Source: a virus | Direction: 5' to 3' (one strand) | Virus record (IMG/VR): IMGVR_UViG_3300027741_000040 | Location: 1 to 64,000 of that record | Length of the DNA: 64,000 bases | Translations under genes and position numbers: made by a program | Shown here: piece after piece, positions 1 through 64,000 of the stretch | Layout: the number at the start of each line of letters is the position of its first letter | Position numbering within the stretch: position 1 is the first letter of the stretch | Notes under the pieces: generated by a model | The model's database searches: none | What the model saw: the letters and a program-made list of their open reading frames with translations, nothing else | Told to the model about the DNA's origin: nothing

Positions 1-2
1 CT

Positions 3-650
3 AGCGCAAATATAATTATTAAAAGCGCTGTTACTGTGGCTCCAGTTTTAACTTCTGGAACTTTAAGTCTTGTAGATTCTATAGTAGTTGCTGCTGTGAC
101 AAATGCTATCACATCAGCCTCTTCAAGCATCATTACTTTAGCTAACTGTCAAATGCTAACTTCGGCATTAAGTAATGTCGCCCCAGTTGTACTAAGTGGA
201 TTTTATTCAATATTAAATTGCGTATATGATAAAACAAACTCAACACTAGTAGCATTGTCTGCAACTGGTGGATCTACAAATTCTATTGATTATTTTCAAT
301 ATATTAATGCTGACAAATTTATTACTCAAGGGGGAACCTCTTCTGACTATGTAAAGGGTGATGGATCGTTAGGACTATTACCAAACACTATTGTTTATAC
401 AACTGGCAATCAAGCTATTAGTGGAGTTAAAACTTTTAGTGACCTTCCGTTTGTTAATGGAACTGGAATTAGTATTAGTGGTCATACCCACACATCTTCT
501 AATATAATTGATTTTAATAGTAGTGTTAGTGGCTTATTACCAATTACCAACATAATTGCTGGAAATGGAATTAATGTTGCTATTAGTGGAACAACAATTA
601 GTGTAACTAATACTGGACCAAAACTTGGTACTATCATGGCTTTAAGTTAA
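3..650 (+). CDS. Tail fibre-like protein, C-terminal part (5' end lies outside the window)
   Basis: The frame is open from position 3. S/T/G-rich beta-type sequence with the fibre motif GHTHTSSNIIDFNSSV and a 'TTGNQAISGVKTF' element typical of phage fibres. Confidence 0.6.
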   Translation, partial: SANIIIKSAVTVAPVLTSGTLSLVDSIVVAAVTNAITSASSSIITLANCQMLTSALSNVAPVVLSGFYSILNCVYDKTNSTLVALSATGGSTNSIDYFQYINADKFITQGGTSSDYVKGDGSLGLLPNTIVYTTGNQAISGVKTFSDLPFVNGTGISISGHTHTSSNIIDFNSSVSGLLPITNIIAGNGINVAISGTTISVTNTGPKLGTIMALS

Positions 651-660
651 AGGTAAAAAT

Positions 661-1035
661 ATGGCTAATCCAAATATTAATAGTCCGTCTAGTGTTTATG
701 CTAATAATTCATCAGTTAGTTTAACTACTACTAATTCTACGTTATTGGTTAGTAATGTTGCTAGTAGTAATAAATTATTCTTAATAGATGGTATTACTGT
801 TGCTAACATTGATACAGCTAATGCTGTTACAGTAACTATAACTTTTTATCGTACAGTTGATAATTCTGGAACTGCTTATGAACTAGGATCAACAGTTAGT
901 ATTCCCGCTAATTCCTCATTAATTATTGTTGATAAAAACCAAGGAGTTAGCTTACTAGAAGCTCAATCAATTTATGCTACAGCAGGAACAGCAAATAAAT
1001 TAAAAATTAATACTAGTTGGAAGGAGTATTCTTAA
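661..1035 (+). CDS. Small putative virion structural protein (124 aa)
   Basis: AAGG upstream; beta-rich MANPNI... protein within the fibre cluster; its stop overlaps the next start (TAATG). Confidence 0.6.
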   Translation: MANPNINSPSSVYANNSSVSLTTTNSTLLVSNVASSNKLFLIDGITVANIDTANAVTVTITFYRTVDNSGTAYELGSTVSIPANSSLIIVDKNQGVSLLEAQSIYATAGTANKLKINTSWKEYS

Positions 1036-1946
1036 TGAGAGTTAGAGGAGGATTAATAGGATCTAATCCATCAGTATCTCAAAATGCTGCTAGTAACATA
1101 TGGCATATTAGAGATGCTGAATCTTATAGTAGATCTAACAATTGGCCTGCGCTTCCAGGTGCGCCAACGAGTGTTTCTGGAACGGCTGGCAATACGCAGG
1201 TGGCTTTAACGTGGACGGCTCCAGCTTCAAACGGTGGTTTTGCCATTACCGATTACGCAATTCAATATTCAAGCAACAGCGGCAGCACATGGACTACGTT
1301 CAGCGGTCGCACGGCGTCTGCGACTGCGAGTCAGGTTGTGACCGGACTGACTAACGGAACGGCGTATGTGTTCCGCGTGGCTGCGAAAACGGCGCTTGGA
1401 ACCGGAGCTTATTCCACGCAAAGCGCTAGCGTCACTCCTGTCAACACGCAGACAACAACGCTCACCTCCGGTGGCGGAAGCAATAGCTGGAGATGGCAGG
1501 CAGATGGGTATGTCGATGCGACTGCGTCCAGCGGCAGCCAATTTATAATTGGCAATGTCGATGGCTCAACGGCTGCTTATTCTGGTTGGCGAACGACATG
1601 GTCTGTCTCGCCAAAGCCGGCATCGGTCGCGTCCGCAACACTGACGTTTCCAACCGGCAGCGTTGCAGGGGCGGCGTTCTCTATCGTCATTCGCGGATGC
1701 GCTGCCGACAACGCCGGCACGCTATTGACAGGTGACTCGCAAACTAGCGCCTCTGTGTCCGTCACCCGTCCAAGTTCTGGGAATCTCGTTGCTGATGTGA
1801 CCTCTATCGTAAATCAGATTATCGGGCGTGCGGGCTGGGTGTCTGGAAACTCGTTAGTTTTCTACCTGCTGCCGTCTGGGCAGGGTGCAGACTGCGATTG
1901 GCGAATGACCTCTGACACCGCCGGCATGCTGTCGATCACATGGTAG
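1035..1946 (+). CDS. Fibronectin type III domain adhesin/tail-fibre accessory protein
   Basis: Start at the TAATG overlap. FN3 signature PGAPTSV...LTWTAP..NGG..ITDY.IQYS...VTGLTNGTAYVFRVAA, followed by a beta-sandwich ending DVTSIVNQIIGRAGWVSGNSLVF. Confidence 0.8.
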   Translation: MRVRGGLIGSNPSVSQNAASNIWHIRDAESYSRSNNWPALPGAPTSVSGTAGNTQVALTWTAPASNGGFAITDYAIQYSSNSGSTWTTFSGRTASATASQVVTGLTNGTAYVFRVAAKTALGTGAYSTQSASVTPVNTQTTTLTSGGGSNSWRWQADGYVDATASSGSQFIIGNVDGSTAAYSGWRTTWSVSPKPASVASATLTFPTGSVAGAAFSIVIRGCAADNAGTLLTGDSQTSASVSVTRPSSGNLVADVTSIVNQIIGRAGWVSGNSLVFYLLPSGQGADCDWRMTSDTAGMLSITW

Positions 1947-1957
1947 TTCCACTCCAT

Positions 1958-2122
1958 ATGAAATCACTCCTCCTAGACCTCATCGTCACCAGTGCCGTCA
2001 CTGGATTCTGCCTGTGGCGTTGGTCAACGCTGCTGCCTCGCGTGATGCAAGCGATTCAGCCCGTGGCGGCTGCGCGAGATTTACGCAGACGATATAATAC
2101 TTTGGGAAAGTTTACAACCTAG
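1958..2122 (+). CDS. Small hydrophobic protein, possibly a truncated remnant carried on the high-GC segment
   Basis: ATG at 1958; hydrophobic N-terminus (LLLDLIVTSAVTGFCLWRW); GC content collapses inside the ORF near 2090. Confidence 0.35.
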   Translation: MKSLLLDLIVTSAVTGFCLWRWSTLLPRVMQAIQPVAAARDLRRRYNTLGKFTT

Positions 2123-2132
2123 TGTATAGTAT
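2121..2132 (+). promoter_or_regulatory. Candidate late promoter variant AGTGTATAGTAT
   Basis: About 30 nt before the ATG at 2158; the identical 12-mer occurs at 7733, upstream of 7772. Confidence 0.45.
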
Positions 2133-2157
2133 ACTAGTTATTTAATAAGGAATTAAT

Positions 2158-2997
2158 ATGCCTCTTTCAAGAATACAATTATATCAAGGTAGTCCTATTC
2201 CTTCTGGATATAATGCTCCCAGCATATCTGGACAAATAGCCTATGATGGTAATCATTTTTATATAGCAGGAGCCAATAATACTTGGTTAAGAACACAACT
2301 AAGTTCTTGGTCCTCTTCTGCATCTGACACAAGTTTTTCATCAGTTTCATTGCTAATGAATTTTGAAGGAAATTTTCTTGATCAATCATCAAACCCCAAA
2401 ACACTAACAGCCTCGGGAGGTATTAGCACCTCTATCATCCAATCAAGATCCGGGTCATCCTCTGCATTATTTGATGGAATTAATGACTCTATAGGGGTTT
2501 CTGATAGTAATAATAATTTAGTATTAGGGAGTGGAGATTATACTGTCGAGGCATGGGTTTATCCATTAGTCTATAATCAAGAAACATTAATTGGTAATAG
2601 GAATTTTAGTAAAGATTTGATAATAATATCAGCAGACAATACATATTTTTTTATTGCTAATGATTATTCTGGAACAGCAGGACAATTAGCGTATTATAGT
2701 ACCGACACTGCCGCCGCTATTGGTCTATATTCATCTCAAAAAATATCTAGAAATATATGGAGTCATATTGCTTGGTGTAGATCTGGGTCAACATTAAAAT
2801 CTTTTATTAATGGAAGTCAAGTTGCATCAATAACAGAAACAAGAACATATTCTCAGTCTCTTGCTCGTATTGGCGCTACTCCAGATAATGCTGGAAGATT
2901 TTTTAATGGTTATATCGATTCATTAAGGATAACAAAGGGAATAGCGAGATATACCACCAGTTTCACTGTTCCAATAACATCATTTCCTACTTATTAA
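2158..2997 (+). CDS. LamG/concanavalin A-like lectin domain tail-associated protein
   Basis: AAGGA RBS. Motifs SVSLLMNFEG, SALFDG, GDYTVEAWVYP, WSHIAWCRSGSTLKSFING and FNGYIDSLRITKG are typical of Laminin_G_3. Confidence 0.85.
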   Translation: MPLSRIQLYQGSPIPSGYNAPSISGQIAYDGNHFYIAGANNTWLRTQLSSWSSSASDTSFSSVSLLMNFEGNFLDQSSNPKTLTASGGISTSIIQSRSGSSSALFDGINDSIGVSDSNNNLVLGSGDYTVEAWVYPLVYNQETLIGNRNFSKDLIIISADNTYFFIANDYSGTAGQLAYYSTDTAAAIGLYSSQKISRNIWSHIAWCRSGSTLKSFINGSQVASITETRTYSQSLARIGATPDNAGRFFNGYIDSLRITKGIARYTTSFTVPITSFPTY

Positions 2998-3006
2998 ATT
3001 TATAAT

Positions 3007-3210
3007 ATGTCACTATCATACAATAATTCAATCTTAGCTCAAACTATTACTGTTAGCGGTACCAACAATACCTCGGTCACTGGAGTACTAACATCTACTA
3101 GTGGTAATTTTACTAATAATCTACAAATAGGTAGTAATAATTTGACAACATCTAATACTCTTAATATAATAAATAGTGCAAATTTTTATCTATGGTCTAA
3201 TTTCAGATAG
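3007..3210 (+). CDS. Small hypothetical fibre-associated protein (67 aa)
   Basis: Tightly packed ORF in the operon, N/S/T-rich. Confidence 0.5.
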   Translation: MSLSYNNSILAQTITVSGTNNTSVTGVLTSTSGNFTNNLQIGSNNLTTSNTLNIINSANFYLWSNFR

Positions 3211-3219
3211 GAGCTTATT

Positions 3220-3603
3220 ATGGCAGCTAGTCCAGTTTTCGCAGTAACACCAAGAATGGCGTCGGTTTCGATAGCAACAGCAGATGCTAGTTATACAGCA
3301 CCAAGTAGCGTTGGAACTTTAATAACAGGGGCTTCAACAGGAACTAGAGTAGCAGAAATTGTGGTAAAATGTGCTGCGACTAGTGCTGCTGCTATTGTTA
3401 GAATATTTTTATACGATGGTACTAATTATTGGTTATTTGACGAAGTCACCGTAGCTGCTGCAACAGGCTCTTCAACTGTTCAGCAAACTAGAGTAAGTAC
3501 CACATACAATAATTTGATTTTACCAAGTGCTTCATGGTCAGTAAGAGTGACTACGTCGGTTGCACAGGCTACTCACGTTACGGCTTTAGGAGCAGACTTA
3601 TAA
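3220..3603 (+). CDS. Small putative virion structural protein (127 aa)
   Basis: GGAG RBS; beta-rich; TAATG overlap with the next gene. Confidence 0.65.
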   Translation: MAASPVFAVTPRMASVSIATADASYTAPSSVGTLITGASTGTRVAEIVVKCAATSAAAIVRIFLYDGTNYWLFDEVTVAAATGSSTVQQTRVSTTYNNLILPSASWSVRVTTSVAQATHVTALGADL

Positions 3604-4472
3604 TGAATCAGGGTATTTATGCAATTGGTGGTGCTACAATAGCATCAGTACCGTATGGTATCAATGGGGTTACTGCGCCAACTAGCGTTAGAGTACTTGT
3701 TGTTGGTGGAGGTGGTGCTGGCGGTTCTGGTGGTGCATCAGCAACCATTGGCGGTGGCGGCGGTGGTGGCGCGGTCGTTGAGCAGACTGTTTCTGTGACT
3801 TTAAATACAGCTATTTCTGTTACTGTTGGTGCAGGCGGAGCCGGGTCTGTTACAACCAGCATTAGAAGTAGCTACGGTAACTCTAGTAGATTTGATAATG
3901 TGTTTGCTATTGGCGGCGGCAGTGGAGGAATAAACGATAGTAACGGAACTCCTGCTCCCTATGTTCGCCTTGGTGGTAATGGAGCAAGTGGAGGGGGGAG
4001 ATCAGCAACGACCGGTAATGTTGGAGACACCGTAGGCGTATCTATAACTGGTACTGGTTTCTCTGGCGCTACTGGAGATGGTTTTAATCCTGGAGGAGGT
4101 GGAGGTGCTGGTGCTGCTGGCTCGAATAATGGTACAGGAGGTGCCGGTAGAACTGCTAATCTGAATGGTGTAACTTATGCTGGTGGTGGTGGTGGAGGTA
4201 GAGGTTCGGCTGGAGGAACAGGCGGAGGTGGTGCTGGTGGCTCATCTGGTGTAGCGGCAATAGCAGGAACATCTAATACTGGAGGTGGCGGTGGTGGTGC
4301 TTTTGCCGCTTCTACAGCTACTGGTACTGGTGGAAGCGGAGTTGTTGTTATTCGATGCTCTGCAAGTTTAAATATTAGGCTAGGAGTCGGTTTAACTTAC
4401 ATAATTTCTACAATTAGTGGAGATAAGTTAATTACAATTACAGCAGGAACAGATACTGTTACTTTTTTCTAA
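3603..4472 (+). CDS. Glycine-rich tail-fibre/adhesin-like protein
   Basis: ATG at 3603 by TAATG coupling. VRVLVVGGGGAGG...GGGGG...NTGGGGGG...GGSGVVVIR is the common phage glycine-rich domain. Confidence 0.8.
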   Translation: MNQGIYAIGGATIASVPYGINGVTAPTSVRVLVVGGGGAGGSGGASATIGGGGGGGAVVEQTVSVTLNTAISVTVGAGGAGSVTTSIRSSYGNSSRFDNVFAIGGGSGGINDSNGTPAPYVRLGGNGASGGGRSATTGNVGDTVGVSITGTGFSGATGDGFNPGGGGGAGAAGSNNGTGGAGRTANLNGVTYAGGGGGGRGSAGGTGGGGAGGSSGVAAIAGTSNTGGGGGGAFAASTATGTGGSGVVVIRCSASLNIRLGVGLTYIISTISGDKLITITAGTDTVTFF

Positions 4473-4484
4473 AAGGATATTAAT

Positions 4485-4799
4485 ATGGCTCATTATGCAT
4501 TTTTAGACACAAACAATATGGTAACAGAAGTTATAGTTGGTAAAAATGAAAATGAAAATAATATTGATTGGGAACAGCATTATGGTGAATTTAGAGGACA
4601 AAAATGTAAACGAACTTCATATAATACGGTTGGTGGAGCTCATAACAGAGGTGGAGTTCCATACCGAAAAAATTATGCTGGAATAGGTTATGTTTTTAGA
4701 GAAGACATAAATGTTCCAGAAGGAGCTTTTGTTCCACCTTGTCCTGGTGAGGAATATGTTTTAGATGAGACTACCGGATTATGGATTATTCCGAATTAG
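4485..4799 (+). CDS. Conserved phage protein that typically follows glycine-rich fibre genes (possible fibre assembly factor)
   Basis: MAHYAFLD.NN.VTEVIVG...KRTSYNT...RKNYAGIGY motif; AAGGA RBS. Confidence 0.65.
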   Translation: MAHYAFLDTNNMVTEVIVGKNENENNIDWEQHYGEFRGQKCKRTSYNTVGGAHNRGGVPYRKNYAGIGYVFREDINVPEGAFVPPCPGEEYVLDETTGLWIIPN

Positions 4800-4834
4800 C
4801 CATTTAATTTAAAATTCTATGCCCTTCACTATAA

Positions 4835-4841
4835 GGTGTAT
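4835..4841 (+). promoter_or_regulatory. Candidate late promoter GGTGTAT
   Basis: Intergenic, about 40 nt before the ATG at 4880; the same motif precedes several operon starts. Confidence 0.6.
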
Positions 4842-4879
4842 TAAAGGCTAGACATTCTATCCTTCTAAAAGGGTCAAAT

Positions 4880-5395
4880 ATGAGCTGGAAAAAAGAAATT
4901 CCTATTATTGTACGAACTCTTATCAATGATTTATCAGAAATCCCCACATATTCTGACGAAAGATTACTACAAATCATATCAGTAGCGGCCAAATATGTTC
5001 AATTTGATGTTGTTTTAGATAATCCATATACTATAGATGTTGTTCGTCCAAATATTAGTCCAGATCCGACAGTTAATGATGATAGTATTTTTATTAGTCT
5101 GGTGTCATTAAAATCAGCTTGTATAGTCGATCAAAGTGTTTTGCGAACAAAGGCTGCTTTGGAAGGTATTAGGGCGGCACTTGGTCCAGCACAGCTTAGT
5201 GTTGGTGGTAGTTTAGCAGGATTGAAGATGATTATCGAAGAAGGTCCATGCGCAGCTTACGAAGAACTAACATCTCACTGGGATGTTCGAGAAGCAACTG
5301 CTATTCGCGCTATTCTTAGTCCGTTTGTTGGTAATCGTTTTGACCCAACAAGCCTAACATATCCTGGCGACCCAAGAAGAAATATGTTTTCATAA
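4880..5395 (+). CDS. Putative head-tail connector/adaptor protein
   Basis: 171 aa; N-terminal VRTLINDL...YSDERL resembles gp6/gp15-like adaptors; first gene of the neck block. Confidence 0.5.
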   Translation: MSWKKEIPIIVRTLINDLSEIPTYSDERLLQIISVAAKYVQFDVVLDNPYTIDVVRPNISPDPTVNDDSIFISLVSLKSACIVDQSVLRTKAALEGIRAALGPAQLSVGGSLAGLKMIIEEGPCAAYEELTSHWDVREATAIRAILSPFVGNRFDPTSLTYPGDPRRNMFS

Positions 5396-5408
5396 AAAGG
5401 ATCCAATT

Positions 5409-6425
5409 ATGGCAGCAGCTACATATAATTTTAATATCGAACAAGGTTCTGATTTTATTCTTAAATTTCAATATAATGATGAAAATAATATACCTGTTAA
5501 TTTAAGTGGCAAATGTGTTGTTTTAAGATGGGCACAAAATGACGGAGGTGGAAAAGTCTTCTCAACGTCTGTTCCAGCAAGTTTGGAAAATGAAGATAGT
5601 GGATATTCATTAGTAGCCGATTCTCAGGGCACAATTACACTACAAATTTCAGCCCAAAAAACTAAACTATACTCATTCACTTCTGCTACCTATGATTTAG
5701 ATATTATCGAAACAGATGGTATTCTCAAAAAGAATACTAGACTATCAACTGGAAGTGTTGGTATTCTAAGAAGAAATTTTGATATTATTACAGACTGTAC
5801 TACACTAAGCTTAAATCCAGATATTCCACCACCAACACTCACACCAACAGTCACAAGCATAGCAACCACAGGTATCACTCCTACCCCGACCACAGCATTG
5901 CAAAATATTGATTTGTGTATGCCAGAAGATTGTCTAGAGCTTGATATCTATTCAGTAGTTTATTCTGGATCGGGACTAAGTATAGCTGATAATTCAAATA
6001 ATAGTGGAATAATACATACTACAGACAGTAGACTAATAGAGAATATAGAAGTAGCTATCAACGGACTCACCCATTCTGCTGCCCAAGACTTGACATTTTT
6101 ATTAGCTCCTCCTTCTGGAGATACAGTTTTACTATCTGCAAATACTAAGATAGCTAATTATAAAGATAATTTTAGTTTTATGTTTTCTAATAAGGCTATT
6201 GGAGATCAATATTTGAATACTGTTTCTCATGGCGGATTGTGCAATATTTATGATAAGACTAATATTACCAAATTCAATAATAGTACTTTAGTCAGCACCT
6301 TGAGCAATCTGTTCAATTATTCCAATACTGGAAATTGGACTTTATATGTTAATGATAATGATATTGGAGCATCTGGATCCATTAGCTCATGGAAACTTAT
6401 TGTAACCTATATACCAGCTGGATAA
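5409..6425 (+). CDS. Virion protein: N-terminal attachment beta-sandwich, Thr/Pro linker and proprotein-convertase P-domain
   Basis: N-terminal YNFNIEQGSDF...YDLDI. C-terminal IENIEVAINGLTH...DLTFLLAPPSG...GNWTLYVND...SGSISSWKL matches the P_proprotein pattern. Confidence 0.7.
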   Translation: MAAATYNFNIEQGSDFILKFQYNDENNIPVNLSGKCVVLRWAQNDGGGKVFSTSVPASLENEDSGYSLVADSQGTITLQISAQKTKLYSFTSATYDLDIIETDGILKKNTRLSTGSVGILRRNFDIITDCTTLSLNPDIPPPTLTPTVTSIATTGITPTPTTALQNIDLCMPEDCLELDIYSVVYSGSGLSIADNSNNSGIIHTTDSRLIENIEVAINGLTHSAAQDLTFLLAPPSGDTVLLSANTKIANYKDNFSFMFSNKAIGDQYLNTVSHGGLCNIYDKTNITKFNNSTLVSTLSNLFNYSNTGNWTLYVNDNDIGASGSISSWKLIVTYIPAG

Positions 6426-6428
6426 TCT

Positions 6429-6623
6429 ATGAATATACAAAGTTTATCATTTAATAAATATACATTATCCGCAACTATACCACATAATGTAATCGTTTAT
6501 AGTGATGACAACAATACACACACAGTAACACTAAATAGATTTCCACTAGTAGCAGATATTACAAAAAAAGAAATAATTGGCGCTACATTTAAACAACCTA
6601 ATAAAACTATATATTATGTTTGA
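6429..6623 (+). CDS. Small hypothetical protein (64 aa)
   Basis: Fills the gap between two genes with tight spacing. Confidence 0.45.
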   Translation: MNIQSLSFNKYTLSATIPHNVIVYSDDNNTHTVTLNRFPLVADITKKEIIGATFKQPNKTIYYV

Positions 6624-7137
6624 AAATTTAATTACCAAAGAATTTAAGGCGCTTTTTAATGATGCTATTGATACAATAGTAGCTCAAAACGGACTATCTG
6701 TTCCTTGTCGTTTAAACTATTCTGGAGAGACTAATTCAACTCTTTGTCCTAATTGCGAATATGATTCAATTTCTAAGCTATCTGCAAATATCTATAAGAC
6801 TGGTGGTCCTGTAGTTTTTCCAAATAATCACATATGTCCAGTATGTATGGGTATAGGCATTATTAAGAGTGATTCATCAGAAGTGTTATATATGGCAGCC
6901 ATATTTGATAGTAAATATTTTGTGAATTGGTCAACAGATGTTGTAAATATACCAGGAGGAATGGTCCAAACAATATGTCCTATAACATATTTGTCCAAAA
7001 TCCGTAATGCTAATGAAGTTGTTTTTGATACCAGTATTGAAAATTATGGTAGTTATGTTTACGAAAGAACTGGAGATCCTATGCCAGCGGGTTTAGGAGA
7101 TAATAGATATATAATTACAATGTGGAAACGCAAATGA
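6616..7137 (+). CDS. Putative head-closure/head-tail joining protein with a CxxC...CxxC zinc finger
   Basis: Likely start MFENL at 6616; CPNC and CPVCMG motifs; position in the neck block; ATGA overlap with the next gene. Confidence 0.5.
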   Translation: MFENLITKEFKALFNDAIDTIVAQNGLSVPCRLNYSGETNSTLCPNCEYDSISKLSANIYKTGGPVVFPNNHICPVCMGIGIIKSDSSEVLYMAAIFDSKYFVNWSTDVVNIPGGMVQTICPITYLSKIRNANEVVFDTSIENYGSYVYERTGDPMPAGLGDNRYIITMWKRK

Positions 7138-7775
7138 ACCTATCACTCACCATACTAGAAAGTGATAGTCAAATTAGGTCTTTAATATTAGAACAAATTA
7201 AAAAGGAGATAAATGAATCTATTTCTAAATCAATACCTAAAATTACTAACGAAATTAAATTAGCAGTAGTCTTGGCATTAAAAGCAGAACCAGAATATCA
7301 ATCATTAATTGGTGGCGAACTAAAAGCAGAGCTTGGTATACCAGATGTTGGACAGGTTGATGGGGTTATTGATCTTATGGTAGAGACACTTAAAGTGAGA
7401 ACCATACCCATTAAACCGGGTTCTTTTGGATTATCCGGAGGATTTGAACTCACAATGCTTGAATCTTCAGACCTAGGAGGAGTTATCTCTGCTCCACCAG
7501 CATATGTAACAGATATTAAGGGCTATTCATTACCATGGTTGGAGTGGCTGTGTTTAAGAAATAATGAGATTATAGTGAAAAATTTTGATATTAAATATGG
7601 TCCAAGTCCTAATTCAAGATCAGGGATGGGTATTATGGTTCCTTCTTCAAGTTCTTGGAGAGTACCTCCGGCATTTGCTGGTTCTAGCAATAAAAACTGG
7701 ACCACCAGAGCAATAGAAAGAGTTGAGTCACAAGTGTATAGTATTATACAAAAAAATATTGAGGCAAATATATGA
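7134..7775 (+). CDS. Putative neck/tail-completion protein
   Basis: ATGA-coupled start; LPWLEWL and NWTTRAI motifs; syntenic position between the head-closure-like and terminator-like genes. Confidence 0.45.
   Translation: MNLSLTILESDSQIRSLILEQIKKEINESISKSIPKITNEIKLAVVLALKAEPEYQSLIGGELKAELGIPDVGQVDGVIDLMVETLKVRTIPIKPGSFGLSGGFELTMLESSDLGGVISAPPAYVTDIKGYSLPWLEWLCLRNNEIIVKNFDIKYGPSPNSRSGMGIMVPSSSSWRVPPAFAGSSNKNWTTRAIERVESQVYSIIQKNIEANI
7733..7744 (+). promoter_or_regulatory. Candidate late promoter variant AGTGTATAGTAT
   Basis: About 30 nt before the ATG at 7772, inside the 3' end of the previous gene. Confidence 0.4.
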
Positions 7776-8701
7776 CTAAATTTTTAGAAGTTACCAGTAT
7801 AGGGCAAAAAAATAGGATATCAAGCCTAGAAGACAATCTTAAAAGTTTTTTAGACTGGGCTTTTTTAAATATAGGAGCATATGTTAATGTTACAGTTCCT
7901 ACTAGTGGAATTGCAGGATCTAATTTTCATCAACTAAAACCAGTAACAGATCCTTCCAATAAGATTAAAGTTTGGGAAGCCATCAGAAAAGACTGGGTAT
8001 ATGAAAGCGGTATAGCTAATCAGTCCCCAATACAAATTTCTGGCGTATATCTTAATGGAAACTTTTTACCAGCCCCTAGTGGTAGTGGTTTATATACTTA
8101 TAGTTTAAATTATCCTCTTGGTAGAGTCACGTTTAATAATCCTGTCTCTTTGTCTAGCAATGTTCAATTAAATTATTCATATAGATATGTACAGGTATAT
8201 AAATCTAGTGAAGCAAGCTGGTGGAAAGAAGTCGAGGAACTCACTTACAACCCTGCGGCATTTAAAAACAATGGTGACGCTAGTATCGCAGCAAATCATA
8301 GAGTTGAACTTCCTGCTATTATAATAGAGTTAGCCCCAAGGACTCAACAAATTCCTAGACAATTAGGGACAACACAAAATATTCTTATACAAGACATACT
8401 ATTACATATTTTAGCAGAAAATCCCGTTCAAAGGAATAATCTAATAGATATTTTAATGCTACAAAAAGATAAAACTTTTTATATGTATGATGTTAATAAA
8501 GTAATACAAAATCATGTATATAATATTAACTATAGGGGAGAAATCAATAATTCCGGATTAAATTATGATCAAATAGTAGCCAACCCAGAGTATCAAGAAT
8601 ACTATACATATATAAAAGACGCTTATTTATCAGAAGTAAACTCATTGAGCTCTAATTTGCATAATGGCGTTGTAAGATGGTCAGTAGAAATGTATCCATA
8701 G
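7772..8701 (+). CDS. Putative tail terminator-like protein
   Basis: VELPAIIIE...QDILLHILAE..QRNNLIDIL pattern resembles tail terminators; lies just upstream of the tube genes. Confidence 0.45.
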   Translation: MTKFLEVTSIGQKNRISSLEDNLKSFLDWAFLNIGAYVNVTVPTSGIAGSNFHQLKPVTDPSNKIKVWEAIRKDWVYESGIANQSPIQISGVYLNGNFLPAPSGSGLYTYSLNYPLGRVTFNNPVSLSSNVQLNYSYRYVQVYKSSEASWWKEVEELTYNPAAFKNNGDASIAANHRVELPAIIIELAPRTQQIPRQLGTTQNILIQDILLHILAENPVQRNNLIDILMLQKDKTFYMYDVNKVIQNHVYNINYRGEINNSGLNYDQIVANPEYQEYYTYIKDAYLSEVNSLSSNLHNGVVRWSVEMYP

Positions 8702-8718
8702 GACTTTAGGAGAAGATA

Positions 8719-9459
8719 ATGCTTAGTACTAAATGTGAAAAATGCTTATTTGCAAATCAAAATAATGGAAATAAATTTACTGAATGTTCACAAAATATTA
8801 TTCAAAAAATTAAAGGCAGTAAAACGATAACACAAGAAGATAATTTTAATGTGATCCATGAATATGCTTGTAGATATGGTTTTGCGAAAGAAGTTTATGA
8901 AACCAACAAAGATGAACTCAAAGACATAGATCTTTTACAACATATCAAAACCAATGCTCAAATGAAGTATTATTTACTATTAGATGTCGATTCGCAACAA
9001 GATATTGACCATATCATTGATACTTTGAATAATCTTGAAATTAAACCACAATTTGTGTCATTAATGTTTAGAAATTCAGAATTAAAAAGCTTCACTCAAC
9101 AAGATAAAGAACTATTAACTTCAAAAATTAATATACAATGGAAATGCCATAATTTTACACACCAAATTAATCTACAAGATGCCATTGATCATATTTTATC
9201 AACTAATATGCAAATAAGCAAGAGTTCTCATTTTTTAGTGTATGACTCAATAAATCTACAGAAACTATCTTTGGATATTAATTATATTAACGATATTCTA
9301 GTGCTATATCAAAAACCACATATAGCAATGATTAAAGACCTTACCTCCTTAAATAAATTATTTATGAGTTTTGAAAACTATAAAGTTGCTAAATCTTTAG
9401 GAGAAAATATTTTAGATATTCTCAAGACAGAATCTCAGTCTGAAATCATAGAATTTTGA
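8719..9459 (+). CDS. Hypothetical protein (246 aa) with an N-terminal CxxC
   Basis: AGGAG RBS; no function recognised. Confidence 0.55.
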   Translation: MLSTKCEKCLFANQNNGNKFTECSQNIIQKIKGSKTITQEDNFNVIHEYACRYGFAKEVYETNKDELKDIDLLQHIKTNAQMKYYLLLDVDSQQDIDHIIDTLNNLEIKPQFVSLMFRNSELKSFTQQDKELLTSKINIQWKCHNFTHQINLQDAIDHILSTNMQISKSSHFLVYDSINLQKLSLDINYINDILVLYQKPHIAMIKDLTSLNKLFMSFENYKVAKSLGENILDILKTESQSEIIEF

Positions 9460-9465
9460 TTTTAA

Positions 9466-9472
9466 GGTGTAT
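9466..9472 (+). promoter_or_regulatory. Candidate late promoter GGTGTAT
   Basis: Intergenic, upstream of the first tube paralog. Confidence 0.6.
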
Positions 9473-9512
9473 TTAGTTATTAACTACCGAATCAAAGATA
9501 TGGAGCACAATA

Positions 9513-10784
9513 ATGGCCAATAATAGAATCTATTACGCTTCTCAAACAGTTCAATTAAGACCACAAGATGCTACTACTACTTATTTTCCTTATTGGTATC
9601 AGCCGCTAGGATTACAAAGTGTGGGAATGAACACCTCATTTAATTTGCAACAAGCATTTCAACTAGGAACTGTAGAATTATATGAAAATATAGAAAATGT
9701 TCCTAATGTTGAAGTAACAATAAATAAAGTAATAGATAATACTGCTCCATTATATGCTATGTGCATGGGGGGTAGTGCCGGTGTTGACGGAGCATTTGAT
9801 CAAGATCTAGGATCATTAGTAAATAATAGAGTTAATTTTAGATTAGGAATTTTTGAGGATAATAAACAGTATGTTAGCTCAACAGCAAAAAGTCATGTTG
9901 TTTGTAGCGGTATGTATCTATCAAGATTTAATTATACTCTTCCAATTGACGGTAATGGTAGCGAAGAAGTAACACTAGTTGGTAATCATAAAATATGGAA
10001 TACTGGATCTTTTCTTGGTCAAAACAGTTATGGTTTCACTGCCTCTGATATATTTAGTCCTTCTAAGGTAGTTGGAGTTATAACTCCCACCAAAACTAGT
10101 GGTGTTGTTACTCGTCAGTATGTTAATATTTTAGATTCTGTTTTACCAGTTGGTAGTGGTGGTATCAAAAGACCAAACTCTAATGGTGGTGATCAAACAG
10201 GAGCAACCTCTCTACCCCATTTTCAGAGTATCACGGTGAGTGCTGATCTAGGAAGAGAAAATATTAATGAATTAGGTAAGTTTAGTCCATATTGTAGATA
10301 TACCACATTCCCAATCGAAGTTACTAGTGAATTTCAAGTAGTATCAGTAGAGGGCGACTACATTACTGCTAAAGATTTTTACTTAGAAGACTTCTGTGGT
10401 CAATCTAAAACAAATCTTAAAAAACATAATATTAAAATACATCTAAATTCTTCCAACGCTGCAACTAGTTGTGATCAAGGAATGATTTTGGATCTTGGTA
10501 ATAAAAATGTATTAACTAGTGTTAATCATACTGGAGGAGATACTGGCGGAGGTAATGTTACTGTAACTTATAGTTTCCGTAATTTCAATAATTTTAAAAT
10601 TAGCGCTAGTGGAACATATGCTGATGGTATTGCTATAGCGGCTTCTAATGGAACAGTAAGTGCTTTGGATTATAAAGAAGATAGTCAACAAGTTAGCCCA
10701 CAGCCTAGCCAACCCGATAAGGTCTCCTTACTAAATACTGAAACTATCGACTCTAACTATACTGGAGATACTGATAATGTCTAA
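9513..10784 (+). CDS. Major tail tube-like protein, paralog 1
   Basis: GGAG RBS. Shares NRIYYASQ, LQSVG, VPNVEVTINK, LGRENINELG, FPIEVTSEFQV and LTSVNxTGGDTGGGN with the next two genes; lies between the terminator-like and chaperone/TMP genes. Confidence 0.65.
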   Translation: MANNRIYYASQTVQLRPQDATTTYFPYWYQPLGLQSVGMNTSFNLQQAFQLGTVELYENIENVPNVEVTINKVIDNTAPLYAMCMGGSAGVDGAFDQDLGSLVNNRVNFRLGIFEDNKQYVSSTAKSHVVCSGMYLSRFNYTLPIDGNGSEEVTLVGNHKIWNTGSFLGQNSYGFTASDIFSPSKVVGVITPTKTSGVVTRQYVNILDSVLPVGSGGIKRPNSNGGDQTGATSLPHFQSITVSADLGRENINELGKFSPYCRYTTFPIEVTSEFQVVSVEGDYITAKDFYLEDFCGQSKTNLKKHNIKIHLNSSNAATSCDQGMILDLGNKNVLTSVNHTGGDTGGGNVTVTYSFRNFNNFKISASGTYADGIAIAASNGTVSALDYKEDSQQVSPQPSQPDKVSLLNTETIDSNYTGDTDNV

Positions 10785-12033
10785 TAAAAGAATTTTTTAT
10801 GCTTCACAAAGCGTTCATCTACAACCAGTAAGTACCGGAACCGAAGGCAACTATAGAAAGCCTAGTGATTTCGTAAGATACGGGGACGGAAACTGGATTC
10901 TTCCCAGAGGCTTACAGAGCGCTGGGATTAGTACCACTTTTAATAGTACTCCAGTTTCTCAACTAGGTACACTACAAATATACTCTCAAACAGAAAGTGT
11001 TCCTCAGGTTGAAGTTACTCTCAATAAAGTTCTAGATGGAACCGCTCCACTATATTGTTTATGTACTGCTGGAATTGATACTGATGATCATACCAAGTTA
11101 ATAGCATGCAATAAAAATCTAACAGAAATTACTAATAATATGGTAAATGTTAGATTTGCAGTATTTCCTGATACTGTCTCTAACGCTACTGGAGTAGCAC
11201 AAAGCTATACATTATGTAGTGGTATGTATCTCTCCAGAGTAAACTATACATTTCCTGTTGAAGGAACAGCTAGCGAAGAAGTAACACTAGTAGGATCTAG
11301 TAAAGTGTGGGGAAACAGCCTTACTATCCCATCCACACCAAGTAATATCTTAACAGACGATAATGCAACTCCTCAAGGTAGTGGTGCTGATTATGTTGTC
11401 AGAAGACAGTTTATTGCTTTGACCGGTGGTGATAGTTATACTTATCCTACCAGAAACAATGATGGTAAAATTGATCTTAGTAATTTAGGATCTTTAGTTA
11501 ACGCTAGTATTCTACCAACCGGCAAAGGAGGAATTCCTCTTGAAAACGGACAAACCAATTCTAAACTTAAAGTTCCAATGATTCAGAATATTACAGTTAG
11601 TGCCAATTTGGGAAGAGAAAATATTAATGAATTAGGATTTTTTGGTCCATATTATAAGTATACAACTTTCCCAATTGAAGTTACTAGTGAGTTTCAAGTT
11701 ATTTCTACTAGTGGAGACTTGGTAAACGCTAACGACTTCAATAACTTTAATGGTTGCGCCAGTACTGATTATCGCAATCTAGAAGATAAAGAAATCGCTA
11801 TCAAAGTTTGTGGATTAACTAGTAGCGACTATATGATTATTGATCTTGGCAAAAAGAATAAATTAACTAGTGTAAACTACACTGGCGGAGATACCGGCGG
11901 AGGTAATGCTACAACTACTTTTAGTTTTCAGACATTTAATAAACTAAATATCATACCAACTGGTGTTTATGCTAAGTACAAGACATTCTCTGATGGATCT
12001 AGTCCAGACGCAACAGTTTCCTCATTAACATAA
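10777..12033 (+). CDS. Major tail tube-like protein, paralog 2
   Basis: Same conserved motifs as the flanking paralogs. Confidence 0.65.
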   Translation: MSNKRIFYASQSVHLQPVSTGTEGNYRKPSDFVRYGDGNWILPRGLQSAGISTTFNSTPVSQLGTLQIYSQTESVPQVEVTLNKVLDGTAPLYCLCTAGIDTDDHTKLIACNKNLTEITNNMVNVRFAVFPDTVSNATGVAQSYTLCSGMYLSRVNYTFPVEGTASEEVTLVGSSKVWGNSLTIPSTPSNILTDDNATPQGSGADYVVRRQFIALTGGDSYTYPTRNNDGKIDLSNLGSLVNASILPTGKGGIPLENGQTNSKLKVPMIQNITVSANLGRENINELGFFGPYYKYTTFPIEVTSEFQVISTSGDLVNANDFNNFNGCASTDYRNLEDKEIAIKVCGLTSSDYMIIDLGKKNKLTSVNYTGGDTGGGNATTTFSFQTFNKLNIIPTGVYAKYKTFSDGSSPDATVSSLT

Positions 12034-12052
12034 TAAATCGTGGGAGAGAATA

Positions 12053-13129
12053 ATGGGTAATAAAAATAGAGTATTTTACGGCTCACAGGTAGCTCAAGTT
12101 AAACCAGCAACCACAGGAATGTACTATGGTTCTTGGTATCAGCCTCTGGGTGTTCAAAGTGTTGGCATGAATACAACCTTTGATACTCAGCAAACATTTC
12201 AATTAGGCTCCCTTGATCTGTATAATATTTCCGAAAACGTTCCTAATGTTGAAGTGACCATCAACAAACTATTAGACGGAACTGCCCCACTATATCTTAT
12301 GTGTATGGGAGGAAAAAGTGGCATTGCTGGAGCAAATTGCACCTCATTTGATAATACTGAAACTAATCTTAAGGGATTTGGTGGACTAGCTAGTAATAGT
12401 GTTGATTTTAGACTAGGCATTTATGACGGTATTGATACATCATCAACAGGAACCACAAATGATTTTGTGAAATGCGAGAGAATGTATGTGTCTCGTTTGA
12501 ATTATACTTTTCCAATAGATGGTAATGGTACTGAAGAAGTAAGCTTAGTTGGCAATAATAAGCTTTGGAGTAAGAATGATGGTTTAGGTACTATGACAGG
12601 GTATTCGTTTACTCCAGAAACACTCAAAGCGTCAAGATTAGCCAGAAGACAATTTATTGATATTTCTAGTTCAACATTGCCAATTGCTAGTGGAGGAATG
12701 CCAACAGGAGTTAGTGCAACCCATTTACAAAGTATTACTATTAGTGCTAATTTGGGAAGAGAGAATATCAACGAACTCGGAGCATTTGCACCAAGAACCA
12801 GATATGCTACTTTTCCAATTGAAGTTACTAGTGAATTTCAAGTGGTTGCCACAGAAGGAGACTATGTTGATGCTAAAGACTTTTTGTCTCAGAGCGGATG
12901 CTCTATCATGTATAAAAATTTAGCCATGCTTCCTATTCAAATTAATGTTTGTGGAGGAGAATCGTCTAATTTGCAGATTTTCTTAGGATCGGGTAACCAG
13001 CTAACGTCAGTGAATTATACCGGTGGAGATACTGGTGGAGGAAATGCCACAGTAACATATAGTTTTAGAAACTATAATGATTTCTACATGAAAGCAACTA
13101 ATGTTTATGCTAGTGGAGCAACTGTCTAA
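12053..13129 (+). CDS. Major tail tube-like protein, paralog 3
   Basis: Same conserved motifs; shortest of the three (358 aa). Confidence 0.65.
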   Translation: MGNKNRVFYGSQVAQVKPATTGMYYGSWYQPLGVQSVGMNTTFDTQQTFQLGSLDLYNISENVPNVEVTINKLLDGTAPLYLMCMGGKSGIAGANCTSFDNTETNLKGFGGLASNSVDFRLGIYDGIDTSSTGTTNDFVKCERMYVSRLNYTFPIDGNGTEEVSLVGNNKLWSKNDGLGTMTGYSFTPETLKASRLARRQFIDISSSTLPIASGGMPTGVSATHLQSITISANLGRENINELGAFAPRTRYATFPIEVTSEFQVVATEGDYVDAKDFLSQSGCSIMYKNLAMLPIQINVCGGESSNLQIFLGSGNQLTSVNYTGGDTGGGNATVTYSFRNYNDFYMKATNVYASGATV

Positions 13130-13183
13130 GAGAAAATAAGAAAAATATTAAGGAATATTGTTTTAGGACCTAGGATTACAAAA

Positions 13184-13348
13184 ATGGAAGAACTGTTAAT
13201 GATAATAGGAAAATTGTATGTGGACATATACCAAACTCAAAAGTATATGGATTCTATACAACAGCAACTAAAAGAAAAGGATAATGAGATACTATCTCTT
13301 AAACAAAAACTTAGTGCAAAAGATAGAATAGATGGTAATGATAAATGA
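13184..13348 (+). CDS. Small coiled-coil protein (54 aa; not in the ORF track)
   Basis: Translated by hand: MEELLMIIGKLYVDIYQTQKYMDSIQQQLKEKDNEILSLKQKLSAKDRIDGNDK*. AGGA upstream; fills the gap between genes. Confidence 0.6.
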   Translation: MEELLMIIGKLYVDIYQTQKYMDSIQQQLKEKDNEILSLKQKLSAKDRIDGNDK

Positions 13349-14348
13349 TATCGAATCAGACCTATACAGGATTTTATCTGGTAAATTAATTTTTTTATAC
13401 CAAAATAAGGAATATGAACTAAGGAGCCAAGATCCTATAACTAAATATAAAGCTAATTTAATTTTTCAGTCTATCATTAATGATGAAAAATATAATGATT
13501 GGATGAGAGCTGAATATTTAGATAATTATATGACTTCTTTAGGAATGTGGGATAGGGACATGACAGCATTTATGAAAAATTCAGAAAAAGCAATAGATGA
13601 CCTAAAGGTTTCTTTATACAATAGTAGATTTAATAGCAAACAAACTGAAAGCACACGAAGAAGTTTATCTTCTATTAGAGATAGAATCAATAAGCTTTCT
13701 GAAAAAAGAAGCTCATTCTATAATAATACATTAGAGGGATATGCAGAAGGAATTAAGTACGAGTATTTAATTACTAATACTTTATATCACAATGATAAAA
13801 GAGTATTTAAAAATTTCACATCTGATCAAAATTCATATACAGAATTTACAGGATTAATTAATGAGATCAACAAGCATCTTTTGAATGCCTCTATATATCG
13901 AAAAATATCAAGATCAGAATTATGGAAGTCTTATTGGACAATTGGTAAATCAAATGTTTTTAATAAAGCGATTATTGATTGGACAGATGAACAGAGGAGC
14001 TTAGCTAGTTTTAGTATAATGTATGATAGTGTTTATGACCATCCAGAAAAACCAACAGATAGTGTAATTAATGATGATGATTCATTAGATGGATGGATGA
14101 TACTACAATATAGGAATGCAGAAAAGTCTAAACAGCAGGAACAAATTACTAAGGGTAGTTCGCAAATGGCTAAGGCTCAGGAAGTGTTCATATTTACGGA
14201 CAATACAGAAGGAGCCGAACAAATAATGGAAATGAATTCTTCTGATGGTATGGCAACCATGAAAGAAAGATTTCGTACTATTAATAAAGTCGGCAATGTT
14301 AGTCAGCAATCACTACCAGACGTTTACGAGTCTTTAAATCCAAACTAA
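13332..14348 (+). CDS. Putative tail assembly chaperone, long paralog
   Basis: Helical; N-terminal half aligns with 14650-15546; lies between the tube genes and the TMP. Confidence 0.5.
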   Translation: MVMINDIESDLYRILSGKLIFLYQNKEYELRSQDPITKYKANLIFQSIINDEKYNDWMRAEYLDNYMTSLGMWDRDMTAFMKNSEKAIDDLKVSLYNSRFNSKQTESTRRSLSSIRDRINKLSEKRSSFYNNTLEGYAEGIKYEYLITNTLYHNDKRVFKNFTSDQNSYTEFTGLINEINKHLLNASIYRKISRSELWKSYWTIGKSNVFNKAIIDWTDEQRSLASFSIMYDSVYDHPEKPTDSVINDDDSLDGWMILQYRNAEKSKQQEQITKGSSQMAKAQEVFIFTDNTEGAEQIMEMNSSDGMATMKERFRTINKVGNVSQQSLPDVYESLNPN

Positions 14349-14363
14349 TATAAGAGTAGACAA

Positions 14364-14648
14364 ATGACACAAATAGACAAGATCATAGCAGATATTGAAA
14401 CAAAATTTAAAACAACCATGATTGGTTCTTTGGCTAGGTTTGAAGAGTCTTTTGGACATCTATGGGAGGAAGAAGGCCCAGATCAACAAGAATATTTGGA
14501 CCTTTGGGAATATACCAGAAATTCAGTACTGAATAATGGTAATAAGCAAATGAGAGCGGCAGTTAATGATATATCCAATACTTTTTTAAACTCACCAAAA
14601 TCTAAAGTTACCTATAGATTTAATTACAGGAACGAAGGAGATCAATAA
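14364..14648 (+). CDS. Hypothetical protein (94 aa)
   Basis: Tightly packed ORF in the tail operon. Confidence 0.6.
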   Translation: MTQIDKIIADIETKFKTTMIGSLARFEESFGHLWEEEGPDQQEYLDLWEYTRNSVLNNGNKQMRAAVNDISNTFLNSPKSKVTYRFNYRNEGDQ

Positions 14649-14649
14649 T

Positions 14650-15546
14650 ATGAAGACTAAGACTTTTACCGGAGTGGTTGATGGCAAGGATAGAGAATTT
14701 CTAGTTAAGTCACCATCACTAAATGACCAAAGAGAAGCTCAAAAAGTTTATAATCAGGCTTTTACAGATGCTATTAAGAGCAAGAGTGTAGTAAGAGCCA
14801 AGCTAGATGATCTGCTACAAGATCAAGGACTATGGAACGATGAGAAACAGGCTAAGTTTACATCTTTACAAAGAGATCTTTTAGACGGAGAAAAGAGGCT
14901 TGCTAAGGGCGGATTTAGTTTGAATGAGGCCAAAGACCTTGCTATTAAAATGAAAGCCGTACGAGATGAAATCAGAGACCTTATCAGTGTTCGTACCTCT
15001 CTAGACAACCATAGCGCAGAAGGCCAAGCAGATAATGCTAGATTTAATTATTTAGTTAGTGTTTGTGTGGTGTATAATGATACTAAACAGCCATATTTTA
15101 GAGACATGGAAGACTACCTTAATAGGGCTGCTGAACCAGTTTCGTTATCGGGCGCTCAGAATTTGGCTAATATGTTATATGGTTTGGATAATGATTATGA
15201 AAAGGGTCTGCCAGAAAATAAATTTCTGAAAAAGTATAATTTTGTTGATGACAAACTAAGACTAATTGATAAAAAGGGCAGACTTATTGATAGTGACGGT
15301 AGACTTATTGATGATAGTGGCAGGTTTATTGACGAGGAAGGGAATTTTGTTGATAAGTACGGCAATAGAGTAAACTTAGAGGGTGATTATGTTGTTGATA
15401 CTAAACCATTTTTAGACGATAATGGAAACCCAATCCTGGACCAAGAAACTAATGATAAACCTTCTACAGACAACAAATCAGAAACTAGTGCAGAGCCAGT
15501 TGTGGCCGATGTTGCAAAAGCTGAAGTCCCTAGCGTTGTCTCATAG
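14650..15546 (+). CDS. Putative tail assembly chaperone with C-terminal 7-aa RLIDxxG repeats
   Basis: GAAGGAG RBS; immediately upstream of the TMP; paralog of 13332-14348. Confidence 0.55.
   Translation: MKTKTFTGVVDGKDREFLVKSPSLNDQREAQKVYNQAFTDAIKSKSVVRAKLDDLLQDQGLWNDEKQAKFTSLQRDLLDGEKRLAKGGFSLNEAKDLAIKMKAVRDEIRDLISVRTSLDNHSAEGQADNARFNYLVSVCVVYNDTKQPYFRDMEDYLNRAAEPVSLSGAQNLANMLYGLDNDYEKGLPENKFLKKYNFVDDKLRLIDKKGRLIDSDGRLIDDSGRFIDEEGNFVDKYGNRVNLEGDYVVDTKPFLDDNGNPILDQETNDKPSTDNKSETSAEPVVADVAKAEVPSVVS
15241..15435 (+). repeat. Coding 21-bp/7-aa tandem repeats (R/N-L/F-I/V-D-x-x-G)
   Basis: RLIDKKG RLIDSDG RLIDDSG RFIDEEG NFVDKYG NRVNLEG. Confidence 0.85.
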
Positions 15547-15580
15547 ATTTTATAGTACGGTCTCTAAATATCCACTTACC

Positions 15581-15626
15581 AAAGTAGCATCAGTGAATAA
15601 TAACTATTCATTGGTGCTATTTTTTT
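15581..15626 (+). terminator. Rho-independent terminator-like hairpin directly upstream of the TMP
   Basis: TAGCATCAGTGAATA-ATAAC-TATTCATTGGTGCTA (15-bp stem with 2 G-U pairs) followed by T7. Confidence 0.7.
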
Positions 15627-15637
15627 AGGAATAACAA

Positions 15638-18600
15638 ATGACAGCAGCATTCAATTTAACAGCTCAATTGAATTTGAAAGGCCCAAGTAATATTGGGTCT
15701 ATAACATCGTCTATAAAAAAACAACTTGGTACAATTACTGCTAATGTTGACGTTAAGGTTAATGCTACCTCAATACAAAAAATTAGTCAGCTTAATGCTG
15801 GATTACAACAACTTAACAAGACATTATCGGCAACAACAGTTAGTGCAACATCTGCTGCCTCTGCTATTAAAGGATTAGGTCAGGCTTTTGGTGCTGTTAA
15901 TTTGAGTAGTTTGCCACAACAAATTTCAGCCACTTCAACAGCCCTAGGTCAAGTAAAGGGCCAGTCCGCTCAAGCTGCTAAAGCACTAGCTGCTTCAACT
16001 ACACAGATGGAAGAATTTGGCAAACAATCAGCATTAGCTGTTAGAAGATTTGCTGCTTTTAGTATTGTTACATCTAGTATTTATGCTTTAAATAATAGTA
16101 TAAATAGAGGTATAGAAGCTTTTATCGAATATGATCAGCAGTTTGTCAAACTGCAACAGGTTACAGGACAATCAGCAGATGGTCTAAAGTCCCTATCTAA
16201 AGAAATTACAACATTATCTGTAGGACTTGGTGTGAGTAGTGCTGCTTTAACAGATGTTGCTAGTACTTTAGCTCAGGCTGGTTTAAGTGCTCAAGACACA
16301 GAGAAAGCACTTAAAGCACTAGCCTTAAGTTCATTAGCTCCATCATTTGATAGTATGAATGAGACTGTAGAGGGCAGCATTGCAATAATGAGACAATTTG
16401 GTATTAGTGCTGGTGGTCTTGAAGGAGCATTAGGATCTATAAATACCGTTGCTGCTAAGTTTGCTGTTGAAGCTAGAGACATAATTACTGCTGTTCAGCG
16501 TACCGGTGGTGTGTTTGCTACGGCCAGTAAAGGAGTTACTGAAGGTACAGATGCTCTTAATGAATTTGTTGCTGTTTTTACAAGTATCAGAGCAACAACT
16601 CGTGAAAGCGCTGAAACTATTGCTACTGGTTTAAGAACAATTTTTACTAGAATTCAAAGAGGATCAACAATAGATGCCTTAAAGGAATTTGGAGTAAATC
16701 TACAAGATACTGAAGGAAAATTTGTTGGAGCCTATAAGGCCGTGGAACTATTAAGTAAAGGACTAAGTAGTCTCGATCCTAGAGATGCTAAGTTCTCAAA
16801 AATTGTAGAAGAGCTTGGCGGCTTCAGACAGATAGGTAAGGTTATTCCTCTTATTCAACAGTTTTCCGTTGCTCAAAATGCTTTAAAGGTCGCACAACAA
16901 GGACAAGGATCATTAGCAAAAGACGCAGCAACCGCACAACTGTCTTTAGCAAATCAAATTCAAAAAGTTAGACAAGAATTCTTGGCGCTATTTAGAGAGA
17001 TGGGACAAAGCCAAGGGTTTCAGGTTATGGTCAAAGCAACCTTATCATTAGCCAGTGGTCTTATTAAGGTTGTTAATGCTAGTAAGGGACTGCTTCCTCT
17101 TTTGGGCGTAATGTTAGCATTTAAGGGAGCTAGTGCCATAACTCAATTTGCTAGCGGTTTTGGCCAAGGACTAAAACCAGGAGCGGGCAAAAAAGACAGA
17201 GAAAAACCATTGTTCTCTCAAGGTGGTCCCGTAAGAGCCTTTGCTACCGGTGGCGTTGTACCAGGAAGCGGAGACGGAGACACTGTTCCCGCAATGTTAA
17301 CTCCTGGAGAATTTGTTATTAAAAAGCAAGCTGTTAAAGCTATTGGAGCTAATAAATTACATAGTATAAATAGATATGCTACTGGTGGTAAAGTTAAAGA
17401 TTTAGTTAATGATCCTAATGGTAAAAAATCTCTTAAAAAAGTCTATGATATAAATCAAGATTTTGATAGTTATGAAGATCCTACAATAGATAGAGTAGAC
17501 TTGGACAAAACATATGATCAGTATACACAACAATCTAAACAGATTTGGTTAGAAGCTAATAAAAAATACAAACAAGATTTAGCCGAAGGATACAAGCCCC
17601 AAAAAGGAGATATCCCCAAATTAGCAAATGCATATATAAAAAGAGAAACTGGTGGACTAGCTCAGAATCTTGGATTCAAAGAACTAAGAGAGCCTCAGAC
17701 AGCTAAAAAATTAAATAAAATTCGTGGAGCTTTAGCTGAAAATGAAGTTAAGAAAAGATATAAATTAGGAAATCCTCTCGCTTTACAAGATGGGGCTGAT
17801 TTTTATGATGCTAAAAATGAAAGATTCGTAGAAATCAAAAACCAGAAAAAACAATTAAAAGATTCTACTCTGATATCAAAAACATTACTAGCATTCGCTG
17901 CGAGAAAAGGTAACAAGTTAAATAATCAACCAGATCATGTTCCTAGTTTAAAAATTCTTGCTGTTGAAGCTCCAAGTCCAGATAAATACGATGAATTTGA
18001 AGAAAAAAAACTTGGTGGAGTAATTAATAAAAGAGCTGTGCGAGCTGTTGAATCTAAAACTTTTAAGAACATGAATCAATATGCTGGAGGTGGAGCAGTA
18101 GTAGTTAGAGATAGAGCAAACACAGATGACACCACAAAGCTAGATGAAGGTCTAGGCCAAATGGTGAATCAAGCATCTAGACAGTTTGGTAAAAAGGGAG
18201 CTCCTAAATTTATAAATGCCAAAGACATGCCAGGGTATCAAGCTATCAAAGGACATGTATTTGAAGAAGGATTGCGAATAGCTGGAGCATCGGCAGCAGA
18301 TAGTGCTGCTAATGCAGATTTTGATTATAATCCATGGTCTGGTAATAAGTCTTTTAGTAAACTTCCAGTATCAAAAACACCAATTGTAGACGCAAAAGCA
18401 TCTCTAGGTTCGGCCAGTAAAGCAGAGTTTATTAAAAAAATTAGTAATTTTAGACAGAAGAATCCAAACGATAATACCACAAATTTCGGCGCGGCAATAT
18501 TTGAAAATGAAAATGAAAAAGGAGGAGATCCAGAAGATATAAAGATTTCTGCAAAAGAAATAGCAGCATACGGCCAAAGTAAAAATAGTGGTGGTTTGAT

Positions 18601-21600
18601 CCAAAGATTTATTGATGGTGGCTGGGTTAAAAGAATGCAGCAGCAGTCACCAAAAGACCTTAACAAGGAACTGGATTTACTCGATTCTACATTAGACTTA
18701 TTTGGTTTTCAAAGAAAGGTTCCAATTAGCACATTTAGTAAATCGGCACCTTTTATGGAAGATGCGGGAATCAAAGAAGTTAGAGAAAGAATATCTGCCA
18801 TCAAAGAGTTTCTAGCTAGTAAAGAACCACAAAAAAAGAAAAAGACTGAGAAAGAAATAACTTTACCCAAAGCTCCATCTGGCATTTCTGATTATCTTAG
18901 GTCTTTAATTGAAAAAAATAAAATATATGATATAACAAACCAGTATGATGGTATTGTTAATCAAGCACTAAATGCAGCATATAAGGGAAATTTGGGACCA
19001 GGAAATAAACAACAGAATATGGATAAGGTTGGACCAAAAAGTATGGTTCGTTTCGCTCCGGACAGAGAATATATTGATGTATCTTTGGGTTCACTAGAAA
19101 AAGACATTCAATATATTGATAAAGTTAAAAAACTAAAGGGAGAAGATTCCGAAAGACTAGCTGCTAACAAAGGCTATACCGTTAGCGATATGTTAGATAC
19201 CGTTAGGGCATATCAGGCGATAGGTTTAGATGCAGCTATTAATACTGCTCTTGGCAGGAAAGATGACTTGAGTCAGTCATTAGCCGATACGTCAGATTTG
19301 AATAAAACAGAGAGGAAAAAGCTTGGTCCAGCAGTAGATCAGCCACTATCTTATTTTGTTGGATCATTAGATGCCGCCATGCAATTTTCATTACCAGAAA
19401 AATTATATAGTGGTATAGGAGCTAGTAAACAAAAACTATTTATAGAATCAGCTGGCGTAAAAATTAATAAACTAGAAGATACCAAAAAACTAGTTGGAAA
19501 AACTGTTAGCATACCTTCTTTCTTATCTACTTCAGAAGTACTAGATACAGCAGAAAGCTTTGTAAGAACAGGCATGATGACCATAGAAACAAATAAAAAA
19601 GCCAAAGGATTAAATCCAGAGAGAGCCAAGACAGATACGATTAACAGAGATAAATCAAAAATAAGAAAAATGGACCAGAGGCTCATTAGCGATTCTTTTG
19701 TCAAAGGCAAAGCCGATGAAAGTTTTGCTGACGATTATGATATCGAATCAGAATATATTCTACCAAGAAATTCTAAATTTAAAGTAAAAAACATAGAAGC
19801 TAAGGACAACAGTGAAGAAGGCGGAAATATTCTTGAATCGCTCAATATGGATTGGGCTGTAAAAATGTTAAATCGTGGAGGGAAAGTACAAAAATTTGTA
19901 GACGGTGGAGTAGCTCAACGAAAAGTTGGATATATTGATTATGATGTTATAGCTAATGAAACTAATAAAGATATTGTAGAAAAAGGCATGGAAGCAACTG
20001 GGCAAAAGGGTCCTAGACTATATACAGATTACCTAACGCAGCTTGCTGTTAGAGCACGAAAAGATAATAGTTTACAAAAACTAAGAGCAATATACGGAGT
20101 AGCTGGTAGTGGTAAAACAACACTAGCACGAGGTCAAGGAACAGACAATGCTACATTGCGCAAAACCGACAGATTTCCAGTACTATCTCCAGAAGATATT
20201 CAAAAAGCTACCGAAATATTAATACTAACTAGTAGCGTAAGTCAAACTAAAATGGATGATTTTTTTAGTGATGTTGATAGAGCATATACATTAAGTTCGA
20301 CTACTGACGCAGAAAGACAGGGAGTAAGGAGTAGAAAAGAATCAAGAGACATTACAGGTATTGGTTTAGAGAATCGCAAACCCGGAACTACTATGGGAGT
20401 TTCAACAGATAGTGCTGTTGGCGAAGCATTATTATCAGATAAGCTAGGATCAAAATCTACAGTATTAGGACGAAGTGATTCTGGCAGACTAAGAAGAAAG
20501 AGAGGAAATGAATTAGTAGACATTATCAAGAAGAGAATTGGTTTCACATGGGGTGGTTTTTCTCCCATGACAGCCGGTCATGAAAGCATCATGGAAGCAG
20601 CATCGGCTATGGGTATTCCTCCAGAAGATTTTATATATTTGGTTGGAGCAAATGAAGGAATTACTGATGATAAGGCATCAAGTTTCCGTACTGCAATTTT
20701 TGATCAGGATGCGAGAGTATTATTAGCTAAAGCTGGGGCTGGAGCAAAAGGAGCGACAGTATTACCAAAACCAAGAGACTTTGAAGTTCCACAAGCTTTT
20801 GATATTTCGCCGGAAAGTGGTCGTAGAAAAGTATTAATACCAGGAAAGGGTAGTACAGCATTTGTAGCAGATAAAACAGCAAAAGATTTAGAAAAATATA
20901 CATCTGCAGGATATAGCACAGTCAATTTGGAAAGATATGGCGGGATCAGCGGTACCATGGTTAGAGATTTAATAGCAGAAGGAAATCTTGGAGAATTACA
21001 GAAAATATTAAGCCCAGGAGTATATGATTTAATTTCTAATAATATTGGTAGGATCCAAAATAGAGCTAAAATTCTTCCAACAATAGTAGCAGATGTACAA
21101 AAAAGTCAGACTGTTAAACTCAAAGATGTAGAATCTGAAATTAAAGCAATTGGTATCAGTAGAATAGACCAAAAGAAAATGGACGATCCAGAATATGCAG
21201 CAAAAGCAGAAATATTATTGGATCTTAGAGAAAAGAAAAAGAAGATCCAAACTGCCGGATCTTTTGAACCATACAAATTATTAGATGCTTTAGCCCAAAA
21301 AGACCCTCAAAACTACGCCCTAGATTTCTCTTCACCAACAACTATGGCTAATGTTCCAGATATGAGAGTTATGGGACAAGGCCCACAAGCTCCTGAAGCT
21401 CCTATGCCAGTTGGTAGAGTTGCTCAATTAGCTCAAGAAAAAAATAAAAGTATTCAAGATGTTATACTAGAACAACTAGGAGGTTTGGGTGGTCCTGCTG
21501 GGGTTAAGAAAATACTTGGTATCGGTAGTGGAGATAGAACACTAAGCTCATTATTGCAAGCAGGAAATATTAAAGGTGGCAAAGGCTTAGAACAAGCAGC

Positions 21601-24600
21601 AGACTATGTTAATAGAGCATTAGCGGCTAGGGGAATAAGAGATGCTGCCGAAGCTAAAAGATTAGAAGAATATCAAGCTAAGGCTCTTCATTTTGGTATT
21701 GCCGGATTATTACCAATGGATTACTCAAAAGAATTTGAGTGGGATATTGGTGGTACTAGTGTTTACGCTACTGCTAGAGGTTTTGGTAGCGCATATTTGG
21801 AAGAAGCAAGACAAATGCAGAATGAGTCTTCAGCATTAGCTCAAAGATTTGCAGAAAATATACAAAATAAAAATATCTTTGGCGGTGGTGAAAGACTAGC
21901 TTTTGATTTCGATAAAACTTTAGTTGAGGATGCAGATATTCTCGATGCTAAGGGCAACCCTGATATTAAAAAATATGCAAATAGAGATGCTGTACAGCAG
22001 GCTCTCCAGAACGCAAGACCAACCAGACTAGCAGTTAAATTAAAATCTCTAATAGAACAAGATCCTCCATTTATTAAGAAAACCAGAATACTAACAGCTA
22101 GACCACAAAGCACAGCAGACCTTCTTGCTCAATCATTACAAAGTTTTGGTCTACCATATTCTGAACAAGATATTACAGGAGTTAGTGGTGGAGCTAGCAG
22201 CAATATTGCGGTATTAAAAGCTGCTAATTTACAACAAGAAGAAAAACTTATTGATGATAATTTAGAAAATATTATGGCTGTTCGCAAAGCTGGAAAAAAA
22301 GGTTTTCAGTACATAGAACCCAAGCCTACAACATCAGAATTAGATGAGAAAATGGGCCAGGGTAATATTGAGGGCGCCGTAGTAGAAAAAGCTTTGGCTG
22401 TATTAGGTGCTCCTGTAAGACCAAATGCTAAACAGAATAGAGCTATAGACTATCCTGATGGCTTAGGCAGTGCTGCCCAATTCTTTCCTGGTATTGATCC
22501 TGGTATTCCAACGGAAGTTAAAAGAACAATTGATGGTAGTAGTTTAGAAAAAGTTAGAGAAGAAATTGGAAGATATATAACAGGGGGAGCCGAAGCTGTT
22601 AAACTAGCTAGGGGAGGAGCTGTTCAAAGCTTTATGGCTGGTGGTAGGGCAGCTCCTCAGTCTCCGCCTAGAAAGTTTGCTGATGGCGGGTTAGTTCCAG
22701 GAATAGGTAATCAAGATACTGTTCCAGCAACTCTTAATGTTGGTGACTTTGTTATTAGAAAAAAAGCAGTAGAAACGATTGGGGTTTCTAAATTAGCAGG
22801 AATGTCAAGATATGCTAGTGGAGGTTCTGTAGATAAGGTTCCTGCTTTATTAACTCCTGGAGAGTTTGTTTTTAATAGACAGTCTGCACAGAAAATAGGA
22901 TATAATAAATTACATCAATTAAATCATGCTGATAAAATAGCGGGATATAATAATGGAGGAATGGTAGGAGGAGTTCAAGGATATGCTTCTGGAGGCGCTG
23001 TTACCATCAATAGCGCAATAGAAGATCTCATAACTTACCTTGCAAAAGGTATGAAGGCTACATCAGAAGCTAATCCTCCAAAACTAGTAGCTAGACCAGA
23101 TATTGTTGGTCGAGCAACTTTACAAGTTTCTGATAAAACAGTAGAGGTCATTAAAGCAATTAGTAAAGAACTTAACGATCTTGGTGTTAGTGTAAGTCAT
23201 GTTGCAGAATTAATGAAGATTGGTGGGGATATCAGCTATAAAGCCATGGAAAAGGCTATTAAAAAAGATATTGAAAGAATGACAATCGCTGGTGCCTCTA
23301 TCGAACAGCTTAGTAAAGCAGAAAGTACATTAGCAGTAGTTAGAACAGAAAGAATAGAAAATCTCAAGAAAACTCAAACATTAGAAGATAGTTTTAGAAA
23401 TTCTAGTATTGGTCAAAAATTTGGTTCGGGAGGAGCACAACAACAGATAATATCAGAATCTGACAGATTAGAAAAACTGATTGAAAATAAAAAGATAAAA
23501 GATATATCAAAAACATTAAATACTGGTCCTGGTGGTATGCTAGGAGCATCTTCGGAGGATATTAGAAAGAAAGCTACAGAGCTAGCGTCATCTCCGGAAG
23601 AGAAGGCTAAAACTAAACAATCGGCATATATTACGGCCGCAGCAAAAGTAACAGGAGTTAAAGTGTCTGATTTTAAATCTGCTGAGTTATCAGGAGCAGA
23701 TATTCAGAAATATATTGCTGAATCCATGAGAGATCGAAAAACTTTGGCAGATATGGACAAACAACTTATTGCTTTAAGAATGGAGGAATATAAGAACGTC
23801 AGTACTGTTAGAGGAATTTCTGTAAATTCAGCAAAAGAAGCAAGAGCACTAGCCGATGAAGAAGTGTCACAAAGAAGAGGAATTATTGATGACTTAGCTA
23901 GCGCCCAAGGAGAAGAGGGTGTCGGACCATCAGGAATCTGGGATTTGGCGAATAGCGTGATTGTTAAAAAACTACAAGGACTTACTCCGAGCGATTATAT
24001 TAATGGAGGAGCAACTATTGCTGGTTTTATGAGTGGCAATGGAAATGCTATTGCTCAAAATTTCTATGATACCAGCGATCAAGGAAGAATAGGAGCAGCT
24101 AGAACAGGAGCCGCTATTTCTAGCGCCGGAACAATTGCTAGCACAGGCTTAGGAATAGCTGCTCAAAGTTTGGCTCTTGGTCCTATTGGTCCTGTTGTTG
24201 CTGGTATTGTGGCTGCTGGAACTGGTATTCTTGCTTTAACCGATAGTATTTATGATTTTACCGGATCACAAGAAGCTGCTGTTAAAGAAGTAGAGAAGTC
24301 TCTTAGAGCAACTGAAATTAATGCAGCAACCGCTAGTTTAGATGATGCTTTTAAGAAATTTGAAAATGATATGAGTAATATTGATCTTCAAGAAGCTCTT
24401 AATAATGCATTATCTAATTCTGTAATGGCTCAGGCCAAAGATACTAGTGCTAATATTGATCAAGCAAAAGAAGACTATGCTTATCAAAATAGAAGTTGGG
24501 GAGACCTATTAAACTTTGATTTAGGTGGCAGCGCTCAGATGGATGCTGTTGAATTAAAAGAAGTTAATAGGGTAGAAGCAGAACGTTTTGCTCCTTTGGC

Positions 24601-27600
24601 AGATAAGGCGTATAAACAAATTCAAAACGAAATTAATGGCAATGCTTCTATAGAACAAATTATGAGCAATGACAAATTGCGTGGCGCTAGAGCAGCTATT
24701 GCGATGAGTACACCTGAGGGTATTTCAGAATATACGGCACAAAAAGCAGCAGAAGAGAAAGCCACCGGAAAACCAATTACTGAAGACGCACGCCAAGCAA
24801 TAATTGATGAAATAGCTGCTCGAAAAATTTCTACTAATGAATTTATCATATCATCAATCAAGGCTAAAGAAGTTGCTGATGCATTAGAGATGGCAAATTT
24901 GGCAGGACGAAAATTGGCACAAAGTTTTCAGAGACTATATGACAGTATTGATCAGGCTATTAATAAAAATAATTTTAATATTCAACAGAGAAAGACAAGT
25001 ACTGATTATTCTACTGGTGCCCTATCGGGAAATGCAGTTACTCCAGAACTTAATTCAAAAAATATTAATATACTAGATAATCCAAAAGCATATTCTACAA
25101 AAGAATTTAATAGTGCTATTAATGTTGCTTCTCAGTCATTACCAGCAGAAGACGCAGCAATGATAAAAGGTGCTGCTACATTACAAAGAAATTTAGCACC
25201 AGCCATAGAAGCAGAACTTAGAAAAACTTTGAGAACAGACGCTGGACTAACAGCAGAAGACGCAGCAAAACAAGCAAAAGAAATAGGAACAGCACAGGTT
25301 AAAGCCAAAGGTCTCCCTGTAGAAATGGAAGAAGCTATAATTAATCAACTTAATGCTTCTATAGATGCTAAAGTACAAGACGATAAGGTACAAAATGAAT
25401 TCAAAAACAGCCCTCAAGCTGCCACAGACAAATTTATTGAGAGTATTAGAGAAGCATCAGATACTATTATCGAAAATGCTGGTAAGGGAGGTATTGATAC
25501 ACTTAAGAAGTTGCTATCTTCTAGACAAGATATTTTTAATGATTTTGGGAAGAATTTAGCCAAATCCTCCGCTTTCCTTAAGCAGCATGCAGAATCTCTT
25601 GTTAAAGCTAAAAATATTATTGGTGATGCTAAGATGAATCTTAGAGAAGCATTAACTGGTGTTGGTGAGACTTTTGCTGAAGCTAAAGCCCGTTTTGATT
25701 CGGAAATATCTGATCTTACTGGGGGAATAACTGATCCTAAAGCGATCCGCGCAAATATACAAAATCTAGAGAAAAAAGGGGCAGCTCTTGTAGAACAAAG
25801 AAAGAATACTGATGATGAAGCTGCTATTGCAAAATTTACCACAGAAATTAATAAAACTAATGATGCTATTAACAATAATAGAGAAGGACTAGAAAGATTA
25901 GCTAATAGTTCTGAATTGGCAGCAAAAGCACTAGGTGAAGTTACTAAGATTAGAGATCTACAAAAAAATAGATCCGAAGTAGTTAACAAATTATTAACAC
26001 AAACTCCAGAAGAAGCCCAAAAGCTCAATGACACGTTTGTTAGACTGCAGAATAATTTAAGTGGAGGATTAAATACAGGAGCTAATTCTAGAGCGGCCAG
26101 AGAAGCTTTTAGTCAGGCTTTGCGAAGTGGAAGTTCATTACAAGGAGCATATCGAGCAGGAAATAGTGTTCTTGCACAACAGAGGCAAGAAACATTAGCA
26201 ATGTTCCAAGATCCCAATATTAGGGGTGCTCAAAAACTAGAGATGAAAAATCAGGCTATTCGACAAAACAAAACCTTATCAGACGAGCAGATAGAGGATA
26301 TATTAAATCAGCAAGAAGCCCAGCTAAAAACACAAATGGCCATAGAAACAGGACAAATCAATAATCCTATGGTTAGGGCAGATATTGAAGCAACCAAAAA
26401 TAGAAAATTTGATCCAGCCGCTGCACAAGCTGCTGACGAATATAATAAAATCACTAACAGACAGGCTAATGCTAATACTGAAATTGGAGGACTAGCATTA
26501 GTACAAAGTAGGCTAGTTAAATCTAACGATGAACTGAAAATAGCACTAGAGGGATTGACGTTAGAGATTCAAAATGCCAGAGGATTTGATGCCAAGGTAG
26601 AGGGCGGGAAAATGGGCGCTGCCGCTGCCGTAGCTGCCGGAAAAGGAGCTACTGTTGGAGCATCTCCTGCCGGAGGAAATGGTCCAAGGACCGTATACGC
26701 TAGCACGGGAGCTTTAATTAATTTTGAGCCAAAAGGAACAGATACTGTTCCTGCAATGTTGACTCCTGGCGAATTTGTTATTAATGCTAGATCAACAGCT
26801 GAACATCTTCCATTATTACAGGCTATTAATAATAGCAGGGGTGGGAGTATTGATGGATTTTCTAATGGTGGAATAGTTTATGCCCAAAAAGGGATACTGG
26901 TGCCAACGAAGAGAGAAACATCCCTTTCTGCTGATTATACCAGACTGTCTCGGGTTCAGCAGGGCAATATTACCGTGCGAGGAGATGAGTTAACAAGAGG
27001 ATCATATCGCGCTACCCTCGACCCTAGCGTTGTTATTCATCGAGCCATCAGTCCTGTTGGCGCTCCGGGGTATGATGGCAGTTCGTCTTCTGATGCTGTG
27101 CGCAATCCGGGCACTCCGTCGAGAACACAGGCGAAGGAACAAGCAAAAGCGAAGGACGCTGGTTACAATGCTATGGCTGAACGAATTCGTGCGGCACGTT
27201 CAACCGGCATAGGAGATGCTCCTAAAGTGTCATCGCTCGCACAACAAATGATGTATCTCCCAAACGGCAAGGTTAGACCTGTCCCAAGCAGAGAGATGCT
27301 TGACAAGTGGTCAGACATCGACGCACAGGCTGGCAGGAAGCGGCAGGACGGTGGTCATATTGCCGTACCGCCAGCTACACAGCCAGCGCCAGCCAAAGAT
27401 GCTGCTCAAACTCGACAAGCAGCACCCAACTCAAACAAAACTATGCAAAAGCCCATTCAGTGGGGTGGGTTTGGTTTCGGTTCTACACCGACGCCTGCTC
27501 CTGTCGGCGGTGAGTCACAGGTAGACAAGGCTATTAAACTGTTGCGGGCATTGAATCTGGGTGGAGACGCAAGTAAAAAAGAGTCTCAGGCTACAGACGA

Positions 27601-30600
27601 AGGTCAAAGAGAGCCAAAAACTAAGACCTCAGGATCAAAAGTAAAAAAATCTGAACAAACCTTCTTTGGTGGCACTCCATCGCAGATGGCTTCTCCTAAA
27701 TTTTCATTACCTTGGTTGTCTGCTGGTTCTAATTTTCCAAAACCGCGTAATATGGCTGAAATACAAATGTACAAAGAAGGCTTGTCTCGTGGTATGACAA
27801 TCCAACAGGTAAGAGACGAAAGAATACAAGCTTATAGATCAAGATTTCCATCAAGGAAAAATAATAGACAAACACAGAACTCTCAGGCTCCTTTTGGTAA
27901 TCTTAGTATATTTGGTTTTTCTGGTCTCTCCACCCTAAGTGGAGGAGAAGCAACATCAAAACCCAGCTATGACACTACTAGAACCAATAGTCCTCTTCTT
28001 CGTCCTCCAAAAGAACAAGCTAAAGTAATAAAAGAAGAAGCTAAACAGGCTCAAGAGCCATTAGCAGCAGCGCCCTCATTACCAGTAGCAGCAGCGCCCT
28101 CATTACCAGTAGCAGCAGCGCCCTCATTACCAGTAGCAGCAGCGCCCTCATTACCAGTAGCAGCAGCGCCCTCATTACCAGTAGCAGCTGGTTTAGACAG
28201 AGAAAAACAAAGAAATTTAGATCTAGCATATGAAAATATGGCCGAAAGAAGTAGGGCAAAGATTTTAGAGACCATAGGCCAAGAAGGAGCTTGGGATGTT
28301 AATGCTTATGATACTGCCTACCGCAGATTAATGAGATCTGGAACACCAACAAAAGAAAGATGGACGACAGAACAATTTAGACAAGCGGTTGAAAAAGAAT
28401 TATCTGGAATGTCTCCGGAATATGCTCGTAGACAATGGAAAGGAGTTACCCCATCTACCCACTATACTCAAAGTCCAGAATATAAGGCTAAACAGGAAAA
28501 AAAAGCCAAAGACAGAGAAGTTAAAGGACCATATGCTCCTGGATTACCTGGAGCAATAGACAAAGCTGCCGACCAGGTAATGACTGGAGTTGTATTACCT
28601 ATTACCGAAACTGTCGCTGGAGCTGCTACTGTTCTTAGATCTGGTAGTGGACCAGAGATGGACAAAAAATTAAAAGAAAACAGAGAAGCCTTAGGTGCTG
28701 ATGCTAGATTAGCTGAAGACGAAAAGAGAAAATTAATAGGAACAGATAAGAGTATTTTTGGAGGTAATGTTGGAGACAAGGTCTATTCTAAATTTTTACA
28801 GTTGCCTATTGGACAACAACAAGAATACCTAGATCTGAGAAAACGCGCTCAAACTAAAAAAGGACTTAGACAATCTGAAGCAGCTGATCTTAAAGAATAT
28901 ACTAGATTAGACTATTTTCAAAAAACTTTGGAAGTTCCATATCAGCAAAGAGAAAGAATTCCAACAGGTTATGAGTCTGACGTTAAAGACCCTGCGGCAA
29001 GCAAAAAATCATCCGATAAAATGACAGATATGAGAGATCTTCGTGCTGCTACTCCTTTATTAGGTAGTCGTAAGTATGTGGAAGGATTGCCAGCAGCTTT
29101 TGAAGAAGGAGCAACACTAGGAACAGTTTTGACTAAAGAATCTAGTGCTTATGGAGACAGAGCAACAGAAACAGTTGGTGGAACAGGACAAGTTGTTACC
29201 GGAACAGCCAAAGTAGGCTTTGGTTTAAGTGCGGCTGCATTAGCAGATAGAGTTGGTATGACCGGACTAGCATCTCCTAAGATAGTAAAAGCCTTGAAGG
29301 ATTCTTTTCTCGAAACAGCCAGATTAGGAGGTACTCAGGTTCAGTTAGGGGCATCAAAATATGGCAAAAATGCAGGTGTAGATTCAGCTTTAGCTATGGT
29401 TTATGGAGAAAGCTCTCCTCAAGCAACTTTTTATGCTGATCAACAAAAAGTTCAACAAAAACAATTTGATACTACTTTCCAAAAACAAAAAGCACAAGCC
29501 GAAGCTTTAGCTCCTGGATTCGGAACAAGCTACGAACGAGCAGAGAACTTATCTCAAGCAGCATATGGCGCAGCGACCACAGCGGCCATGCAACAGGTTG
29601 CTGTTGGGGCATTTACAAAACCTTCTATGTCTCCAGCAAAAACATTCACTCCAGCAGAAAATGCGGCTCGCTCCGGAACCAATCAAAAATTAAATGATGT
29701 ATTTACTGGAAAAAAACAGATAGTTCGCCCGTCGATAGATATAGAGCCAGAATTTAATAAGTTTTTAAAACGCCCAATTGTTGGAGAGCTCCCACCTCCA
29801 CAAGATATGGCACTAGATAGATTTTTAAAGCGCCCAATTATTGGAGAGCGTCCCTCTATTTCAAGTCCAGAACTAGATCAATTTTTGGGACGTACTGCAC
29901 AAACACCAGTAAATCCACAACTTCAAAACATACGATGGGCCATGCCGCGCAAGCCGGGATCGGCGGTATGGAACCAGCCATCCAAACCATCATCATGGAA
30001 TGGAGCTTCGCAGCCGTCACCAGGTCCTGTTACGAAACAATTGGAAAGGCTCCCACGAGTTCGGGCTGTCAAGAACTATACGAATAAGTATGGAAACCCA
30101 TCTGAAGATTCTGATTTAGTTATACGAAAACAATTAGACATATCACGACGTCAGAATGTCAGAAGGTTTATGAATGGGGAAAATGATGTTGGAGCTCCTA
30201 TTGATTCAACTCCTAGCGTTTCTTCAACAGGCACTACATTCCCTTCTGCTTCTCCAGCAGTATTCCCAAGGCCACAGATAGCAACACCTAGTGAGCCATT
30301 GTTTCCAACCCTTACAAAATGGGGTCGATCACTTAAAAGTTTAGCTGGTGGTATATGGAATATATCGACACCAGGGAATATTTTCTATACGGGTGGTAGC
30401 AGTGCTTCCCTTAGATATTTATTATCTGGAGGAGGTGAGCAGCAGGATAAACCACAGACAAAGAAAGTAAAGAGACCACAAAGAAAAGCAAATGTAGGTA
30501 TGATATCTACTGGATATACTGCTGAAGGAAAACTAGTCCCTTTATCCTTTGGTCCTACAGCTAAATATTCCACAGGAGGGATAGTATATGCAAATAACGG

Positions 30601-31234
30601 AGCACTAATAGAGACCCGTTCACAAGGAACAGACACCGTTCCCGCCATGTTAACTCCTGGTGAATTCGTTGTGAACAGAGCATCCGCACAAGAACATATG
30701 CCATTACTACAAGCTATTAATAATAGAAATTATGAAAGCGGCGGGTTAGTAAAGTATATGGCTCAGGGAGGTGTTGTTACTCCTCAATATAAGGATGTAG
30801 GAGGAGCTATCGGCAGCTTAGCATCCTCAAGTATTTTGGGTGCTGGACTAGACATGGGAGCGATTAGCGAACTAGCAAAAGAATTACCAAGACTCAAACA
30901 AGCATTTGGGTCATTTGAGAAATTATCAGAATTTACACAAAGTTTTGATAAACTTACACAAAATATGGGTACTAATTTAACCGGATTTGCGGAAACAGTA
31001 GCCAATATGCCAAGACAGATGGAGCACTCTCTAAAAGCTATTGTTAATGGCACTATTAATAGCAATATTCCTGGTGCTACCACTCAAATAGTTAATAGTA
31101 GACATGAGGCTCAAATAGTTTATGACCAAAATAATCAAAGACTAGACAGAGCCAGCGAAGGGGCTTTTTCACGATCAGATCCAGCAATCATGAGAGGAAC
31201 AAGTGGTGCCGGAGGCACTCGTTCTAATGCATAA
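15638..31234 (+). CDS. Giant tape measure protein (5198 aa) with embedded enzymatic cargo domains
   Basis: N-terminal TP901-type TMP core (FIEYDQQFVKLQQVTG...LAQAGLS...ETIATGLRTIFTRI...EELGGFRQ), long helical A/E/K-rich regions, and hydrophobic segments near 17030-17165 and 24090-24245. AGGA RBS; canonical position after the chaperone-like genes. Confidence 0.9.
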   Translation: MTAAFNLTAQLNLKGPSNIGSITSSIKKQLGTITANVDVKVNATSIQKISQLNAGLQQLNKTLSATTVSATSAASAIKGLGQAFGAVNLSSLPQQISATSTALGQVKGQSAQAAKALAASTTQMEEFGKQSALAVRRFAAFSIVTSSIYALNNSINRGIEAFIEYDQQFVKLQQVTGQSADGLKSLSKEITTLSVGLGVSSAALTDVASTLAQAGLSAQDTEKALKALALSSLAPSFDSMNETVEGSIAIMRQFGISAGGLEGALGSINTVAAKFAVEARDIITAVQRTGGVFATASKGVTEGTDALNEFVAVFTSIRATTRESAETIATGLRTIFTRIQRGSTIDALKEFGVNLQDTEGKFVGAYKAVELLSKGLSSLDPRDAKFSKIVEELGGFRQIGKVIPLIQQFSVAQNALKVAQQGQGSLAKDAATAQLSLANQIQKVRQEFLALFREMGQSQGFQVMVKATLSLASGLIKVVNASKGLLPLLGVMLAFKGASAITQFASGFGQGLKPGAGKKDREKPLFSQGGPVRAFATGGVVPGSGDGDTVPAMLTPGEFVIKKQAVKAIGANKLHSINRYATGGKVKDLVNDPNGKKSLKKVYDINQDFDSYEDPTIDRVDLDKTYDQYTQQSKQIWLEANKKYKQDLAEGYKPQKGDIPKLANAYIKRETGGLAQNLGFKELREPQTAKKLNKIRGALAENEVKKRYKLGNPLALQDGADFYDAKNERFVEIKNQKKQLKDSTLISKTLLAFAARKGNKLNNQPDHVPSLKILAVEAPSPDKYDEFEEKKLGGVINKRAVRAVESKTFKNMNQYAGGGAVVVRDRANTDDTTKLDEGLGQMVNQASRQFGKKGAPKFINAKDMPGYQAIKGHVFEEGLRIAGASAADSAANADFDYNPWSGNKSFSKLPVSKTPIVDAKASLGSASKAEFIKKISNFRQKNPNDNTTNFGAAIFENENEKGGDPEDIKISAKEIAAYGQSKNSGGLIQRFIDGGWVKRMQQQSPKDLNKELDLLDSTLDLFGFQRKVPISTFSKSAPFMEDAGIKEVRERISAIKEFLASKEPQKKKKTEKEITLPKAPSGISDYLRSLIEKNKIYDITNQYDGIVNQALNAAYKGNLGPGNKQQNMDKVGPKSMVRFAPDREYIDVSLGSLEKDIQYIDKVKKLKGEDSERLAANKGYTVSDMLDTVRAYQAIGLDAAINTALGRKDDLSQSLADTSDLNKTERKKLGPAVDQPLSYFVGSLDAAMQFSLPEKLYSGIGASKQKLFIESAGVKINKLEDTKKLVGKTVSIPSFLSTSEVLDTAESFVRTGMMTIETNKKAKGLNPERAKTDTINRDKSKIRKMDQRLISDSFVKGKADESFADDYDIESEYILPRNSKFKVKNIEAKDNSEEGGNILESLNMDWAVKMLNRGGKVQKFVDGGVAQRKVGYIDYDVIANETNKDIVEKGMEATGQKGPRLYTDYLTQLAVRARKDNSLQKLRAIYGVAGSGKTTLARGQGTDNATLRKTDRFPVLSPEDIQKATEILILTSSVSQTKMDDFFSDVDRAYTLSSTTDAERQGVRSRKESRDITGIGLENRKPGTTMGVSTDSAVGEALLSDKLGSKSTVLGRSDSGRLRRKRGNELVDIIKKRIGFTWGGFSPMTAGHESIMEAASAMGIPPEDFIYLVGANEGITDDKASSFRTAIFDQDARVLLAKAGAGAKGATVLPKPRDFEVPQAFDISPESGRRKVLIPGKGSTAFVADKTAKDLEKYTSAGYSTVNLERYGGISGTMVRDLIAEGNLGELQKILSPGVYDLISNNIGRIQNRAKILPTIVADVQKSQTVKLKDVESEIKAIGISRIDQKKMDDPEYAAKAEILLDLREKKKKIQTAGSFEPYKLLDALAQKDPQNYALDFSSPTTMANVPDMRVMGQGPQAPEAPMPVGRVAQLAQEKNKSIQDVILEQLGGLGGPAGVKKILGIGSGDRTLSSLLQAGNIKGGKGLEQAADYVNRALAARGIRDAAEAKRLEEYQAKALHFGIAGLLPMDYSKEFEWDIGGTSVYATARGFGSAYLEEARQMQNESSALAQRFAENIQNKNIFGGGERLAFDFDKTLVEDADILDAKGNPDIKKYANRDAVQQALQNARPTRLAVKLKSLIEQDPPFIKKTRILTARPQSTADLLAQSLQSFGLPYSEQDITGVSGGASSNIAVLKAANLQQEEKLIDDNLENIMAVRKAGKKGFQYIEPKPTTSELDEKMGQGNIEGAVVEKALAVLGAPVRPNAKQNRAIDYPDGLGSAAQFFPGIDPGIPTEVKRTIDGSSLEKVREEIGRYITGGAEAVKLARGGAVQSFMAGGRAAPQSPPRKFADGGLVPGIGNQDTVPATLNVGDFVIRKKAVETIGVSKLAGMSRYASGGSVDKVPALLTPGEFVFNRQSAQKIGYNKLHQLNHADKIAGYNNGGMVGGVQGYASGGAVTINSAIEDLITYLAKGMKATSEANPPKLVARPDIVGRATLQVSDKTVEVIKAISKELNDLGVSVSHVAELMKIGGDISYKAMEKAIKKDIERMTIAGASIEQLSKAESTLAVVRTERIENLKKTQTLEDSFRNSSIGQKFGSGGAQQQIISESDRLEKLIENKKIKDISKTLNTGPGGMLGASSEDIRKKATELASSPEEKAKTKQSAYITAAAKVTGVKVSDFKSAELSGADIQKYIAESMRDRKTLADMDKQLIALRMEEYKNVSTVRGISVNSAKEARALADEEVSQRRGIIDDLASAQGEEGVGPSGIWDLANSVIVKKLQGLTPSDYINGGATIAGFMSGNGNAIAQNFYDTSDQGRIGAARTGAAISSAGTIASTGLGIAAQSLALGPIGPVVAGIVAAGTGILALTDSIYDFTGSQEAAVKEVEKSLRATEINAATASLDDAFKKFENDMSNIDLQEALNNALSNSVMAQAKDTSANIDQAKEDYAYQNRSWGDLLNFDLGGSAQMDAVELKEVNRVEAERFAPLADKAYKQIQNEINGNASIEQIMSNDKLRGARAAIAMSTPEGISEYTAQKAAEEKATGKPITEDARQAIIDEIAARKISTNEFIISSIKAKEVADALEMANLAGRKLAQSFQRLYDSIDQAINKNNFNIQQRKTSTDYSTGALSGNAVTPELNSKNINILDNPKAYSTKEFNSAINVASQSLPAEDAAMIKGAATLQRNLAPAIEAELRKTLRTDAGLTAEDAAKQAKEIGTAQVKAKGLPVEMEEAIINQLNASIDAKVQDDKVQNEFKNSPQAATDKFIESIREASDTIIENAGKGGIDTLKKLLSSRQDIFNDFGKNLAKSSAFLKQHAESLVKAKNIIGDAKMNLREALTGVGETFAEAKARFDSEISDLTGGITDPKAIRANIQNLEKKGAALVEQRKNTDDEAAIAKFTTEINKTNDAINNNREGLERLANSSELAAKALGEVTKIRDLQKNRSEVVNKLLTQTPEEAQKLNDTFVRLQNNLSGGLNTGANSRAAREAFSQALRSGSSLQGAYRAGNSVLAQQRQETLAMFQDPNIRGAQKLEMKNQAIRQNKTLSDEQIEDILNQQEAQLKTQMAIETGQINNPMVRADIEATKNRKFDPAAAQAADEYNKITNRQANANTEIGGLALVQSRLVKSNDELKIALEGLTLEIQNARGFDAKVEGGKMGAAAAVAAGKGATVGASPAGGNGPRTVYASTGALINFEPKGTDTVPAMLTPGEFVINARSTAEHLPLLQAINNSRGGSIDGFSNGGIVYAQKGILVPTKRETSLSADYTRLSRVQQGNITVRGDELTRGSYRATLDPSVVIHRAISPVGAPGYDGSSSSDAVRNPGTPSRTQAKEQAKAKDAGYNAMAERIRAARSTGIGDAPKVSSLAQQMMYLPNGKVRPVPSREMLDKWSDIDAQAGRKRQDGGHIAVPPATQPAPAKDAAQTRQAAPNSNKTMQKPIQWGGFGFGSTPTPAPVGGESQVDKAIKLLRALNLGGDASKKESQATDEGQREPKTKTSGSKVKKSEQTFFGGTPSQMASPKFSLPWLSAGSNFPKPRNMAEIQMYKEGLSRGMTIQQVRDERIQAYRSRFPSRKNNRQTQNSQAPFGNLSIFGFSGLSTLSGGEATSKPSYDTTRTNSPLLRPPKEQAKVIKEEAKQAQEPLAAAPSLPVAAAPSLPVAAAPSLPVAAAPSLPVAAAPSLPVAAGLDREKQRNLDLAYENMAERSRAKILETIGQEGAWDVNAYDTAYRRLMRSGTPTKERWTTEQFRQAVEKELSGMSPEYARRQWKGVTPSTHYTQSPEYKAKQEKKAKDREVKGPYAPGLPGAIDKAADQVMTGVVLPITETVAGAATVLRSGSGPEMDKKLKENREALGADARLAEDEKRKLIGTDKSIFGGNVGDKVYSKFLQLPIGQQQEYLDLRKRAQTKKGLRQSEAADLKEYTRLDYFQKTLEVPYQQRERIPTGYESDVKDPAASKKSSDKMTDMRDLRAATPLLGSRKYVEGLPAAFEEGATLGTVLTKESSAYGDRATETVGGTGQVVTGTAKVGFGLSAAALADRVGMTGLASPKIVKALKDSFLETARLGGTQVQLGASKYGKNAGVDSALAMVYGESSPQATFYADQQKVQQKQFDTTFQKQKAQAEALAPGFGTSYERAENLSQAAYGAATTAAMQQVAVGAFTKPSMSPAKTFTPAENAARSGTNQKLNDVFTGKKQIVRPSIDIEPEFNKFLKRPIVGELPPPQDMALDRFLKRPIIGERPSISSPELDQFLGRTAQTPVNPQLQNIRWAMPRKPGSAVWNQPSKPSSWNGASQPSPGPVTKQLERLPRVRAVKNYTNKYGNPSEDSDLVIRKQLDISRRQNVRRFMNGENDVGAPIDSTPSVSSTGTTFPSASPAVFPRPQIATPSEPLFPTLTKWGRSLKSLAGGIWNISTPGNIFYTGGSSASLRYLLSGGGEQQDKPQTKKVKRPQRKANVGMISTGYTAEGKLVPLSFGPTAKYSTGGIVYANNGALIETRSQGTDTVPAMLTPGEFVVNRASAQEHMPLLQAINNRNYESGGLVKYMAQGGVVTPQYKDVGGAIGSLASSSILGAGLDMGAISELAKELPRLKQAFGSFEKLSEFTQSFDKLTQNMGTNLTGFAETVANMPRQMEHSLKAIVNGTINSNIPGATTQIVNSRHEAQIVYDQNNQRLDRASEGAFSRSDPAIMRGTSGAGGTRSNA
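17396..18004 (+). other. TMP domain: PD-(D/E)xK nuclease-like domain 1
   Basis: GALAENEV...DGADFYD...FVEIKN fits the E...D...ExK restriction-endonuclease-fold pattern. Confidence 0.55.
18095..18580 (+). other. TMP domain: PD-(D/E)xK nuclease-like domain 2
   Basis: KGHVFEEGL...ADFDY...IVDAKAS. Confidence 0.55.
19190..19860 (+). other. TMP domain: VIP2/Alt-like mono-ADP-ribosyltransferase
   Basis: VRAYQ...AINTAL, LYSG (normally LYRG), SFLSTS and ESEYILPRNSKFKV (ExE motif). Confidence 0.8.
20070..20500 (+). other. TMP domain: P-loop NTPase/kinase-like
   Basis: Walker A motif AIYGVAGSGKTTLAR at about 20087-20130. Confidence 0.7.
20530..21060 (+). other. TMP domain: HIGH-superfamily nucleotidyltransferase (CTP_transf_like; NadD/CoaD-type)
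   Basis: IGFTWGGFSPMTAGH (T/HxGH motif) and C-terminal ISGTMVRDLI...LSPGVYDLI (ISxTxxR motif). Confidence 0.8.
21890..22315 (+). other. TMP domain: HAD-superfamily phosphatase
   Basis: Motif I LAFDFDKTL, motif II ILTAR, motif III K, motif IV LIDDN. Confidence 0.8.
22350..22600 (+). other. TMP domain: PD-(D/E)xK nuclease-like domain 3
   Basis: IEGAVVEKAL...AIDYP...PTEVKRT. Confidence 0.5.
28062..28188 (+). repeat. Perfect 24-bp coding tandem repeat, about 5.3 copies (AAAPSLPV)
   Basis: GCAGCAGCGCCCTCATTACCAGTA repeated 5 times identically from 28064. Confidence 0.95.
29746..29895 (+). repeat. Degenerate 60-bp coding repeat, about 2.5 copies (FLKRPIxGE)
   Basis: EFNKFLKRPIVGELP / ALDRFLKRPIIGERP / ELDQFLGR at a 20-aa period. 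Confidence 0.8.
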
Positions 31235-31260
31235 AGGTAAGATTTAATTTATTCACAGTG

Positions 31261-31270
31261 GGTGTATAAT
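31261..31270 (+). promoter_or_regulatory. Candidate late promoter GGTGTATAAT
   Basis: Intergenic between the TMP and the 1817-aa fibre gene. Confidence 0.6.
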
Positions 31271-31291
31271 ACATTATAACAAGGGTAAAAA

Positions 31292-34200
31292 ATGACCAAT
31301 TCTCTTACAAAAATATTTGATACTATAGGATTTTCTTTTAGGACTAAAAATAACTTTTTTATTCCAGCTGAGCCTATAAAAGGATATAACACTTTAAATA
31401 GTTCCCATCTGGGATACTATATCCCTTATTTAGTAAGAAATTATTCTGCTAATGGATCACTACAATACGAAGTTGGCGTAGGGTATATTACATTAGATGG
31501 TACTGATATTGTGGTTGATAGATATAAAGTAGTCAAATCTTCAAGTAATGACCAAAAAGTTGACTTTGCTCCATCTGGTAAATCTGAGTTCTATGTATTT
31601 GCTAATGAAAGTAATTTTAATACTGGATTTAATAATGTTATAGTTAAAAATTCTTCTTTTACGGTCGATGCTATTCAGGCCATTTACCTATTGGATGCAT
31701 CAAAATCTTCTATTGATATTGTTCTACCACCAAATGATAAATCAGATAATTTAGTTTTAGAATTTAAGTTAATTGCTGGAGAAAATCCAGTTATTATCAG
31801 AGACCCTCACGGGTCCATAATACATTCATTAAGCTATAGTGGTGATAGATATACTAAATTAGCCTATAACAACTCTTGGTATCATATTAAAGAGGACAAG
31901 CAAAGTTCCTTCTCTACAGAATCATTTGATGAGAATACTTTTTCATCACAGGCTAATGCTACCGGAGATATTTATTCTTTCCAATATAATTCAGACGGTA
32001 CTAATCTAGCCGGATCAAAAATGTATTGGAGTTCTGGGAATACGAATAAGCTACTATTAGGCTCTAGTTCGGAATCACTTGCCCATACTATTATTCCAAC
32101 ATCTGGTTCTGGTAATGTAATTTTTAATAATGACAGAACTAGTAGCGATTTTATTGTTCGTGGTAGCGGGAATAAAAACTTATGGTTCACCTATGACGGC
32201 AGAATTGGTCTTAATATGCCTTCTGGTACCAGTCCCCAAACAATATTTCATATAGTAAACGATATTTGTCATGAAGGATTTAGAATAGAAAATAGAAGCG
32301 CATGTCATGCTGCTAATATCACCTTATATCATAAACCTAGTGGTAATATATCTAATAATAGCATTGTTGGAGAGCTTACTCTAGCAGGAAAAAATAATGC
32401 TAGTGGAAATAAAATAGATTATGTGAGAATTCTGTCTAGAGCAAAAGATCCTTCGGCTACTCCACAAGGAAGATTTGAATTGGTTGTAGAGTCTGCTGGT
32501 AACGGAATATCCACTCTCGTTAGTGATCCTAGCGCTACTGTAGTAGGTTATTCTAATAATAGTTTAGTTGTTAGTGGTAATACTAGTAGTAAATTAGGTT
32601 TTACTAATACTAATCTTAATCTAACTAACGCTACTGCTACACTAAAAGGCTCTACTATCAAGTTGGAGTCACAAAATATTGTTTTTGGCAGTGGTAATGT
32701 TGGGACAGTCACTCTTCCGTCTTTAGTAGCCTCAAATATTCAAACAAATAATATTTATTTACCATCTATAGGTCCTAATACTGTCTTATCGACAGACTCA
32801 AACGGGAACGTATCCGCGGCATCTGCTACGGTAAGATTTCCATCTATTCCAGCTGACAGAATACTAACTACGGATGTTGGAGGTTCAGTTACTGGGGTAT
32901 ATCGTACTGACTCGTTCTTCTATACTGATAGAGATATCACCTGGAATAAATATGCACAAAGAACGGCTAGTATATGCTTGAGACAAGTCATTTTAGATGC
33001 TGCTTGCCCAATAGAAGAATTTTCTGTTAATGATCAGATTGCGATAATTACAAATACACAAATATTTTATAGACAAATAACGTCACTAGATATTAGTGGT
33101 AATAATATTGTTGGTATGTTAGTCAATCAAAATTTGACAGCTAATACTGTGTCTAATGTTAGAATTATATCCATTACTAAAGGGGCATATCTAAACTTAG
33201 AGATGTACACAGAAAAGGGAACAGCAGCTGATGCAACATCTATTGTTCTTAGTTTAAGGCCCAATAAGAGCACAGTATTTAACGCTCAGCATAAAGATAT
33301 TGATTTTCTTGTTTATGGTCTGGATAATAGTCCCACCCTATCTATTAAAGCCAATAATGGAAGATCCTCTGCTCAATCTGGTGAATACTCTGTGTATGCC
33401 ACACATCAAATGGGTAATCTATTCCCGGTTCCTGTTACTACACTAGGAGAGGGAGCAAATAATACTAATAATAGTGCTAATTATAATAGAACAGCCTCTG
33501 GTTTATTTAGCGGTATGGTTACGTCTGTTGGTACTAATGGATTACCAAGTTATTACGGAACATATGATCAAAACGGTAACGTAGCAGAATGGGTGGAGGA
33601 CCCAAGCACAGTTTCTACCTCGTCTTCTCAGTTTGCTGTTGGAGGATCATGGCTATCATCATCTGTTAATGCATTACGTAGTATCATACCGTATTCTGTT
33701 TCTAGTGGATATCAAGATGTTGGTTTTAGAGTTTCTAGCTCTTACGGCCTTGTAGACAGCTCCTATATTAGTAATGATCTTGGTTTTCGTTTTGTTTCTA
33801 TAGGTAATCTCAATAATAATGCTGATTTAAGTACCATATATACTAATAGTAGTAGTGGTACCCCAGTACCTTCTAGTATTAACAATTTGGGTGTGGTCAA
33901 CAAGAATTATCGTATAGGAATTACAGAAACCACCAACTCCCAATATGTTAAATTCTTAAATTCTGTAGCTTCTACCGACCCTTTTGGACTCTATGATTCT
34001 AATATGTCTGGCTCTTTAATCGGAGGCATTAGCAGATCAGGTATAGAGGGCTCATATAGCTATTATACCAAAACAAATATGGAAGCTAAGCCTGTAGTGT
34101 TTGTTGATTATTTATCTGCTATTAGATTCACAAACTGGCTACATAACGGTACCCCAACAGGCACTGGACTTAGTGATTTTGTTACCGAAGATGGAGCATA

Positions 34201-36745
34201 TAGTCTATTTAGTTTAGGAAATAATACTTATCAGATCACCAAGAGTCCCTATCAAAAATATTCGTTACCCAGTCTGAATCAGTGGCATAAAGCAGCTTAT
34301 TTCGTTCCAGGAGAATCACTTGCTAGTAGCGGCACCTCTAGTGTATTAATTAGAAGAGATACTCCATATATAATAAACACAGGAGTTAGCGCTAGCGGTA
34401 CTTCATATATTAATTATGCTAGTTTAAGCGTTAGTGGATGGATATTTGCAGATAAATTAAAACTTGGAGATGGATCATTTAGTAGTAATATTGGTGACGA
34501 TAATAGCAGTCTATCATTATTAAATGGAACTCTTATATTACAATCTGGAGCTCAGTCTCAAAAAGCTCTTATTGGAAATCAAAATAATGTAATTATCAAT
34601 AATTCTGGTCCAGAATGGAATGGCACATACGGAAATGTAATATCTAATACTGGAATAGTACTATCTGCGAATGGAGATATGTCTCTTGTCTCAACTGGTG
34701 CGGTGAAAATATATTCCCCACAAAGCATTAGGATGAGTGGCCTTATTCTTGATTATCTGCAATATAAGAATTTAATAAAAGTAGACGTATCTGGATCCCC
34801 CATCGCGACATATAACGGAACACTCAGTGGCTTACTATTTAAAGAAAATACCTCGACTGCTACTGCCACCGATATAATGGTAATAGCAAATGGCAAAATG
34901 ACTATGCCTAGTGGGGGTATCAATAAGCCTTTATATCTTGATCAAAATCATGCAATCTCATCGTATTCCGGAATAGATCTGAATCAGGATGGAGTTACGG
35001 TCACCTCTTCGCTTACTGTTGACTCAATAAGAATTGGAAGCGGATTAGAATATTATAAAGGTAGTATTTTAACTCATAATGGAGCAGATCCGGCTACATG
35101 GGAACCGGCAGAATATTTGAAAGCAGAAGGCATATTGTGGCACAGATATCCAAAACGTCCAGTAATGGTTTATCAAGATAAGTTGGTGTTCACAGATGCT
35201 TCTGCATCAACATTAGCAAGTGAATTTTCTTATAGTGATACTATTGCTGTTATCAACGCAGATACAAGAGAAACGAAGTATATTAAGGCTGCCTATGAGA
35301 CAAAAAATATAATCGATGGAGATCATCCAACGACTATCCCAACTGCAATATTCAGCAACGGCACCGAGCTTAGGTACTGTCCAAAAATCACTTGGTCTAG
35401 TGATGTTTGTTCTGGAGTATCCGGTTATGCATATTCTGTTACCAAAGGAGGATATTTATCAATACAGATTGAGCAAGAACATAATCAAGATATAAAGTCG
35501 TCATTTATATGTAGTCCTGATAGCACAGGGTATTATAAACCCAGTACATTAAATACTATTAGTACCAGACCAAATCAGCCCACTGCTTTTAATCTTTTGG
35601 GTGAGAATATTGATTTTGCAATTTATGGTGCCAAAAATACTCTCTATCATAGGTATGATGATGCATTATTCGGGCTAGGGGCCGACGGTTTGCCAGTAGG
35701 ATTATCTCCAGCGCTAAAAATTAATGCTAGGGTCGATAATGCCGTTTATGGAGATGCCTCTTCTGGAGTATATTTTGCAGGATATACAGACGCTGGACGA
35801 ACCATGCCTTCTGGATATGTAGTAGACGAAAGAGCCAAAATATCAATTAATACCAATAATAATTATCTAATATCGTCTATTCCAAGTGGAGCAAATAGTC
35901 TTGGTCTATATGCTGATCTATCAGTAAATGGATATACATATAGTAGTGGAATAATATCAAATAATATTTATTTAAGACCACTGCCTAATATTAGTGGTAC
36001 TGCTCAATATGTTATTAATGCTCCACTAACGATTAATCAATATGGACAAATTATTTCACAAGTTCCAGAAGCTGCCCCTACTATTCCTGGTAGTCCCACT
36101 TCTATTATTGGAGAAGTAGGAAATAGTGCTGTTACATTGAACTGGGTAGAGCCAACCAATAACGGCGGAAGACGTATCATTAATTATTTGATAGAATATT
36201 CTGTTAATCAAGGGGCTCTTTGGACAACATATACTAAACCAGTATCCTCATCAACAAGTCTATCTATAACTGGTTTAACTAATAATGTAGAATATTTATT
36301 TAGAGTATCTGCAATCAATAGCATAGGCACTGGAGCTCCATCATTAGTATCTAGTTCATTTACTCCGCTTAGTAACAGACCATCACAACCCCGATCTCTC
36401 TCAGTAACCAGAGCATCCTTATCTGCTATATTAAGTTGGACAATACCAATCTATGGATCTCCCACAAACTATATAGTAGAATATTCAAGCGATAACGGAA
36501 ATACATGGTCAACATATCCGGATCCAGACACGATTTCTACTAGCACCACAGTTACTGTGACCGGACTATCTGATTTTAATAGATATATATTTAGAGTTAA
36601 GGCAGAGAATGCTAATGGTTATGGAGCATATGCAGAGGTGATAAGTTTAGGAACAGATCCCTATGATCCTCCAACAGATCCGGTAAACGATAATACATCA
36701 TTATGGGATTTTGGTAAAATAACATTTACAGGAGTTTGTGTATGA
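31292..36745 (+). CDS. Large tail fibre/adhesin (1817 aa) with an inserted FGE-sulfatase (SUMF1)-like domain and two C-terminal FN3 domains
   Basis: SYYGTYDQNGNVAEW, GGSW, VGFRV and LPSLNQWHKAAY motifs; FN3 repeats at about 36075-36650; internal repeated units W(N/H)(K/R)Y..R...EFS..D.IA.I...S.TKG.YL...F.VYG. Confidence 0.8.
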   Translation: MTNSLTKIFDTIGFSFRTKNNFFIPAEPIKGYNTLNSSHLGYYIPYLVRNYSANGSLQYEVGVGYITLDGTDIVVDRYKVVKSSSNDQKVDFAPSGKSEFYVFANESNFNTGFNNVIVKNSSFTVDAIQAIYLLDASKSSIDIVLPPNDKSDNLVLEFKLIAGENPVIIRDPHGSIIHSLSYSGDRYTKLAYNNSWYHIKEDKQSSFSTESFDENTFSSQANATGDIYSFQYNSDGTNLAGSKMYWSSGNTNKLLLGSSSESLAHTIIPTSGSGNVIFNNDRTSSDFIVRGSGNKNLWFTYDGRIGLNMPSGTSPQTIFHIVNDICHEGFRIENRSACHAANITLYHKPSGNISNNSIVGELTLAGKNNASGNKIDYVRILSRAKDPSATPQGRFELVVESAGNGISTLVSDPSATVVGYSNNSLVVSGNTSSKLGFTNTNLNLTNATATLKGSTIKLESQNIVFGSGNVGTVTLPSLVASNIQTNNIYLPSIGPNTVLSTDSNGNVSAASATVRFPSIPADRILTTDVGGSVTGVYRTDSFFYTDRDITWNKYAQRTASICLRQVILDAACPIEEFSVNDQIAIITNTQIFYRQITSLDISGNNIVGMLVNQNLTANTVSNVRIISITKGAYLNLEMYTEKGTAADATSIVLSLRPNKSTVFNAQHKDIDFLVYGLDNSPTLSIKANNGRSSAQSGEYSVYATHQMGNLFPVPVTTLGEGANNTNNSANYNRTASGLFSGMVTSVGTNGLPSYYGTYDQNGNVAEWVEDPSTVSTSSSQFAVGGSWLSSSVNALRSIIPYSVSSGYQDVGFRVSSSYGLVDSSYISNDLGFRFVSIGNLNNNADLSTIYTNSSSGTPVPSSINNLGVVNKNYRIGITETTNSQYVKFLNSVASTDPFGLYDSNMSGSLIGGISRSGIEGSYSYYTKTNMEAKPVVFVDYLSAIRFTNWLHNGTPTGTGLSDFVTEDGAYSLFSLGNNTYQITKSPYQKYSLPSLNQWHKAAYFVPGESLASSGTSSVLIRRDTPYIINTGVSASGTSYINYASLSVSGWIFADKLKLGDGSFSSNIGDDNSSLSLLNGTLILQSGAQSQKALIGNQNNVIINNSGPEWNGTYGNVISNTGIVLSANGDMSLVSTGAVKIYSPQSIRMSGLILDYLQYKNLIKVDVSGSPIATYNGTLSGLLFKENTSTATATDIMVIANGKMTMPSGGINKPLYLDQNHAISSYSGIDLNQDGVTVTSSLTVDSIRIGSGLEYYKGSILTHNGADPATWEPAEYLKAEGILWHRYPKRPVMVYQDKLVFTDASASTLASEFSYSDTIAVINADTRETKYIKAAYETKNIIDGDHPTTIPTAIFSNGTELRYCPKITWSSDVCSGVSGYAYSVTKGGYLSIQIEQEHNQDIKSSFICSPDSTGYYKPSTLNTISTRPNQPTAFNLLGENIDFAIYGAKNTLYHRYDDALFGLGADGLPVGLSPALKINARVDNAVYGDASSGVYFAGYTDAGRTMPSGYVVDERAKISINTNNNYLISSIPSGANSLGLYADLSVNGYTYSSGIISNNIYLRPLPNISGTAQYVINAPLTINQYGQIISQVPEAAPTIPGSPTSIIGEVGNSAVTLNWVEPTNNGGRRIINYLIEYSVNQGALWTTYTKPVSSSTSLSITGLTNNVEYLFRVSAINSIGTGAPSLVSSSFTPLSNRPSQPRSLSVTRASLSAILSWTIPIYGSPTNYIVEYSSDNGNTWSTYPDPDTISTSTTVTVTGLSDFNRYIFRVKAENANGYGAYAEVISLGTDPYDPPTDPVNDNTSLWDFGKITFTGVCV

Positions 36746-37260
36746 AACTTAAGTTCAAAAGAGATGAAACAAGTAACGGTATCCCTGACTTTGCTCAGGT
36801 AGATGTTGGCGAACTAGTAATGAATAGCGTAACTGGTAAACTTTACACAAAGCTCATTGATGGTAGCTTGGTTGAATTTAGTAGTCAAAAAGTATGCTAT
36901 GGTCCAATTCCATCAATCTCATATTCAGAGGTTAATAATTTTTGTTGTTTTGGAGATCTATTAACTGTTACGGTCAGTGATCTTTTACCAGAACCAAAAA
37001 TTTATAGTTTTGAATTCACAGAACTAACCAATAATAACTCTACGGTAGTTGTAAATTCCCCAAGCTACAGCAACTATGTTGTTTCTGGAACACAAGGAAT
37101 ACCAAACGGACAATCGGTACATTTAAGACAAGCGACCATACCGATTAATCTTAGTATTAATGGCACCAATAATATTAGTATATTTAAATTAGGAGTAGTA
37201 TCAAGTAATATTACAGTAACAGAAAAAACTATAGCCATATCGTGCAATACATGCTCATGA
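36742..37260 (+). CDS. Fibre-associated protein with an Mtd-N/hyaluronidase-N-like N-terminus
   Basis: ATGA-coupled start; KLKFKR...VGELVMNSVTGKLY motif. Confidence 0.55.
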   Translation: MKLKFKRDETSNGIPDFAQVDVGELVMNSVTGKLYTKLIDGSLVEFSSQKVCYGPIPSISYSEVNNFCCFGDLLTVTVSDLLPEPKIYSFEFTELTNNNSTVVVNSPSYSNYVVSGTQGIPNGQSVHLRQATIPINLSINGTNNISIFKLGVVSSNITVTEKTIAISCNTCS

Positions 37261-37287
37261 GAATACTATAGAACATAGGAAACTAAT

Positions 37288-40200
37288 ATGATTAATATTT
37301 ACGAACATAGTAGTCTAGAATGTGATTGTGGAATACTGGTTAATTTTAACCCAGTATTTTCTATTGTACCCCCGATAGGGAACGGTATTGCTCCAACAGG
37401 AGCCACCCCTAATCTACCATTAGAAGATACTTATGTTCTACACTTTAGCGTTAATTCTGTGTCACCATCCGGATCCTTGGTAACATTATCTCCAGATACG
37501 TATACTATCAATAACAGTAGAATTTTCATACCTACCACTACTGTAAAAATTAACTCAAAATATAAAGTTAATACTCAAGCTTTATTAAAATTAGTTATTA
37601 CTGATGTTTATAATCAAGAGCTACATACTGAATATACTGAGGTAGTTTGTTTACCTGATGTTATTATTCGTCAAGGTACATCAGGACAAAACTCCATAGA
37701 TGAATCTGGACAAACTATTTCTTTAGATACTACAGATCTTGAAGTTGGAATGGATGTGACAGGTACCAATATTGATGGAACAGCTGTGGTTTCCAGAATT
37801 ATTGATAGAAGAACAATTAAAATAACAGGAAAAACCAAATCACTAGCTGGTATTTATACCTATAAATTTGCCAAAGCTTCTTGTGGAACAGTTGTTGATG
37901 GTTTGCCAAGCTATATTTATTTGAACAAAGACAACAACTGGTCATATACATATAATGGTCAATTAATAGTAAAATTTGTACCAACAGATACTAATGCTAA
38001 TATAAGGGTGGTTCTTCCAGCAACAAACACCAAATTACCATCAAAAAATTCATATTATCAAATTCCTAATACAAGCTTATTTAAGCTAGTTGGTTTGGCA
38101 GTCCCTGGGAATTCTTCCATATGTAGTAAAGAAATTTGTCCATCAATATTAGGACAACTTATTTATGATGGAGACAGTTATGCTAATGGAGATAGCGTTA
38201 CGGTCGAATATAATGGATTCACCGTTTCTGGATCACTTAAAAGCCTACTAACCACATTATCTGAATCTCCATATGTTACTCCCACACTTACTCCTTCAGT
38301 AACTCCTTCTATTACTCCATCAATAACAATAACCCGCACCCCTACAGTTACGCCCACTGTTACTAGAACACCAACGGTAACTCCCACAGTAACGCCTAGT
38401 ATAACACCGACGATCACCGTAACAAACACGATTACTCCTAGCATTACAGTTACTCCAACCATTACTATAACTCCTACAGTAAGCATTACGGCTACTCCCA
38501 CAATAACGCCAACCATTAGTATTACGCCGACAATTACTGTTACTTCCACAATTTCTCCAACCCCCACAATAACCATCACTCCGTCTAGATCAGCATCTCC
38601 AGCATATTATGTTTATGCTTGGGGAGATGATACTAATGGAGAGTATGGAACCGGGAATACAACAGCTTCAACGACTCCATTACTCACAGACACTAATAGT
38701 AGTTTTGTTAAGTTTGCATGTGGAGATAATCATACGGTAGCTATTAATAGTTATGGTGAATTATATTCTTGGGGAAGTAATGCTCTTGGTCAATTAGGAG
38801 ACGGAACAACCAATGACACCTTGACACCCATCAGGATAGGAACTTCTAATGATTGGGTTGATATTCAAGCTAGTATTAATTATACTTTTGCACTTAATAG
38901 TAGTGGTAAAATATATGCATGGGGAAGTTCTTATGGATCATCTCCGACACTTATGTTTGGAACATGGAAAAAGATGAGTGCTGGCGGAACAAGTATGGCT
39001 ATGATATCTATGGATAATAAACTATATACATTTGATTATGGTAATGGATTAGATATTAGCGCTAATAAAATCCAGGTTGGAACTAATAGTAATTGGGTCT
39101 CTATTTCAATGGGCAATACTAGCTTAGCAGCTATCAATAGTTTGGGTCAGCTATATGTAACCTCCTCTGCCGATTACCAGTATTCATCGAGCTATGGGTG
39201 GGCTTATATTTATACTTTAATTAAATATGGATCTGATACTAATTGGTCTTCTGTTGTATGTCTTGGAGGCATACCTCCCGGAGACGGATATTCTGAGGCT
39301 AGTATAATATTTGCTCTTAAAACTACTGGCGAAATTTATTATTACGGTAGGGACTGGTATGCTGCTTATAATGGCGTTTATTATGGTTATTCTAATTTTG
39401 GTTATATTGATCCTATGACTAAAATTGGAACATCTAGTAATTGGACACAAATTTTTGGAGTTATGAATAATACCGCTAGTAATCGTGGAATATTTAGATT
39501 ATATGCTATTAATAGTTCTAATCAGTTATATGGATTTGGAAATAGCAATAATTTAGGAACCGGACTGAGTGGAGGCTTTCTATCATCTCCAACGGCTATC
39601 GGAGAACCAAACTGGGCATGGATAACAATGAATCCGGGGCGCCAACATGCTCTTGGTATTGTTTCTGCTAATTTAAGCTCTACTCCTACTCCAACAGTAA
39701 CACCAACTATCACCCCTACTCCAACAATTACTGTTACTTCTACTGTTACTCCAACGCTATCGTCCTGTCCTATAGACAATACTGATCCATATAGTGACAA
39801 TGTTTCATTATTATTACATTTTAATGGAGCTAATAATTCAACTTCGTTTGTTGATAGTAGTAAATACTCTAGTACAAATACCATTACTAGTGCTGGAAAT
39901 GCTAAAATATCCACAGACGATTATAAATTTGATAATAGTAGTTTGTATATAGATGGTGTTGGAGATTATTTGCAGATACCGGCTAATAGTTCTTTGTTTG
40001 GTTTTGGAACAGGCGATTTTACTGTTGAAGCGTGGATTAAAATTATTACTTATGGAAGTTATGATACTCAAATCCTTTCAACTGCTGGAAACTATTCGAA
40101 TTTTAGTTTTTCAGTTAAAAATAATGGAGTTTTGAATTTTTGGAATGGATCAGGCTCTACTTCATTCGGAGGAGCCAACACTGTTCCATTAAACCAATGG

Positions 40201-42477
40201 ACCCATGTTGCATTTTCAAGAGCTAGTGGTACTCTCAGAGCATATGTAAATGGCAATATGGTAGGAAGCGCATCTGTTACAACCTCATTGGTCAATACAT
40301 TGCCAATTTGTATAGGTGCTACGCCAAGCTACCCAAATAGTAATACTTGTTATATCGACGAACTTAGGGTAACTAAGGGAGTTGGCAGGTATACCACTCA
40401 AAATTTCCCCTATCACTGCCCAAGTCCTGATCCTTCGCCTACTCCAACCATTACAGCAACACCAACCATTACTCAAACTATTAGCGTCACGCCTAGTATT
40501 ACCCCAACCATTAGCATAACTCCAACCATTACCCCGACTATTAGCATAACCCCAACCATTACAATAACTCCCACAGTGAGCATCTCGGCTACTCCTACAA
40601 TAACACCAACCATTAGCATTACTCCAACCATTAGCATAACTCCCTCCATCACCCCAACTATAACTTTAACAAAAAGCCTTACCCCCACCCCTACCGCTAC
40701 TCCTGGGCCAACTCCGTTCGTATCAACATGGGATACTAGACTAACTAGTACCGGGAGTTCTAATAATTATCAAATTACCCTACCTCTTCTTTTGAATGGA
40801 ACGTATAATTTTACTGTTAATTGGGGAGACGGTAGTGTTCAAAATATAACAACTTGGGATAGTCCTCTTAAAACTCACACATATTCATATACTGGAAATT
40901 ATACCATAACTATTAGTGGAACTATTAAAGGATGGGAATTTCTATCTTCAGGAGATTGTAAAAAAATCAAATCTATTAGTTCTTGGGGACCGTTGGACCT
41001 TAATGTAACTGGATCATCTGGTAATTTTTCAGGATGTTCTAATCTTACTACTTTGCCAAGTAGTGCTGGTCCAGTATTACCTATTAATTGTTCTAGTCTT
41101 TTTGAAGGATGCTCTGCTCTCACCGGAGGAGTCTGGTACGCCCCATATGCTTTTGCTAATTTTGATACGTCCTCGGTAACTAATATGAGTTATATGTTTT
41201 CTGGATGTTCGTCATTAACCGACGGAAGCATGAGCTACTGGAACACTAGCTCGGTCACAAATATGACTGGCATGTTTCAGAATGCATCTTTGTTTAATAG
41301 TAATATCTCCAGTTGGAATGTTAGCAATGTAACTAATATGAGCTACATGTTTGCTGGGGCAACGTCTTTTAATCAGCCGTTATGGAGCACAACATCCAAA
41401 GTAGCTAATATGAATAGCATGTTTGCTGTTGCCTCATCATTCAATCAAAATTTAGCCTCTCTTAATATTTCAGCTATTACTAATATGAGTCGAATGTTAT
41501 ATTTGAGCGGAATGAGTCAAGATAATTATCATAATTTATTAATTGGTTGGGGTACGGGCTCTGGACGAACAACAAGAACTAATGTTCCTTTTGGTATTAG
41601 TCAAGAATTCCTTAGTACAAATAGTAGTGCCGTTACTGGAAGAAGTTATTTACAAGGTTTAGGATGGACCATGACCGATCATGGTAATGAAAAAACTACC
41701 ATTTTAAAGCTTGAAGGAGCTAACTCCGTTGAACTAGGATATCTGTTAAGATATCTTAATGCTCCTGGTTATACCCAAAATAAAACCAATAATGTTTATC
41801 TTGATATTAATTGGGGAGATGGCAGTGGAACCAGAGTAGTTGGAAATAACTCTTCTGCTATCAATCATACATATTCTGCTTCTGGATCTTATCTTGTAAG
41901 AATAACATTCGTAAGCTCCAGCTTTGGTTCATATTTTCAGTTTGGTAACGGATCTGTTCCTAGTATTGGTATCGACTATTATGATATTTATACTGATGTT
42001 ATTAGATTTGGAGCATATATGAGACTAGTAGATGTGGGGTTCTCTGATTTTAGTAATTTAGAGATTAGCGCAACTGATCAGCCATTGATGCCATTAAATA
42101 ATAAACTTGATTTTATATTCTACAATACTAGTTTAGCTTTGACCTCTTCTAAAAACAATTTAAGCAATTGGAATACTAGTGGTATTATTAGTATGAATCA
42201 TCTATTTGAGGCCTCTCAATTTAATGGAGATGTTCGTAATTGGAATTTTAGTTCTATTAATAATACTGGAGGTAATGGATTGAGTAACTTTGTTAGTACT
42301 CCTTTTTCGGTAGCTAATTATAGTAATTTATTAGTTGCTTTGGATGCTAATACCACAGCCTCTAATATTGTTTTAGGAGTAGGCTCGTCACAATATGTAT
42401 ATCAATCATCAGTAATTAATGCTAGGGCTTCACTAATAAGCAGAGGATGGACTATCTCTGATGGAGGAAGACAATAA
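37288..42477 (+). CDS. Multidomain adhesin (1729 aa): Thr/Pro linkers, RCC1-like propeller, LamG, PKD-like and BspA/DUF285 repeats
   Basis: RCC1-like repeats (YAWGDDTNGEYGTG, YSWGSNALGQLGDG) at about 38610-39660; LamG at about 39780-40410; PKD-like YNFTVNWGDG...THTY; BspA-type WNTSSVTNMTGMF repeats at about 41150-41500. Confidence 0.85.
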   Translation: MINIYEHSSLECDCGILVNFNPVFSIVPPIGNGIAPTGATPNLPLEDTYVLHFSVNSVSPSGSLVTLSPDTYTINNSRIFIPTTTVKINSKYKVNTQALLKLVITDVYNQELHTEYTEVVCLPDVIIRQGTSGQNSIDESGQTISLDTTDLEVGMDVTGTNIDGTAVVSRIIDRRTIKITGKTKSLAGIYTYKFAKASCGTVVDGLPSYIYLNKDNNWSYTYNGQLIVKFVPTDTNANIRVVLPATNTKLPSKNSYYQIPNTSLFKLVGLAVPGNSSICSKEICPSILGQLIYDGDSYANGDSVTVEYNGFTVSGSLKSLLTTLSESPYVTPTLTPSVTPSITPSITITRTPTVTPTVTRTPTVTPTVTPSITPTITVTNTITPSITVTPTITITPTVSITATPTITPTISITPTITVTSTISPTPTITITPSRSASPAYYVYAWGDDTNGEYGTGNTTASTTPLLTDTNSSFVKFACGDNHTVAINSYGELYSWGSNALGQLGDGTTNDTLTPIRIGTSNDWVDIQASINYTFALNSSGKIYAWGSSYGSSPTLMFGTWKKMSAGGTSMAMISMDNKLYTFDYGNGLDISANKIQVGTNSNWVSISMGNTSLAAINSLGQLYVTSSADYQYSSSYGWAYIYTLIKYGSDTNWSSVVCLGGIPPGDGYSEASIIFALKTTGEIYYYGRDWYAAYNGVYYGYSNFGYIDPMTKIGTSSNWTQIFGVMNNTASNRGIFRLYAINSSNQLYGFGNSNNLGTGLSGGFLSSPTAIGEPNWAWITMNPGRQHALGIVSANLSSTPTPTVTPTITPTPTITVTSTVTPTLSSCPIDNTDPYSDNVSLLLHFNGANNSTSFVDSSKYSSTNTITSAGNAKISTDDYKFDNSSLYIDGVGDYLQIPANSSLFGFGTGDFTVEAWIKIITYGSYDTQILSTAGNYSNFSFSVKNNGVLNFWNGSGSTSFGGANTVPLNQWTHVAFSRASGTLRAYVNGNMVGSASVTTSLVNTLPICIGATPSYPNSNTCYIDELRVTKGVGRYTTQNFPYHCPSPDPSPTPTITATPTITQTISVTPSITPTISITPTITPTISITPTITITPTVSISATPTITPTISITPTISITPSITPTITLTKSLTPTPTATPGPTPFVSTWDTRLTSTGSSNNYQITLPLLLNGTYNFTVNWGDGSVQNITTWDSPLKTHTYSYTGNYTITISGTIKGWEFLSSGDCKKIKSISSWGPLDLNVTGSSGNFSGCSNLTTLPSSAGPVLPINCSSLFEGCSALTGGVWYAPYAFANFDTSSVTNMSYMFSGCSSLTDGSMSYWNTSSVTNMTGMFQNASLFNSNISSWNVSNVTNMSYMFAGATSFNQPLWSTTSKVANMNSMFAVASSFNQNLASLNISAITNMSRMLYLSGMSQDNYHNLLIGWGTGSGRTTRTNVPFGISQEFLSTNSSAVTGRSYLQGLGWTMTDHGNEKTTILKLEGANSVELGYLLRYLNAPGYTQNKTNNVYLDINWGDGSGTRVVGNNSSAINHTYSASGSYLVRITFVSSSFGSYFQFGNGSVPSIGIDYYDIYTDVIRFGAYMRLVDVGFSDFSNLEISATDQPLMPLNNKLDFIFYNTSLALTSSKNNLSNWNTSGIISMNHLFEASQFNGDVRNWNFSSINNTGGNGLSNFVSTPFSVANYSNLLVALDANTTASNIVLGVGSSQYVYQSSVINARASLISRGWTISDGGRQ
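38275..38590 (+). repeat. Thr/Pro-rich TPTIT coding repeats (mucin-like linker 1)
   Basis: Tandem (V/I)TP(T/S)(I/V)T units. Confidence 0.9.
40425..40715 (+). repeat. Thr/Pro-rich TPTI(S/T)I coding repeats (mucin-like linker)
   Basis: Degenerate 18-bp repeats such as ACTCCAACCATTAGCATA. Confidence 0.9.
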
Positions 42478-42992
42478 TGAAAGTTTGTAATTATACTAGT
42501 ATTTTAAAGTGGTATGCTATTGAGAAAGAAGACACTATTCTGTATGGACAATTGAACTTTTGTCAAGAACTAGAGAGTTCTTCATCGATCATATTATTAG
42601 ATAATGAAACTGATTTGTCGAATTATCTTAATAACTTCTATAAAGAATCTGATTGGTATGAAAAGAATAAATCTCAATTTCCAACTATGAAATATTCAGA
42701 AGAAGCTCTTTCTGAGCTAATTAATAGGGGGCCTCCTACTAAATATGGTTGGAGACTAAGCATGGATGACGACACCTCAAACAAACTCAATGTTTTACTA
42801 TTAGGTTCTTCATCAAAAGACAAAAATCAACCAGATCCAACGATCAATATAACAGATTCTAGCGGAGATCTTCATAGTGTTCCATTGTTGGATTTTATTC
42901 AATTAGTTTTTGAATACCAACAAACCCGCCCACTATTTATGAATGTGATCAAACAGCTGAGAGAATTGTCATCAAATACTGCTAATCCATAA
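42477..42992 (+). CDS. Putative tail fibre assembly-type protein (DUF4376-like C-terminus)
   Basis: TAATG coupling to the adhesin gene; C-terminal INITDSSGDLHSVPLLDFIQLV pattern. Confidence 0.4.
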   Translation: MKVCNYTSILKWYAIEKEDTILYGQLNFCQELESSSSIILLDNETDLSNYLNNFYKESDWYEKNKSQFPTMKYSEEALSELINRGPPTKYGWRLSMDDDTSNKLNVLLLGSSSKDKNQPDPTINITDSSGDLHSVPLLDFIQLVFEYQQTRPLFMNVIKQLRELSSNTANP

Positions 42993-43014
42993 TAAATTCA
43001 TGCATAACTCATTA

Positions 43015-43024
43015 GGTGTATAAT
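43015..43024 (+). promoter_or_regulatory. Candidate late promoter GGTGTATAAT
   Basis: Intergenic, upstream of 43048. Confidence 0.6.
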
Positions 43025-43047
43025 TTAATATCAAAAAGGTAACATTT

Positions 43048-44628
43048 ATGAATATAACTAGTCAATTTTTTTTATTACATTATATCGGCCATGATGCATT
43101 AGACCTTATGCATATGCCTGCTAGTTTTGCTAATGATATTCAACTATCATCAGATTATTATAGTTTTATAAACGGAATTTCCACAATTTATGGTAGTCAA
43201 AATTCAGAAGGATCAGTTCCAGTATTTTGGACAGAATTATCTGGCTATAATAGACTACCAAGTCCTGATAGTACTCTTAGATCATTAATGCCCGATCAAA
43301 ACTATTATGTTATTAGTCTCAACAATAATGTTCTGCCTTTAACTGTTCCTCCGGTCAATGGTAATCTTGAATGTATAGCTGATCCAAATAAAATAAAACC
43401 ATCTCCAACAATAGTATTTCCTAATTACGATAAACTATCAGCTGATATAATACTAGATGGAAGAAATAATAATTACGCTTATTTCTCTACTACTATTACT
43501 GGTTTAATTCCAAAAGAAACCTATAAGTATGTTTTTACTGGAGTCGATTCAAATTGGCCATCATTCATCAGCCCAGTATCTGGTCTTTTAAAACCAAGTA
43601 AAACATCAGTAGATGTAGAGTCTGTTTTAACATTCTGTGCCACAAGCGGAGGATGCAACTCACAGGATGGACTGCTACCATACAGCTTAGATACTTCAGC
43701 AAACTATCAAAAGAATAATTATTTTTCAATTTTGTCTTTATCTGTTGAGCCCATATCATATACCGGAACTCAGCCCGTCTCAGAACAATTAACAGTAAGA
43801 TGCAAAGACTGCTTACCACAACCTCCAAGTTTACCAGTAATAACTATGCCATTATCGTCTTCGTCAAACGGTAACGGATCAGACATAACACTAACCGGCA
43901 TAAACAATAACTATTGCTATCTTAGTCCAAGAATTAGTGGATTAATCCCAGGAGAAAGCTATACATATACTGTTGATAGCTTAGCTGGTAATTGGCCTGT
44001 TGTTATTTATCCTAGTAGCGGAAGCATTAATCCTACCAAAGACTATTCTGATATAGAGATCGTAGCAGCATTTTGTGCCTCAACCGGAACCTGCCCGTCT
44101 GGAACAGATGGTTTATCGACCTATAAATTAGCATCGGATTTTAGTAGAGCATACGCCCATAATAATTATTTTACTTTGCTCAACGTTACAGTTCATCAAA
44201 ATAGTTATCCATATAACACAATCAAAAGTGATCAAATTTCTATAAGATGCAGTAATTGCTTACCTAGTAATGCTGTGCTTTTAAGTTATCCAAACATTAG
44301 TTTTCCAACAGCATATCTTGAGTACGGATTGTCTTGCTGTTCCGGAAGTAAGTCTTTGGTGGTTAGTGTTGCTAACGCTGTTCCTGGAGACAAATACGCC
44401 TACTCATTTAATGCTCCAACCAATAAGATTACTTTTAGTCCTTCTAGTGGAGTAGCATATTTTGGTAGTAATGGAGCCGGTAATCTTAATACTATTATGA
44501 CCACTTCATTACAAGACGGGGATCAGTATGTGATCCAATGCTCATTGAATAATACAGTTTATGATATTCCAACAAATGACTTTTTAACAATTAAGTGCGG
44601 ATCAGGATGTAATATTTACATTACTTAA
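43048..44628 (+). CDS. Cys-containing repeat protein (526 aa), putative virion protein
   Basis: Two full and one partial ~140-aa repeats: NNNY.Y....I.GLIP.E.Y.Y.....NWP..I.P.SG...FCA..G.C...YF..L...S.Q...RC..CLP. Confidence 0.7.
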   Translation: MNITSQFFLLHYIGHDALDLMHMPASFANDIQLSSDYYSFINGISTIYGSQNSEGSVPVFWTELSGYNRLPSPDSTLRSLMPDQNYYVISLNNNVLPLTVPPVNGNLECIADPNKIKPSPTIVFPNYDKLSADIILDGRNNNYAYFSTTITGLIPKETYKYVFTGVDSNWPSFISPVSGLLKPSKTSVDVESVLTFCATSGGCNSQDGLLPYSLDTSANYQKNNYFSILSLSVEPISYTGTQPVSEQLTVRCKDCLPQPPSLPVITMPLSSSSNGNGSDITLTGINNNYCYLSPRISGLIPGESYTYTVDSLAGNWPVVIYPSSGSINPTKDYSDIEIVAAFCASTGTCPSGTDGLSTYKLASDFSRAYAHNNYFTLLNVTVHQNSYPYNTIKSDQISIRCSNCLPSNAVLLSYPNISFPTAYLEYGLSCCSGSKSLVVSVANAVPGDKYAYSFNAPTNKITFSPSSGVAYFGSNGAGNLNTIMTTSLQDGDQYVIQCSLNNTVYDIPTNDFLTIKCGSGCNIYIT

Positions 44629-44643
44629 GGACATATATGAAAT

Positions 44644-44784
44644 ATGATATCATTTCCATCAGGATCAATATCTGGAACTATTAATGGTAGTGTCTATATA
44701 AACTGTTGTGGGTCTAATATAGATCTTAATCAACAATCTTATATTAATATTAATATGTCATCAGAAATAAAAGAACTTAAATAA
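44644..44784 (+). CDS. Small hypothetical protein (46 aa; not in the ORF track)
   Basis: Translated by hand: MISFPSGSISGTINGSVYINCCGSNIDLNQQSYININMSSEIKELK*. Stops 2 nt before the next ATG. Confidence 0.4.
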   Translation: MISFPSGSISGTINGSVYINCCGSNIDLNQQSYININMSSEIKELK

Positions 44785-44786
44785 AT

Positions 44787-46727
44787 ATGGTATATTCTGA
44801 TCCATCCAATGATATACAGTTTTCTGCTTTGTCAGATACCGATAATCCAAGAGTAATTATATACTATAATAATAGTGGAATACATAAAATAGCTGGCCCA
44901 GTACCATTTATTAAATTTTCTGAATCTGCTAACTCATCAGAAAATGGTGAACTTTTTAGTTCAAAATTATCTATTACACTAGAAGGAAAAGTGGTTGAGA
45001 CAGGAATAAAAGGTGGGGTCAGTGGGATCATGGATAGACTTTCATCTCTTAGAAATTTATTTTATGGATCCGGCTATAGTAGTAGAAAATACTACAATAA
45101 TGCTCTTAAGATTACTTGTGATGGAGCCAACACTTTTGAGGTTAGTGGTTTAAAAATACTAAGCTTTAACGCTTCTCAGACTCCAGATAACTGGACATTA
45201 TCAGCAGGATATTCTGTTGATCTAGAAGCTCATATTCCCAGATTAAGTGGCAACCCATATATTAAATCAGCAAGTGAAGATTGGACAATAGAGCCTTTAG
45301 AAAATAGAGCATATTATCTTAATAATAAAGACGATAAAATAGAAGTTAGTGGTCGTCCAGAATACCATAACCCTAAGCTAGGAAATAGGGCTCCTCCAGG
45401 AACCAGCGGAGAACTAATAAGAGTATCATTGGTTGATTTACCACAATATAAAATTTCGCGTACGCTAAAGGCTGTGGGTTTTAGTAGTGGGATAGGCGAA
45501 GATTCCTCATTTCCTGCTTACGAGATGGCGCTATACTGGATTAAGTCACGAATTAATCTGGCTTATTCTGGGGCTGATACTGGTTATCCTCGCATGGATT
45601 TTACTTATTTAAATGATACAAAATCGCCAAATAAATATTATCTATATAATCATCTGAGAAATACAAATTTTAGTGTTGATGCAGGGTCATATGAGGTAAA
45701 TGATACATGGTTGGCTCTTCCAACAGGAATACCATTTGTAGAAGACTATACTGTGGATTGTTCTACCGATAATAAAAATATTAAAACTGTACGAGTACAA
45801 GGAACAATCAAAGGATTAACATTAGCTGACACAAATTTTGAACAGGCAAGAGAACCAAAATACTTAAATCCAACTAGTGGTACTAATAATATTTCTTTAT
45901 ATTCTGGAATGATAGTTGAGCCAAAAGGAATATATGGTTCTACAAATGGAATTGACACGATACAAAGGCTAAATGATTTTGATTATACATCTAGTTTGCA
46001 TGATATTAATAAACATAAATATTTAAATGCTTTAAGTGGATGGTTATATGATGTTAAGCCTTATTTATATCGTAGAGCTTGTATAGTTGTTGATTCTATA
46101 GACCGAAATGAAAGCAATTATCCATACAATAAATATACTACTCCATATACAATTAGTAAGCCAAACCCAATATTTTCTCATGAAAGACTTCTAAATATTA
46201 ATCCTGTAAGATATAATGAAGATCATGATCCAAGAAAAGGTTACATAAGCTATACTTGCGAATTTAGTAATAAATTTACATATTTAAGCGGAGTATTATC
46301 AGAAACCATTAGAATAAATGATAATGGACCAGCAGATGTTATTAATGAAGCATTCGTTTTGGGAAGAAGACTAGGTCCAGCACTACAAAATTTAGGATCA
46401 AGAACATCGTCTAAAAAAGATCTTACTATCGAAGTAACAGTTATGCCTCCAATGACCATAGCAGGATTCGTTTTAAATAATAAAGAATGCCCACTATATA
46501 CAGGAGGAACAATATATAGTGGAATTACTGGATTAATTGGTGAATTTAAACCTTTTTCATCAACAAGATCTAATAATTTATTTGGAGGAGCATCTGTTAA
46601 TACTAGCGGAACAGCATACTTATCGGCCGATTCATCTACCTGGGATCCTATACAAGGTAAATATACTCGAAATGTATCGTGGATTTATCAGCATTGTAAA
46701 TTGGTCTATAATAATTTAGATAGTTAA
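44787..46727 (+). CDS. Putative distal tail/baseplate-hub-like protein, paralog 1
   Basis: Collinear similarity to 46772-48778 (DNWT, WTIEPLE, EYHNP, LYNHLR, VINEAFVLGRRLGP, W.YQHC); position downstream of the TMP. Confidence 0.55.
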   Translation: MVYSDPSNDIQFSALSDTDNPRVIIYYNNSGIHKIAGPVPFIKFSESANSSENGELFSSKLSITLEGKVVETGIKGGVSGIMDRLSSLRNLFYGSGYSSRKYYNNALKITCDGANTFEVSGLKILSFNASQTPDNWTLSAGYSVDLEAHIPRLSGNPYIKSASEDWTIEPLENRAYYLNNKDDKIEVSGRPEYHNPKLGNRAPPGTSGELIRVSLVDLPQYKISRTLKAVGFSSGIGEDSSFPAYEMALYWIKSRINLAYSGADTGYPRMDFTYLNDTKSPNKYYLYNHLRNTNFSVDAGSYEVNDTWLALPTGIPFVEDYTVDCSTDNKNIKTVRVQGTIKGLTLADTNFEQAREPKYLNPTSGTNNISLYSGMIVEPKGIYGSTNGIDTIQRLNDFDYTSSLHDINKHKYLNALSGWLYDVKPYLYRRACIVVDSIDRNESNYPYNKYTTPYTISKPNPIFSHERLLNINPVRYNEDHDPRKGYISYTCEFSNKFTYLSGVLSETIRINDNGPADVINEAFVLGRRLGPALQNLGSRTSSKKDLTIEVTVMPPMTIAGFVLNNKECPLYTGGTIYSGITGLIGEFKPFSSTRSNNLFGGASVNTSGTAYLSADSSTWDPIQGKYTRNVSWIYQHCKLVYNNLDS

Positions 46728-46729
46728 TA

Positions 46730-46736
46730 GGTGTAT
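46730..46736 (+). promoter_or_regulatory. Candidate late promoter GGTGTAT
   Basis: Intergenic between the two distal-tail-like paralogs. Confidence 0.55.
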
Positions 46737-46771
46737 GTACTAGTATCTCAGGACCACTATATGGATAATCT

Positions 46772-48778
46772 ATGGTATATATTGACCCAAATATAGATAA
46801 TAATTTTACAATACTAAATGAGAATCCACTAGACAGGAATGTTAGAATATCATACAATGGAAAAGATATTCATGATATTACTTCTGGAAATGTTCCATTA
46901 ATTAGTATTAAGGAAAACTCTAACACTACAGCTAACGGCTATTTGTATAGTTCAACTGTTGGAATAACATTAAATGGTAAAATATTAACACCATTTGCCG
47001 GAACTACCGGAATTTTAGGATGTATTAAAGCATTGAGGAATTTATTTTTGGGAACAGGCAATAATGATATGAATAACCAATATAATGGATATCTTAAAAT
47101 ATCTTGTGGCAATGCAATAGGAGAAAGCAACCCTGGTATATTCAACGCTACTGGAGTAAGATTAATTAATTTATCTATAGATGAAAGTGGAGATAATTGG
47201 ACTCAAGGAGCTGATTATACTGTTGATTTGGAATATAATGTTGCCAGAAGTTTTGATAAAAATGGCAAAGAGTATTATGTCAAATCAACTGTTGATAGTT
47301 GGACTATCGAACCTTTAGAAGACTATGCTTATTATTCCATGACCGGTATTAAAGCCCCCTACTCCTCTAGTGTTTCAGATATAAATATGGCTCAAGAATA
47401 TCATAATCCAAGACTTGCGCCAGATGCAGCTAATGAGTCTAGTCCCCAACCTGGTACAAATATACTACCTAATCTATATTTAAAAATAGAGAATATTCCA
47501 CAATACAGAGTCGCTAGAAAGTTAAGTGCAATAGGACTACCAAGTAATAGTGGATTAAGTGGAACATTTCCGGCCTATCAGAATGCTCAAAAATGGGTAC
47601 TAGATAGAATAAATCTTGCGCAAGATAGTGGGGGTTTTCCAATTCATATTAGTTTAGAGGAATCAAGCAACGACCCAAAAAATTTCCTATATAATCATTT
47701 GAGAACTATAAATTTTAGTATTTATGATGGGTCTTATGAAATTAATGAATCTTGGTTAGCTATGCCAATTAATATCGGATATATTGAGGATTATACGATA
47801 TCTGTAGGTACCGAAGAAGGACATACCAAAACAGTAAAAGTACAAGGAGAAATTAAAGGACTTATAAAAGCAAATAATCATTTTACATCTGGAGTATCGG
47901 GAACCGTTCCATTAAGTGGAACTAACAGCATTCAGCTTAATGAAATCATGACATTAAAACCAGAAAAGAGCGGCGTTAGCTATATAATACCAGATGCTTC
48001 TAAGACCGATGGAAGTTTAAATACCGGCATGTCAGGATCCATTAATACTAAACTATATGATGTTAAATATTATAATGCTAGAGACGCTTGGCTAAATGAT
48101 ATTAAACCATATCTCTTTAGAAGAGCAAATATAGTTATGAACTCTATTGATAGAGACAGAAAATACGTAGACTATAGACCAATTCCTAGACCCATACCAA
48201 ACAATCCTCTTTATTGTTATGATAGACCACTAAATGTTAATCCAATATCAACATCAGAGACTCATGATGCAAGAAAGGGGACAATAAATTATAGTTGTGA
48301 ATATAGTAATAGATTTAAGTATTTCCCAAATACTCTTCATGAAAATATTGTCATATCAGATACTAATCCTGTTAGTGTTATTAATGAGGCGTTTGTTTTA
48401 GGAAGAAGGCTTGGTCCAGTACTACAGGATCTTGGCACAGTAACTACTTCTAGAAAAGAAATTAGTTTGGAAGTTTTTGTTGTTCCTCCAACATCTATTC
48501 AGGGATTTTTTATGAGTCATCCTGATTGTCCATTATATATTGGAGGAGAATTATATACTGGTATTAGTGGTATATTTAATCAGCTAAAGCCCTTTGGAGA
48601 TAGACCAACTGATATTTTTGGATCATTGGGAGAAAGATCCCCTTTAATTGGAGATGAAGGAAATATATATGTTGCTAATGATACTCATTCTTGGGAGCCT
48701 ACTGATGGAGTATATAGAAGAAATATGACGTGGACCTATCAGCACTGTCTCCCTATAACCAAGACACTGGATCAATAA
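46772..48778 (+). CDS. Putative distal tail/baseplate-hub-like protein, paralog 2
   Basis: Paralog of 44787-46727. Confidence 0.55.
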   Translation: MVYIDPNIDNNFTILNENPLDRNVRISYNGKDIHDITSGNVPLISIKENSNTTANGYLYSSTVGITLNGKILTPFAGTTGILGCIKALRNLFLGTGNNDMNNQYNGYLKISCGNAIGESNPGIFNATGVRLINLSIDESGDNWTQGADYTVDLEYNVARSFDKNGKEYYVKSTVDSWTIEPLEDYAYYSMTGIKAPYSSSVSDINMAQEYHNPRLAPDAANESSPQPGTNILPNLYLKIENIPQYRVARKLSAIGLPSNSGLSGTFPAYQNAQKWVLDRINLAQDSGGFPIHISLEESSNDPKNFLYNHLRTINFSIYDGSYEINESWLAMPINIGYIEDYTISVGTEEGHTKTVKVQGEIKGLIKANNHFTSGVSGTVPLSGTNSIQLNEIMTLKPEKSGVSYIIPDASKTDGSLNTGMSGSINTKLYDVKYYNARDAWLNDIKPYLFRRANIVMNSIDRDRKYVDYRPIPRPIPNNPLYCYDRPLNVNPISTSETHDARKGTINYSCEYSNRFKYFPNTLHENIVISDTNPVSVINEAFVLGRRLGPVLQDLGTVTTSRKEISLEVFVVPPTSIQGFFMSHPDCPLYIGGELYTGISGIFNQLKPFGDRPTDIFGSLGERSPLIGDEGNIYVANDTHSWEPTDGVYRRNMTWTYQHCLPITKTLDQ

Positions 48779-48780
48779 TT

Positions 48781-51700
48781 ATGCCATCAAAATCTTGTTC
48801 TGAGAATCAACAAAAAATTATCGGACAAACACTATTCTTAGGAGCTAGTGTTGCTAATTTTAATAATAGTATAGGCTGGGGATCTTCGCCTTCTCAGTTA
48901 ACGATTAATCTTGTCGATGACAGTCCGGTACTAGGCAGCGATACAGCCAAAGCTTGTGGTGGTACCATGGTAAAAATGTATCCTGATTTAGTTGAAGGAT
49001 TTGATACTAATAATCACTACTATACTACTACTGGAAATGCTTTGTATGAAGCCTTACAACCAGACGGAAGTGCCTTACAGTACGATCCTAATAAACATGA
49101 CGTATCCGAAAGAATGGTCGCAGGTAAAATTTACCATAGATTAAGTAATACTAGTGATTTGTTTTATTCTAAGTATTGGCTATATAGCGATCCTGGTTTT
49201 TTTGGAGAAAAGACCATACTAACACCAGCTTGGGCAAATCAGGCTATGGGAGTAAATAGTTCTGGTAATTTTAATCAATATGGAACAACAGGATTTGTTA
49301 CTGATGCTAGTAAATTTGTAAAATATGATATTATTGATACCCCGGTATATTTTAAAATGGGAGATTTTAGTTTTTGTGGATTAGTTCAGTCTTGGCAAAC
49401 TAGCTTATCAAATAGTGGAAAAGGATACTCTGTCACAATCAATAGTATGCAGTCTTTGCTTAATTCCTGTTATATTATTCTAGATAAATTTGCAGGATCA
49501 ATATTTGCAAAAAAAACAGAAAGTACTTATGGAGGATCTCCAAAAAACTATTTAGGAATATCAAATGTTAATTATACTGGAACAATATCAGAAGGAAATA
49601 TTCCAAATGTATTTAATGTATATGGATTTTTAGAATCATTTGGTTTTGATAATTTCGGTGTTGCTCGAAGAAATGAAAGAGGTGTTCAGGTAAATAAAAT
49701 TTTAGATGCTTTATCGGTTTTAACATCTAGTATCAATGATATTACTGGTTTTAATAATCTGAACAATACACAAGGAGCAGTTAAACCATGGAATGATTTT
49801 GCACATAAGCACATATTCTCTCCATATGGTCGCATTATTGCTAAACATATGCAAGTTGATAGGAGCGATGATTCTGGAATAAACCCATATGATGGTATTA
49901 ATCCAAACTTTGATTCTTTTGGAGTTATACCTCCAACAGTATCAATGTTTAATAGCAACGACTATAAGTGTCAATTTACTCTTGATCTTAGTGAAATTCC
50001 AAAACTTCCGGACTCTTTTAGAGTGTCAGAACCTGTAATGAGTATTATGTCTCTATTAAATTTGATTGGGGAGCAAATTGGACACGACATATTTATTGAG
50101 GCCGGTCCCGTCTACTATGAAGAAGCCCGTAAGTACTTTAATGTTATTAAGGTTAAAACCATATCTAGATTAGGTCAACCAAGAAATAATATAATAGAAA
50201 ATACTATTAATAAATTAGCTTGTAAAAAATTTAGTATTTCGAATTATACTTTGGGCAAAGAAAAAAATGATAGTCCAAATAGAAGTATGATTATTGGAGC
50301 TAATCAACAAAGACTTTATCAGGCTAAGAGTTATAGACTAGGATATACACAAAGTAATTTTATACTAAATCCTAGCAATGGAGAAATAATTAATTATCAG
50401 CACCTTGGACGTATCTCCTCAAGCAATAACAACATAGTAGTTGGTACTAAATATTATCATCATGGAAAAATTAAATTCCCTAATTTTTTGAGTACCAGAA
50501 ATCCTAAACTTATTACGTATTATGGAGTAAGGCCAGAAGGAAGCGGCTATGTTCCGACCGGTATACTAGCCGAAGAGCAAGAGATAGTTGGGAGTTTTGA
50601 TGGTTACGATCCTAGTTGGGACGACACTAACGAAACTTCTCCTAGTCTCGTTACAAATGCCTCTAGACCATCTGGAAATTATTTAGAAACCGAGATAATT
50701 AAACAGACAGGAATAGAACAGAACGCAACATGGAATAATGAAACAAATCAAAGATGGATACCAATATATGCTGATGTTATCTGTCCCTTTTTTGGTTATG
50801 TCTATGATGAGGAATTAACTATCAAGCCTAGTGATAATAATGACTTTAGACAAATTCGACCAGTATGGTTCGATAGCTGGACAGGGCAGTCGTGTGTAGT
50901 AGTCAGAATTTCTGAACTTCCAGAAGTATCTGTCGAACTATCCACTGGATATTACGTTACAAGTAGCCAAAGATGTGCTACTAGTGGTTCTACTTCCAAT
51001 CCCACAACTCCTATAATCCCCACTTGGTCTCCCGCAACAGGAAAACAAACCATTTTTATAGGAGGAGGGCTAACAGGAGTAAGTCCCATACCAAAAACCC
51101 AATGCTATACAGAATTTGGTGACCCAACAAGCTATGAGATTAAATATATAATAATATCTGAATCAGAAATAAGGGCAGCATTAGCTGGTTTTGATAATTT
51201 TTTAGTATATGAATTAGCAAAATATTATAAGCCAGATTTAATTGAAACTTTAAGACTATCTTACTTTAGTAAAATTAGAGATCGATTGATAGCTTTAGGA
51301 CATAGCGAAACGGAGGCTAATGATGGAGCAACCCAAAAAACTAATTGGTATTGGAATATTACTTCTTCAAATATTGCTAATGATGAATTAAAACCAGGAT
51401 TTATGGCCCCAGATAAAAATCAAGGAAGCTCTTATATACCAGAAGATGCTTTAAAAGATTTACAAATTTTGCATAAGTTTGTTGCTGAAATTGGAAAATA
51501 TTATGGTAAAAAATATATGGTCACAGCTCCAAAATTAGCTTCGTATAAAGATGATGAAGCCGATTTAATTCTTCCAACGGTTGCTGGTAATGCGTACGTA
51601 TTTCAAGGAGACGGCAATTTTTACTATAATTATGAGCCAACTAATGATGGTGCCTGGGAAGAATATGGAAATTTTATTGATGATAGTATTGTTGTAGGAG

Positions 51701-54700
51701 GTACTCATTGGTATGCTTTGAGCGACAACGGAGGAAAAATCAAACCCATTATAGGATATAATGCCAGCTCATACTTTGACTATTTAAGATTTAGTATGTG
51801 TCAATTGAGCCAAAGTGGTCTAGAGAATATTCGTAGGGGAGGTAGATTCGAACCCATGTGGGATTGGGAAGGCTATTTATTGTTAATGGAAAAATATAGT
51901 ATAACTTGTAATCATAAAGACTTTATCTTCCCAAGTTTAGATTACTCAACGTTAGCGTCTGATCAATATGTATTAGCAACAGGCTATGAGAGACTAGGAA
52001 CCGTTCCCGCAGTTCAGTCAATAAATGATGTTTGGACTAGTCTTTCTCCTCCTACAAAAATTCCGGCATATAATGCTTTTGGGTATCCTATCACGGATCA
52101 GACTGGAACTAAAATGCCTCCCTCAGGATCTGCTTCCGTAGCATATAAGCAAAAGCTATATTTAAATACGTCAGTTGAAGACAAATTTATTTATTTGAAT
52201 CCAGAAAAATTAGCTTCTCCAAAATTTTTAATAGATTCTCCGGGAGTTTATCTTAATCATTCATCTTCGGAATATGCTCAAGATCCTAATAGAACCGTAA
52301 TAGCCAATGTTACTATAGAAGATTTATTAGTATATATGAAGACAACTCCCCCATCAGAAAGAGATACTGATTGGATGAGATATATGCTTAATTATACTAT
52401 GCCAATCAATAAATTTACTGAAACATCATCAACGGATGCTCTTGGATCATACGGATCGTCTAACAATCAATCTTCATTAAGAATAGAGATAGCACCAAAA
52501 GCAGCCCATCCAATGTTTGCTGGTATTCCTATCAAATCCAATCAGTTTTGTTATGGTCCCTGGATTAATAATCCTTACTCAGAATATCTAAATTTTCCAG
52601 ATACACTATTCCCTAGTGGACACTATTTTAGTTGCTCAGGAGATCCTGTTACTGGTGACACTACTCTTGTTAGTGGAGATTTTAATATAGATCTTAATCA
52701 CGCCAAGAGTGGATGTAATAATTGGATAGGAACAACAGAAGTAGAGGTTATAGAAGAGATGGCTCCGTGGATATACGGAGGAGCATCTCAGTTAGATAAT
52801 GCTGCGTTTAGGCATATAGCCACCAAAATTAATTATCAGTCAATTATAGAAACTGCACAAGTAGATATGCCGGGACTTCCGTTATTTAGCTTAGGAGGAG
52901 TTTTTAATGAAGAAAATGCCGGTGTTGGATCATCTGGATATTATAAAGCAACAGGAATAGACTATCAATATAGTGATATTAAATATAAAAACGATCTTGT
53001 TTTTAATATGAGTGGCTTTACACGTCCTAGTGTTATTATTAATCCAATTAGTAATACAGGAATAAATACGTCAAAATTTAAAATCTTAAATGCCATTTCT
53101 CCATATGCTGTTACTAAGGGACCCATTATTACTAATATTCAAACTAGTGTTGGTCAAGGAGGTATCACTACCACATATACTTTTAGAACATATAGCAGAA
53201 AGCTGGGTTTATTTAATAAAGAACAAAACGATATTATTAAGAAAAATACTTTGGCTCGTTTTAAAATGAATAAGCAGATGTCAGATATTGGTCGTCAATC
53301 TGCCAATAATCTTATTCAACAACGAGACTTTATGGATAAACAACGACTAGAACAGAGTATGAATTTTAATACTGAGGGATTTAGATCTAAATTATTTGGT
53401 ACTAGTCCATCAACAGTATTCATAGGAAGATCGATGCCTTTTATTGAAGAGCCCAAAAGAACTCCTAAAATATTAGTAGATTATACAAAATACAGTAACC
53501 CAGGAGATTTAGCGACCAAACCAGGAACTGTTTCAGGATGGTCCGGAGTACTCGGTCCAGACCCCGCGTCTACAGAAAGGATAACAGCCACCCCAGAGAC
53601 TGATACAGAAGCTATTAATAAATTAAGTTTACAAGGACGATACAAGACATCGGTTGGTCTATATGAAAGAAAAGAAGCAGACTCTGAATTAAATAAGCAA
53701 TTTGGTCTTAATTCTGCTATGAGTTTGGACGGTCTTTTATCTCCAATATCTTTCTATCCAACTCTTAGAAATTCTACTTTTGCCTATTCTTTATATGATA
53801 TTTCAACTTGTCCATTTTGTAATGGAACTAAAAAAAGATCAATAGAATACAAACAGTATCAAAAAGATGGGACGCGCACTACAGTAAAGAAAGATATTTT
53901 TTGTGATAAGTGCTCAACGCTTAATAATAAACTTAATGCTACATTAACAGCAAAAAAAGATAGCAAGAGTATAGAGAAAGTGCCGCCATATATAATATCT
54001 AGTGGTACTGATATGAATACCTTATTAAACATGGACTCCAACTCTGTTCCAATGGCGTCGTCAATACCTCCTATTAATTTAATTACTCTTAATCCTATTG
54101 TTATTAGTTATGGAGAATTTAAAAATTCTAATTCTCAAAATTATTGTGGTGCTCATCCTGATGGTGTTCATGATGATCTTACATCACAATCTGATGGATT
54201 TAAAACGGTTCAAGGTAGTGGACGACCATTCATAGACAGACTTCGTCATTCTATTGAGATAGTTGGAAGAGGGGCGATACCTCCAGGATCATACGATTAT
54301 GCTTTAGAGAGCAGTAAAAATTTTACTAAATTTAATAAACATCCAACAGGATTAGATAAAAATAATTTAGACTATTATAATAAAGATATTATGGTAAAGT
54401 TTTATAGAGATAAACTTGAACCAAGTACGACTGGAATTATTCCAGAAATGAACTATCGATTTTTTGCTTTACGAGGACCGTTAACTATGCATGGTTGGGG
54501 ATATGATACCGAAGGATATCCTGTTCCTAATGCTGCGGACGAACCATATGCTGTTGATGAGTACGGAAGACCAAAAAGATTCAAACAAAAAATTATTAAC
54601 TTAGGTTCTATAAAATATGGTAGACTATTAGAAGGAGATCCATTTAAACTTATTGGCGGCACAGATGACAATTTTTATACTAAAACTTTTAATAAAGAAC

Positions 54701-55431
54701 TAGTACCGAAACTAAATTCTGATAATTCAAAGTTTACTGACGATACCAAAGTTACAAAATATAAAATTATTGATGACTATAGCGATGCTGGTGGTTATGA
54801 TCCGGTGACCTATAAAGGAAGTATTATTAGTAAAACTCAAAAGTACAATAATAATGCATGGTCTGAAAAGGTTAAAATGAAGCAGTTTTATTTAAATTGG
54901 GCAGAAAGACAGGACTTATGGCCGGTCGGTCCTGTTGATATGAGATGGGATGAGACCAGAAGGCTATGGACTTGCAAAGAAGATCCTAAAATCTATAAGT
55001 TTGTTTATGTTACTTTGGAAGAAGATTTAGTAAAAGAACCAGACTATGATGAAACATATCCGACCAAAGCCTTCCTCGATGATATAGAGTATAGTCAAGA
55101 GCCATTGCCAAATGGATATAGAAGATTAGTATATGTTAAAGACAAAGCAGGATATACTGCTCCTAAAGGAACCAAATTATTATGTCGATATAATATTGAT
55201 AGTGGTTTTTATGAGCCTATGAGTAAGCCAATTTTGGTAGTAAAAGGAATAATAGCATCATCCAGTACTGCAACAATAGACATGCATTATATACAAGGAA
55301 GAAAATCAGGAACAATACCTACAGCTTTAGTAACTTTTGATAATCCCTTGTCATTTAGTACAGCGGTAAACGATACAGGAATTTTTACATATATCAATGG
55401 ACTATGGACATTAACGGCTAAAAAACAATGA
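48781..55431 (+). CDS. Giant tail-tip protein (~2200 aa), putative hub/Tal-like
   Basis: Likely start MPSKSC at 48781. N-terminal FLGASVANFNNSIGWG...QLTINLVDD and FSFCGLVQSW resemble hub beta-barrels; internal CPFC...CDKC zinc finger. Confidence 0.55.
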   Translation: MPSKSCSENQQKIIGQTLFLGASVANFNNSIGWGSSPSQLTINLVDDSPVLGSDTAKACGGTMVKMYPDLVEGFDTNNHYYTTTGNALYEALQPDGSALQYDPNKHDVSERMVAGKIYHRLSNTSDLFYSKYWLYSDPGFFGEKTILTPAWANQAMGVNSSGNFNQYGTTGFVTDASKFVKYDIIDTPVYFKMGDFSFCGLVQSWQTSLSNSGKGYSVTINSMQSLLNSCYIILDKFAGSIFAKKTESTYGGSPKNYLGISNVNYTGTISEGNIPNVFNVYGFLESFGFDNFGVARRNERGVQVNKILDALSVLTSSINDITGFNNLNNTQGAVKPWNDFAHKHIFSPYGRIIAKHMQVDRSDDSGINPYDGINPNFDSFGVIPPTVSMFNSNDYKCQFTLDLSEIPKLPDSFRVSEPVMSIMSLLNLIGEQIGHDIFIEAGPVYYEEARKYFNVIKVKTISRLGQPRNNIIENTINKLACKKFSISNYTLGKEKNDSPNRSMIIGANQQRLYQAKSYRLGYTQSNFILNPSNGEIINYQHLGRISSSNNNIVVGTKYYHHGKIKFPNFLSTRNPKLITYYGVRPEGSGYVPTGILAEEQEIVGSFDGYDPSWDDTNETSPSLVTNASRPSGNYLETEIIKQTGIEQNATWNNETNQRWIPIYADVICPFFGYVYDEELTIKPSDNNDFRQIRPVWFDSWTGQSCVVVRISELPEVSVELSTGYYVTSSQRCATSGSTSNPTTPIIPTWSPATGKQTIFIGGGLTGVSPIPKTQCYTEFGDPTSYEIKYIIISESEIRAALAGFDNFLVYELAKYYKPDLIETLRLSYFSKIRDRLIALGHSETEANDGATQKTNWYWNITSSNIANDELKPGFMAPDKNQGSSYIPEDALKDLQILHKFVAEIGKYYGKKYMVTAPKLASYKDDEADLILPTVAGNAYVFQGDGNFYYNYEPTNDGAWEEYGNFIDDSIVVGGTHWYALSDNGGKIKPIIGYNASSYFDYLRFSMCQLSQSGLENIRRGGRFEPMWDWEGYLLLMEKYSITCNHKDFIFPSLDYSTLASDQYVLATGYERLGTVPAVQSINDVWTSLSPPTKIPAYNAFGYPITDQTGTKMPPSGSASVAYKQKLYLNTSVEDKFIYLNPEKLASPKFLIDSPGVYLNHSSSEYAQDPNRTVIANVTIEDLLVYMKTTPPSERDTDWMRYMLNYTMPINKFTETSSTDALGSYGSSNNQSSLRIEIAPKAAHPMFAGIPIKSNQFCYGPWINNPYSEYLNFPDTLFPSGHYFSCSGDPVTGDTTLVSGDFNIDLNHAKSGCNNWIGTTEVEVIEEMAPWIYGGASQLDNAAFRHIATKINYQSIIETAQVDMPGLPLFSLGGVFNEENAGVGSSGYYKATGIDYQYSDIKYKNDLVFNMSGFTRPSVIINPISNTGINTSKFKILNAISPYAVTKGPIITNIQTSVGQGGITTTYTFRTYSRKLGLFNKEQNDIIKKNTLARFKMNKQMSDIGRQSANNLIQQRDFMDKQRLEQSMNFNTEGFRSKLFGTSPSTVFIGRSMPFIEEPKRTPKILVDYTKYSNPGDLATKPGTVSGWSGVLGPDPASTERITATPETDTEAINKLSLQGRYKTSVGLYERKEADSELNKQFGLNSAMSLDGLLSPISFYPTLRNSTFAYSLYDISTCPFCNGTKKRSIEYKQYQKDGTRTTVKKDIFCDKCSTLNNKLNATLTAKKDSKSIEKVPPYIISSGTDMNTLLNMDSNSVPMASSIPPINLITLNPIVISYGEFKNSNSQNYCGAHPDGVHDDLTSQSDGFKTVQGSGRPFIDRLRHSIEIVGRGAIPPGSYDYALESSKNFTKFNKHPTGLDKNNLDYYNKDIMVKFYRDKLEPSTTGIIPEMNYRFFALRGPLTMHGWGYDTEGYPVPNAADEPYAVDEYGRPKRFKQKIINLGSIKYGRLLEGDPFKLIGGTDDNFYTKTFNKELVPKLNSDNSKFTDDTKVTKYKIIDDYSDAGGYDPVTYKGSIISKTQKYNNNAWSEKVKMKQFYLNWAERQDLWPVGPVDMRWDETRRLWTCKEDPKIYKFVYVTLEEDLVKEPDYDETYPTKAFLDDIEYSQEPLPNGYRRLVYVKDKAGYTAPKGTKLLCRYNIDSGFYEPMSKPILVVKGIIASSSTATIDMHYIQGRKSGTIPTALVTFDNPLSFSTAVNDTGIFTYINGLWTLTAKKQ

Positions 55432-58400
55432 ATCTGATAGATGAATGTATAATATATAATAAATCATTCAAGGATGACTTAAGAAATTATGTTGTTAAGG
55501 ATACCGGTATAGAATATGATAATGGAGTATCTAAAAGATATACTATTAATTTAAATAAATTTCGACCTCTATTAGATGCTGCAGATAAGAATTATGGGAG
55601 TGGATGGTTTCCAGTATATGTGTCGGATGACACTGCTATAGATAATAAAATCCTATCTAGTAAAGGGTCATTATTAAATAGTAATAGCGGCTTGTTGAGT
55701 GGAAGAATAGGAATTGAAAATTTTATTACATTTGTTCCGGAATTCCAAAACTGGACCGTTACTCCAGAATGTAAAATGACAAGTGATTGGGTTTTGAATA
55801 GATCTCCAGTACCGCACTATTTAAATAGCGGAATATTATGTTGGGCTCAACAACTTGCTCCAACAACATACAGTGGTAATATATCGAGTTTTCCACTAAG
55901 TAGCAGAGTAAGAGAGATGAATGATGATACGACTAAAATTCATTATAGAGATAGAAAATTATTTGATACGACAAAAGATGGCAGTCTATTCAATAGTCAG
56001 AGCTCAATATCTGTAACCGGAGATATAACTTTTAGTGAAATAACAGGAATAAGCATGGTCTCTGGTACAGGGTGGGCTGATTTTGATTCTGCTGTTAGAC
56101 CAGCAATAAGCATAATAGATGAGTTTAGAAGAACAAATGTACCGACAACAGGCAGTATCGATTTATTTACTGCATCTACAGCAGACAATTTAAGGCCTAA
56201 TGCTCCAAAATATATATTGTGGATTCCAAATGGAGATTATTTTTCATACTATACGGATAAGACCGAGGCACTATCTGGCAATATCACTAAGTCTTATATT
56301 TCTCCGAGTTTATGGTCTACATATAATCAGATTTATCACATGCTGTCTATCAAACAAATCAAAACAACAAATGGTAAAAATATTAGAAAATCAAGACTAT
56401 TAAAAAAAATAGCTTCTGTTCTTAGTACTAGTCCATACATAACAGATGAGTGTATTAATGCTCTGGGCTCGCCTAAAGTACAGACTCTTATAAAAAAATG
56501 TTTGGATGCTACGGCTATAGATAATAGTGGGAATACTGTTGCTGTAGATATTTCTGACAATACAATCAAAGATATAGTAAAATTATTACATAATAAATTT
56601 GGATTATTACAAAAAATTTATGGCTATAATAATCACAATACTTTAAAAAATAATATTATTACTAATAATAGATCACTTTTTATTAAATTGATAGATAAAT
56701 ATGGTTGTAAACTTAAAATCGATCAAAATAATGAAATTTTATTAAACTATCAAAAAACATTAGACCATGGAGATAGCATAAATATAATTCAAAGTCTATA
56801 TACTCTATGTCCTAAAGAAACACAAGATACTGACGTCATTAACAATCAAACAATTAAGCTAAATCAAGTTAAGGCAAAAACAGATCTAACATCTCTCAGC
56901 ACATCGATTAAGCTGACTGCTACCGACAGCTCATTAAGAAATAAAACTACCTCTATCCCATTATATGATATCGCAGAGGTTAATCCTGGAAAAATTACTC
57001 TGAATGTATTAATGCATAGCACAACAGATGGCCAAGGCAACGACACTTCAGATAATCCAAATAATCACATATTTAAACTGACCAAAGGAGATTCAGGGAA
57101 TGAGATAGAAATACCATTCAGATGCTTGCAAAAGGTAGAAAATCCTGATGCATTAAAAAGTATTGTGTTATTTCAAAAAACAGTATCTTGTTTATGGCAA
57201 AAAATAAAAGGGGCATGTTTAAAATTTAGTGATGAAAATAAAAGCTCTAGTGCTGTTGGTTCTAGTCAATCTGATACTGATCGTACTAGATTTGATACCT
57301 CTACTTTCATAGAGCCAATAGTGTTTGTATATAAGACTGGTGAATATCAAATACAGTGTTCTTTTATTACTCCATATGGAACATTTATTAAAAGAAAAAC
57401 ATTTTTTGTTGTTGATGGTAGGGAAACAATATTTGATAGTATAGCAAACAAGCAAGTGGCCAATCCGGGCTATAATAAATATTATGATGATGCTACCAAC
57501 ACTTGGCAAGATCCTCCTCCTGTGAGTCCTTTAGAAATTGAACCAATTATTGTTAATTCAGATAAATTAAAAAATAAAATAGCTAGTTTTAAAAATGTAA
57601 TACTACATAAGCATGGAATTTTTTGGCCAATACAAACTGATCATAATATAGAAAGAGTTTTCAATGGTTCCACTGTTAAAGAAGGACTAAAAGAAAAATA
57701 TAAATTCATATTTGAACCATATTCACCAGCTAATTTTCTTCCAGTAGACTCAGGGTCTTCGCTAATAATTCAATATAACAGCCAGGACACTATTCTAAAA
57801 TTAGATAGTATAATTCTACAGAATATTCGAGATAATACTAAAGAATGCAAAACTTGCTTGAGTGTATGTCAACCAAAATTTGATGCAATTCCATCCGTAT
57901 CTTATAGCGTAACATCTGACGGATCACAATCAATACAAACTCCAATAGAAGCGTACGTTAGAACGAATAAAGCACCAGATAGTTTTGTATTAAAAGAATA
58001 TAGAAAGATATCAGGCGACCTCCCCGCCACATCTAGTGGGGTTATAAAATTTTCTTTTCCAGAAATTTCTTTAGATTTTGCTCCTCCATTAAAAGCTTAT
58101 GGAGGATATGGTGGCGAACTTTTTTCTGGTATAGGTCTGTCTATGAGCGGTCATCCTGTGAGAGGAGCTGTTCTTCCGTCTGTGACAGGCTATCCTTTGA
58201 ACTATCCTTCCGACCGTGATCGTGCAAACACCAATAAAGCTTGCTATCAAATACCAATAAGTGCCACAGGATATATTCCTTTTAGGAAAGGACTTTTCCA
58301 CCCAGCCTCTGGATTTATAATGGATACAGGTACTATCATACCAAGTGGATTTAAAAATAAGACCAGCGTATTAAAGTTTAATCCTGGAGCAAGAGATACT

Positions 58401-61400
58401 TATAGTTTTATAGGTCCTGGAATATTTAATTTCAATAATGGTCTTTCTGGTAGTGGTACTGGTTTATCTGTTAGTCCGATAACATACCAGAGTTCCATAT
58501 CATTATCAATATCTAAAAATATTCTTCCAGAAACAGCTTGTGCAGAGCCTGGTAGGAGTGAACAAGAAACAGACACGTTAAATAAACTCCATAAAGAATT
58601 CATGGATCAACAAATATATGGAAGTACAGTTCAACTAACTGGAACAAAAGCCAAATATAAAGGGTCTTTTCACGGATACCGTATACTTGAAGGAGGACAA
58701 GAAAAAAAATCAGAGCTGTCTGTATATTCTCAAGCAACCCCAGTAAATGATGAATTTGGTTTCAGTATCGATAAATCTTCCTGCTCAATAATTAGTCCAG
58801 ATAAAGATAAATCTACTTTTAATTATAGATTTGCTACTAATGGCCCTAATTATAAGATTGATAATAGTGGGCTTGATCTTAAAATTAAAGATTTAACTAT
58901 ACAAGATATAGAGATAAAACTTAATTTTTTAAATTATGTCAATCCAAAAAACTTAGTAGTCTGGTTGGATTTTTCTCCTTGTTCAGATGATATGCAAGGG
59001 ATGAGTAATCCGATAGACCTAGACAATCCCGACAGGGATCCAGGACCAGCTTGTCCATTAAAAACGCCCAAAGAATTTATGGATCAAACATTTCCCGCTT
59101 CAACATATAGCGACTATTGTTCTCCTCCATCTGTTTCTGGAACAGGTCTTCAAAAATATATCACTAATCTTCATAGTTTTAATTCTGTAGACCCTCGTTA
59201 TGAACCATTAAAATTATTATTATTTAATCAAGAATACATTCAAAATAATAAATATAATATGTCTTTGACGTTCTCTGATCATGCTTCTAAATATAGTGTA
59301 TTATTTGACGAAAACAAAATTAATGCAAGTGGGTTGGATACTCGTCAAGAGATAGTTAGAGATAACCATATTATACCACCGTCAATCAGCGCAACCGGAT
59401 TCGATGATACTGAAGCAGTAATGTATAAAAATATTATACGTACTAACAAATTAAATATTAGTAATAATAGTTTTTCTAAATTTAGGGGTTTTTCTTTATT
59501 CAAAAAAGCGCTACCCAGACTAGACCCTACTGTAAAAAACCAAACACCGTCATATGATTCTGGTGTTACATTTACATTAAATCTTATGGTATTAGATGAG
59601 CCCGAAGAGATGATGGTTTATGATAATGTTATCAACAATGAATTCATAACAAATTTTACATCATTATCTAATACTAAAACATCTTCTAATATTTATAACT
59701 CATTATGCAGTTGGGAGTTAATTCTACATACGGGGAAAAAAAACCAGTTCAAAGCCCCAATGACCAATGACCTATTTAGTTTTGGTACTTCTGATATTCT
59801 AGGGTTGTTAGACTATACAAATAAGCCCAGAATACCAGGCTATAATTTTATCTCTTACTTTCCATCAGGAGAGATAGAGAGCAATCCGTACATTAGTTAT
59901 TTTGATACATATCCTAGTGGCACATCTCTAATTCCTAGGGTTAATCAAAATGCTCCGTATGTTTATATCAATGATAGCACACTATGTCAGTCTGCCGAAA
60001 GTATCATCAGTGGAGCATCGGCTAGATTACAGCCCACAAGATTTCCAGTAGAGAGTGTTTTGATGATATTGGCAGGTATTTTGGGTGGTACGATGACGGC
60101 AAACTTAGTAGGCTTAATGGTTGCTTTAACTGCTGGATTTAATGCTGGCTATCAAGGATTATTTGATTTTTTTGCTGCTTTACGAGATGTTCAAGAAAGA
60201 GAAGGAAGATTAAGAGAGGTATATGCTCCAGATTATGATCATTTTTCTTTTGGTTCTCCAGAAAAAGTATTGTTGAATGTGAGCAAAGACGGGGGTATGT
60301 GGTATAAACTTGAAGCATCAATTTTTAAATACAAAAATACTCCGGCTTTATATGGGAATAGCTATAAGTTTATTAGATTAAAAAGAGGGAATATTCCTTT
60401 TTTTAGTGAATTTAATTTCAATACTGTTTATGGGATTAATCAGTTGGTCGATGATAGTATGCTCTCGACTCCTTATCCTATTACTCCGACTCCCAGCAAA
60501 ACCTCCAGTAATACTCCTGAGCCAAGCGGACCACCACCGTCTCCTACGCCAAGTTCAAGTCCCCTTAGTCATGCACAAATTGTTGAACGTCTTTTGTCTT
60601 ATCAAACCAAAATATCACAACTTAATGCCACGCTTGGACATAAAACCTGTTTATTTACAGATGATCTTGCTACCAAAATTAGTAATAAAAAAATTATAAT
60701 CATAAAAGGATCTTTAGCATATAATCTATTTCATATAGACGACACTATTCCATACTATAATACCACACAGAGAGATTCAACAACAGAGCCTTCTACTACT
60801 AAGATAATAAATAAAGCATTAATTTTTAAAAACAATCAACAATATTCAGTATTTGAATTAAAAGACGATATTTCGTTATATGAAGTAATAGCATGTAATG
60901 GGGACACTCTTTTGGTATTTAAGAATCATATTAGTAATTTAAGCGAAGATCCATTTGGAGTTTGGGGGTTAGAAAAATCTCCAATAGTTAGTGAGCCACC
61001 AGAGATTAAACATTCTGCTATGGGACTAGGCTCTTACGGAGACGGTTCACCATTTGCGCAAAAGTCTTTCTTAAGCTATAAACTCCAATATAATAAGCTT
61101 TATACGATACATGAAATTTTTAATAATCGTGAAAATGATAAGATTAAACAAATGCTTGTTAATTTAAAATTATCCGATAATACTGTTAGAACGGTAGGAA
61201 ATGATAATGGCATCTATGGTTACGGATATACTAATAGAGAAATAAAAGAAATTTTTGAAGATAAATACAATAATATTATTAATAAGGGATCAGATTTAGA
61301 CACCCAAGATAGCATCAACTATCTACTATATCAACTGACTAATAGTACCAGTAATATAAATGTTAATGGATATACATTTATGTTTCTAAAATCTGAGGCT

Positions 61401-63014
61401 TTTACAGACGAGGTTTTCCAAAAATCTGTGACAGAACCCGGTTCTAATGGACAAGGTCAAACAACAACCATAGACCATAAATTTGGTGATATAATTGTAC
61501 CGGAAGATTTAGTAAGAAGACCATTAATTAAGAAAATATCTGAAAGCAAGTCAACACTTATTAAAGACAGAATAGATAAAATTGAATCAAAAGAATATGT
61601 TCAATCGATAGAAGAAAATCTTGGAAATTCAGACCAAACACAAACAGATGCAATAATTGACCATGCATCATTATACTATCTAGAAAAACATTTACATGCT
61701 CTCCCATATGATCCTATAGATTGCTATAAAAAGAAGACTGTGACCGCCAGTGGGACATATACCCCAACTGAACCAGAATCTAATTGTCCAAAAAAGAAAA
61801 CAAATAAAGCTCTCAACGATCTTTATACCGAAAGAAGCACACTATTACAGGTATTAGAAATTAATAATTTGTCAATGAGCGGAATAGTGCCACTTCAACA
61901 ATTTAGTGTTAGTGGAGAACCAAATGGGGGGCCAATTTTTATTAAATTGAGTGGAATTAATGATAATTTATTTTGGATTAATATCGATCCGAAACAGTCT
62001 TGTAGTATAGCTGAAGAAATGTGTCCTAAAGTATTAAAATCATTAATATATAATTGTCTGCCATTAACTGAAACTACTTTATTTAATAATCCTAATAACA
62101 ATATTTGTCCAGGTTTCTTGCTGCGTAATCTAGAAGGAGGAGGCGTGGTTAATCTCGATTATGATAGAGACAATGTATTTAATAATCGATTTACGTCATA
62201 TCATTACACTATCCCATCAGGTACCATACAGGCCCAAAAACAAGCACTAGAAGAACAATATCCAAGTATAAATGCCTGGGCTGAATTTACTAGATATAGA
62301 ACATTTAATATTAATAGTGATCAAAATTTTGATAAAGTATGGAATGGTCCACGAGATCTACTGGTCAAAGTTCAGGAGATCTATGATATCGGTTTGCCAG
62401 AACATATGACATCGATACAAGGATTTACTCCTTCCGTTAACGACGGATCTGCGGATTATGTAGAAGCCACTGGACTTGAACTGTGTCCTCCACTAGGCCC
62501 CGGAGCTATTCGCGGAAGCGGACTACTCACTGCTCAAGGCAAGAGAGTTCCTTTGACCAGAGTTTATAATATATTCAATTTAGATGATACAACATCGTTA
62601 AAGGTACAATTTCGTAAAATCCCAAGACAATTAAGAGGTGTAGACTTATCTAACACTGTATACCGATATGGTAGGGCCGGCGTATTTAGACAAACCAATC
62701 CTGCAAACCCCCCCGGACCAACAGAAACAGATATAGTAAGCGGAGAAGGAAGTTTAAATAATCAGTTTTATGTTTGGCAATGTATAGAAAAGAATGCAGC
62801 AACCAAAAAAGCAGATATTTCGACATTACCTAATTTTTTTAAGTTACAGAATGAAATGGCATATAGGGCATTTTATGGTAGTGTAGACGGAATAGAGAAT
62901 AAATCCAGAATGCTTGAAAGTCTGTATTCTTGGGAATTAATACCATACGAATATTTTACCAAGGAGTCTTTTCAAAAACCTCCTCCCACACCAACTCCCA
63001 GTCCTAGGCCATAA
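55428..63014 (+). CDS. Giant putative tail-tip/virion protein (2528 aa)
   Basis: ATGA overlap. Contains P-domain-like edge strands (IQDIEIKLNF...NLVVWL; SWELILH), a long hydrophobic segment at about 60055-60180, and Pro/Thr linkers. Confidence 0.6.
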   Translation: MNLIDECIIYNKSFKDDLRNYVVKDTGIEYDNGVSKRYTINLNKFRPLLDAADKNYGSGWFPVYVSDDTAIDNKILSSKGSLLNSNSGLLSGRIGIENFITFVPEFQNWTVTPECKMTSDWVLNRSPVPHYLNSGILCWAQQLAPTTYSGNISSFPLSSRVREMNDDTTKIHYRDRKLFDTTKDGSLFNSQSSISVTGDITFSEITGISMVSGTGWADFDSAVRPAISIIDEFRRTNVPTTGSIDLFTASTADNLRPNAPKYILWIPNGDYFSYYTDKTEALSGNITKSYISPSLWSTYNQIYHMLSIKQIKTTNGKNIRKSRLLKKIASVLSTSPYITDECINALGSPKVQTLIKKCLDATAIDNSGNTVAVDISDNTIKDIVKLLHNKFGLLQKIYGYNNHNTLKNNIITNNRSLFIKLIDKYGCKLKIDQNNEILLNYQKTLDHGDSINIIQSLYTLCPKETQDTDVINNQTIKLNQVKAKTDLTSLSTSIKLTATDSSLRNKTTSIPLYDIAEVNPGKITLNVLMHSTTDGQGNDTSDNPNNHIFKLTKGDSGNEIEIPFRCLQKVENPDALKSIVLFQKTVSCLWQKIKGACLKFSDENKSSSAVGSSQSDTDRTRFDTSTFIEPIVFVYKTGEYQIQCSFITPYGTFIKRKTFFVVDGRETIFDSIANKQVANPGYNKYYDDATNTWQDPPPVSPLEIEPIIVNSDKLKNKIASFKNVILHKHGIFWPIQTDHNIERVFNGSTVKEGLKEKYKFIFEPYSPANFLPVDSGSSLIIQYNSQDTILKLDSIILQNIRDNTKECKTCLSVCQPKFDAIPSVSYSVTSDGSQSIQTPIEAYVRTNKAPDSFVLKEYRKISGDLPATSSGVIKFSFPEISLDFAPPLKAYGGYGGELFSGIGLSMSGHPVRGAVLPSVTGYPLNYPSDRDRANTNKACYQIPISATGYIPFRKGLFHPASGFIMDTGTIIPSGFKNKTSVLKFNPGARDTYSFIGPGIFNFNNGLSGSGTGLSVSPITYQSSISLSISKNILPETACAEPGRSEQETDTLNKLHKEFMDQQIYGSTVQLTGTKAKYKGSFHGYRILEGGQEKKSELSVYSQATPVNDEFGFSIDKSSCSIISPDKDKSTFNYRFATNGPNYKIDNSGLDLKIKDLTIQDIEIKLNFLNYVNPKNLVVWLDFSPCSDDMQGMSNPIDLDNPDRDPGPACPLKTPKEFMDQTFPASTYSDYCSPPSVSGTGLQKYITNLHSFNSVDPRYEPLKLLLFNQEYIQNNKYNMSLTFSDHASKYSVLFDENKINASGLDTRQEIVRDNHIIPPSISATGFDDTEAVMYKNIIRTNKLNISNNSFSKFRGFSLFKKALPRLDPTVKNQTPSYDSGVTFTLNLMVLDEPEEMMVYDNVINNEFITNFTSLSNTKTSSNIYNSLCSWELILHTGKKNQFKAPMTNDLFSFGTSDILGLLDYTNKPRIPGYNFISYFPSGEIESNPYISYFDTYPSGTSLIPRVNQNAPYVYINDSTLCQSAESIISGASARLQPTRFPVESVLMILAGILGGTMTANLVGLMVALTAGFNAGYQGLFDFFAALRDVQEREGRLREVYAPDYDHFSFGSPEKVLLNVSKDGGMWYKLEASIFKYKNTPALYGNSYKFIRLKRGNIPFFSEFNFNTVYGINQLVDDSMLSTPYPITPTPSKTSSNTPEPSGPPPSPTPSSSPLSHAQIVERLLSYQTKISQLNATLGHKTCLFTDDLATKISNKKIIIIKGSLAYNLFHIDDTIPYYNTTQRDSTTEPSTTKIINKALIFKNNQQYSVFELKDDISLYEVIACNGDTLLVFKNHISNLSEDPFGVWGLEKSPIVSEPPEIKHSAMGLGSYGDGSPFAQKSFLSYKLQYNKLYTIHEIFNNRENDKIKQMLVNLKLSDNTVRTVGNDNGIYGYGYTNREIKEIFEDKYNNIINKGSDLDTQDSINYLLYQLTNSTSNINVNGYTFMFLKSEAFTDEVFQKSVTEPGSNGQGQTTTIDHKFGDIIVPEDLVRRPLIKKISESKSTLIKDRIDKIESKEYVQSIEENLGNSDQTQTDAIIDHASLYYLEKHLHALPYDPIDCYKKKTVTASGTYTPTEPESNCPKKKTNKALNDLYTERSTLLQVLEINNLSMSGIVPLQQFSVSGEPNGGPIFIKLSGINDNLFWINIDPKQSCSIAEEMCPKVLKSLIYNCLPLTETTLFNNPNNNICPGFLLRNLEGGGVVNLDYDRDNVFNNRFTSYHYTIPSGTIQAQKQALEEQYPSINAWAEFTRYRTFNINSDQNFDKVWNGPRDLLVKVQEIYDIGLPEHMTSIQGFTPSVNDGSADYVEATGLELCPPLGPGAIRGSGLLTAQGKRVPLTRVYNIFNLDDTTSLKVQFRKIPRQLRGVDLSNTVYRYGRAGVFRQTNPANPPGPTETDIVSGEGSLNNQFYVWQCIEKNAATKKADISTLPNFFKLQNEMAYRAFYGSVDGIENKSRMLESLYSWELIPYEYFTKESFQKPPPTPTPSPRP

Positions 63015-63017
63015 TAT

Positions 63018-63371
63018 ATGTTTTGTAATTTTATAGCTATAGATATAGGTATTTTTAAATGCACTAATTGTGATACTATTATTAGTACTAACGATGGTAT
63101 CGAAGATATTCCAGTGTTCCCTTGTAGAGCATCTTTGGTAAGACAAGATGATAACGTATTTCTTGAATCAATAAAAACTCTTAGTTTTGAATCAGAAAAA
63201 CAAAAATGCAGCGACCTAGAAATTCTAAATCGCCACAATATTTGTATGATATGTCCAGAATTTAAAGACGACGCTTGTTCTCAGTGCGGATGCAGGATCA
63301 CTAGAAACAAAGAGTTTGCTAATAAATTATTATGGAAAGATGAAAAATGTCCACTAGACAAATGGACTTAG
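63018..63371 (+). CDS. Small Cys-rich protein (DUF6171-like C-terminus)
   Basis: R..IC..CP.....C..CGC......KL.W..EKCPL.KW pattern. Confidence 0.55.
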   Translation: MFCNFIAIDIGIFKCTNCDTIISTNDGIEDIPVFPCRASLVRQDDNVFLESIKTLSFESEKQKCSDLEILNRHNICMICPEFKDDACSQCGCRITRNKEFANKLLWKDEKCPLDKWT

Positions 63372-63704
63372 TCATTTATCTTTAGAGTCTTTACCCGACC
63401 ACTTATACCATCCTCTATTTGGAAGATATGTTCCATCATCATCTTTTCTCTTTGGAAAGAGAGTCCCTCCCTTTTTGTGTTGTCCAAAAGAAAGTACGGC
63501 TCCACAATCATTACATTTTAATTCATAATAATCGTTGCCTTCCACATTTCTGCAAACATACTTTATGCTGGTCTTATTGCACAAACCACATTTGTCCTCA
63601 CTAAAGATTTCTTGAATTGTAGCGAGTTCTTTAAAGACTTCTTTTTGTCCTGTTCCTTCTAATTCAAACTGTAATTTATCATTAGCTCTGTATAGAATTT
63701 TCAT
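63372..63704 (-). CDS. Zinc-ribbon hypothetical protein
   Basis: CGLC...CNDCGA; likely start MKILY at 63704, right after the upstream stop. Confidence 0.6.
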   Translation of the reverse strand: MKILYRANDKLQFELEGTGQKEVFKELATIQEIFSEDKCGLCNKTSIKYVCRNVEGNDYYELKCNDCGAVLSFGQHKKGGTLFPKRKDDDGTYLPNRGWYKWSGKDSKDK

Positions 63705-63706
63705 AA

Positions 63707-64000
63707 TTATTTCCATTCGTTAGTATAGCCTAATAAATCTTCGGATATGCCACTCATATCCTGTTGATATTTAGACAGCTGCCTAATTATTCCAATGGCA
63801 TCTTCATGATTTAGGCCGTAAACATTATTTTTATCCAAATTGCCTATCTCCAAGAGTTTGCTTACATTAATATTAAGTCTTTTACTCATAACGTCAATGA
63901 AATTAATCTGATTATTGCTAATTTTAGATACGGTATTCTGATCTGGATGATCATCCACTTCAGCCGCAATTTCTTCAGCAGCAACAACTTTTCTAAGCTT
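63707..64000 (-). CDS. C-terminal part of a hypothetical protein, possibly Rad52/SSAP-like (5' end lies outside the window)
   Basis: The frame is open to the window end, reading KLRKVVAAEEIAAEVDDHP... The 'LRK..AAEE' followed by a helical tail is weakly reminiscent of single-strand annealing proteins. Confidence 0.35.
   Translation of the reverse strand, partial: KLRKVVAAEEIAAEVDDHPDQNTVSKISNNQINFIDVMSKRLNINVSKLLEIGNLDKNNVYGLNHEDAIGIIRQLSKYQQDMSGISEDLLGYTNEWK

Follow-up and report, generated by a model that had tools for sequence, protein, structure and literature searches.

The question raised by this locus, which lies in a window of 64,000 nucleotides from an uncultivated virus record (IMG/VR IMGVR_UViG_3300027741_000040), is whether a tail tape measure protein could serve as the vehicle for enzymes that act in the host cytoplasm, as the initial annotation had proposed. 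The tape measure identity of the carrier holds: TIGR01760 matches aa 149-459 with an E-value of 3.3e-28 (98.7 bits against a cut-off of 28.8), and the same core is matched by PF10145 (E 7e-22) and by the PHROG tape-measure families 28, 4211 and 14917. Based on these profiles, the gene codes for the tape measure of the long tail of a large, uncultured phage. About 1,700 aa of globular modules precede the helical body in the first half of the reading frame, every motif quoted in the initial annotation was found in its place, and both of the hydrophobic segments that it had described are present (Table 1). We read the slot between the TP901-type core and the helical body as filled with independently folding enzyme cassettes, namely, from the N-terminal side onward, a probable PD-(D/E)xK nuclease, another nuclease-like module, an ADP-ribosyltransferase (ART) variant, a P-loop NTPase with a HIGH nucleotidyltransferase, and a HAD phosphatase.

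Table 1. Features of the tape measure gene, with positions in the window.
Feature	Residues (aa)	Position (nt)	Strand	Remarks
Whole tape measure ORF	5,198 aa	15638..31234	+	Single uninterrupted reading frame
TP901-type tape measure core	149-459	16082..17014	+	TIGR01760, PF10145, PHROG matches
Hydrophobic segment 1	461-502	17018..17143	+	Kyte-Doolittle 19-residue window, peak 1.56
Gly-Gly doublet and lambda-gpH-type module 1	529-590	17222..17407	+	GG..DTVPAMLTPGEFV..YATGG
Cassette 'nuclease-like 1'	592-787	17411..17998	+	Probable PD-(D/E)xK fold
Cassette 'nuclease-like 2'	827-973	18116..18556	+	Motifs FE..FDY..DAK
Bipartite linker GGLIQRFIDGG	985-998	18590..18631	+	Boundaries of alignments to relatives cluster here
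ART cassette	1000-1412	18635..19873	+	PF03496
ART fold core	1199-1391	19232-19810	+	Within ART cassette
Bipartite linker GGKVQKFVDGG	1414-1427	19877..19918	+	46 alignment starts within aa 1410-1419
P-loop NTPase domain	1425-1630	19910..20527	+	Walker A G1487-T1494
HIGH nucleotidyltransferase	1631-1808	20528..21061	+	T1645-A-G-H1648, I1770-SGTMVR
Long helical hairpin and helix/sheet domain	1809-2075	21062..21862	+	Structure model
HAD phosphatase	2078-2229	21869..22324	+	D2090-x-D2092, T2153, K2194, D2206-D2207
'Nuclease-like 3'	2240-2306	22355..22555	+	VE..D2271..EVK; constant family element
Gly-Gly linkers and lambda-gpH-type modules 2 and 3	2316-2460	22583..23017	+	
Hydrophobic segment 2	2837-2872	24146..24253	+	Peak hydropathy 1.91
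Module 4 and Gly-Gly doublet	about 3680-3750	26675..26887	+	
Module 5 and Gly-Gly doublet	about 4978-5050	30569..30787	+	

The insert had been credited with about seven enzyme domains, of which four folds are supported (ADP-ribosyltransferase, P-loop NTPase, HIGH nucleotidyltransferase and HAD phosphatase) and a fifth, nuclease-like 1, is probable, while nuclease-like 3 has to be withdrawn. Profile and structure searches recovered the ART, HIGH and HAD folds, whereas matches were weak for the P-loop family and for nuclease-like 1. The model of the HIGH domain aligned over 151 residues with the NaMNAT 4rpi_A (VIA Z 13.5, rmsd 2.6), with PPAT (Z 13.3) and NMNAT (Z 13.2) close by and a Foldseek match to PPAT at E 2e-5; its relatives matched PF16581 in eight of eight and PF01467 in six of eight cases, all below threshold, and an NMNAT/PPAT-type nucleotidyltransferase fold is thereby supported. 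The predicted structure of the HAD domain, with the motifs D2090-F-D-K-T2094, T2153-A-R and D2206-D2207, likewise supports a phosphatase of the T4-Pnkp/AphA type, its VIA matches being the T4 Pnkp phosphatase 5uj0_B (Z 11.7), 1ltq_A (10.9) and Pnkp1 4xrp_A (10.8), and that of Foldseek AphA (E 2e-4). The P-loop domain, in which the Walker A motif reads G1487-VAGSGK-T1494, was modelled as an alpha/beta fold with block-mean pLDDT mostly of 77-93 outside a disordered loop; at family level the evidence is weak, namely E 0.044 for a gluconate kinase and 0.76 for leads of the AAA_33 type.

The ADP-ribosyltransferase claim stands with one qualification. PF03496 matched aa 1175-1415, scanned alone, above its gathering score (29.0 bits against 23.4, E 8e-7), five out of six relatives match this profile too, and the motifs LYS1258G, S1297-T-S and E1370-S-E1372 are present; however, the NAD-binding Arg of R-S-E enzymes is replaced by Ser, Thr or Ala in all relatives, and by Ser here. 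The domain thus appears to be a C3/VIP2-type variant without the first catalytic Arg, which may be inactive or act differently. Nuclease-like 1 (E701..D721..E732-I-K734), modelled with a pLDDT of 79-97, probably has a PD-(D/E)xK fold, although its matches to such nucleases are weak (Foldseek E at least 5e-3, VIA Z at most 4.0); across 10 aligned relatives E701, D721 and K734 never vary and E732 hardly does. Relatives of nuclease-like 2 number only two (P0037 and P0062, about 35% identical), and the E, FDY and DAK motifs are retained in all three sequences; its structure model stays below a pLDDT of 50, and aa 868-897 match the HMM of nuclease-like 3 weakly. Nuclease-like 3 occurs once in 74 of the 75 family proteins and so belongs to the constant portion of the protein, not to its cargo; conservation is at least 90% for its D, T, K, R and T and 60-90% for both Glu, and it gave no fold match.

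The homologue set comprised 74 proteins of 3,511-7,733 aa, all of them metagenomic. In 64 relatives, 243 cargo segments fell into about 27 cassette families, with a cargo length of 389-3,003 aa, and the orthologue comparison suggested at the outset showed that cassette presence, absence and order vary, as relatives gain, lose and reorder cassettes. The P-loop/HIGH cassette and the HAD cassette, for instance, are found apart in many relatives, and a cassette boundary lies near aa 1890-1910 within the helical hairpin and helix/sheet region. Alignment breakpoints concentrate at Gly-Gly linkers of the form GGxhxxFxxGGxh, and the modules on either side of the whole slot are homologues of the C-terminal lambda gpH module (an HMM built from the Gly-Gly modules matches gpH aa 731-786 with 20.3 bits). 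As read from these alignments, the points of cassette exchange are the Gly-Gly linkers adjoining the lambda-gpH-type modules. Across 31 sequences the P-loop, HIGH and HAD domains keep their catalytic motifs at 90% or more, the G and K of Walker A included. On median values the cargo (59%) matches the core (66%) in conservation and greatly exceeds the helical body (29%), and dN/dS of the cargo is 0.12-0.24 (0.115 for nuclease-like 1, 0.20-0.24 for the ART); judged by these ratios, the cargo is under purifying selection. The claim that the insert holds enzyme folds with cytoplasmic substrates is thus borne out by supported folds and conserved catalytic motifs.

The closest published precedent is gp96 of the Thermus phage P23-45 (also in P74-26, G20c and TSP4), a fusion of tape measure and virion RNA polymerase in which the N-terminal part of the 5,002-aa protein transcribes pre-early genes; an enzyme within a tape measure can thus work on the phage genome as it enters the cell (Chaban et al. 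2024, PMC10770324). Giant size (5,198 aa here) is common to the two tape measures, as are hydrophobic segments and an N-proximal enzyme of a cytoplasm-acting kind, here assigned by fold, which is missing from some relatives. P23-45 differs in carrying a single enzyme, a two-barrel RNA polymerase of demonstrated activity, whereas the present tape measure lacks an RNA polymerase and instead carries a row of unrelated cassettes (ART, nucleotidyltransferase, kinase-like, phosphatase and nuclease-like) swapped at Gly-Gly linkers. The polyvalent proteins of phages and conjugative elements (Iyer et al. 2017, PMC5512222) are similarly large and multidomain, combine ART, nuclease and nucleotide-handling domains in highly variable architectures and are predicted to enter the host together with DNA; however, the domains described there are carried by MuF, portal, head or conjugation proteins (the word 'tape' is absent from that paper), while here a tail tape measure carries them, and a repeated linker sets the cassettes apart.

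Single components of the cargo also have counterparts. The ART is by Pfam of the C3/VIP2/Alt R-S-E type, as is the packaged ART Alt of T4, and the HAD domain is structurally closest to the phosphatase of T4 Pnkp, a tRNA-repairing kinase-phosphatase, with a P-loop domain nearby. In contrast to Alt, which travels in the head, and to Pnkp, which is made after infection, both fold types are here fused to a tape measure, the ART without its Arg and the P-loop domain only kinase-like; the 96 kb of this genome (66% complete) yielded no RNA ligase. As in NAD salvage enzymes of the NadR/NadM type, an NMNAT-fold transferase adjoins a P-loop domain; with the AphA-like phosphatase that the protein also carries, they would be enough to turn NMN or NR into NAD, and NAD-centred counter-defence genes of phages have been discussed (PMC7824862). 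The domains stand in another order than in NadR, the HIGH motif has the TxGH form of PPAT, and Nampt was looked for and not found.

Here we propose that the cargo represents virion-carried enzymes of the tape measure that are delivered to the host cytoplasm, a reading we hold to be likely, if by no means certain. The cargo would travel inside the virion as part of the tape measure and, given that it occupies the head-proximal half, as the RNA polymerase does in P23-45 gp96, would exit the tail just before the DNA. It would then arrive in the cytoplasm and, prior to the expression of any phage gene, act on proteins or nucleic acids of the host by modifying them, or process NAD-type nucleotides or broken RNA ends. 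NAD, ATP and nucleic acids, on which enzymes of these folds work, belong to the cytoplasm. The membrane topology put forward in the initial annotation, in which the two hydrophobic segments would leave the block on the cytoplasmic side of a protein spanning the inner membrane, may apply in this reading. More weakly inferred, by analogy with lambda and T5, is that the Gly-Gly linkers are cutting sites freeing single enzymes. Both lambda gpH and T5 pb2 are cut in or beside a glycine motif: gpH in a glycine-rich region at about aa 691-730 (PMC12617516), which adjoins the match to our module (GG..GEFV..IG..L..YAxGG, homologous to gpH aa 731-786), and pb2 after R1127 (PMC10038345), at a site reading FVPR before and AEGGMMY after the cut. 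Since the module HMM did not match T5 pb2, the likeness to the T5 site is that of a short motif. Both proteins also have hydrophobic segments, and gpH forms an envelope-spanning channel; unlike the present protein, whose five modules bracket two variable regions, they have one such module each and no cytoplasmic-type enzymes, T5 having a muralytic peptidase. Speaking against delivery, it is not obvious how folded domains of 20-45 kDa, present in three or six copies, could fit into a tail-tube lumen about 4 nm wide unless they were unfolded or lay in single file, and even in lambda there is no known route for the passage of any tape measure segment across the inner membrane (PMC12617516).

A late polyprotein whose Gly-Gly linkers are cut while the tail is being assembled or earlier would avoid this difficulty in that folded domains need not fit the tube; its enzymes would remain unpackaged in the producing cell, where they might, for example, preserve NAD or tRNA pools against abortive-infection systems. 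Every cassette is bounded by linkers, and the T5 and lambda tape measures are cut during assembly, but there the cut fragment remains in the virion, and the enzyme of P23-45 is a virion enzyme as well. The cassettes moreover sit between the core and the helical body, both required in the tail, and excision would sever the ruler unless both parts work as separate pieces. Fusion to a structural protein would also be an odd way of expressing a soluble late enzyme, and we consider late action, including such protection, unlikely.

Somewhat less probable still is a mainly structural role, in which former enzymes are retained for their shape as tail-length spacers or lumen plugs. Longer tails have longer tape measures, the first catalytic residue of the ART is missing, and nuclease-like 3 is constant and apparently non-enzymatic; however, the catalytic motifs of the HIGH, HAD, P-loop and nuclease-like 1 domains are conserved or invariant down to about 30% identity, which would not be expected of mere spacers, and relatives with similar cores differ about eightfold in the length of their cassette content. 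We think it very unlikely that the cargo works in the cell envelope or periplasm. Nearly all enzyme domains characterised in tape measures hydrolyse peptidoglycan (PMC12617516), with the virion RNA polymerase of P23-45 as the sole exception found, and AphA, a structural neighbour of the HAD domain, is periplasmic, but the ART, P-loop and HIGH domains require NAD or ATP, which are absent from the periplasm, and a lytic domain was looked for in the cargo and not found. That the cassette combination is an assembly chimera joined at similar linkers is hardly credible, for although the order nuclease-like 1, nuclease-like 2, ART, P-loop is unique among the 64 relatives, the reading frame is intact across 15.6 kb, the linkers are short and differ in sequence from one another, each cassette and most junctions recur in relatives from independent metagenomes (nuclease-like 1 at 97% in P0004, and the ART through nuclease-like 3 in one 1,552-residue alignment to P0002), and the cassette finding would hold in the relatives even if the order here were wrong.

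Taken together with the delivery reading that we favour, the swappable modules of this tape measure family suggest that the phage tail may bring ready-made enzymes into the host.

The tape measure protein is encoded by a single ORF of 5,198 residues in a source record of 95.8 kb (IMG/VR; completeness 66% according to CheckV), whose first 64 kb make up the window. TIGR01760 identifies a TP901-type core at its N-terminus (98.7 bits vs a cut-off of 28.8, E 3e-28), PF10145 (78.7 bits vs a cut-off of 33.2) and several PHROG tape measure families also match the ORF, and it has a long helical body and a module like the C-terminal one of lambda gpH. All motifs quoted in the initial annotation, as well as the two hydrophobic segments said to flank the enzyme block, were found in the ORF. 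Two ORFs of 1,817 and 1,729 residues with matches to tail and baseplate PHROGs lie 3' of the tape measure and belong to a series of very large ORFs (1,817, 1,729, 2,233 and 2,528 aa), two of which match tail, baseplate and virion PHROGs and the 'regulator of chromosome condensation' repeat family. The six ORFs immediately 5' of the tape measure gave zero PHROG matches at E 1e-3, and three of them are similar in size (423, 418 and 358 aa). No tRNA genes were found in the window, and an NCBIfam scan left the cargo, namely the enzyme cassettes between the core and the helical body, without matches.

Features of the tape measure ORF and of its surroundings
Feature	Window (nt)	ORF (aa)	Reading
Six upstream ORFs	9513-15546		no PHROG matches
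Tape measure ORF (+)	15638-31234		tape measure protein
TIGR01760 match		149-459	TP901-type core
Hydrophobic segment 1		461-502	
Claimed enzyme block	17213-23002	526-2455	
nuc1 (nuclease-like 1)		592-787	probable PD-(D/E)xK fold (model)
nuc2 (nuclease-like 2)		827-973	
ART cassette		1000-1412 (scanned with PF03496: 1175-1415)	predicted ART-fold variant
ART motif S-T-S		1297-1299	
ART insert	19600-19780	~1320-1380	
ART motif E-x-E		1370-1372	
P-loop domain		1425-1630	P-loop NTPase, supported by model
HIGH domain		1631-1808	nucleotidyltransferase, supported by model
HAD domain		2078-2229	HAD phosphatase, as modelled
nuc3 (nuclease-like 3)		2240-2306	constant family element, from sequence
Bipartite linkers		529, 985, 1414, 2326	putative cutting sites
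Hydrophobic segment 2		2837-2872	
Second variable region	26890-30560	~3750-4975	Pro/Ala/Ser-rich
AAAPSLPV x5	~28061-28189	4142-4184	tandem repeat
Downstream large ORFs	31292-63014		

The P-loop, HIGH and HAD domains were modelled as one piece (aa 1425-2320) with aligned metagenomic relatives, at a mean pLDDT of 81.7. The HIGH domain matched the fold of NaMNAT (4rpi_A, Z 13.5, rmsd 2.6, 151 residues aligned), of PPAT (Z 13.3) and of NMNAT (Z 13.2), with an rmsd of ~2.7 over ~150 residues across these structures, and Foldseek returned PPAT at E 2e-5 and probability 1.0. Conservation is 90% or more in both of its motifs, T1645-A-G-H1648 and I1770-S-G-T-M-V-R1776, and the model supports a HIGH-signature nucleotidyltransferase with a Rossmann-like fold. 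In addition, sub-threshold Pfam matches were seen to PF16581 in all eight of eight relatives and to PF01467 in six of the eight, and TmcAL gave longer structural matches (Z 9.5), the matches spanning NMNAT, PPAT and TmcAL and with them several candidate substrate classes (NMN, phosphopantetheine, tRNA or other). The HAD domain matched T4 Pnkp phosphatase 5uj0_B (Z 11.7), 1ltq_A (10.9), Pnkp1 4xrp_A (10.8) and AphA (9.5), and its motifs I-IV (D2090-F-D-K-T, T2153, K2194, D2206-D2207) are at least 90% conserved; as modelled, it is a HAD phosphatase of the T4 Pnkp / class B acid phosphatase type. In the P-loop domain the Walker A motif GVAGSGKT is conserved and the model, whose block-mean pLDDT is mostly 77-93 except in a disordered loop, has strand, loop and helix in the expected places, which supports a P-loop NTPase domain of alpha/beta fold. 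For a kinase family such as AAA_33/Pnk or NadR RNK the leads were tentative, namely gluconate kinase (E 0.044) and AAA_33 (Atlas score 0.76), and the fold lists were taken up by HIGH and HAD matches. Against PDB sequences, the P-loop/HIGH profile gave marginal matches only (MJ0951, gluconate kinase, NaMNAT and NadR), as did the ART profile (binary enterotoxin, Vis and Tre1), and single-sequence searches with the four cargo quarters gave nothing useful.

The ART cassette was recognised by PF03496 when scanned as a domain (29.0 bits vs a gathering score of 23.4, E 8e-7), as were five of six relatives, and the score falls to 21.3 bits when it is scanned within a 1,941-aa piece. The S-T-S and E-x-E motifs are invariant. 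The position of the catalytic strand-1 arginine, placed by motif spacing and not by structure, holds Ser1258 in the window and one of Ser, Thr and Ala in all relatives. Because this arginine is replaced in all relatives, the cassette reads, at the level of sequence, as an ART-fold variant (PF03496, C3/VIP2/iota type) rather than a canonical R-S-E enzyme. The insert between the two motifs carries an invariant arginine, R1348; its likeness to ubiquitin was marginal (E 0.03) and was taken as chance.

The three nuclease-like modules fared differently. For nuc1 the model is confident (pLDDT 79-97), and across 10 aligned relatives E701, D721 and K734 do not vary and E732 hardly does. In the model, helix 100-118 contains E701, D721 directly precedes strand 133-135, and strand 140-145 contains E732-x-K734, which puts these residues on the helix and strands expected for a PD-(D/E)xK core. 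Foldseek matches were nearly all to PD-(D/E)xK nucleases but weak, with none significant (PA endonuclease at E 5e-3, none lower); those to FAN1, NhoI and SgrAI were likewise weak (Z 3-4, at most 4.0), and a wide structure search with nuc1 gave nothing above noise, its top match (Z 5.2) being unrelated. A PD-(D/E)xK fold is therefore best described as probable for the modelled nuc1. The second module, nuc2, has just two relatives, keeps E/D/DxK in the three sequences and was modelled at pLDDT below 50; its assignment to PDDEXK_14 (Atlas score 0.79) found no support in a direct family search, in which PF24579 did not match the genome. The HMM of nuc3 recognises nuc2, weakly. The Glu residues of nuc3 are 60-90% conserved, its modelled part comprises a helix-strand-strand-helix only, and it lies directly before the second lambda-type module. 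Since it occurs in single copy in 74 of 75 family members, nuc3 is a constant family element and not cargo. Thus, of the about seven enzyme domains proposed in the initial annotation, four folds are supported, nuc1 is probable and nuc2 a candidate, whereas nuc3 has to be withdrawn from the cargo.

The comparison of orthologs for presence or absence of cargo that had been suggested there showed cassettes to be gained, lost and reordered. A region-restricted search yielded 74 proteins of 3,511-7,733 aa, all metagenomic and nearly all with PF10145. Mapping on the query placed the P-loop/HIGH cassette in most relatives and the ART in ~20, with nuc1 in four of these and in six more from a separate search with nuc1 and nuc2, which returned only seven proteins out of 1.84 billion representative proteins, namely six giants (2,382-5,448 aa) and one 715-aa tape measure fragment. 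The nuc2 module was placed in three proteins. The HAD cassette is present with or without P-loop/HIGH, and in two metagenomic relatives, L009 and L010, the order is swapped so that the ART follows HAD. When the slot bounded by the first lambda-type module and by nuc3 was split at the linkers and the pieces were clustered, 243 segments from 64 proteins fell into 27 families, with a cargo length of 389-3,003 aa (median 1,001), and the cassette order of the window was unique among the 64 proteins. Alignment breakpoints cluster at the bipartite linkers, GGxhxxFxxGGxh. The cargo is under constraint, with a dN/dS of 0.12-0.24 vs close relatives; median identity is 59% in the P-loop-to-nuc3 block, 66% in the core and 29% in the helical body.

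Individual relatives show further arrangements. L009 (L009:7169-11254) and L010 place divergent P-loop/HIGH (31%) and HAD (33%) cassettes ahead of an ART 89% identical to that of the window, and a third giant tape measure (L017:8723-13807) has two ART cassettes, of 81% and 28% identity. Approximately 20 cassette families had no detectable similarity to the cassettes identified here; Pfam scans of five relatives left the remaining families unnamed, the few families tested matching nothing. Precomputed annotations of four relatives (P0008, P0013, P0028 and P0060) add other types of cargo, listing EF-hand (PF13202, PF00036), a staphylococcal-nuclease fold (PF00565, 'endonuclease YncB') and PF03983. 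Among GenBank phages there was no close relative, the core alone matching at 22-29% identity, and a search of 185,579 species, with a single genome for each, found no relative.

The lambda-type module, a unit of ~60 residues ([FY]AxGG..DTVPAMLTPGEFV..IG..L..N..YAxGG), occurs five times in the ORF and brackets both variable regions. The second of these, between modules 4 and 5, has almost nothing common to relatives and harbours the AAAPSLPV repeat. An HMM built from 276 units matched lambda gpH at aa 731-786 (20.3 bits) and did not match T5 pb2. Lambda gpH is cut within a glycine-rich region, leaving gpH* of ~691-730 residues (PMC12617516), and the cut in T5 pb2 follows R1127 (PMC10038345), where the sequence reads FVPR before and AEGGMMY after it. 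Given that both cuts fall at or beside glycine motifs, it is reasonable by analogy to regard the linkers as putative cutting sites.

Within the tail tube, which it fills, the tape measure has its C-terminus at the tip; it is expelled ahead of the DNA and contributes to the channel through the envelope (PMC10038345, PMC12617516). The cargo lies in the head-proximal half and hence would be the last part to exit, immediately preceding the genome. In P23-45, the RNA polymerase at the N-terminus of gp96 has a like position and transcribes pre-early genes (PMC10770324). As the cargo folds need NAD, ATP or nucleic acids, their site of action is predicted to be the cytoplasm, and we consider delivery into the host cytoplasm somewhat more probable than its failure. 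The main physical objection is that three or six copies of folded domains of 20-45 kDa would not obviously fit a lumen of ~4 nm.

With regard to what the P-loop/HIGH/HAD set might do, two predicted roles are about equally likely. RNA end-healing or tRNA-directed work is suggested by the T4 Pnkp-like phosphatase, the AAA_33-type leads and the TmcAL-like features, and NAD or cofactor salvage by the NMNAT/PPAT fold together with the AphA-like phosphatase. In the 96-kb record, itself 66% complete, neither an RNA ligase (PF09511, PF09414; the PF09511 control matched nowhere) nor Nampt (PF04095) was found. The occurrence of the P-loop/HIGH and HAD cassettes apart from each other in many relatives argues against a single obligate pathway for both.

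Tape measure proteins are viewed as rulers and channel formers and, besides cell-wall hydrolases, the RNA polymerase of P23-45 is to our knowledge the sole enzyme shown to ride on one. P23-45 offers a published precedent for a single-enzyme fusion, whereas the ORF described here carries several cassettes, and no account of tape measures with more than one cassette came up in the literature searched. The polyvalent proteins likewise unite a number of conflict-type domains within a single protein of the virion or transfer apparatus, with a variable architecture among orthologues, and the paper describing them makes no mention of tape measures (Iyer et al. 2017). By analogy, the product of the ORF may, like them, enter the recipient cell together with the DNA.

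Here we speculate that large uncultured phages of one widespread lineage might use the tape measure as a programmable injection cargo rack, in which the Gly-Gly linkers would act both as recombination joints for cassette exchange and as sites where cleavage frees individual enzymes, and from which a changing set of ready-made enzymes (ART variant, NTase/kinase, phosphatase and nucleases) would reach the cytoplasm before the genome and disarm NAD-depleting or RNA-cutting defences, a tentative scenario that we rate as rather unlikely as a whole. If true, such a rack, with the tail ruler as its scaffold, would be the phage counterpart to polymorphic toxin systems. A large family of tape measures bearing exchangeable enzymes with cytoplasmic substrates would turn the lumen of the tail into a cargo hold additional to the head, and would extend the polyvalent protein concept to proteins of the tail. 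In addition, such a family would give direct handles on how segments of the tape measure cross the inner membrane and on what cuts tape measures at glycine motifs, and the cassette slot can be read as a catalogue of candidate counter-defence enzymes.

Follow-up and report, generated by a model that had tools for sequence, protein, structure and literature searches.

Diglycine motifs of a giant viral tape measure protein appear to belong to a conserved junction module at the seams between ruler backbone and variable inserts

Why should a single viral tape measure protein (TMP) carry the same short xxGG motif again and again along its length? The question is raised by a giant ORF on the plus strand (15638..31234; 5198 aa, zero Cys) of the window, i.e. 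the whole stretch of 64,000 nucleotides that was analysed, which is part of a 95.8-kb contig. Two family models identify the N-terminal part of the encoded protein as a TP901-type TMP domain. PF10145 aligns to aa 189-393 (E 2e-21, 77 bits) and TIGR01760 to aa 149-459 (97 bits), both above their respective cut-offs of 33.2 and 28.8 bits. According to a Pfam scan, the region 3' of the TMP gene encodes giant fn3, FGE-sulfatase, RCC1 and Laminin_G proteins, which are typical of fibres; the ORFs upstream of the gene gave no matches in the family scan. In the first-pass annotation of this DNA the motifs were read as cleavage sites that release individual effectors and/or as homology anchors for the exchange of cassettes.

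Translation of 15638-31234 and listing of every GG placed all 19 motifs named by that annotation where it had put them, namely at nucleotides 17213, 17240, 17375, 18005, 18080, 18581, 18608, 19868, 19895, 22604, 22631, 22676, 22811, 22946, 22982, 26858, 30566, 30731 and 30758. Five doublets with a spacing of 9 aa had been described; the spacing holds, but the number rises to six, as NSRGG at 26831, which pairs with FSNGG at 26858, had been overlooked. The GG pairs of the six doublets are located at aa 529/538, 985/994, 1414/1423, 2326/2335, 3735/3744 and 5035/5044. Judged against 2000 shuffles, the TMP contains 64 GG (39 expected), 20 [FY]xxGG (2.1 expected), 16 [FYWLM]xxGGx[VI] (0.65 expected) and 6 GGx7GG (0.29 expected), and none of the 2000 shuffles attains any of these counts. 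Fifteen of the 20 [FY]xxGG sites are found inside junction zones, which make up 490 of the 5198 aa. Across the contig, 16 motif sites are present in the TMP ORF and 3 in all other ORFs, and neither the doublet nor the module core described below occurs in contig ORFs outside the TMP ORF.

As judged from sequence, the (F/Y)xxGG motifs are not free-standing but form the flanks of a conserved TMP junction module or, in the cargo region, what is left of truncated copies of it. This module spans 65-90 aa and consists of [FY]AxGG, a core (DTVPAMLTPGEFV), a helix and a second [FY]AxGG; its extent is set by internal repeats with GG motifs at their edges (self-BLAST, alignments A1 and A2). The order of flank, PAxhxxGEFV core, helix and second flank holds in both alignments. 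The fuller layout reads [FY]AxGG-x-V, a Gly/Pro turn region, a DTVPAxLTPGEFV core, a short helix to L..[IM]N and [FY]AxGG, whereby the terminal [FY]AxGG often recurs in 9-aa units of the form GG-x-[VI]-[QR]-x-[FY]-A-x. The TMP holds five full copies and three remnants, which bracket about 3000 aa of inserts.

Along the protein, with all features on the plus strand, the conserved N-terminal TP901-type TMP domain (aa 1-510; 15638..17167) shows 42-93% identity across 15 loci together with P0152 and P0116, and ends with a run of hydrophobic residues around aa 478-500, as read from the translation. It is followed by module M1 (aa 511-590; 17168..17407), which was defined by self-BLAST, HMM and alignment A2 and comprises the doublet FSQGG/FATGG, the core, the helix and YATGG. 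Variable insert 1 (aa 586-2345; 17393..22672) holds the enzyme cargo cassettes; it shows no or only remote similarity to its counterparts in P0152, P0116, P0100, P0153 and P0154, the backbones of which share 77-93% identity across the N-terminal domain. Within this insert, a truncated module (aa 790-825; 18005..18112) consists of KKLGG, the helix and YAGGG without the DTVPA core. Self-BLAST pairs aa 560-586 with 795-821, and the HMM gives a weak match at positions 33-67. The GG listing additionally yields two stand-alone doublets, KNSGGLIQRFIDGG (aa 982-997; 18581..18628) and LNRGGKVQKFVDGG (aa 1411-1426; 19868..19915). The tandem modules M2 and M3 (aa 2313-2458; 22574..23011; self-BLAST, HMM) with six xxGG motifs precede the conserved TMP body (aa 2459-3671; 23012..26650), which is 78% identical to P0152 and 34% identical to L007 over about 1400 aa. 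Module M4 (aa 3672-3755; 26651..26902) carries the doublet NSRGG/FSNGG at its end, while M5 (aa 4960-5058; 30515..30811) comprises YSTGG, the core and the doublet YESGG/MAQGG; both were found by self-BLAST and HMM and share 59% identity. Between them lies variable insert 2 (aa 3759-4976; 26912..30565), a low-complexity segment including AAAPSLPV tandem repeats, which has at best slight similarity to close relatives. The C-terminal 140 aa past the last module (30812..31231) are 90% identical to P0152.

In the cargo, ADPrib_exo_Tox scores 22.8 bits, under its cut-off of 23.4, and the NTase and HAD matches are weak. A Protein Atlas search gave a Tox-REase-7 match at 0.87 for nuclease segment 1, a weak lead only, and no match for nuclease segment 2. 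From the TMP context we infer that the putative effector domains may be delivered together with the DNA, as in polyvalent proteins, and in the giant TMP family the ruler protein appears to serve as a vehicle for exchangeable, Cys-free enzyme cargo.

The comparison set comprised 15 orthologous loci and 243 giant relatives of up to 7.9 kaa with up to 11 modules each; the N-terminal domain is common to at least 899 clusters of 2.9-9.1-kaa TMPs. An apparently split TMP at locus L006 shows two frameshifts within about 300 nt, away from any motif, and probably reflects an error of the assembly or a pseudogene. In the 15 loci and more than 240 giant relatives, homology blocks and steps in DNA identity start and stop at motifs. 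For P0152, the closest relative, all four breakpoints against the TMP are at [FY]xxGG: the shared backbone stops straight after YATGGK of M1, restarts at KFADGG (aa 2346), stops about 10 aa past FSNGG of M4 and restarts exactly at YSTGG of M5. Block ends against L003, L007 and L010 coincide with doublets. Hereby, the cassette shared with L003 begins at the second unit of the KNSGGLIQRFIDGG doublet at both the protein and the DNA level, and the L007 block begins at the LNRGGKVQKFVDGG doublet in both proteins. DNA identity to L003, determined in 50-aa windows, is 0.86-0.97 before the latter doublet, 0.93 in the window containing it and 0.69-0.77 after it. Overall, 25.6% of the homology endpoints lie at most 5 aa from a motif, compared to 3.4% at random. 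Cassette seams without a canonical motif exist as well, at aa 1907-2019 and 2225/2226, which are block boundaries in L007 and L010. Among the 243 giant TMPs the GG-GG spacing peaks at 9 aa (881 occurrences against 54 in shuffled sequences), the number of motifs correlates with protein length (r=0.83) and the distance from the last module to the C-terminus has a family-wide median of 135 aa. The boundaries at motifs, the spacing peak and the rise of motif number with length thus support the claim that the motifs sit at cargo boundaries. The first-pass annotation was prepared to abandon its proposal if the motifs did not coincide with such boundaries in orthologs; the block ends in P0152, L003, L007 and L010 bear the coincidence out, and on this point the proposal therefore stands.

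The module reaches far beyond this family. The A2 profile retrieves 31,787 protein clusters with the module at E<=1e-3, the best 150 of which are all giant proteins with 4-11 modules. The TMP of Gordonia phage BatStarr has three modules, that of mycobacteriophage Douge has two, and a cyanomyophage hub-region protein bears the module too; a Pfam scan of the stretches between the BatStarr modules gave no domains. An HMM built solely from the module copies in the window matches lambda gpH at aa 731-784 with 21 bits. No model covers the module in Pfam and NCBIfam scans, several TMP PHROGs match it near their C-termini only as part of whole-TMP profiles, and our literature searches found no prior description of a TMP diglycine motif. 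An AF2 monomer of the module, based on a 42-row alignment, reaches a pLDDT of 58.7 and is mostly coil with a single helix; the GG flanks are coil and there is no sheet. The lambda (8iyk) and Douge (8zdo) entries contain the module sequence, which is unmodelled in both cryo-EM maps. A local match of the core to Atg8/LC3 in a PDB search (E 1.1) was taken as chance.

By alignment and profile match, the module is evidently homologous to that of lambda gpH and evidently conserved at the protein rather than the DNA level. It is present at each seam between ruler backbone and variable insert and also between cargo cassettes, though not between all of them, and its number climbs with the amount of cargo. 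Selection on the motif acts at the protein level. We consider it moderately probable that the module constitutes a protein-level conserved joint at backbone/insert and cassette seams, between which cassettes can be exchanged. The motif would then be a short linear element that is recognised in an extended, glycine-hinged state rather than a passive linker, with other TMP chains, a tail-assembly partner or a protease as candidate recognisers. Cassettes would be inserted or exchanged between such standard joints with the backbone left undisturbed, and only recombinants with an intact joint would survive, which would account for the clustering of mosaic breakpoints at motifs. The term joint describes the location of the motif and, as a mechanism, is putative. 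The pattern [FY]Ax-GG-x[VI] is kept across phages of unrelated hosts, which would be needless for a passive linker, so that its specific recognition is still unaccounted for; the same applies to the near-invariant core residues D, P, A, L, G, E, F and V.

In the linker model of modular phage evolution, recombination takes place at short conserved linkers, and the motifs could accordingly be DNA-level homology anchors, i.e. short conserved crossover points that shuffle cassettes between phages. The mosaic boundaries on motifs would fit this, as would the 32-nt identical run at the D-G-G codons with which the L003-shared cassette opens, the drop in DNA identity to L003 at the doublet at aa 1414/1423 and the varying cassette order between relatives (L010, L007). 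However, the Gly codons vary between the doublets, which have no long stretch of identical nucleotides in common, the module copies are 61-78% identical in DNA with 25-67% of codons differing at identical residues, and the 32-nt run is surpassed by runs of 77, 50 and 45 nt elsewhere in the L003 alignment. For whole-insert exchange between close relatives, the long homologous backbone on both sides suffices, and that the motif is retained in unrelated phages, in about 31,800 clusters, speaks for protein-level selection. The homology-anchor idea of the first-pass annotation thus appears weak at the DNA level, and we regard it as improbable. Still less credible in our view is an inter-chain repeat structure, e.g. 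a short triple beta-helix or an RTX-like beta-roll formed by the 9-aa GG units, which would clamp three or six TMP chains in register and flank each non-coiled-coil insert. Such a structure would require no partner and hence fits the occurrence of the motif in unrelated phages; the strict spacing of 9 (and 8) aa, the GG turns, the alternating hydrophobic residues, the arrays of 2-3 units and an AF2 monomer that does not fold are in line with it. Yet the doublet consensus GGx[VI][QR]x[FY]Ax departs from the RTX nonapeptide GGxGxDxUx by V/I at position 4 and the lack of Asp, the arrays have just 2-3 units, and symmetrised tail-tip maps show no order in the part of lambda gpHC that contains the module (about aa 690-817).

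Cleavage at the motifs, either during maturation or after ejection, is possible but rather unlikely. Here, a protease or the module itself would cut at or beside [FY]xxGG on completion of the tail or upon arrival of the TMP in the host cell, and thereby free a C-terminal piece, as gpHC is in lambda, and perhaps also the individual effector cassettes. During tail maturation, lambda gpH is cleaved in a Gly-rich stretch beside the module; this cleavage has been known since 1974, and the Ur-lambda paper describes both its site and its enzyme as still unknown (PMC12617516). A 14-kDa C-terminal fragment would start at about aa 715-721, i.e. 10-15 aa before FATGG of the module. T5 pb2 is cut after R1127 (FVPR↓AEGGMMYPG; PMC10038345), three residues before a GG, and RAEGGMM is the best local match of the module profile in the pb2 C-terminus. 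Lambda, T5 and the giant TMP share the order of hydrophobic stretch, Gly-rich region or module, and C-terminal part, and about 135 aa consistently separate the last module from the C-terminus. HExxH cassettes are present in 94 of the 243 giant relatives (39%; 140 motifs against about 1 expected), in agreement with the zincin processing proposed for polyvalent proteins (PMC5512222). On the other hand, the TMP itself has neither Cys nor HExxH, the latter being absent from all 73 ORFs of the contig, and a Pfam scan of the 20 ORFs around the TMP (1017-48778 of the window) found no peptidases. In the contig, which is 66% complete, no match was obtained for seven protease families (JAB, C39, NlpC/P60, S78, C5, C48 and ClpP; models PF14464, PF03412, PF00877, PF04586, PF00770, PF02902 and PF00574), with PF00770 and PF02902 giving none at E<=1. 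The T5 pb2 match is mere resemblance, as the HMM misses pb2 and hhalign returns a Prob of 0.3%, and the T5 cut precedes the GG rather than following it. Moreover, conservation extends to both sides of the GG and to tandem 9-aa units, in which two sites 9 aa apart would have no obvious use, the M1 doublet has Pro directly after GG (GGPVR) in many orthologs, and 149 of the 243 relatives retain the motifs without any HExxH. The cassette-boundary part of the cleavage proposal is upheld; the search for a protease came back empty for the seven families. Cutting at the joints is possible, but the data can be explained without it. By analogy to lambda, the chances for a cut at the last module seem about balanced, release of every effector by cutting is doubtful, and cleavage in the giant TMP family as a whole is a candidate process. 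More speculative, and in our opinion unlikely, is the notion that the [FY]AxGG module is a general, assembly- or ejection-triggered TMP processing element that also underlies the conversion of lambda gpH to H* and was multiplied in giant TMPs, so that one ruler protein would be split into several effectors free of Cys (nucleases, ART, kinase/NTase and others), which would reach the host before the DNA.

The joint reading has practical consequences either way. If the joints are cut, they would constitute an effector polyprotein system of the tail lumen; if they are uncut, they would mark permissible sites for foreign domains in a TMP, and a map of them would be useful for phage engineering and for the annotation of such proteins. 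For lambda, a module abutting the cleaved Gly-rich region represents a concrete, mutable candidate element. The module, with about 31,800 clusters and no matching Pfam or NCBIfam model in our scans, organises a very large uncultured family of giant TMPs.

Compared to known diglycine systems, i.e. adenain, ASFV pS273R, C39 and Ubl/JAB, the giant TMP likewise has a hydrophobic residue ahead of Gly-Gly, but at P5 instead of P4, with conservation beyond the GG and in one protein only. The consensus (M/I/L)xGG↓x of adenain and the ASFV protease is not matched, since P5 is aromatic, V/I is kept at P2' and the motif is confined to the TMP; together with the lack of a C5 or C48 match in the 66% complete contig, this speaks against the likeness to adenovirus and ASFV drawn in the first-pass annotation. 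C39 leaders differ as well, the motifs being internal and repeated and PF03412 giving no match. A Ubl ending in GG together with a JAB peptidase has been proposed for the lambda gpI/gpK system; in the module, AF2 shows no beta-grasp fold, and PF14464 and PF00877 have no match. Lambda gpH is the better precedent, with the same module beside a Gly-rich cleavage region. At about aa 705-787 it contains FATGG, PAGIVHRGEFVF, the helix and GYATGG, with a hydrophobic stretch upstream, the module near the C-terminus and a cut in that region during maturation. Since its cut site and enzyme are unknown, gpH provides a precedent and not a mechanism, and it has one module and no cargo, whereas the giant TMP has five modules and three remnants. 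T5 pb2 is likewise cut (into pb2* and pb2C), with a hydrophobic stretch on one side of the cut and an enzymatic C-terminal domain on the other, but at a single site before GG and without significant similarity to the module. Polyvalent proteins are multi-effector polypeptides that are delivered with the DNA and undergo extensive domain shuffling (Iyer et al. 2017; PMC5512222), and embedded zincin-like peptidases have been proposed to process them (PMC5512222). The giant TMP family may resemble them in combining several effectors in one polypeptide, and HExxH cassettes are present in relatives of the TMP; in contrast, polyvalent proteins have no TMP as their scaffold, no conserved GG joint is described in them, and the TMP studied here contains no HExxH of an embedded zincin-like MPTase. 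Finally, enzyme domains inside the ruler protein are also found in mycobacteriophage TM4 (motif 3), SPbeta YomI and T5 pb2C, and Douge gp16 and BatStarr gp17 carry 2-3 copies of the same module. The inserts in these TMPs, including those of the actinophages, are cell-wall hydrolases, one or two per protein, whereas the giant TMP carries many enzyme-like, presumably cytoplasm-directed cassettes in a far larger protein.

The window is the opening 64 kb of a linear IMG/VR contig of 95.8 kb (66% complete by CheckV), and the xxGG motifs lie in a protein of 5198 aa encoded at 15638-31234 (+). Its first ~500 aa form a TP901-type tape measure domain (PF10145, 77 bits; TIGR01760, 97 bits). No close cultured relative of this tape measure protein (TMP) was found in the phage collection, where the best TMP matches are only 22-28% identical. 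Listing every GG of the translated ORF recovered all 19 xxGG sites of the first-pass annotation at their nucleotides. The exact 9-aa spacing of its doublets held as well, but not their count of five: NSRGG at 26831, which had been overlooked, pairs with FSNGG at 26858 and thus yields a sixth doublet of the same exact 9-aa GG spacing. Compared with 2000 shuffles, none of which equalled either count, the TMP contains 20 instead of 2.1 expected [FY]xxGG motifs and 6 instead of 0.29 expected GGx7GG motifs. Outside this ORF the motif is nearly absent: its strict form has 16 sites here, whereas the contig's other 72 ORFs together have 3 and no doublet. Downstream (window 31292-63014), four giant proteins of 1817, 1729, 2233 and 2528 aa follow and resemble an elaborate set of fibres or adhesins; a Pfam scan of the first two detected fn3, FGE-sulfatase, RCC1, Laminin_G_3, DUF285 and PKD domains.

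Self-comparison of the TMP revealed a repeated module of 65-90 aa that is bordered on both sides by the xxGG motifs. In this module, [FY]AxGG-x-V is followed by a Gly/Pro turn region, the nearly invariant core DTVPAxLTPGEFV, a short helix ending in L..[IM]N and a final [FY]AxGG, which is frequently doubled as a 9-aa unit. Five full copies are present: M1 (aa 511-590), M2 (aa 2332-2398), M3 (aa 2398-2458), M4 (aa 3672-3755; window 26651-26902) and M5 (aa 4960-5058; window 30515-30811). A hydrophobic stretch, GLLPLLGVMLAFKGASAITQFA, is located directly ahead of M1 (window 17069-17137, aa 478-500). Three further elements, namely the KKLGG...YAGGG pair at aa 790-825 and one stand-alone doublet each at aa 982-997 and 1411-1426, consist of helix end and GG flank without the core; they align with the C-terminal half of the module and are module remnants. 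An AF2 monomer model of one module (42-row alignment) reached a pLDDT of 58.7, with only a helix at residues 44-60 predicted and the GG flanks as coil, so that independent folding of the module is improbable. The end of M4 reads GGIVYAQKG and the start of M5 reads GGIVYANNG; hence it looks as if insert 2, the low-complexity region at aa 3759-4976, had been placed within a tandem pair of modules, and recombination between these two motifs would cleanly excise it. Within insert 2, a 24-nt unit encoding AAAPSLPV repeats occurs five times in tandem (window 28058-28212, 98-100% identical).

The motif observation is confirmed across a very large family. In a search of 1.84 billion representatives, a profile of 42 module copies matched 31,787 clusters (50% identity) at E<=1e-3. 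Every one of the best 150 is a giant protein (2.1-7.9 kaa) in which the module recurs 4-11 times. The N-terminal domain of the window TMP is common to TMPs of 2.9-9.1 kaa in at least 899 clusters. The module is also found in ordinary TMPs of many Gordonia, Rhodococcus, Burkholderia and Corynebacterium phages (three copies in Gordonia phage BatStarr, two in gp16 of mycobacteriophage Douge) and in a cyanomyophage protein adjoining baseplate hub genes; no Pfam or NCBIfam model covered it in the TMP scans. Contigs related to the giant family reach 247 kb, and the label of one relative (P0009), 'MAG: phage tail tape measure protein [Sphingobacteriia bacterium]', hints at Bacteroidota as hosts.

The proposal that the motifs mark cargo boundaries at which cassettes are exchanged is supported at the protein level. 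Compared with its closest relative, P0152 (N-domain 93% identical), the window TMP keeps identity over aa 1-585, 2346-3758 and 4977-5198, and loses it or retains only distant similarity in between. The four breakpoints lie just past YATGGK, just before KFADGG, ~10 aa past FSNGG and just before YSTGG. The doublet at aa 985/994 marks, with its second unit, the start of a cassette shared with the orthologous locus L003 (78.6% DNA identity over 2.7 kb); across the aa 1414/1423 doublet, DNA identity to L003 drops from 0.86-0.97 to 0.69-0.77. The window TMP and its L007 counterpart both have a doublet where the kinase-NTase block begins, and in L010 two blocks are in exchanged order. Internal homology endpoints, taken over 14 non-redundant sequences, fall within 5 aa of a motif in 25.6% of cases, versus 3.4% for random positions (500 trials, maximum 7.5%). 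The 1.13 M residues of 243 giant relatives show peaks of GG-GG spacing at 9 aa (881 vs 54 shuffled) and 8 aa (511 vs 52), with the doublet consensus [YF][NAS]xGGx[VI][QR]x[FLY]AxGGx[VA]. Protein length correlates with motif number (r=0.83). The stretches that separate motif zones show length modes of 200-300 and 1000-1500 aa, and a median of 135 aa follows the last module up to the C-terminus. Seams without a canonical motif also exist, e.g. at aa 1907-2019 and 2225/2226. In L006 (14695-14950) the TMP frame shifts twice within ~300 nt, giving ORFs of 1565 and >776 aa with no motif at the break; faulty assembly or a pseudogene is the probable reason.

The motifs had also been proposed to act as homology anchors, and this DNA-level version is weak. 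Module copies within the TMP gene are only 61-78% identical in DNA, Gly codons vary between copies and codons differ at 25-67% of identical residues, so that selection acts on the peptide; the motifs are poor substrates for homologous recombination, and we consider DNA anchoring improbable. Breakpoints could nevertheless pile up at the motifs if survival of a recombinant depends on an intact joint. We lean towards the motif being a conserved joint element that some partner would recognise; that it serves as an inter-chain clamp appears very improbable. Cysteine is absent from the window TMP (0/5198; ~1-2% in the contig's other ORFs) and nearly so from the relatives (40 in 1.128 M residues; 220/243 without any), enzyme-like cargo included, which suggests that the whole chain is selected for unfolded passage or storage, or for an oxidising compartment.

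That the motifs are processing sites seems less probable, yet cleavage is now a better motivated hypothesis, tied to the cut in lambda gpH. HExxH cassettes occur in 94/243 giant TMPs (140 motifs vs ~1 expected; e.g. P0028 aa 1392, P0040 aa 1309 and 1482, P0013 aa 1564 and 2552), with the recurring contexts HEMTHQLFQ and HETFHDIQG and weak similarity to the metallopeptidase families M78, DUF6782 and ATLF. They look like embedded zincin-like peptidase cassettes and fit the processing proposed for polyvalent proteins (PMC5512222), but 149 relatives, the window TMP included, keep the joints without one. HExxH is absent from the window TMP (0 Cys, only 16 His) and from every other contig ORF. A candidate protease elsewhere in the genome did not emerge either: JAB, C39, NlpC/P60, S78, adenain C5, Ulp1 C48 and ClpP gave no match in the 66%-complete contig, and the ORFs around the TMP, scanned with Pfam, showed lectin, fn3, RCC1 and FGE-sulfatase domains but no peptidase. 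Moreover, conservation flanks GG on both sides, the 9-aa units are in tandem and in many orthologs M1 has a conserved Pro behind its first GG; these features suit a recognised structural element better than a simple scissile site.

The analogy drawn to diglycine processing in adenovirus and ASFV fails, since site geometry differs, a single protein would be the substrate and the enzyme was not found in the contig. Tail proteins offer closer precedents. Lambda gpH matches a profile from the window copies alone at aa 731-784 (21 bits; FATGG...PAGIVHRGEFVF...GYATGG), within residues ~690-817, which are not resolved; gpH is cut in a Gly-rich stretch, with the exact site and the catalyst stated as unknown (PMC12617516). 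Its 14-kDa C-fragment would start at ~aa 715-721, 10-15 residues ahead of FATGG. In T5 pb2, cleavage behind R1127 (FVPR|AEGGMMYPG) separates a hydrophobic stretch from the enzymatic C-domain (PMC10038345); the best local match of the module profile in this region is RAEGGMM, at a score without statistical support. In all three proteins a hydrophobic stretch comes first (~aa 478-500 in the window TMP, aa 691-712 in lambda gpH and a counterpart in the same position in T5 pb2), followed by M1 or the cleavage region, respectively.

Follow-up and report, generated by a model that had tools for sequence, protein, structure and literature searches.

Tape measure proteins (TMPs) are the first phage proteins to enter the cell, and some of them carry enzymes. 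The TMP of phage lambda, gpH, is cut to gpH* at about residues 710-732 as estimated from the mass of gpH*. For the TMP of phage T5, pb2, the described order is a hydrophobic stretch, a cut that frees the enzymatic C-terminal part (pb2* / pb2C), and then ejection. Mycobacteriophage TM4 gp17 and Douge gp16 are TMPs with extra functional motifs. The polyvalent proteins (Iyer et al. 2017, PMC5512222) are very large virion-delivered polypeptides with many effector enzyme domains and a proposed proteolytic release; TMPs are absent from the text of that paper (0 occurrences).

The window is a stretch of 64,000 nucleotides from an IMG/VR virus record. It holds the gene of a giant TMP with five copies of a module that belongs to no Pfam family and has no name in the TMP literature surveyed. 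On balance this is probably an ancient, unnamed TMP 'junction module' of about 55-70 residues, selected as a peptide and kept in a fixed order, between whose copies the segments are exchanged as cassettes.

Lambda gpH 733-785 is homologous to the module (PDB chain 8iyk_H, E 9e-5 with the window-only profile A1; 23-25 bits), and the reverse check, profile A2 on lambda gpH, gave 23.4 bits. The layout is the same (FATGG ... GEFV ... helix ... YATGG), and a Gly-rich hydrophobic stretch (697-722) precedes the lambda module as a hydrophobic helix precedes copy 1 in the window. However, the single copy of lambda gpH lies 68 residues before the C-terminus and the protein has no cargo, whereas the five copies in the window delimit segments; the lambda core is strongly diverged and lacks the core Asp and Asn. 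The lambda stretch has never been named; it lies inside the gpHC fragment and outside the Pfam families TMP_2 and Tape_meas_lam_C (PF09718, which covers gpH 627-701, upstream). The order of elements in T5 pb2 matches core, hydrophobic helix, copy 1 and cargo in the window, but pb2 has a single small cargo, and cleavage of the window TMP is only presumed. A pb2 stretch, AEGG...GEHGTEVV, resembles the module by eye.

Douge gp16 (8zdo_S) carries two copies, at 964-1028 and 1412-1458 (E 3.5e-7, profile A1), and TM4 gp17 carries one. Like the window TMP these are TMPs with additional functional motifs, but they have one or two copies in less than 1,700 aa, without the 1-2-3-3 order described below and without any described cassette exchange located at modules. 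The polyvalent proteins share with the window TMP the great size; several strung-together effector domains and delivery by the virion are presumed for the window TMP. Their release is, however, attributed to built-in peptidase domains (PMC5512222) and not to a repeated short module.

The module and its copies in the window

The coordinates of the gene and its segments are shown in Table 1. The TMP is of the PhageMin_Tail type (PF10145 at aa 189-393, 75.4 bits against a gathering cut-off of 33.2, E 7e-21), and its orthologues in relatives are 2,433-6,560 aa long. Downstream, ORFs of 1,817 and 1,729 aa match tail PHROGs, fn3 and lectin-like domains, while the upstream ORFs gave no family match.

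Table 1. Segments of the tape measure protein gene in the window
Feature	aa	nt	Strand	Remarks
TMP gene	1-5198	15638..31234	+	5,198 aa, single open frame
N-terminal TMP core	1-533	15638..17236	+	42-93% identity in all relatives
Hydrophobic helix, within N-terminal core	~483-508	17084-17161	+	AF2 helix aa 486-509
Module copy 1	534-590	17237..17407 (core 17279-17317)	+	class 1, 100.5 bits; groups with first copies of all relatives
Cargo slot (enzyme block)	591-2345	17408..22672	+	sub-cassettes with GG doublets as borders
Module copy 2	2346-2400	22673..22837 (core 22715-22753)	+	extra class 1 copy, 89 bits
Module copy 3	2391-2447	22808..22978 (core 22832-22870)	+	class 2, 68.3 bits; groups with second copies of relatives
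Conserved long segment, presumed helical ruler	2448-3684	22979..26689	+	collinear with relatives from copy 3 to copy 4, 26-71% identity
Module copy 4	3685-3750	26690..26887 (core 26741-26779)	+	class 3, 66.8 bits
Low-complexity insert	3751-4975	26888..30562	+	mostly without homologue in compared giant TMPs
Module copy 5	4976-5047	30563..30778 (core 30632-30670)	+	class 3, last copy, 88.6 bits
C-terminal tail, presumed tip plug	5048-5198	30779..31234	+	conserved with relatives

The five positions given in an earlier note on this DNA proved exact in a motif scan, and all lie within the TMP ORF: DTVPAMLTPGEFV occurs at aa 548, 3702 and 4999 (nt 17279, 26741 and 30632), DTVPATLNVGDFV at aa 2360 (nt 22715) and DKVPALLTPGEFV at aa 2399 (nt 22832). 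Against a profile derived from them, each copy scored 67-100 bits (domain E 1e-22 to 3e-32). When the entire 95.8-kb record was searched in six frames, the motif appeared nowhere outside this ORF, which excludes chance. Across the 39 bases that encode each of the three identical 13-mers there are 4-7 differences, nearly all at third codon positions, and the longest identical run between any copies in the window is 14 nt. The third-position differences argue for purifying selection on the peptide and against recent copying, and the pattern points to peptide selection as the force that maintains the copies.

The module begins with (F/Y)xxGG, continues with the core D-T-V-P-A-M-L-T-P-G-E-F-V and a helix-turn-helix whose end reads L..IN, and closes with a second (F/Y)xxGG; the glycine motif is present on both flanks of each copy. 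The short helix that had been noticed after each copy corresponds to the helix-turn-helix, for which AF2 predicted, at low confidence, helices at aa 563-569 and 571-581 of copy 1. Only D, A, L, G and V are invariant columns among 44 copies. Apart from the Asp that opens the core, the module of this clade has no invariant residue of the Ser/Thr/Cys/His/Asp type; Asp stands outside the usual Ser/Thr/Cys/His list of nucleophiles. The AF2 model of the isolated module (57 aa, alignment of 44 sequences) reached pLDDT 60.6 and that of aa 440-600 (24 sequences) 53.2; both have low-confidence helices and suggest that the module does not fold by itself.

Pfam searches at E<=10 of four module stretches covering all five copies gave chance hits only; even at this threshold Tape_meas_lam_C (PF09718) did not match. 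Three candidate identities were rejected: LysM (no Pfam match at E<=10, and AF2 models of pLDDT 53-61 without a compact beta-alpha-alpha-beta fold), a self-cleaving module such as the Peptidase_S74 intramolecular chaperone (no Pfam match, no invariant catalytic nucleophile or dyad) and the Atg8 family, whose PDB matches (E 0.6-1.8) reflect a 12-residue likeness, VPA.LT.G.FV, judged to be chance.

As had been proposed, copies 1 and 2/3 flank an enzyme block, which includes a match to an ADP-ribosyltransferase, and copies 4 and 5 flank a low-complexity insert with tandem repeats (28058-28188, 24 nt x 5.5, and 29757-29886). The ADP-ribosyltransferase match (ADPrib_exo_Tox, aa 1200-1391) lies slightly below the Pfam cut-off, at 22.8 against 23.4 bits, and is the only enzyme assignment in this TMP with Pfam support, further enzyme motifs having been assigned by eye. 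From the biology of TMPs, the cargo enzymes would be delivered by the virion. Two stretches of the cargo, aa 988-1428 and 1412-2338, share 79% identity each with cargo of TMPs whose cores are 57% identical, and sub-cassettes of this kind are bordered by GG doublets or a linker rich in proline, both lacking the module core. In relatives the slot measures 216-2,182 aa, and a Pfam search of their inter-module segments returned ADPrib_exo_Tox and EF-hand matches and nothing else. Within the insert, aa ~4181-4823 alone has homologues, in three of the compared giant TMPs (59% with G003, 45% with P0112). The conserved long segment has no Pfam match and is presumed to be a helical ruler, its helical character being read from composition only. 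By analogy with the lambda, T5 and Douge structures the C-terminal tail may act as a plug; the distance from the end of the last module to the C-terminus has a median of 145 aa among 162 giant TMPs.

Distribution, order of copies and exchange of segments

The module profile matched 29,276 protein clusters at E<=1e-3, and the module is conserved across hosts from Actinobacteria to Cyanobacteria. About 1,540 clusters are multi-copy, and the best 150 matches have 4-11 copies each; hundreds of giant uncultured TMPs carry 3-11, and the relatives of 2,433-6,560 aa carry 3-6. The cultured phages account for 333 module places in 333 records, i.e. one per record, and the statement that such a motif usually occurs once near the TMP C-terminus holds for lambda gpH (733-785 of 853) and for Shewanella phage S0112 (815-875 of 934). 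The TMP of Nodularia phage kac68v161 (3,310 aa) has two adjacent copies and a different order, and a cyanomyovirus protein has the module directly before a cell-wall hydrolase domain (Hydrolase_2).

In a tree of the modules the copies form three positional classes common to all relatives. Class 1 comes after the N-terminal core and the hydrophobic helix, class 2 stands behind the cargo slot, and every later segment ends in a copy of class 3; the upstream hydrophobic stretch is a feature of first modules only. The order 12333 or 1233 is found in 77 of 162 giant TMPs, the first copy being of class 1 in 145 and the last of class 3 in 138. A fixed order across the giants implies that the multi-copy state is ancient, and by these sequence comparisons the order is shown to be older than the divergence of the phages. 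Chimeric assembly of the multi-copy genes is unlikely, since two studies and 15 independent assemblies agree.

The earlier note had regarded the copies as duplications that open insertion sites, a view displaced by the three classes and the 1-2-3-3 order shared by all relatives. Its statement that modules bracket the variable inserts is right for both inserts and incomplete, because the conserved, presumably helical block is bracketed too. Nor does the number of copies mainly follow the cargo: it correlates less with slot size (rho 0.36) than with length outside the slot (rho 0.65).

In modular theory, short conserved linkers flank exchangeable modules of phage genomes and are the crossover points between related phages. 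Such classical linkers lie between genes, whereas the modules described here are coding, under strong peptide selection, and within one gene. In comparison with relatives, conserved blocks run up to the trailing GG of copy 1 and resume at the leading GG of copy 3. Alignments of the N-terminal core always stop at copy 1, the conserved block resumes at aa 2389-2392 (copy 3) and stops at aa 3747-3753 (copy 4), and the C-terminal block begins at aa 4974-4978 (copy 5). The closest relative, P0107, is 93% identical to the window TMP up to aa 586 and unrelated beyond. Of the internal alignment ends at >=70% identity among the 162 giant TMPs, 47% have a module no more than 10 aa away in both partners, where 1% would be expected; in a further count, 54.6% of breakpoints are at modules against 15.1% expected. 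Low-identity breakpoint statistics are inflated, since a conserved island often terminates a local alignment in any case, an effect weaker in comparisons at >=70% for protein and >=90% for DNA. By such comparisons the modules are shown to be start and stop points of homology between related TMPs.

In a near-identical pair, G013/G014, one cassette is cleanly exchanged for another and both DNA junctions fall within modules: nucleotide identity is 98-100% through the core of module 1, 28-62% in the successive stretches compared across the slot, and 93-100% from the core of module 2 onwards. Megablast junctions fall 0-7 nt from modules 1-4, and in three further pairs the junction is 0-20 nt from module 1; one G013/G014 junction is 814 nt away from any module.

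These observations suggest that the modules, strongly conserved islands in a protein whose other conserved part is the N-terminal core, serve as crossover points for recombining related phages, and that segments between modules, enzyme cargo included, behave as exchangeable cassettes. In this clade the order runs from the N-terminal core and hydrophobic helix to class 1, the variable cargo slot, class 2, the long conserved ruler and class 3; further segments may follow, a class 3 module closing each of them, before a C-terminal tail of about 145 residues. Alternatively, illegitimate recombination followed by selection of functional chimeras, and not crossover within the module, could account for the junctions at modules.

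The idea of cassette exchange at modules thus stands for exchange between phages at orthologous modules, and not for deletion between paralogous copies, of which no case was found. Taken literally, the latter mechanism treats the copies as intragenomic direct repeats that gain and lose cargo by recombining with each other. It can point to the cargo block of the window, which sits between two class 1 copies, the region around copy 2 (aa 2317-2392) matching at 50% the region before module 1 of a relative (G005), and to relative G008, in which two class 3 copies are 88% identical in nucleotides, with an exact run of 68 nt, while their flanks are unrelated, a sign of gene conversion between them. 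It is nevertheless quite improbable. The copies in the window have at most 14 identical bases in common, contigs identical to the window run uninterrupted across copies 1-3, class identity by position is kept in all relatives, and no single module of hybrid class, the mark of such a deletion, was found among them; the P0002/P0012 pair is a block replacement, not a deletion. The precise deletions between copies that had been predicted were absent in register from the contigs of four runs from two studies, contigs only being weak evidence. Two of the runs, X3 and X4, contributed small shares only and are uninformative on habitat. Joints on the gene such as 17388->22241, 26785->30755, 17316->26727 and 16959->26741 were seen in one contig each, with a short side of 29-44 letters at 85% likeness and out of register, and are best explained by related phages or by cross-mapping between paralogous copies. 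Whole segments were not found duplicated internally, with only 3 weak paralogous matches in the 162 proteins.

Possible roles of the module

The most likely role is that of a fold-on-assembly element, which would keep the chains of the TMP, or a binding partner, aligned at the borders of segments. By analogy with lambda and T5, cuts that release the cargo of the giant TMP may also fall in the module or next to it. Were it itself a processing signal, module and GG flanks would be the determinant of proteolysis, whether by a protease of the host or the phage or by the module itself, the TMP would be a polyprotein of core, cargo, ruler and plug, conservation would reflect the needs of the protease or the chemistry, and the mosaic borders would be a by-product. 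The Gly-rich region in which lambda gpH is cut is immediately upstream of its module, the cut in T5 pb2 falls between hydrophobic stretch and enzyme domain in the topology of copy 1, the cyanomyovirus protein places its hydrolase right after the module, and cargo bound for the cytoplasm would presumably need freeing from the channel-forming part. This reading is rather doubtful, as the clade has no invariant Ser, Thr, Cys or His, the core Asp and the Asn are missing from the lambda copy, pb2 is cleaved although no module is detectable in it by profile, and no JAB or NlpC/P60 peptidase of the lambda gpK type was found in the phage record, which is 66% complete.

A purely structural part without any role in cleavage is likewise conceivable but rather doubtful. 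The module would here be a clamp registering a trimer or hexamer, or a peg docking the TMP to tube wall, hub or chaperones, and, since inserts that are not helical interrupt the coiled coil, it would have to be repeated. This agrees with models in which the module does not fold as a monomer, with its flexible GG hinges and its presence at every transition between unlike segments, with work on DT57C suggesting that non-periodic contacts hold the TMP in the tube, and with the need of the TP901-1 TMP for the 60 residues at its C-terminus, for which a short coil plus beta region has been described. The core is, however, nearly invariant despite very different tube, hub and chaperone proteins, which speaks against a phage-specific partner though not against self-association, and neither the lambda nor the Douge cryo-EM map resolves the module region, which is disordered there. 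Ligand binding, by a small LysM-like unit repeated to anchor the ejected TMP to peptidoglycan or envelope, is highly improbable: size, a make-up of strand and helix-turn-helix, repetition, nearness to cell-wall hydrolase domains in some TMPs and conservation across such distant hosts would suit it, but no LysM or other binding domain matched at E<=10, and AF2, which usually gives LysM a compact fold, gave the module none. Finally, the module as a portable signal for processing and hand-off, each copy directing a cut or release so that every cassette is delivered separately, and being the determinant of the conversion of lambda gpH to gpH*, is an unlikely extension.

With the junction module as preferred above, a very widespread TMP element outside Pfam, present even in lambda, is newly defined. 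Giant TMPs have a fixed grammar built around it, and related phages trade the segments between modules, including the slot that bears the ADP-ribosyltransferase. By this simple rule, giant 'hypothetical' TMPs can be parsed in their thousands, and work on swapping or engineering TMP cargo in laboratory phages gains defined borders. The module is also a candidate determinant of the unmapped cleavage of lambda gpH, which is testable in lambda. If the reading of processing and hand-off were true, the tape measure would become a programmable injected polyprotein.

Module copies and anatomy

A single open frame of the window (15638-31234) encodes a giant tape measure protein (TMP) of 5,198 residues, with a PhageMin_Tail domain at residues 189-393 (E = 7e-21); a borderline ADP-ribosyltransferase match lies at residues 1200-1391. 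The source IMG/VR record is 95.8 kb long, of which the window covers the first 64 kb, and was judged 66% complete. Downstream of the gene lie very large ORFs that resemble fibre genes and carry fn3, lectin and RCC1 domains. The two small ORFs directly upstream occupy the expected position of tail assembly chaperones; neither had a Pfam match above cut-off, and one gave a borderline She9_MDM33 match (22.0 versus 22.2 bits). Two separate 2017 studies of freshwater metagenomes (runs X1 and X2) yielded contigs with no difference from the TMP sequence. The coordinates of the features are shown in the table.

Features of the window TMP gene and its surroundings, and of two loci (L069, L070) in other phages
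Feature	Position (nt)	Residues (aa)	Description
Small ORF upstream of TMP	14364-14648		no PHROG match
Small ORF upstream of TMP	14650-15546		no PHROG match
Module core, copy 1	17279	548	
GG doublet	18590-18625	985-996	cargo sub-cassette border, without module core
GG doublet	19877-19912	1414-1425	cargo sub-cassette border, without module core
GG doublets	22583-22648	2316-2337	cargo sub-cassette border, without module core
Module core, copy 2	22715	2360	
Module core, copy 3	22832	2399	
Module core, copy 4	26741	3702	
Tandem repeat	28058-28188		in frame, low-complexity insert; 24 nt x 5.5, 99% match, eight-residue AAPSLPVA-type unit
Tandem repeat	29757-29886		in frame, low-complexity insert; 60 nt x 2.2
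Module core, copy 5	30632	4999	
Synechococcus phage SynMITS9220M01 gene 011	L069 5044-7023	319-387	near-canonical module, then Hydrolase_2 cell-wall hydrolase domain
Nodularia phage vB_NspS-kac68v161 TMP	L070 11265-21197	891-960, 978-1028	adjacent module copies; TMP of 3,310 aa

A motif scan confirmed the five copies of the 13-mer core at the positions and with the sequences reported in the earlier note, and a six-frame search of the whole 95.8-kb record found no motif outside the TMP ORF. Each copy scored 67-100 bits against a profile built from the copies. Over its full length of about 55-70 residues, the unit opens with (F/Y)xxGG and a short spacer that varies, continues with the core and then a helix-turn-helix that ends in L..IN, and closes with another (F/Y)xxGG. 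In DNA the three identical 13-mers differ from one another at 4-7 of their 39 bases, nearly always in the third codon position, and the copies have no exact run of more than 14 nt in common; it is therefore selection on the protein that maintains the repeat.

AF2 produced no fold, either for the module alone (pLDDT 60.6) or with the upstream helix (53.2); the helix-turn-helix and two short strands were the only elements predicted. This is consistent with an element whose folding depends on assembly or on binding a partner.

Distribution and positional classes

In a search of solved-structure chain sequences, a profile built from the window copies alone matched residues 733-785 of lambda gpH (E = 9e-5) and two stretches of mycobacteriophage Douge gp16 (964-1028 and 1412-1458). 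Only residues 818-849 of gpH and 1658-1699 of Douge gp16 are modelled in the structures, so that the module stretches are unmodelled in both. Pfam covers gpH at 54-256 and 627-701, leaving out 733-785, and no Pfam model matched at E<=10 the scanned stretches covering all five window copies; the module thus belongs to no Pfam family.

A 44-copy profile searched against 1.84 billion representative proteins matched 29,276 protein clusters at a threshold of E<=1e-3, of which 1,540 remain at E<=1e-30. In the top 150 clusters the proteins have 2,289-7,872 aa and 4-11 copies each. Proteins below 2,000 aa gave 7,667 matches; three copies are typical of them, and most are PF10145 TMPs. Among cultured phages, tblastn with copy 4 found 333 places in 333 records, nearly all in annotated tape measure genes, and with copy 5 found 256 places in 205 records. 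The earlier note's statement that the motif usually occurs once, near the C-terminus, thus holds for ordinary TMPs; examples are S0112 (815-875 of 934) and Fionnbharth (872-942 of 1,391). Mycobacteriophage TMP genes are named 'endolysin' in many RefSeq copies and tape measure protein in the GenBank originals. Gene 011 of SynMITS9220M01, a 'hypothetical protein' of a T4-like cyanomyovirus adjoining baseplate hub genes, is probably a gp29-type tape measure.

The N-terminal 590 residues are common to 15 IMG/VR relatives and 29 metagenome loci (40-86% identity). The relatives' TMPs have 2,433-6,560 aa and 3-6 copies. In the copy tree the copies fall into three classes by position and not by phage, with first, second and later copies each grouping together; window copy 2 belongs to class 1 as an additional member. 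The commonest orders among 162 giant TMPs are 1-2-3-3-3 (39) and 1-2-3-3 (38), class 1 being first in 145 and class 3 last in 138. The median first copy starts at residue 524, the median last copy ends 145 residues before the C-terminus, and a hydrophobic helix lies upstream of the first copy only. The shared classes and order, together with this helix, indicate that the multi-copy state is old and rule-bound; the copies are not recent duplications.

Modules as cassette borders

Against most relatives the N-terminal block of the window TMP ends at residues 580-603 (overall range 579-626), at or just past the end of copy 1; the exception is relative G008, with about 100 extra residues ahead of its copy 1. 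The second conserved block extends from the lead-in of copy 3 (2389-2392) to the tail of copy 4 (3747-3753), and the last begins in the lead-in of copy 5 (4974-4978). The closest relative, P0107, shares 93% identity as far as residue 586; beyond it the two are unrelated until the later blocks, where similarity resumes with 68% and, further on, 65% identity. Loci L041 and L049 (86%) show the same pattern at the DNA level. Of the internal alignment ends of all pairs, 54.6% are no more than 30 aa from a module (15.1% expected); when only alignments of at least 70% identity and at least 200 aa are counted, 47% are no more than 10 aa from a module in each of the two partners (1% expected).

The cleanest case is that of two near-identical marine phages, G013 (L019/L031) and G014 (L020/L032), which carry unrelated cassettes of about 290 residues between modules 1 and 2, neither with a Pfam match. 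Nucleotide identity stays at 98-100% through the module 1 core, falls to 28-62% per comparison window across residues 521-813, and is back at 93-100% from the module 2 core onward. By Megablast, additional junctions of this pair are located 0-7 nt from modules 3 and 4 and one as far as 814 nt from any module, and in three other pairs similarity ends 0-20 nt from module 1. Ortholog indels thus end at modules, as anticipated, and this breakpoint evidence shows the module to be a cassette border.

The earlier note had also proposed that cargo is gained or lost by recombination between the repeats. Contigs from two studies reproduce the window arrangement exactly, one spanning 17077-22935 unchanged, and the joints reported among contigs were single, short-sided and out of register, at 85% likeness; the proposal found no support in them. 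Exact runs between paralogous copies are 6-23 nt as a rule. The sole exception is G008, in which two class 3 copies (L025 5088-5291 and 1776-1979, minus strand) with unrelated flanks are 88% identical in nucleotide sequence and have an exact run of 68 nt in common, which suggests gene conversion between them; apart from this sign, nothing was found that points to recombination between the paralogous copies of one genome. The modules do bracket variable inserts, but a conserved ruler block is bracketed as well. Copy number correlates only weakly with the size of the cargo slot between class 1 and class 2 copies (rho 0.36), and more strongly with total TMP length (0.58) and length outside the slot (0.65); relatives with a 463-aa and a 2,174-aa slot alike have five copies.

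Cargo sub-cassettes have 79% identity to the cargo of TMPs that are distant relatives: residues 988-1428 to that of P0015 and 1412-2338 to that of P0126, TMPs whose cores are only 57% identical to the window core. The GG doublets in the cargo have the form xGGx(V/I)xx(F/Y)xxGG, resembling the module tail.

Possible function and precedents

In lambda gpH a C-terminal piece of about 14 kDa is removed by a cut in a Gly-rich region. The reported gpH* has about 78-79 kDa, and computed masses of 78.5-79.6 kDa correspond to residues 720-732, an estimate by which the module begins immediately after the cut; as at window copy 1, a hydrophobic stretch (697-722) precedes the module. T5 pb2 is cut between a hydrophobic stretch and an enzyme motif, and resembles the copy 1 region in that the stretch lies upstream, there of the cut; no module was detectable in pb2 by profile. 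The module has no invariant Ser, Thr, Cys or His, and its sole invariant polar residue in the clade, the Asp opening the core, is absent from the lambda copy; this speaks against a self-cleaving domain of the classical type. The phage's own record, 66% complete, yielded no gpK-like peptidase. The module may be a processing signal or an assembly clamp.

Enzymes embedded in TMPs, the cleavage of TMPs and mosaicism in phages are already known. The nearest concept for TMP cargo is that of polyvalent proteins (PMC5512222), a paper from which tape measures are absent. In Pfam and the literature searched, no description was found of the module as a distinct, very widespread TMP element, of its positional grammar in giant TMPs, or of its role as a crossover point for cargo exchange. 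The cultured 145-kb cyanophage vB_NspS-kac68v161 is a possible laboratory model of multi-copy TMPs.

Follow-up and report, generated by a model that had tools for sequence, protein, structure and literature searches.

Kinase-adenylyltransferase and phosphatase modules embedded in a predicted giant tape measure protein encoded by an uncultured aquatic phage

Known phage enzymes related to the cargo

In Thermus phage P23-45 the tape measure protein, gp96, has 5,002 aa and includes a virion RNA polymerase as a fused part (PMC10770324). This polymerase is N-terminal to a membrane segment, occurs in virions within the full-length protein, acts in the cytoplasm and has been proposed to be active during DNA entry (PMC10770324). 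In polyvalent proteins, one virion-associated polypeptide holds numerous enzyme domains of unrelated kinds, among them ARTs; the prediction is that it is injected to take part in the early conflict with the host (Iyer et al. 2017, PMC5512222). In that survey, tape measure proteins had 0 occurrences, the kinases were of the Ser/Thr/Tyr type and the nucleotidyltransferases of the Pol-beta type (PMC5512222). The NARP3 enzyme Bas30_86 (PDB 9x6f/9x6h) is a proven phage counter-defence in which a kinase and an NMNAT rebuild NAD+ (PMC13464706).

The locus described here lies in a window of 64,000 nucleotides (positions 1 to 64,000 of IMG/VR record IMGVR_UViG_3300027741_000040), to which all coordinates refer. 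Like gp96, it appears to encode a giant tape measure protein with enzyme cargo N-terminal to a hydrophobic segment. However, gp96 carries one RNA polymerase and its delivery is proven, whereas here we find a series of interchangeable enzymes for small molecules or nucleic acids, the delivery of which we infer. The locus shares with polyvalent proteins the union of unrelated enzyme domains, an ART among them, in one polypeptide, the virion link coming here from the tape measure (TMP) domain. Across 150 relatives, the order of ART, KIN-NT (kinase and adenylyltransferase), HAD and additional modules varies. Unlike the polyvalent set of Iyer et al., the modules are a P-loop kinase plus HIGH transferase and a HAD phosphatase. 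Bas30_86 is a separate protein made after infection, while its counterpart here, module A, is embedded in the tape measure protein. No published description of this cassette was found in the literature.

The host reading frame

The block at 19910-22603, bounded by LNRGGKVQKFVDGG immediately before its start and LARGGAVQSFMAGG immediately after its end, makes up residues 1425-2322, in frame, of a single 5,198-aa open reading frame. The features are as follows.

15638-31234, + strand: single host ORF, predicted cargo-carrying tape measure protein (PF10145 and tape-measure PHROGs)
19910-20518, + strand: KIN, P-loop kinase-like, block residues 1-203 (AlphaFold, mostly pLDDT 85-96; conservation)
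20096-20119, + strand: Walker A GVAGSGKT of KIN
20519-21043, + strand: NT, predicted HIGH-superfamily adenylyltransferase domain, block residues 204-378 (structure matches; invariant motifs)
20564-20581, + strand: PMTAGH of NT
20945-20965, + strand: ISGTMVR of NT
21044-21325, + strand: CC, helical hairpin after NT, block residues 379-472 (helices 379-414, 427-451 and 453-464 in the model)
21326-21409, + strand: disordered P/Q/A-rich linker of 28 aa between modules A and B (pLDDT 28-32; dN/dS 0.39-0.46)
21410-21682, + strand: B1n, helical N-terminal part of module B (helices 8-96 in the module B model)
21683-21880, + strand: B1c, three-strand beta-meander and long helix, first half of the HAD-interrupted domain (strands 98-129, helix 132-162 in the model)
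21881-22321, + strand: predicted HAD phosphatase (VIA and Foldseek matches; invariant motifs)
21905-21919, + strand: DFDKT of HAD
22094-22102, + strand: TAR of HAD
22217, + strand: K of HAD
22253-22258, + strand: DD of HAD
22322-22594, + strand: B3, small alpha/beta piece, second half of the interrupted domain (conservation; recurs after many cargo modules)
22385, 22448 and 22514-22522, + strand: E..D..EVK of B3

PF10145 (PhageMin_Tail) matches the host ORF at residues 189-393 (E 3.8e-21, 76 bits against a cut-off of 33.2), and the tape measure families phrog_28 and phrog_4211 match it at about 1e-18. On this sequence evidence the ORF is assigned to the tail tape measure proteins, of giant size and siphovirus type, of an uncultured aquatic phage. 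The sole strongly hydrophobic segment, residues 2840-2872, lies C-terminal to the cargo, which is the arrangement of gp96 with its N-terminal virion RNA polymerase.

Two modules rather than one unit

The first-pass annotation had suggested that some 900 aa may act as one unit, since they contain no GG doublet. It is correct that no GGx7GG doublet occurs within the block. The idea of a single unit fails because a 28-aa disordered linker splits it and because, in relatives, the two parts stand apart, in reversed order or separated by GG. The homologues of the block, 155 among 1.84 billion representatives and most with E < 1e-30, are nearly all proteins of 2,000-7,300 aa and split into those covering block residues 1-490 and those covering 500-890. 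In 150 representatives, about 60 carry module A without HAD, 55 carry (B1-)HAD-B3 without module A and about 20 carry both. At the linker site relatives have other cargo or a GG doublet, the latter at 3 of 12 A-to-B junctions, and the module order is reversed in P0030, P0109, L033 and L041. The block is thus two separately shuffled modules, A (19910-21325) and B (21410-22594). The two do not belong to one pathway.

All domains of the block are under purifying selection, dN/dS being 0.04-0.25 in every domain as against 0.39-0.46 in the linker. The motif residues are retained in 25-33 of 25-33 aligned sequences, and the catalytic residues are invariant in aligned relatives down to about 25% identity. 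AlphaFold models of the two modules are compact, with pLDDT of 87 and 90. Together with the number of homologues, this places the motifs well beyond chance. Pfam and NCBIfam searches did not recognise the block domains. From sequence and models, both modules are predicted to be enzymes and are apparently active.

Module A: a kinase fused to an adenylyltransferase

KIN, NT and CC are inseparable in full-length relatives (about 90 protein clusters). Module A is therefore an obligate fusion in which a small P-loop kinase is followed by an adenylyltransferase of PPAT/NadD/NMNAT type and then by a helical hairpin.

In KIN the conserved residues are R4, G7, I9, D10, D12, the Walker A stretch G63..K69, D79, R84, R88, D96, R156, R195 and K197. 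Its sole structural match is the zeta toxin 6epg_B (Z 7.5, rmsd 4.3, 160 residues), which falls below the trust level of the tool and within the range of chance arrangements. Weaker leads point the same way, namely Zeta_toxin/AAA_33, language-model atlas scores of 0.79-0.80 and a zeta-domain protein of BFVD (E 0.01). KIN may thus be placed, weakly, as a P-loop kinase of zeta-toxin/PNK-like type. In one clade the Walker A residue G68 is changed to R.

NT has two invariant motifs, P219-x-T221-x-G223-H224 and I346-S-G-T349..R352, with T221-x-G-H224 found in 29 of 29 sequences and S347, T349 and R352 in 33 of 33. By VIA it matches PPAT (6ccq_A, Z 14.6, rmsd 2.4, 141 of 156 residues aligned), NadD (4s1o_B, Z 14.5) and archaeal NMNAT (1f9a, Z 13.3); NadR enzymes follow below PPAT and NadD (8x7f, Z 10.6; 6gye, Z 10.0). 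The best Foldseek matches are PPATs (3e-6), a PDB profile search returned 3gmi and 9x6f (the latter at E 0.024), and one relative (P0151) scores above the Pfam Citrate_ly_lig cut-off (24.1 bits; cut-off 20.9). Sequence and model together assign NT to the HIGH (cytidylyltransferase-like) nucleotidyltransferase superfamily and to its PPAT/NadD/NMNAT clade, not to the unrelated sugar-nucleotide transferases that the first-pass annotation had kept in view. A PPAT/CoaD feature, the PPAT fold with TxGH, is present. PPAT, NadD and NMNAT tie, so that the acceptors of all three are candidates for NT, and the first-pass annotation was right that motifs do not reveal the substrate.

Among cultured phages, NT comes closest in sequence to the uncharacterised 'cytitidyltransferase' family known from T4-like cyanophages and Asteriusvirus jumbo phages (members include P-SSM2 PSSM2_194, S-H9-2 gp082 and PBECO4 AGC34827), which is present in 546 phage records. 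It aligns with NT over the whole domain (hhalign 89.8%, E 1.8e-6, 153 columns), and both have the start TWG-x-F-x-P-x-(T/H)-x-GH and the end S-x-(S/T)-x-x-R. Because T and H alternate at the TxGH position of this family, TxGH is not discriminating. Unlike NT, the cyanophage protein is free-standing or has other extensions, lacks a P-loop kinase and lies outside a tape measure protein. Its neighbours vary: in S-H9-2 it stands beside a ligase-like gene that carries a KxDG motif, in P-TIM68 and PBECO4 beside methylases, and elsewhere beside ribonucleotide reductase.

Module B: a phosphatase within an interrupted domain

The HAD motifs (module B numbering) are D171-x-D173-x-T175, T-A-R236, K275 and D287-D288, all invariant in 17-18 sequences, and they correspond to the DxDxT, (S/T)xR, K and DD motifs of T4 Pnkp (1ltq, 5uj0). 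The top VIA match is the 3'-phosphatase of T4 Pnkp (5uj0_B, Z 11.4, rmsd 3.5, 126 of 142 residues aligned), followed by Pnkp1 (4xrp, Z 10.7), T4 Pnkp again (1ltq, Z 10.6) and AphA (1z5g_D, Z 10.2). Structure comparison therefore finds a Pnkp-type HAD 3'-phosphatase domain with AphA close behind, AphA-type nucleotidases being within about 1 Z of Pnkp; Foldseek matches AphA at 1e-4.

The flanks of HAD belong together. In HAD-less relatives B1c abuts B3 directly, and the region before B3 of other relatives matches B1c (hhalign, P 4.7e-4). HAD is read as the insert because such HAD-less B1c-B3 units exist. The LGGLGG within B1n is no linker but a turn, conserved at G32 (12/12) and G36 (11/12). B3 has the residue set of a PD-(D/E)xK nuclease (E, D, (D/E)xK), its conserved positions being E331 (20/21), D352 (20/20), (D/E)374, K376 (21/21) and R377. 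No sequence or fold match was obtained for B3, the PDB profile search with it being empty and the fold-search lists being filled by HAD. The model gives B3 one strand and a bridge and B1c a three-strand meander; the core fold that defines PD-(D/E)xK enzymes is alpha-beta-beta-beta-alpha-beta. On the modelled structure, module B is thus a predicted HAD phosphatase of the Pnkp/AphA type inserted into a small E..D..(D/E)xK domain.

The domain calls of the first-pass annotation were right at superfamily level (P-loop kinase, HIGH nucleotidyltransferase, DxDxT HAD). All four motif sets that it listed are found and conserved; for the nuclease-like part the support extends to the motif and not to the fold.

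Alternative readings

The annotation had likened kinase and transferase to the NadR domain pair. In its fullest form this means that all four domains salvage NAD+ as a unit (NR to NMN to NAD+), feeding the ART or countering NAD-depleting defences, which we find distinctly unlikely. NT does match NMNAT and NadD (Z 13.3-14.5), the PDB profile search did reach the NadR-like NARP3 enzyme 9x6f (E 0.024), with which module A shares transferase motifs and the presence of P-loop kinase and HIGH adenylyltransferase in one chain, and NARP3 is a precedent for phages rebuilding NAD+. An ART stands directly upstream here and in 6 other clusters, and HAD resembles AphA and also e(P4), both of which hydrolyse NMN; an NMN phosphatase, however, would work against synthesis. 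The order KIN-NT is opposite to that of NadR (transferase first, kinase second) in every relative, NadR scores Z 10.0-10.6 as against 14.5 for PPAT/NadD, the profile comparisons gave KIN no RNK signal beyond the P-loop, and the HAD module is independently distributed. NadR structures align with module A through the transferase domain only, and hhalign against E. coli NadR gave 11% probability. PnuC (PF04973) was absent, and NadV was not found, in the phage's own record (66% complete) and three complete related phage genomes; control genomes gave PnuC matches. The RNA ligases Rnl2 and RtcB (PF09414, PF01139) were absent from the same four genomes; the Rnl1 profile (PF09511) was silent in its control. 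On these searches the phage genes complete neither NAD salvage nor RNA repair. The latter bears on the other suggested pairing, a T4 Pnkp-like end-healing kit that would protect or repair the incoming genome or host tRNA that has been cut: the kinase would act on 5'-OH and HAD on the 3' phosphate, NT would adenylylate the 5'-phosphate and the E..D..ExK domain would bind or cut nucleic acid. It is favoured by the HAD matches to T4 Pnkp (Z 11.4) and to Pnkp1, which belongs to an RNA repair complex (Z 10.7), by the weak KIN leads within the PNK/zeta clan and by the ligase-like and methylase neighbours of the cyanophage family. Yet in T4 Pnkp kinase and phosphatase are direct fusion partners, whereas here the kinase is always fused to NT and never to HAD, which sits in the other, independent module with NT, CC and B1 in between. 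Of about 150 clusters only about 20 have both kinase and HAD, and the scores of AphA-type nucleotidases come so near to Pnkp (about 1 Z) as to be a tie. We know of no HIGH-family enzyme that adenylylates polynucleotide ends, and we regard an end-healing kit as unlikely.

Module A might instead be a toxin that shuts off the host in the manner of zeta or AvrRxo1, its kinase phosphorylating a nucleotide-linked metabolite (a UDP-sugar, NAD+ or dephospho-CoA) made or held by NT, so that a host pool would be drained or poisoned as infection begins. KIN has, after all, no structural neighbour other than the zeta toxin 6epg_B, which reportedly phosphorylates UDP-sugars; AvrRxo1 is reportedly an injected zeta-like kinase whose product is 3'-NADP, and in CoA synthase and PAPS synthase the product of the transferase is phosphorylated at its 3'-OH by the kinase. 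However, a Z of 7.5 is no higher than chance arrangements can reach, the language-model leads reach just 0.79-0.80, and poisoning a host needed for phage replication requires a rationale, which leaves this reading with a rather small probability. That the domains are decayed passengers, now serving as mere tape measure length or packing material, is very improbable: one clade carries an altered Walker A and the domains go unrecognised by Pfam and NCBIfam, but the catalytic residues are invariant to about 25% identity, dN/dS is 0.04-0.25 as against about 0.4 in the linker, and the models are confident and compact.

A model for delivery and function

The account that we consider fairly probable is that of cargo internal to the tape measure protein: two independently shuffled enzyme modules, delivered by the virion, of which A would combine a kinase with AMP transfer and B would be a phosphatase. 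Judging from its TMP domain, the cargo polypeptide is probably associated with the virion. The enzymes would travel inside the virion as a segment of the tape measure protein and pass into the cell when it is infected, before the DNA or together with it, a proposal made because of the parallel to P23-45 gp96, the proven case. They would then act before the expression of any phage gene. Folded enzymes within the tail lumen pose a packing problem, which is a point against virion cargo.

To our knowledge, every known pair of P-loop kinase and HIGH transferase (NadR, CoA synthase, PAPS synthase) couples phosphorylation with AMP transfer. Module A most likely does the same on one small nucleotide-type substrate. 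A NAD-type dinucleotide is the leading guess for its product, though a tentative one, and a CoA-type or other ADP-linked product is the next guess. As to the suggested feeding of the ART, the adjacency is real, the ART being immediately upstream of KIN in 7 of the 10 clusters that have both, this protein included; it amounts to a soft hint of a NAD link. Module B would strip a phosphate from a nucleotide or from the 3' end of a nucleic acid, the nucleic-acid end being a serious candidate with somewhat less than an even chance.

Position of the block in a giant tape measure protein

The kinase, nucleotidyltransferase and phosphatase block lies in frame within a single open reading frame, the N-terminus of which is that of a tail tape measure protein (PF10145, E 3.8e-21; tape-measure PHROGs, ~1e-18). 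The source IMG/VR virus record is 95.8 kb long, with a completeness estimate of 66%. The relevant features are:

15638-31234 (+), tape measure ORF, 5,198 codons
19910-22603 (+), enzyme block, ORF residues 1425-2322, with linker LNRGGKVQKFVDGG immediately before it and LARGGAVQSFMAGG immediately after it
19910-20518 (+), small P-loop kinase domain (KIN), block residues 1-203
20519-21043 (+), HIGH-superfamily transferase (NT), block residues 204-378
21044-21325 (+), helical hairpin (CC), block residues 379-472, closing module A
21326-21409 (+), linker between modules A and B
21410-22594 (+), module B: B1 (B1n and B1c), HAD phosphatase (21881-22321) and B3
24155-24250 (+), hydrophobic segment, ORF residues 2840-2872

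All the motifs named in the first-pass annotation are present where it had placed them. No GGx7GG doublet occurs within the block, and neither an Rfam family nor a tandem repeat was found in the region. Minus-strand ORFs in the region were rejected as genes, being short chance frames. Only one stretch of the 5,198 amino acids is strongly hydrophobic, the glycine-rich segment at residues 2840-2872. All enzyme cargo precedes it, and it is probably where the tape measure inserts into the membrane.

Two further giant ORFs downstream, at 31292-36745 (1,817 aa) and 37288-42477 (1,729 aa), encode proteins resembling those of tails or baseplates. The first has a match to a PHROG 'kinase' (residues 720-816, E 1.8e-7). 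PHROGs gave no match for most of the window's other structural ORFs.

Two separable enzyme modules

The first-pass annotation had read the block as unbroken, some 900 residues that might act as one unit. It is literally unbroken in this copy, but the homologues argue against a single unit. When 1.84 billion representatives were searched exhaustively with phmmer, 155 homologous proteins were recovered, 113 of them with E < 1e-30 and nearly all 2,000-7,300 residues long. Their matches form two classes, covering either block residues 1 to ~490 or ~500 to 890. When HMMs for six pieces (KIN, NT, CC, B1, HAD and B3) were run on 150 representatives, KIN, NT and CC proved inseparable in full-length proteins (~90 clusters). 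Some ~60 clusters have module A but no HAD, and 55 proteins have (B1-)HAD-B3 but no module A; the two share a protein in only ~20 cases. The order of the modules is reversed in homologues P0030, P0109, L033 and L041, and in another relative (L005) a GG doublet directly follows module A and leads into different cargo. Where B closely follows A, a GGx7GG doublet marks 3 of the 12 junctions. At the junction in the window lies a linker of 28 residues, rich in P, Q and A and predicted to be disordered (pLDDT ~30).

Two intact-looking enzyme modules under selection are embedded in the tape measure protein. Against three relatives, ~80% identical, dN/dS is 0.04-0.25 in every domain versus 0.39-0.46 in the linker. 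Relative to L002-L004, dS exceeds 1 in NT and CC (20519-21325) but is 0.3-0.8 in KIN (19910-20518) and module B; therefore, diverged alleles have recombined within module A too.

Pfam, NCBIfam and PHROGs gave only sub-threshold matches on the block, and phmmer against PDB sequences gave none. Pfam has no model for the kinase-transferase cassette. Neither the block nor module A matched any of 50,697 cultured-phage records by blastn and tblastn, and profile searching for free-standing homologues of module A returned contig fragments only. P0147, an apparent exception, was rejected: its start had been called inside a giant protein (compare L017).

The kinase-transferase module

The AlphaFold model of module A, built with 33 sequences, has a mean pLDDT of 87 and a pTM of 0.81. 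KIN conserves the Walker A motif (G63..K69), an N-terminal RxxGxIDxD strand, D79, R84, R88, D96, R156 and the RRK at 195-197. Its sole listed structural neighbour is the gonococcal zeta toxin (Z 7.5, rmsd 4.3, 160 residues), below the trust level of the tool. Weak matches in the language-model atlas (Zeta_toxin/AAA_33, scores 0.79-0.80) and in BFVD (a polynucleotide kinase and a zeta-domain protein, E 1e-3 to 1e-2) point weakly to the zeta-toxin clan.

A divergent clade (L017, L038-L041 and P0147; ~27% identity) carries GAAANRKS as its Walker A, with Arg replacing the second conserved Gly; the remaining conserved positions of kinase and transferase are unchanged. In P0122, within residues ~600-700, B3 and a GG lead directly into another kinase variant (GGVGIFDSD ... 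HGPAGSGKTT). A GG followed by the RxxGxIDxD kinase start is a recurrent junction.

The structural model places NT in the adenylyltransferase clade, apart from the sugar-nucleotide transferases that the first-pass annotation had named as the contrary outcome. In an all-against-representatives structural search, archaeal NMNAT, NadD and PPAT tied at Z 13.2-13.3 and outscored NadR (10.0-10.6), TmcAL (9.6) and glycerol-3-phosphate cytidylyltransferase (9.5). A second search, against all chains, gave PPAT at Z 14.6 (rmsd 2.4, 141/156 residues) and NadD at 14.5, a tie that does not tell the acceptor of NT. Foldseek puts PPATs on top (3e-6). Alignment of the NT profile with single E. coli sequences (hhalign: CoaD 37%, NadR 11%, NadD 1%) is too weak to discriminate. 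Residues P219, T221, G223, H224, S347, T349 and R352 are invariant and R260 and R269 nearly so. TxGH was rejected as a PPAT marker, since some members of the cyanophage family discussed below have T and others H at its first position. The hairpin CC always accompanies NT.

The phosphatase module

Module B is modelled with a pLDDT of 90. Within its own numbering, the HAD domain spans residues 163-309 and its four motifs are invariant (D171, D173, T175, R236, K275, D287 and D288). Its best structural match is the 3'-phosphatase of T4 Pnkp (Z 11.4, rmsd 3.5, 126/142 residues), followed by Pnkp1 of a bacterial RNA-repair complex (10.7), T4 Pnkp again (10.6) and AphA class B nucleotidases (10.2), with other HADs at 9.8 or less. 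Foldseek lists AphA first (1e-4). The domain is thus a phosphatase of the Pnkp/AphA group, acting on nucleotides or polynucleotides.

The 'nuclease-like' tail, B3, conserves E331, D352 and a (D/E)374-x-K376 pattern. In several relatives that lack HAD (L014, L015, L035, L019, P0122, P0036, P0040, P0132 and P0144), B1c, a beta-meander and helix, abuts B3, and about a dozen residues take the place of the 147-residue HAD of the window. Likewise, X in the common architecture KIN-NT-CC-X-B3 ends in 80 residues that can be aligned to B1c by hhalign (P 4.7e-4). B1c and B3 thus make up one recurrent small domain, into which HAD is inserted. A profile of the HAD-less B1c-B3 unit retrieved nothing below E 0.9 from PDB sequences, and the language-model atlas gave no usable match.

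The LGGLGG within B1 might have been a degenerate linker, but it is a conserved and confidently modelled turn, and that reading was rejected. Residues 864-898 of the window's own ORF product (window ~18227-18331) give a very weak, non-significant second match to the B3 HMM (E 0.035). This is an upstream E..D..DAK segment and fits the several restriction-endonuclease-like mini-domains remarked on in another note of the first-pass annotation.

NAD salvage or end healing?

Two precedents had been proposed for the block, the kinase and adenylyltransferase pair of NadR and the kinase and phosphatase pair of T4 Pnkp; as domain pairings, neither holds. The domain order is the reverse of that in NadR, the chains of which align via the transferase domain only and score below PPAT and NadD. 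As for T4 Pnkp, KIN never adjoins HAD and the two are inherited independently. A phage NAD system, NARP3, is proven and combines a NadR-like enzyme with a PnuC-type transporter (PMC13464706). Partner genes were sought in the window's own record and in three relatives of 197, 238 and 178 kb, all 100% complete by CheckV. PnuC and NAPRTase/NadV are absent from these four, as are the end-healing partners Rnl2 and RtcB; for Rnl1, the control itself was silent. Neither pathway gains support, yet both could still operate because host enzymes could fill the missing partner steps. A soft hint towards NAD comes from the neighbouring cargo: an ADP-ribosyltransferase (ART) like the one upstream in the window occurs with KIN in 10 clusters and in 7 of these sits directly N-terminal to it, at identities as low as 38%. 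Other proteins have an ART after B3.

Every known pair of P-loop kinase and HIGH transferase (NadR, animal CoA synthase, PAPS synthase) carries out two steps on a single small substrate. Module A may be expected, by this analogy, to phosphorylate and adenylylate a single nucleotide-type molecule. The leading guess, a doubtful one, is a substrate of the NAD type. Module B would most likely act on a nucleotide or nucleic-acid end, taking off its 3' or 5' phosphate.

Probable delivery at infection and its possible meaning

Virions are known to deliver T4 Alt, the RNA polymerases of N4 and crAss-like phages, and P23-45 gp96. The latter, from a Thermus phage, is a tape measure protein of 5,002 residues. 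An active virion RNA polymerase forms its N-terminal part and is found in virions within the full-length protein (PMC10770324). The gp96 cargo is N-terminal to the hydrophobic segment, the same layout as here, where 2840-2872 is the only such segment. Polyvalent virion proteins provide a general precedent, although their survey makes no mention of tape measure proteins and the kinase and nucleotidyltransferase types that it lists differ from these (PMC5512222). Because of gp96, the polyvalent proteins and the position of the cargo, we infer that both modules would be delivered into the host cell at infection. The block plausibly belongs among virion-delivered multi-enzyme proteins, and this biology is testable.

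It is conceivable, if unlikely, that the tape measure is a vehicle for a 'time-zero' enzyme, with module A rebuilding NAD+ or making another ADP-linked or 3'-phosphorylated dinucleotide in the cell before phage gene expression. Were this so, NAD-depleting abortive-infection systems would be pre-empted or the neighbouring injected ART supplied. As an enzyme of cofactor synthesis delivered by the virion, the module would then be without precedent, and it would represent a new clade of kinase and HIGH-transferase fusion with reversed domain order. More generally, active cargo would let these aquatic phages, with genomes of 95-240 kb, alter nucleic-acid ends or the nucleotide or cofactor chemistry of the host at injection, a moment hardly studied in the arms race between phages and host defences. 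The searchable literature yielded no description of a tape measure protein as a modular carrier of swappable small enzymes, and no paper describing the kinase-transferase cassette. The cassette is a clean target for biochemistry, and results would inform the 'cytitidyltransferase' of hundreds of cyanophages.

A related transferase of cyanophages

In cultured phages, the tblastn matches of NT are all very weak (E 1 to 8) and fall on this 'cytitidyltransferase' of T4-like cyanophages. Profile-profile comparison with four members gives 89.8% probability and E 1.8e-6 over 153 columns, the whole domain. The family extends to 546 phage records, Asteriusvirus jumbo coliphages included. A likeness in BFVD to ~590-aa cyanophage proteins (~370 columns, rmsd 17-25) was rejected as a shared two-domain architecture. 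The product of the corresponding 410-aa gene upstream in Synechococcus phage S-H9-2 resembles a ligase rather than a P-loop kinase; its motifs are KWDG (KxDG), EGYVA and VKLV, and the 'cytitidyltransferase' gene overlaps this upstream gene by 4 bases (L046:2769-4552).

The neighbours of the family lean slightly to nucleic-acid or nucleotide metabolism, a context that does not settle the substrate. DNA methylases adjoin the gene in P-TIM68 and PBECO4, and in P-SSM2 purine and ribonucleotide reductase genes and a tRNA ligase lie near it. Elsewhere among cyanophages, the transferase is extended at its N- and C-termini (424 and 401 aa) or comes after a DNA methylase.
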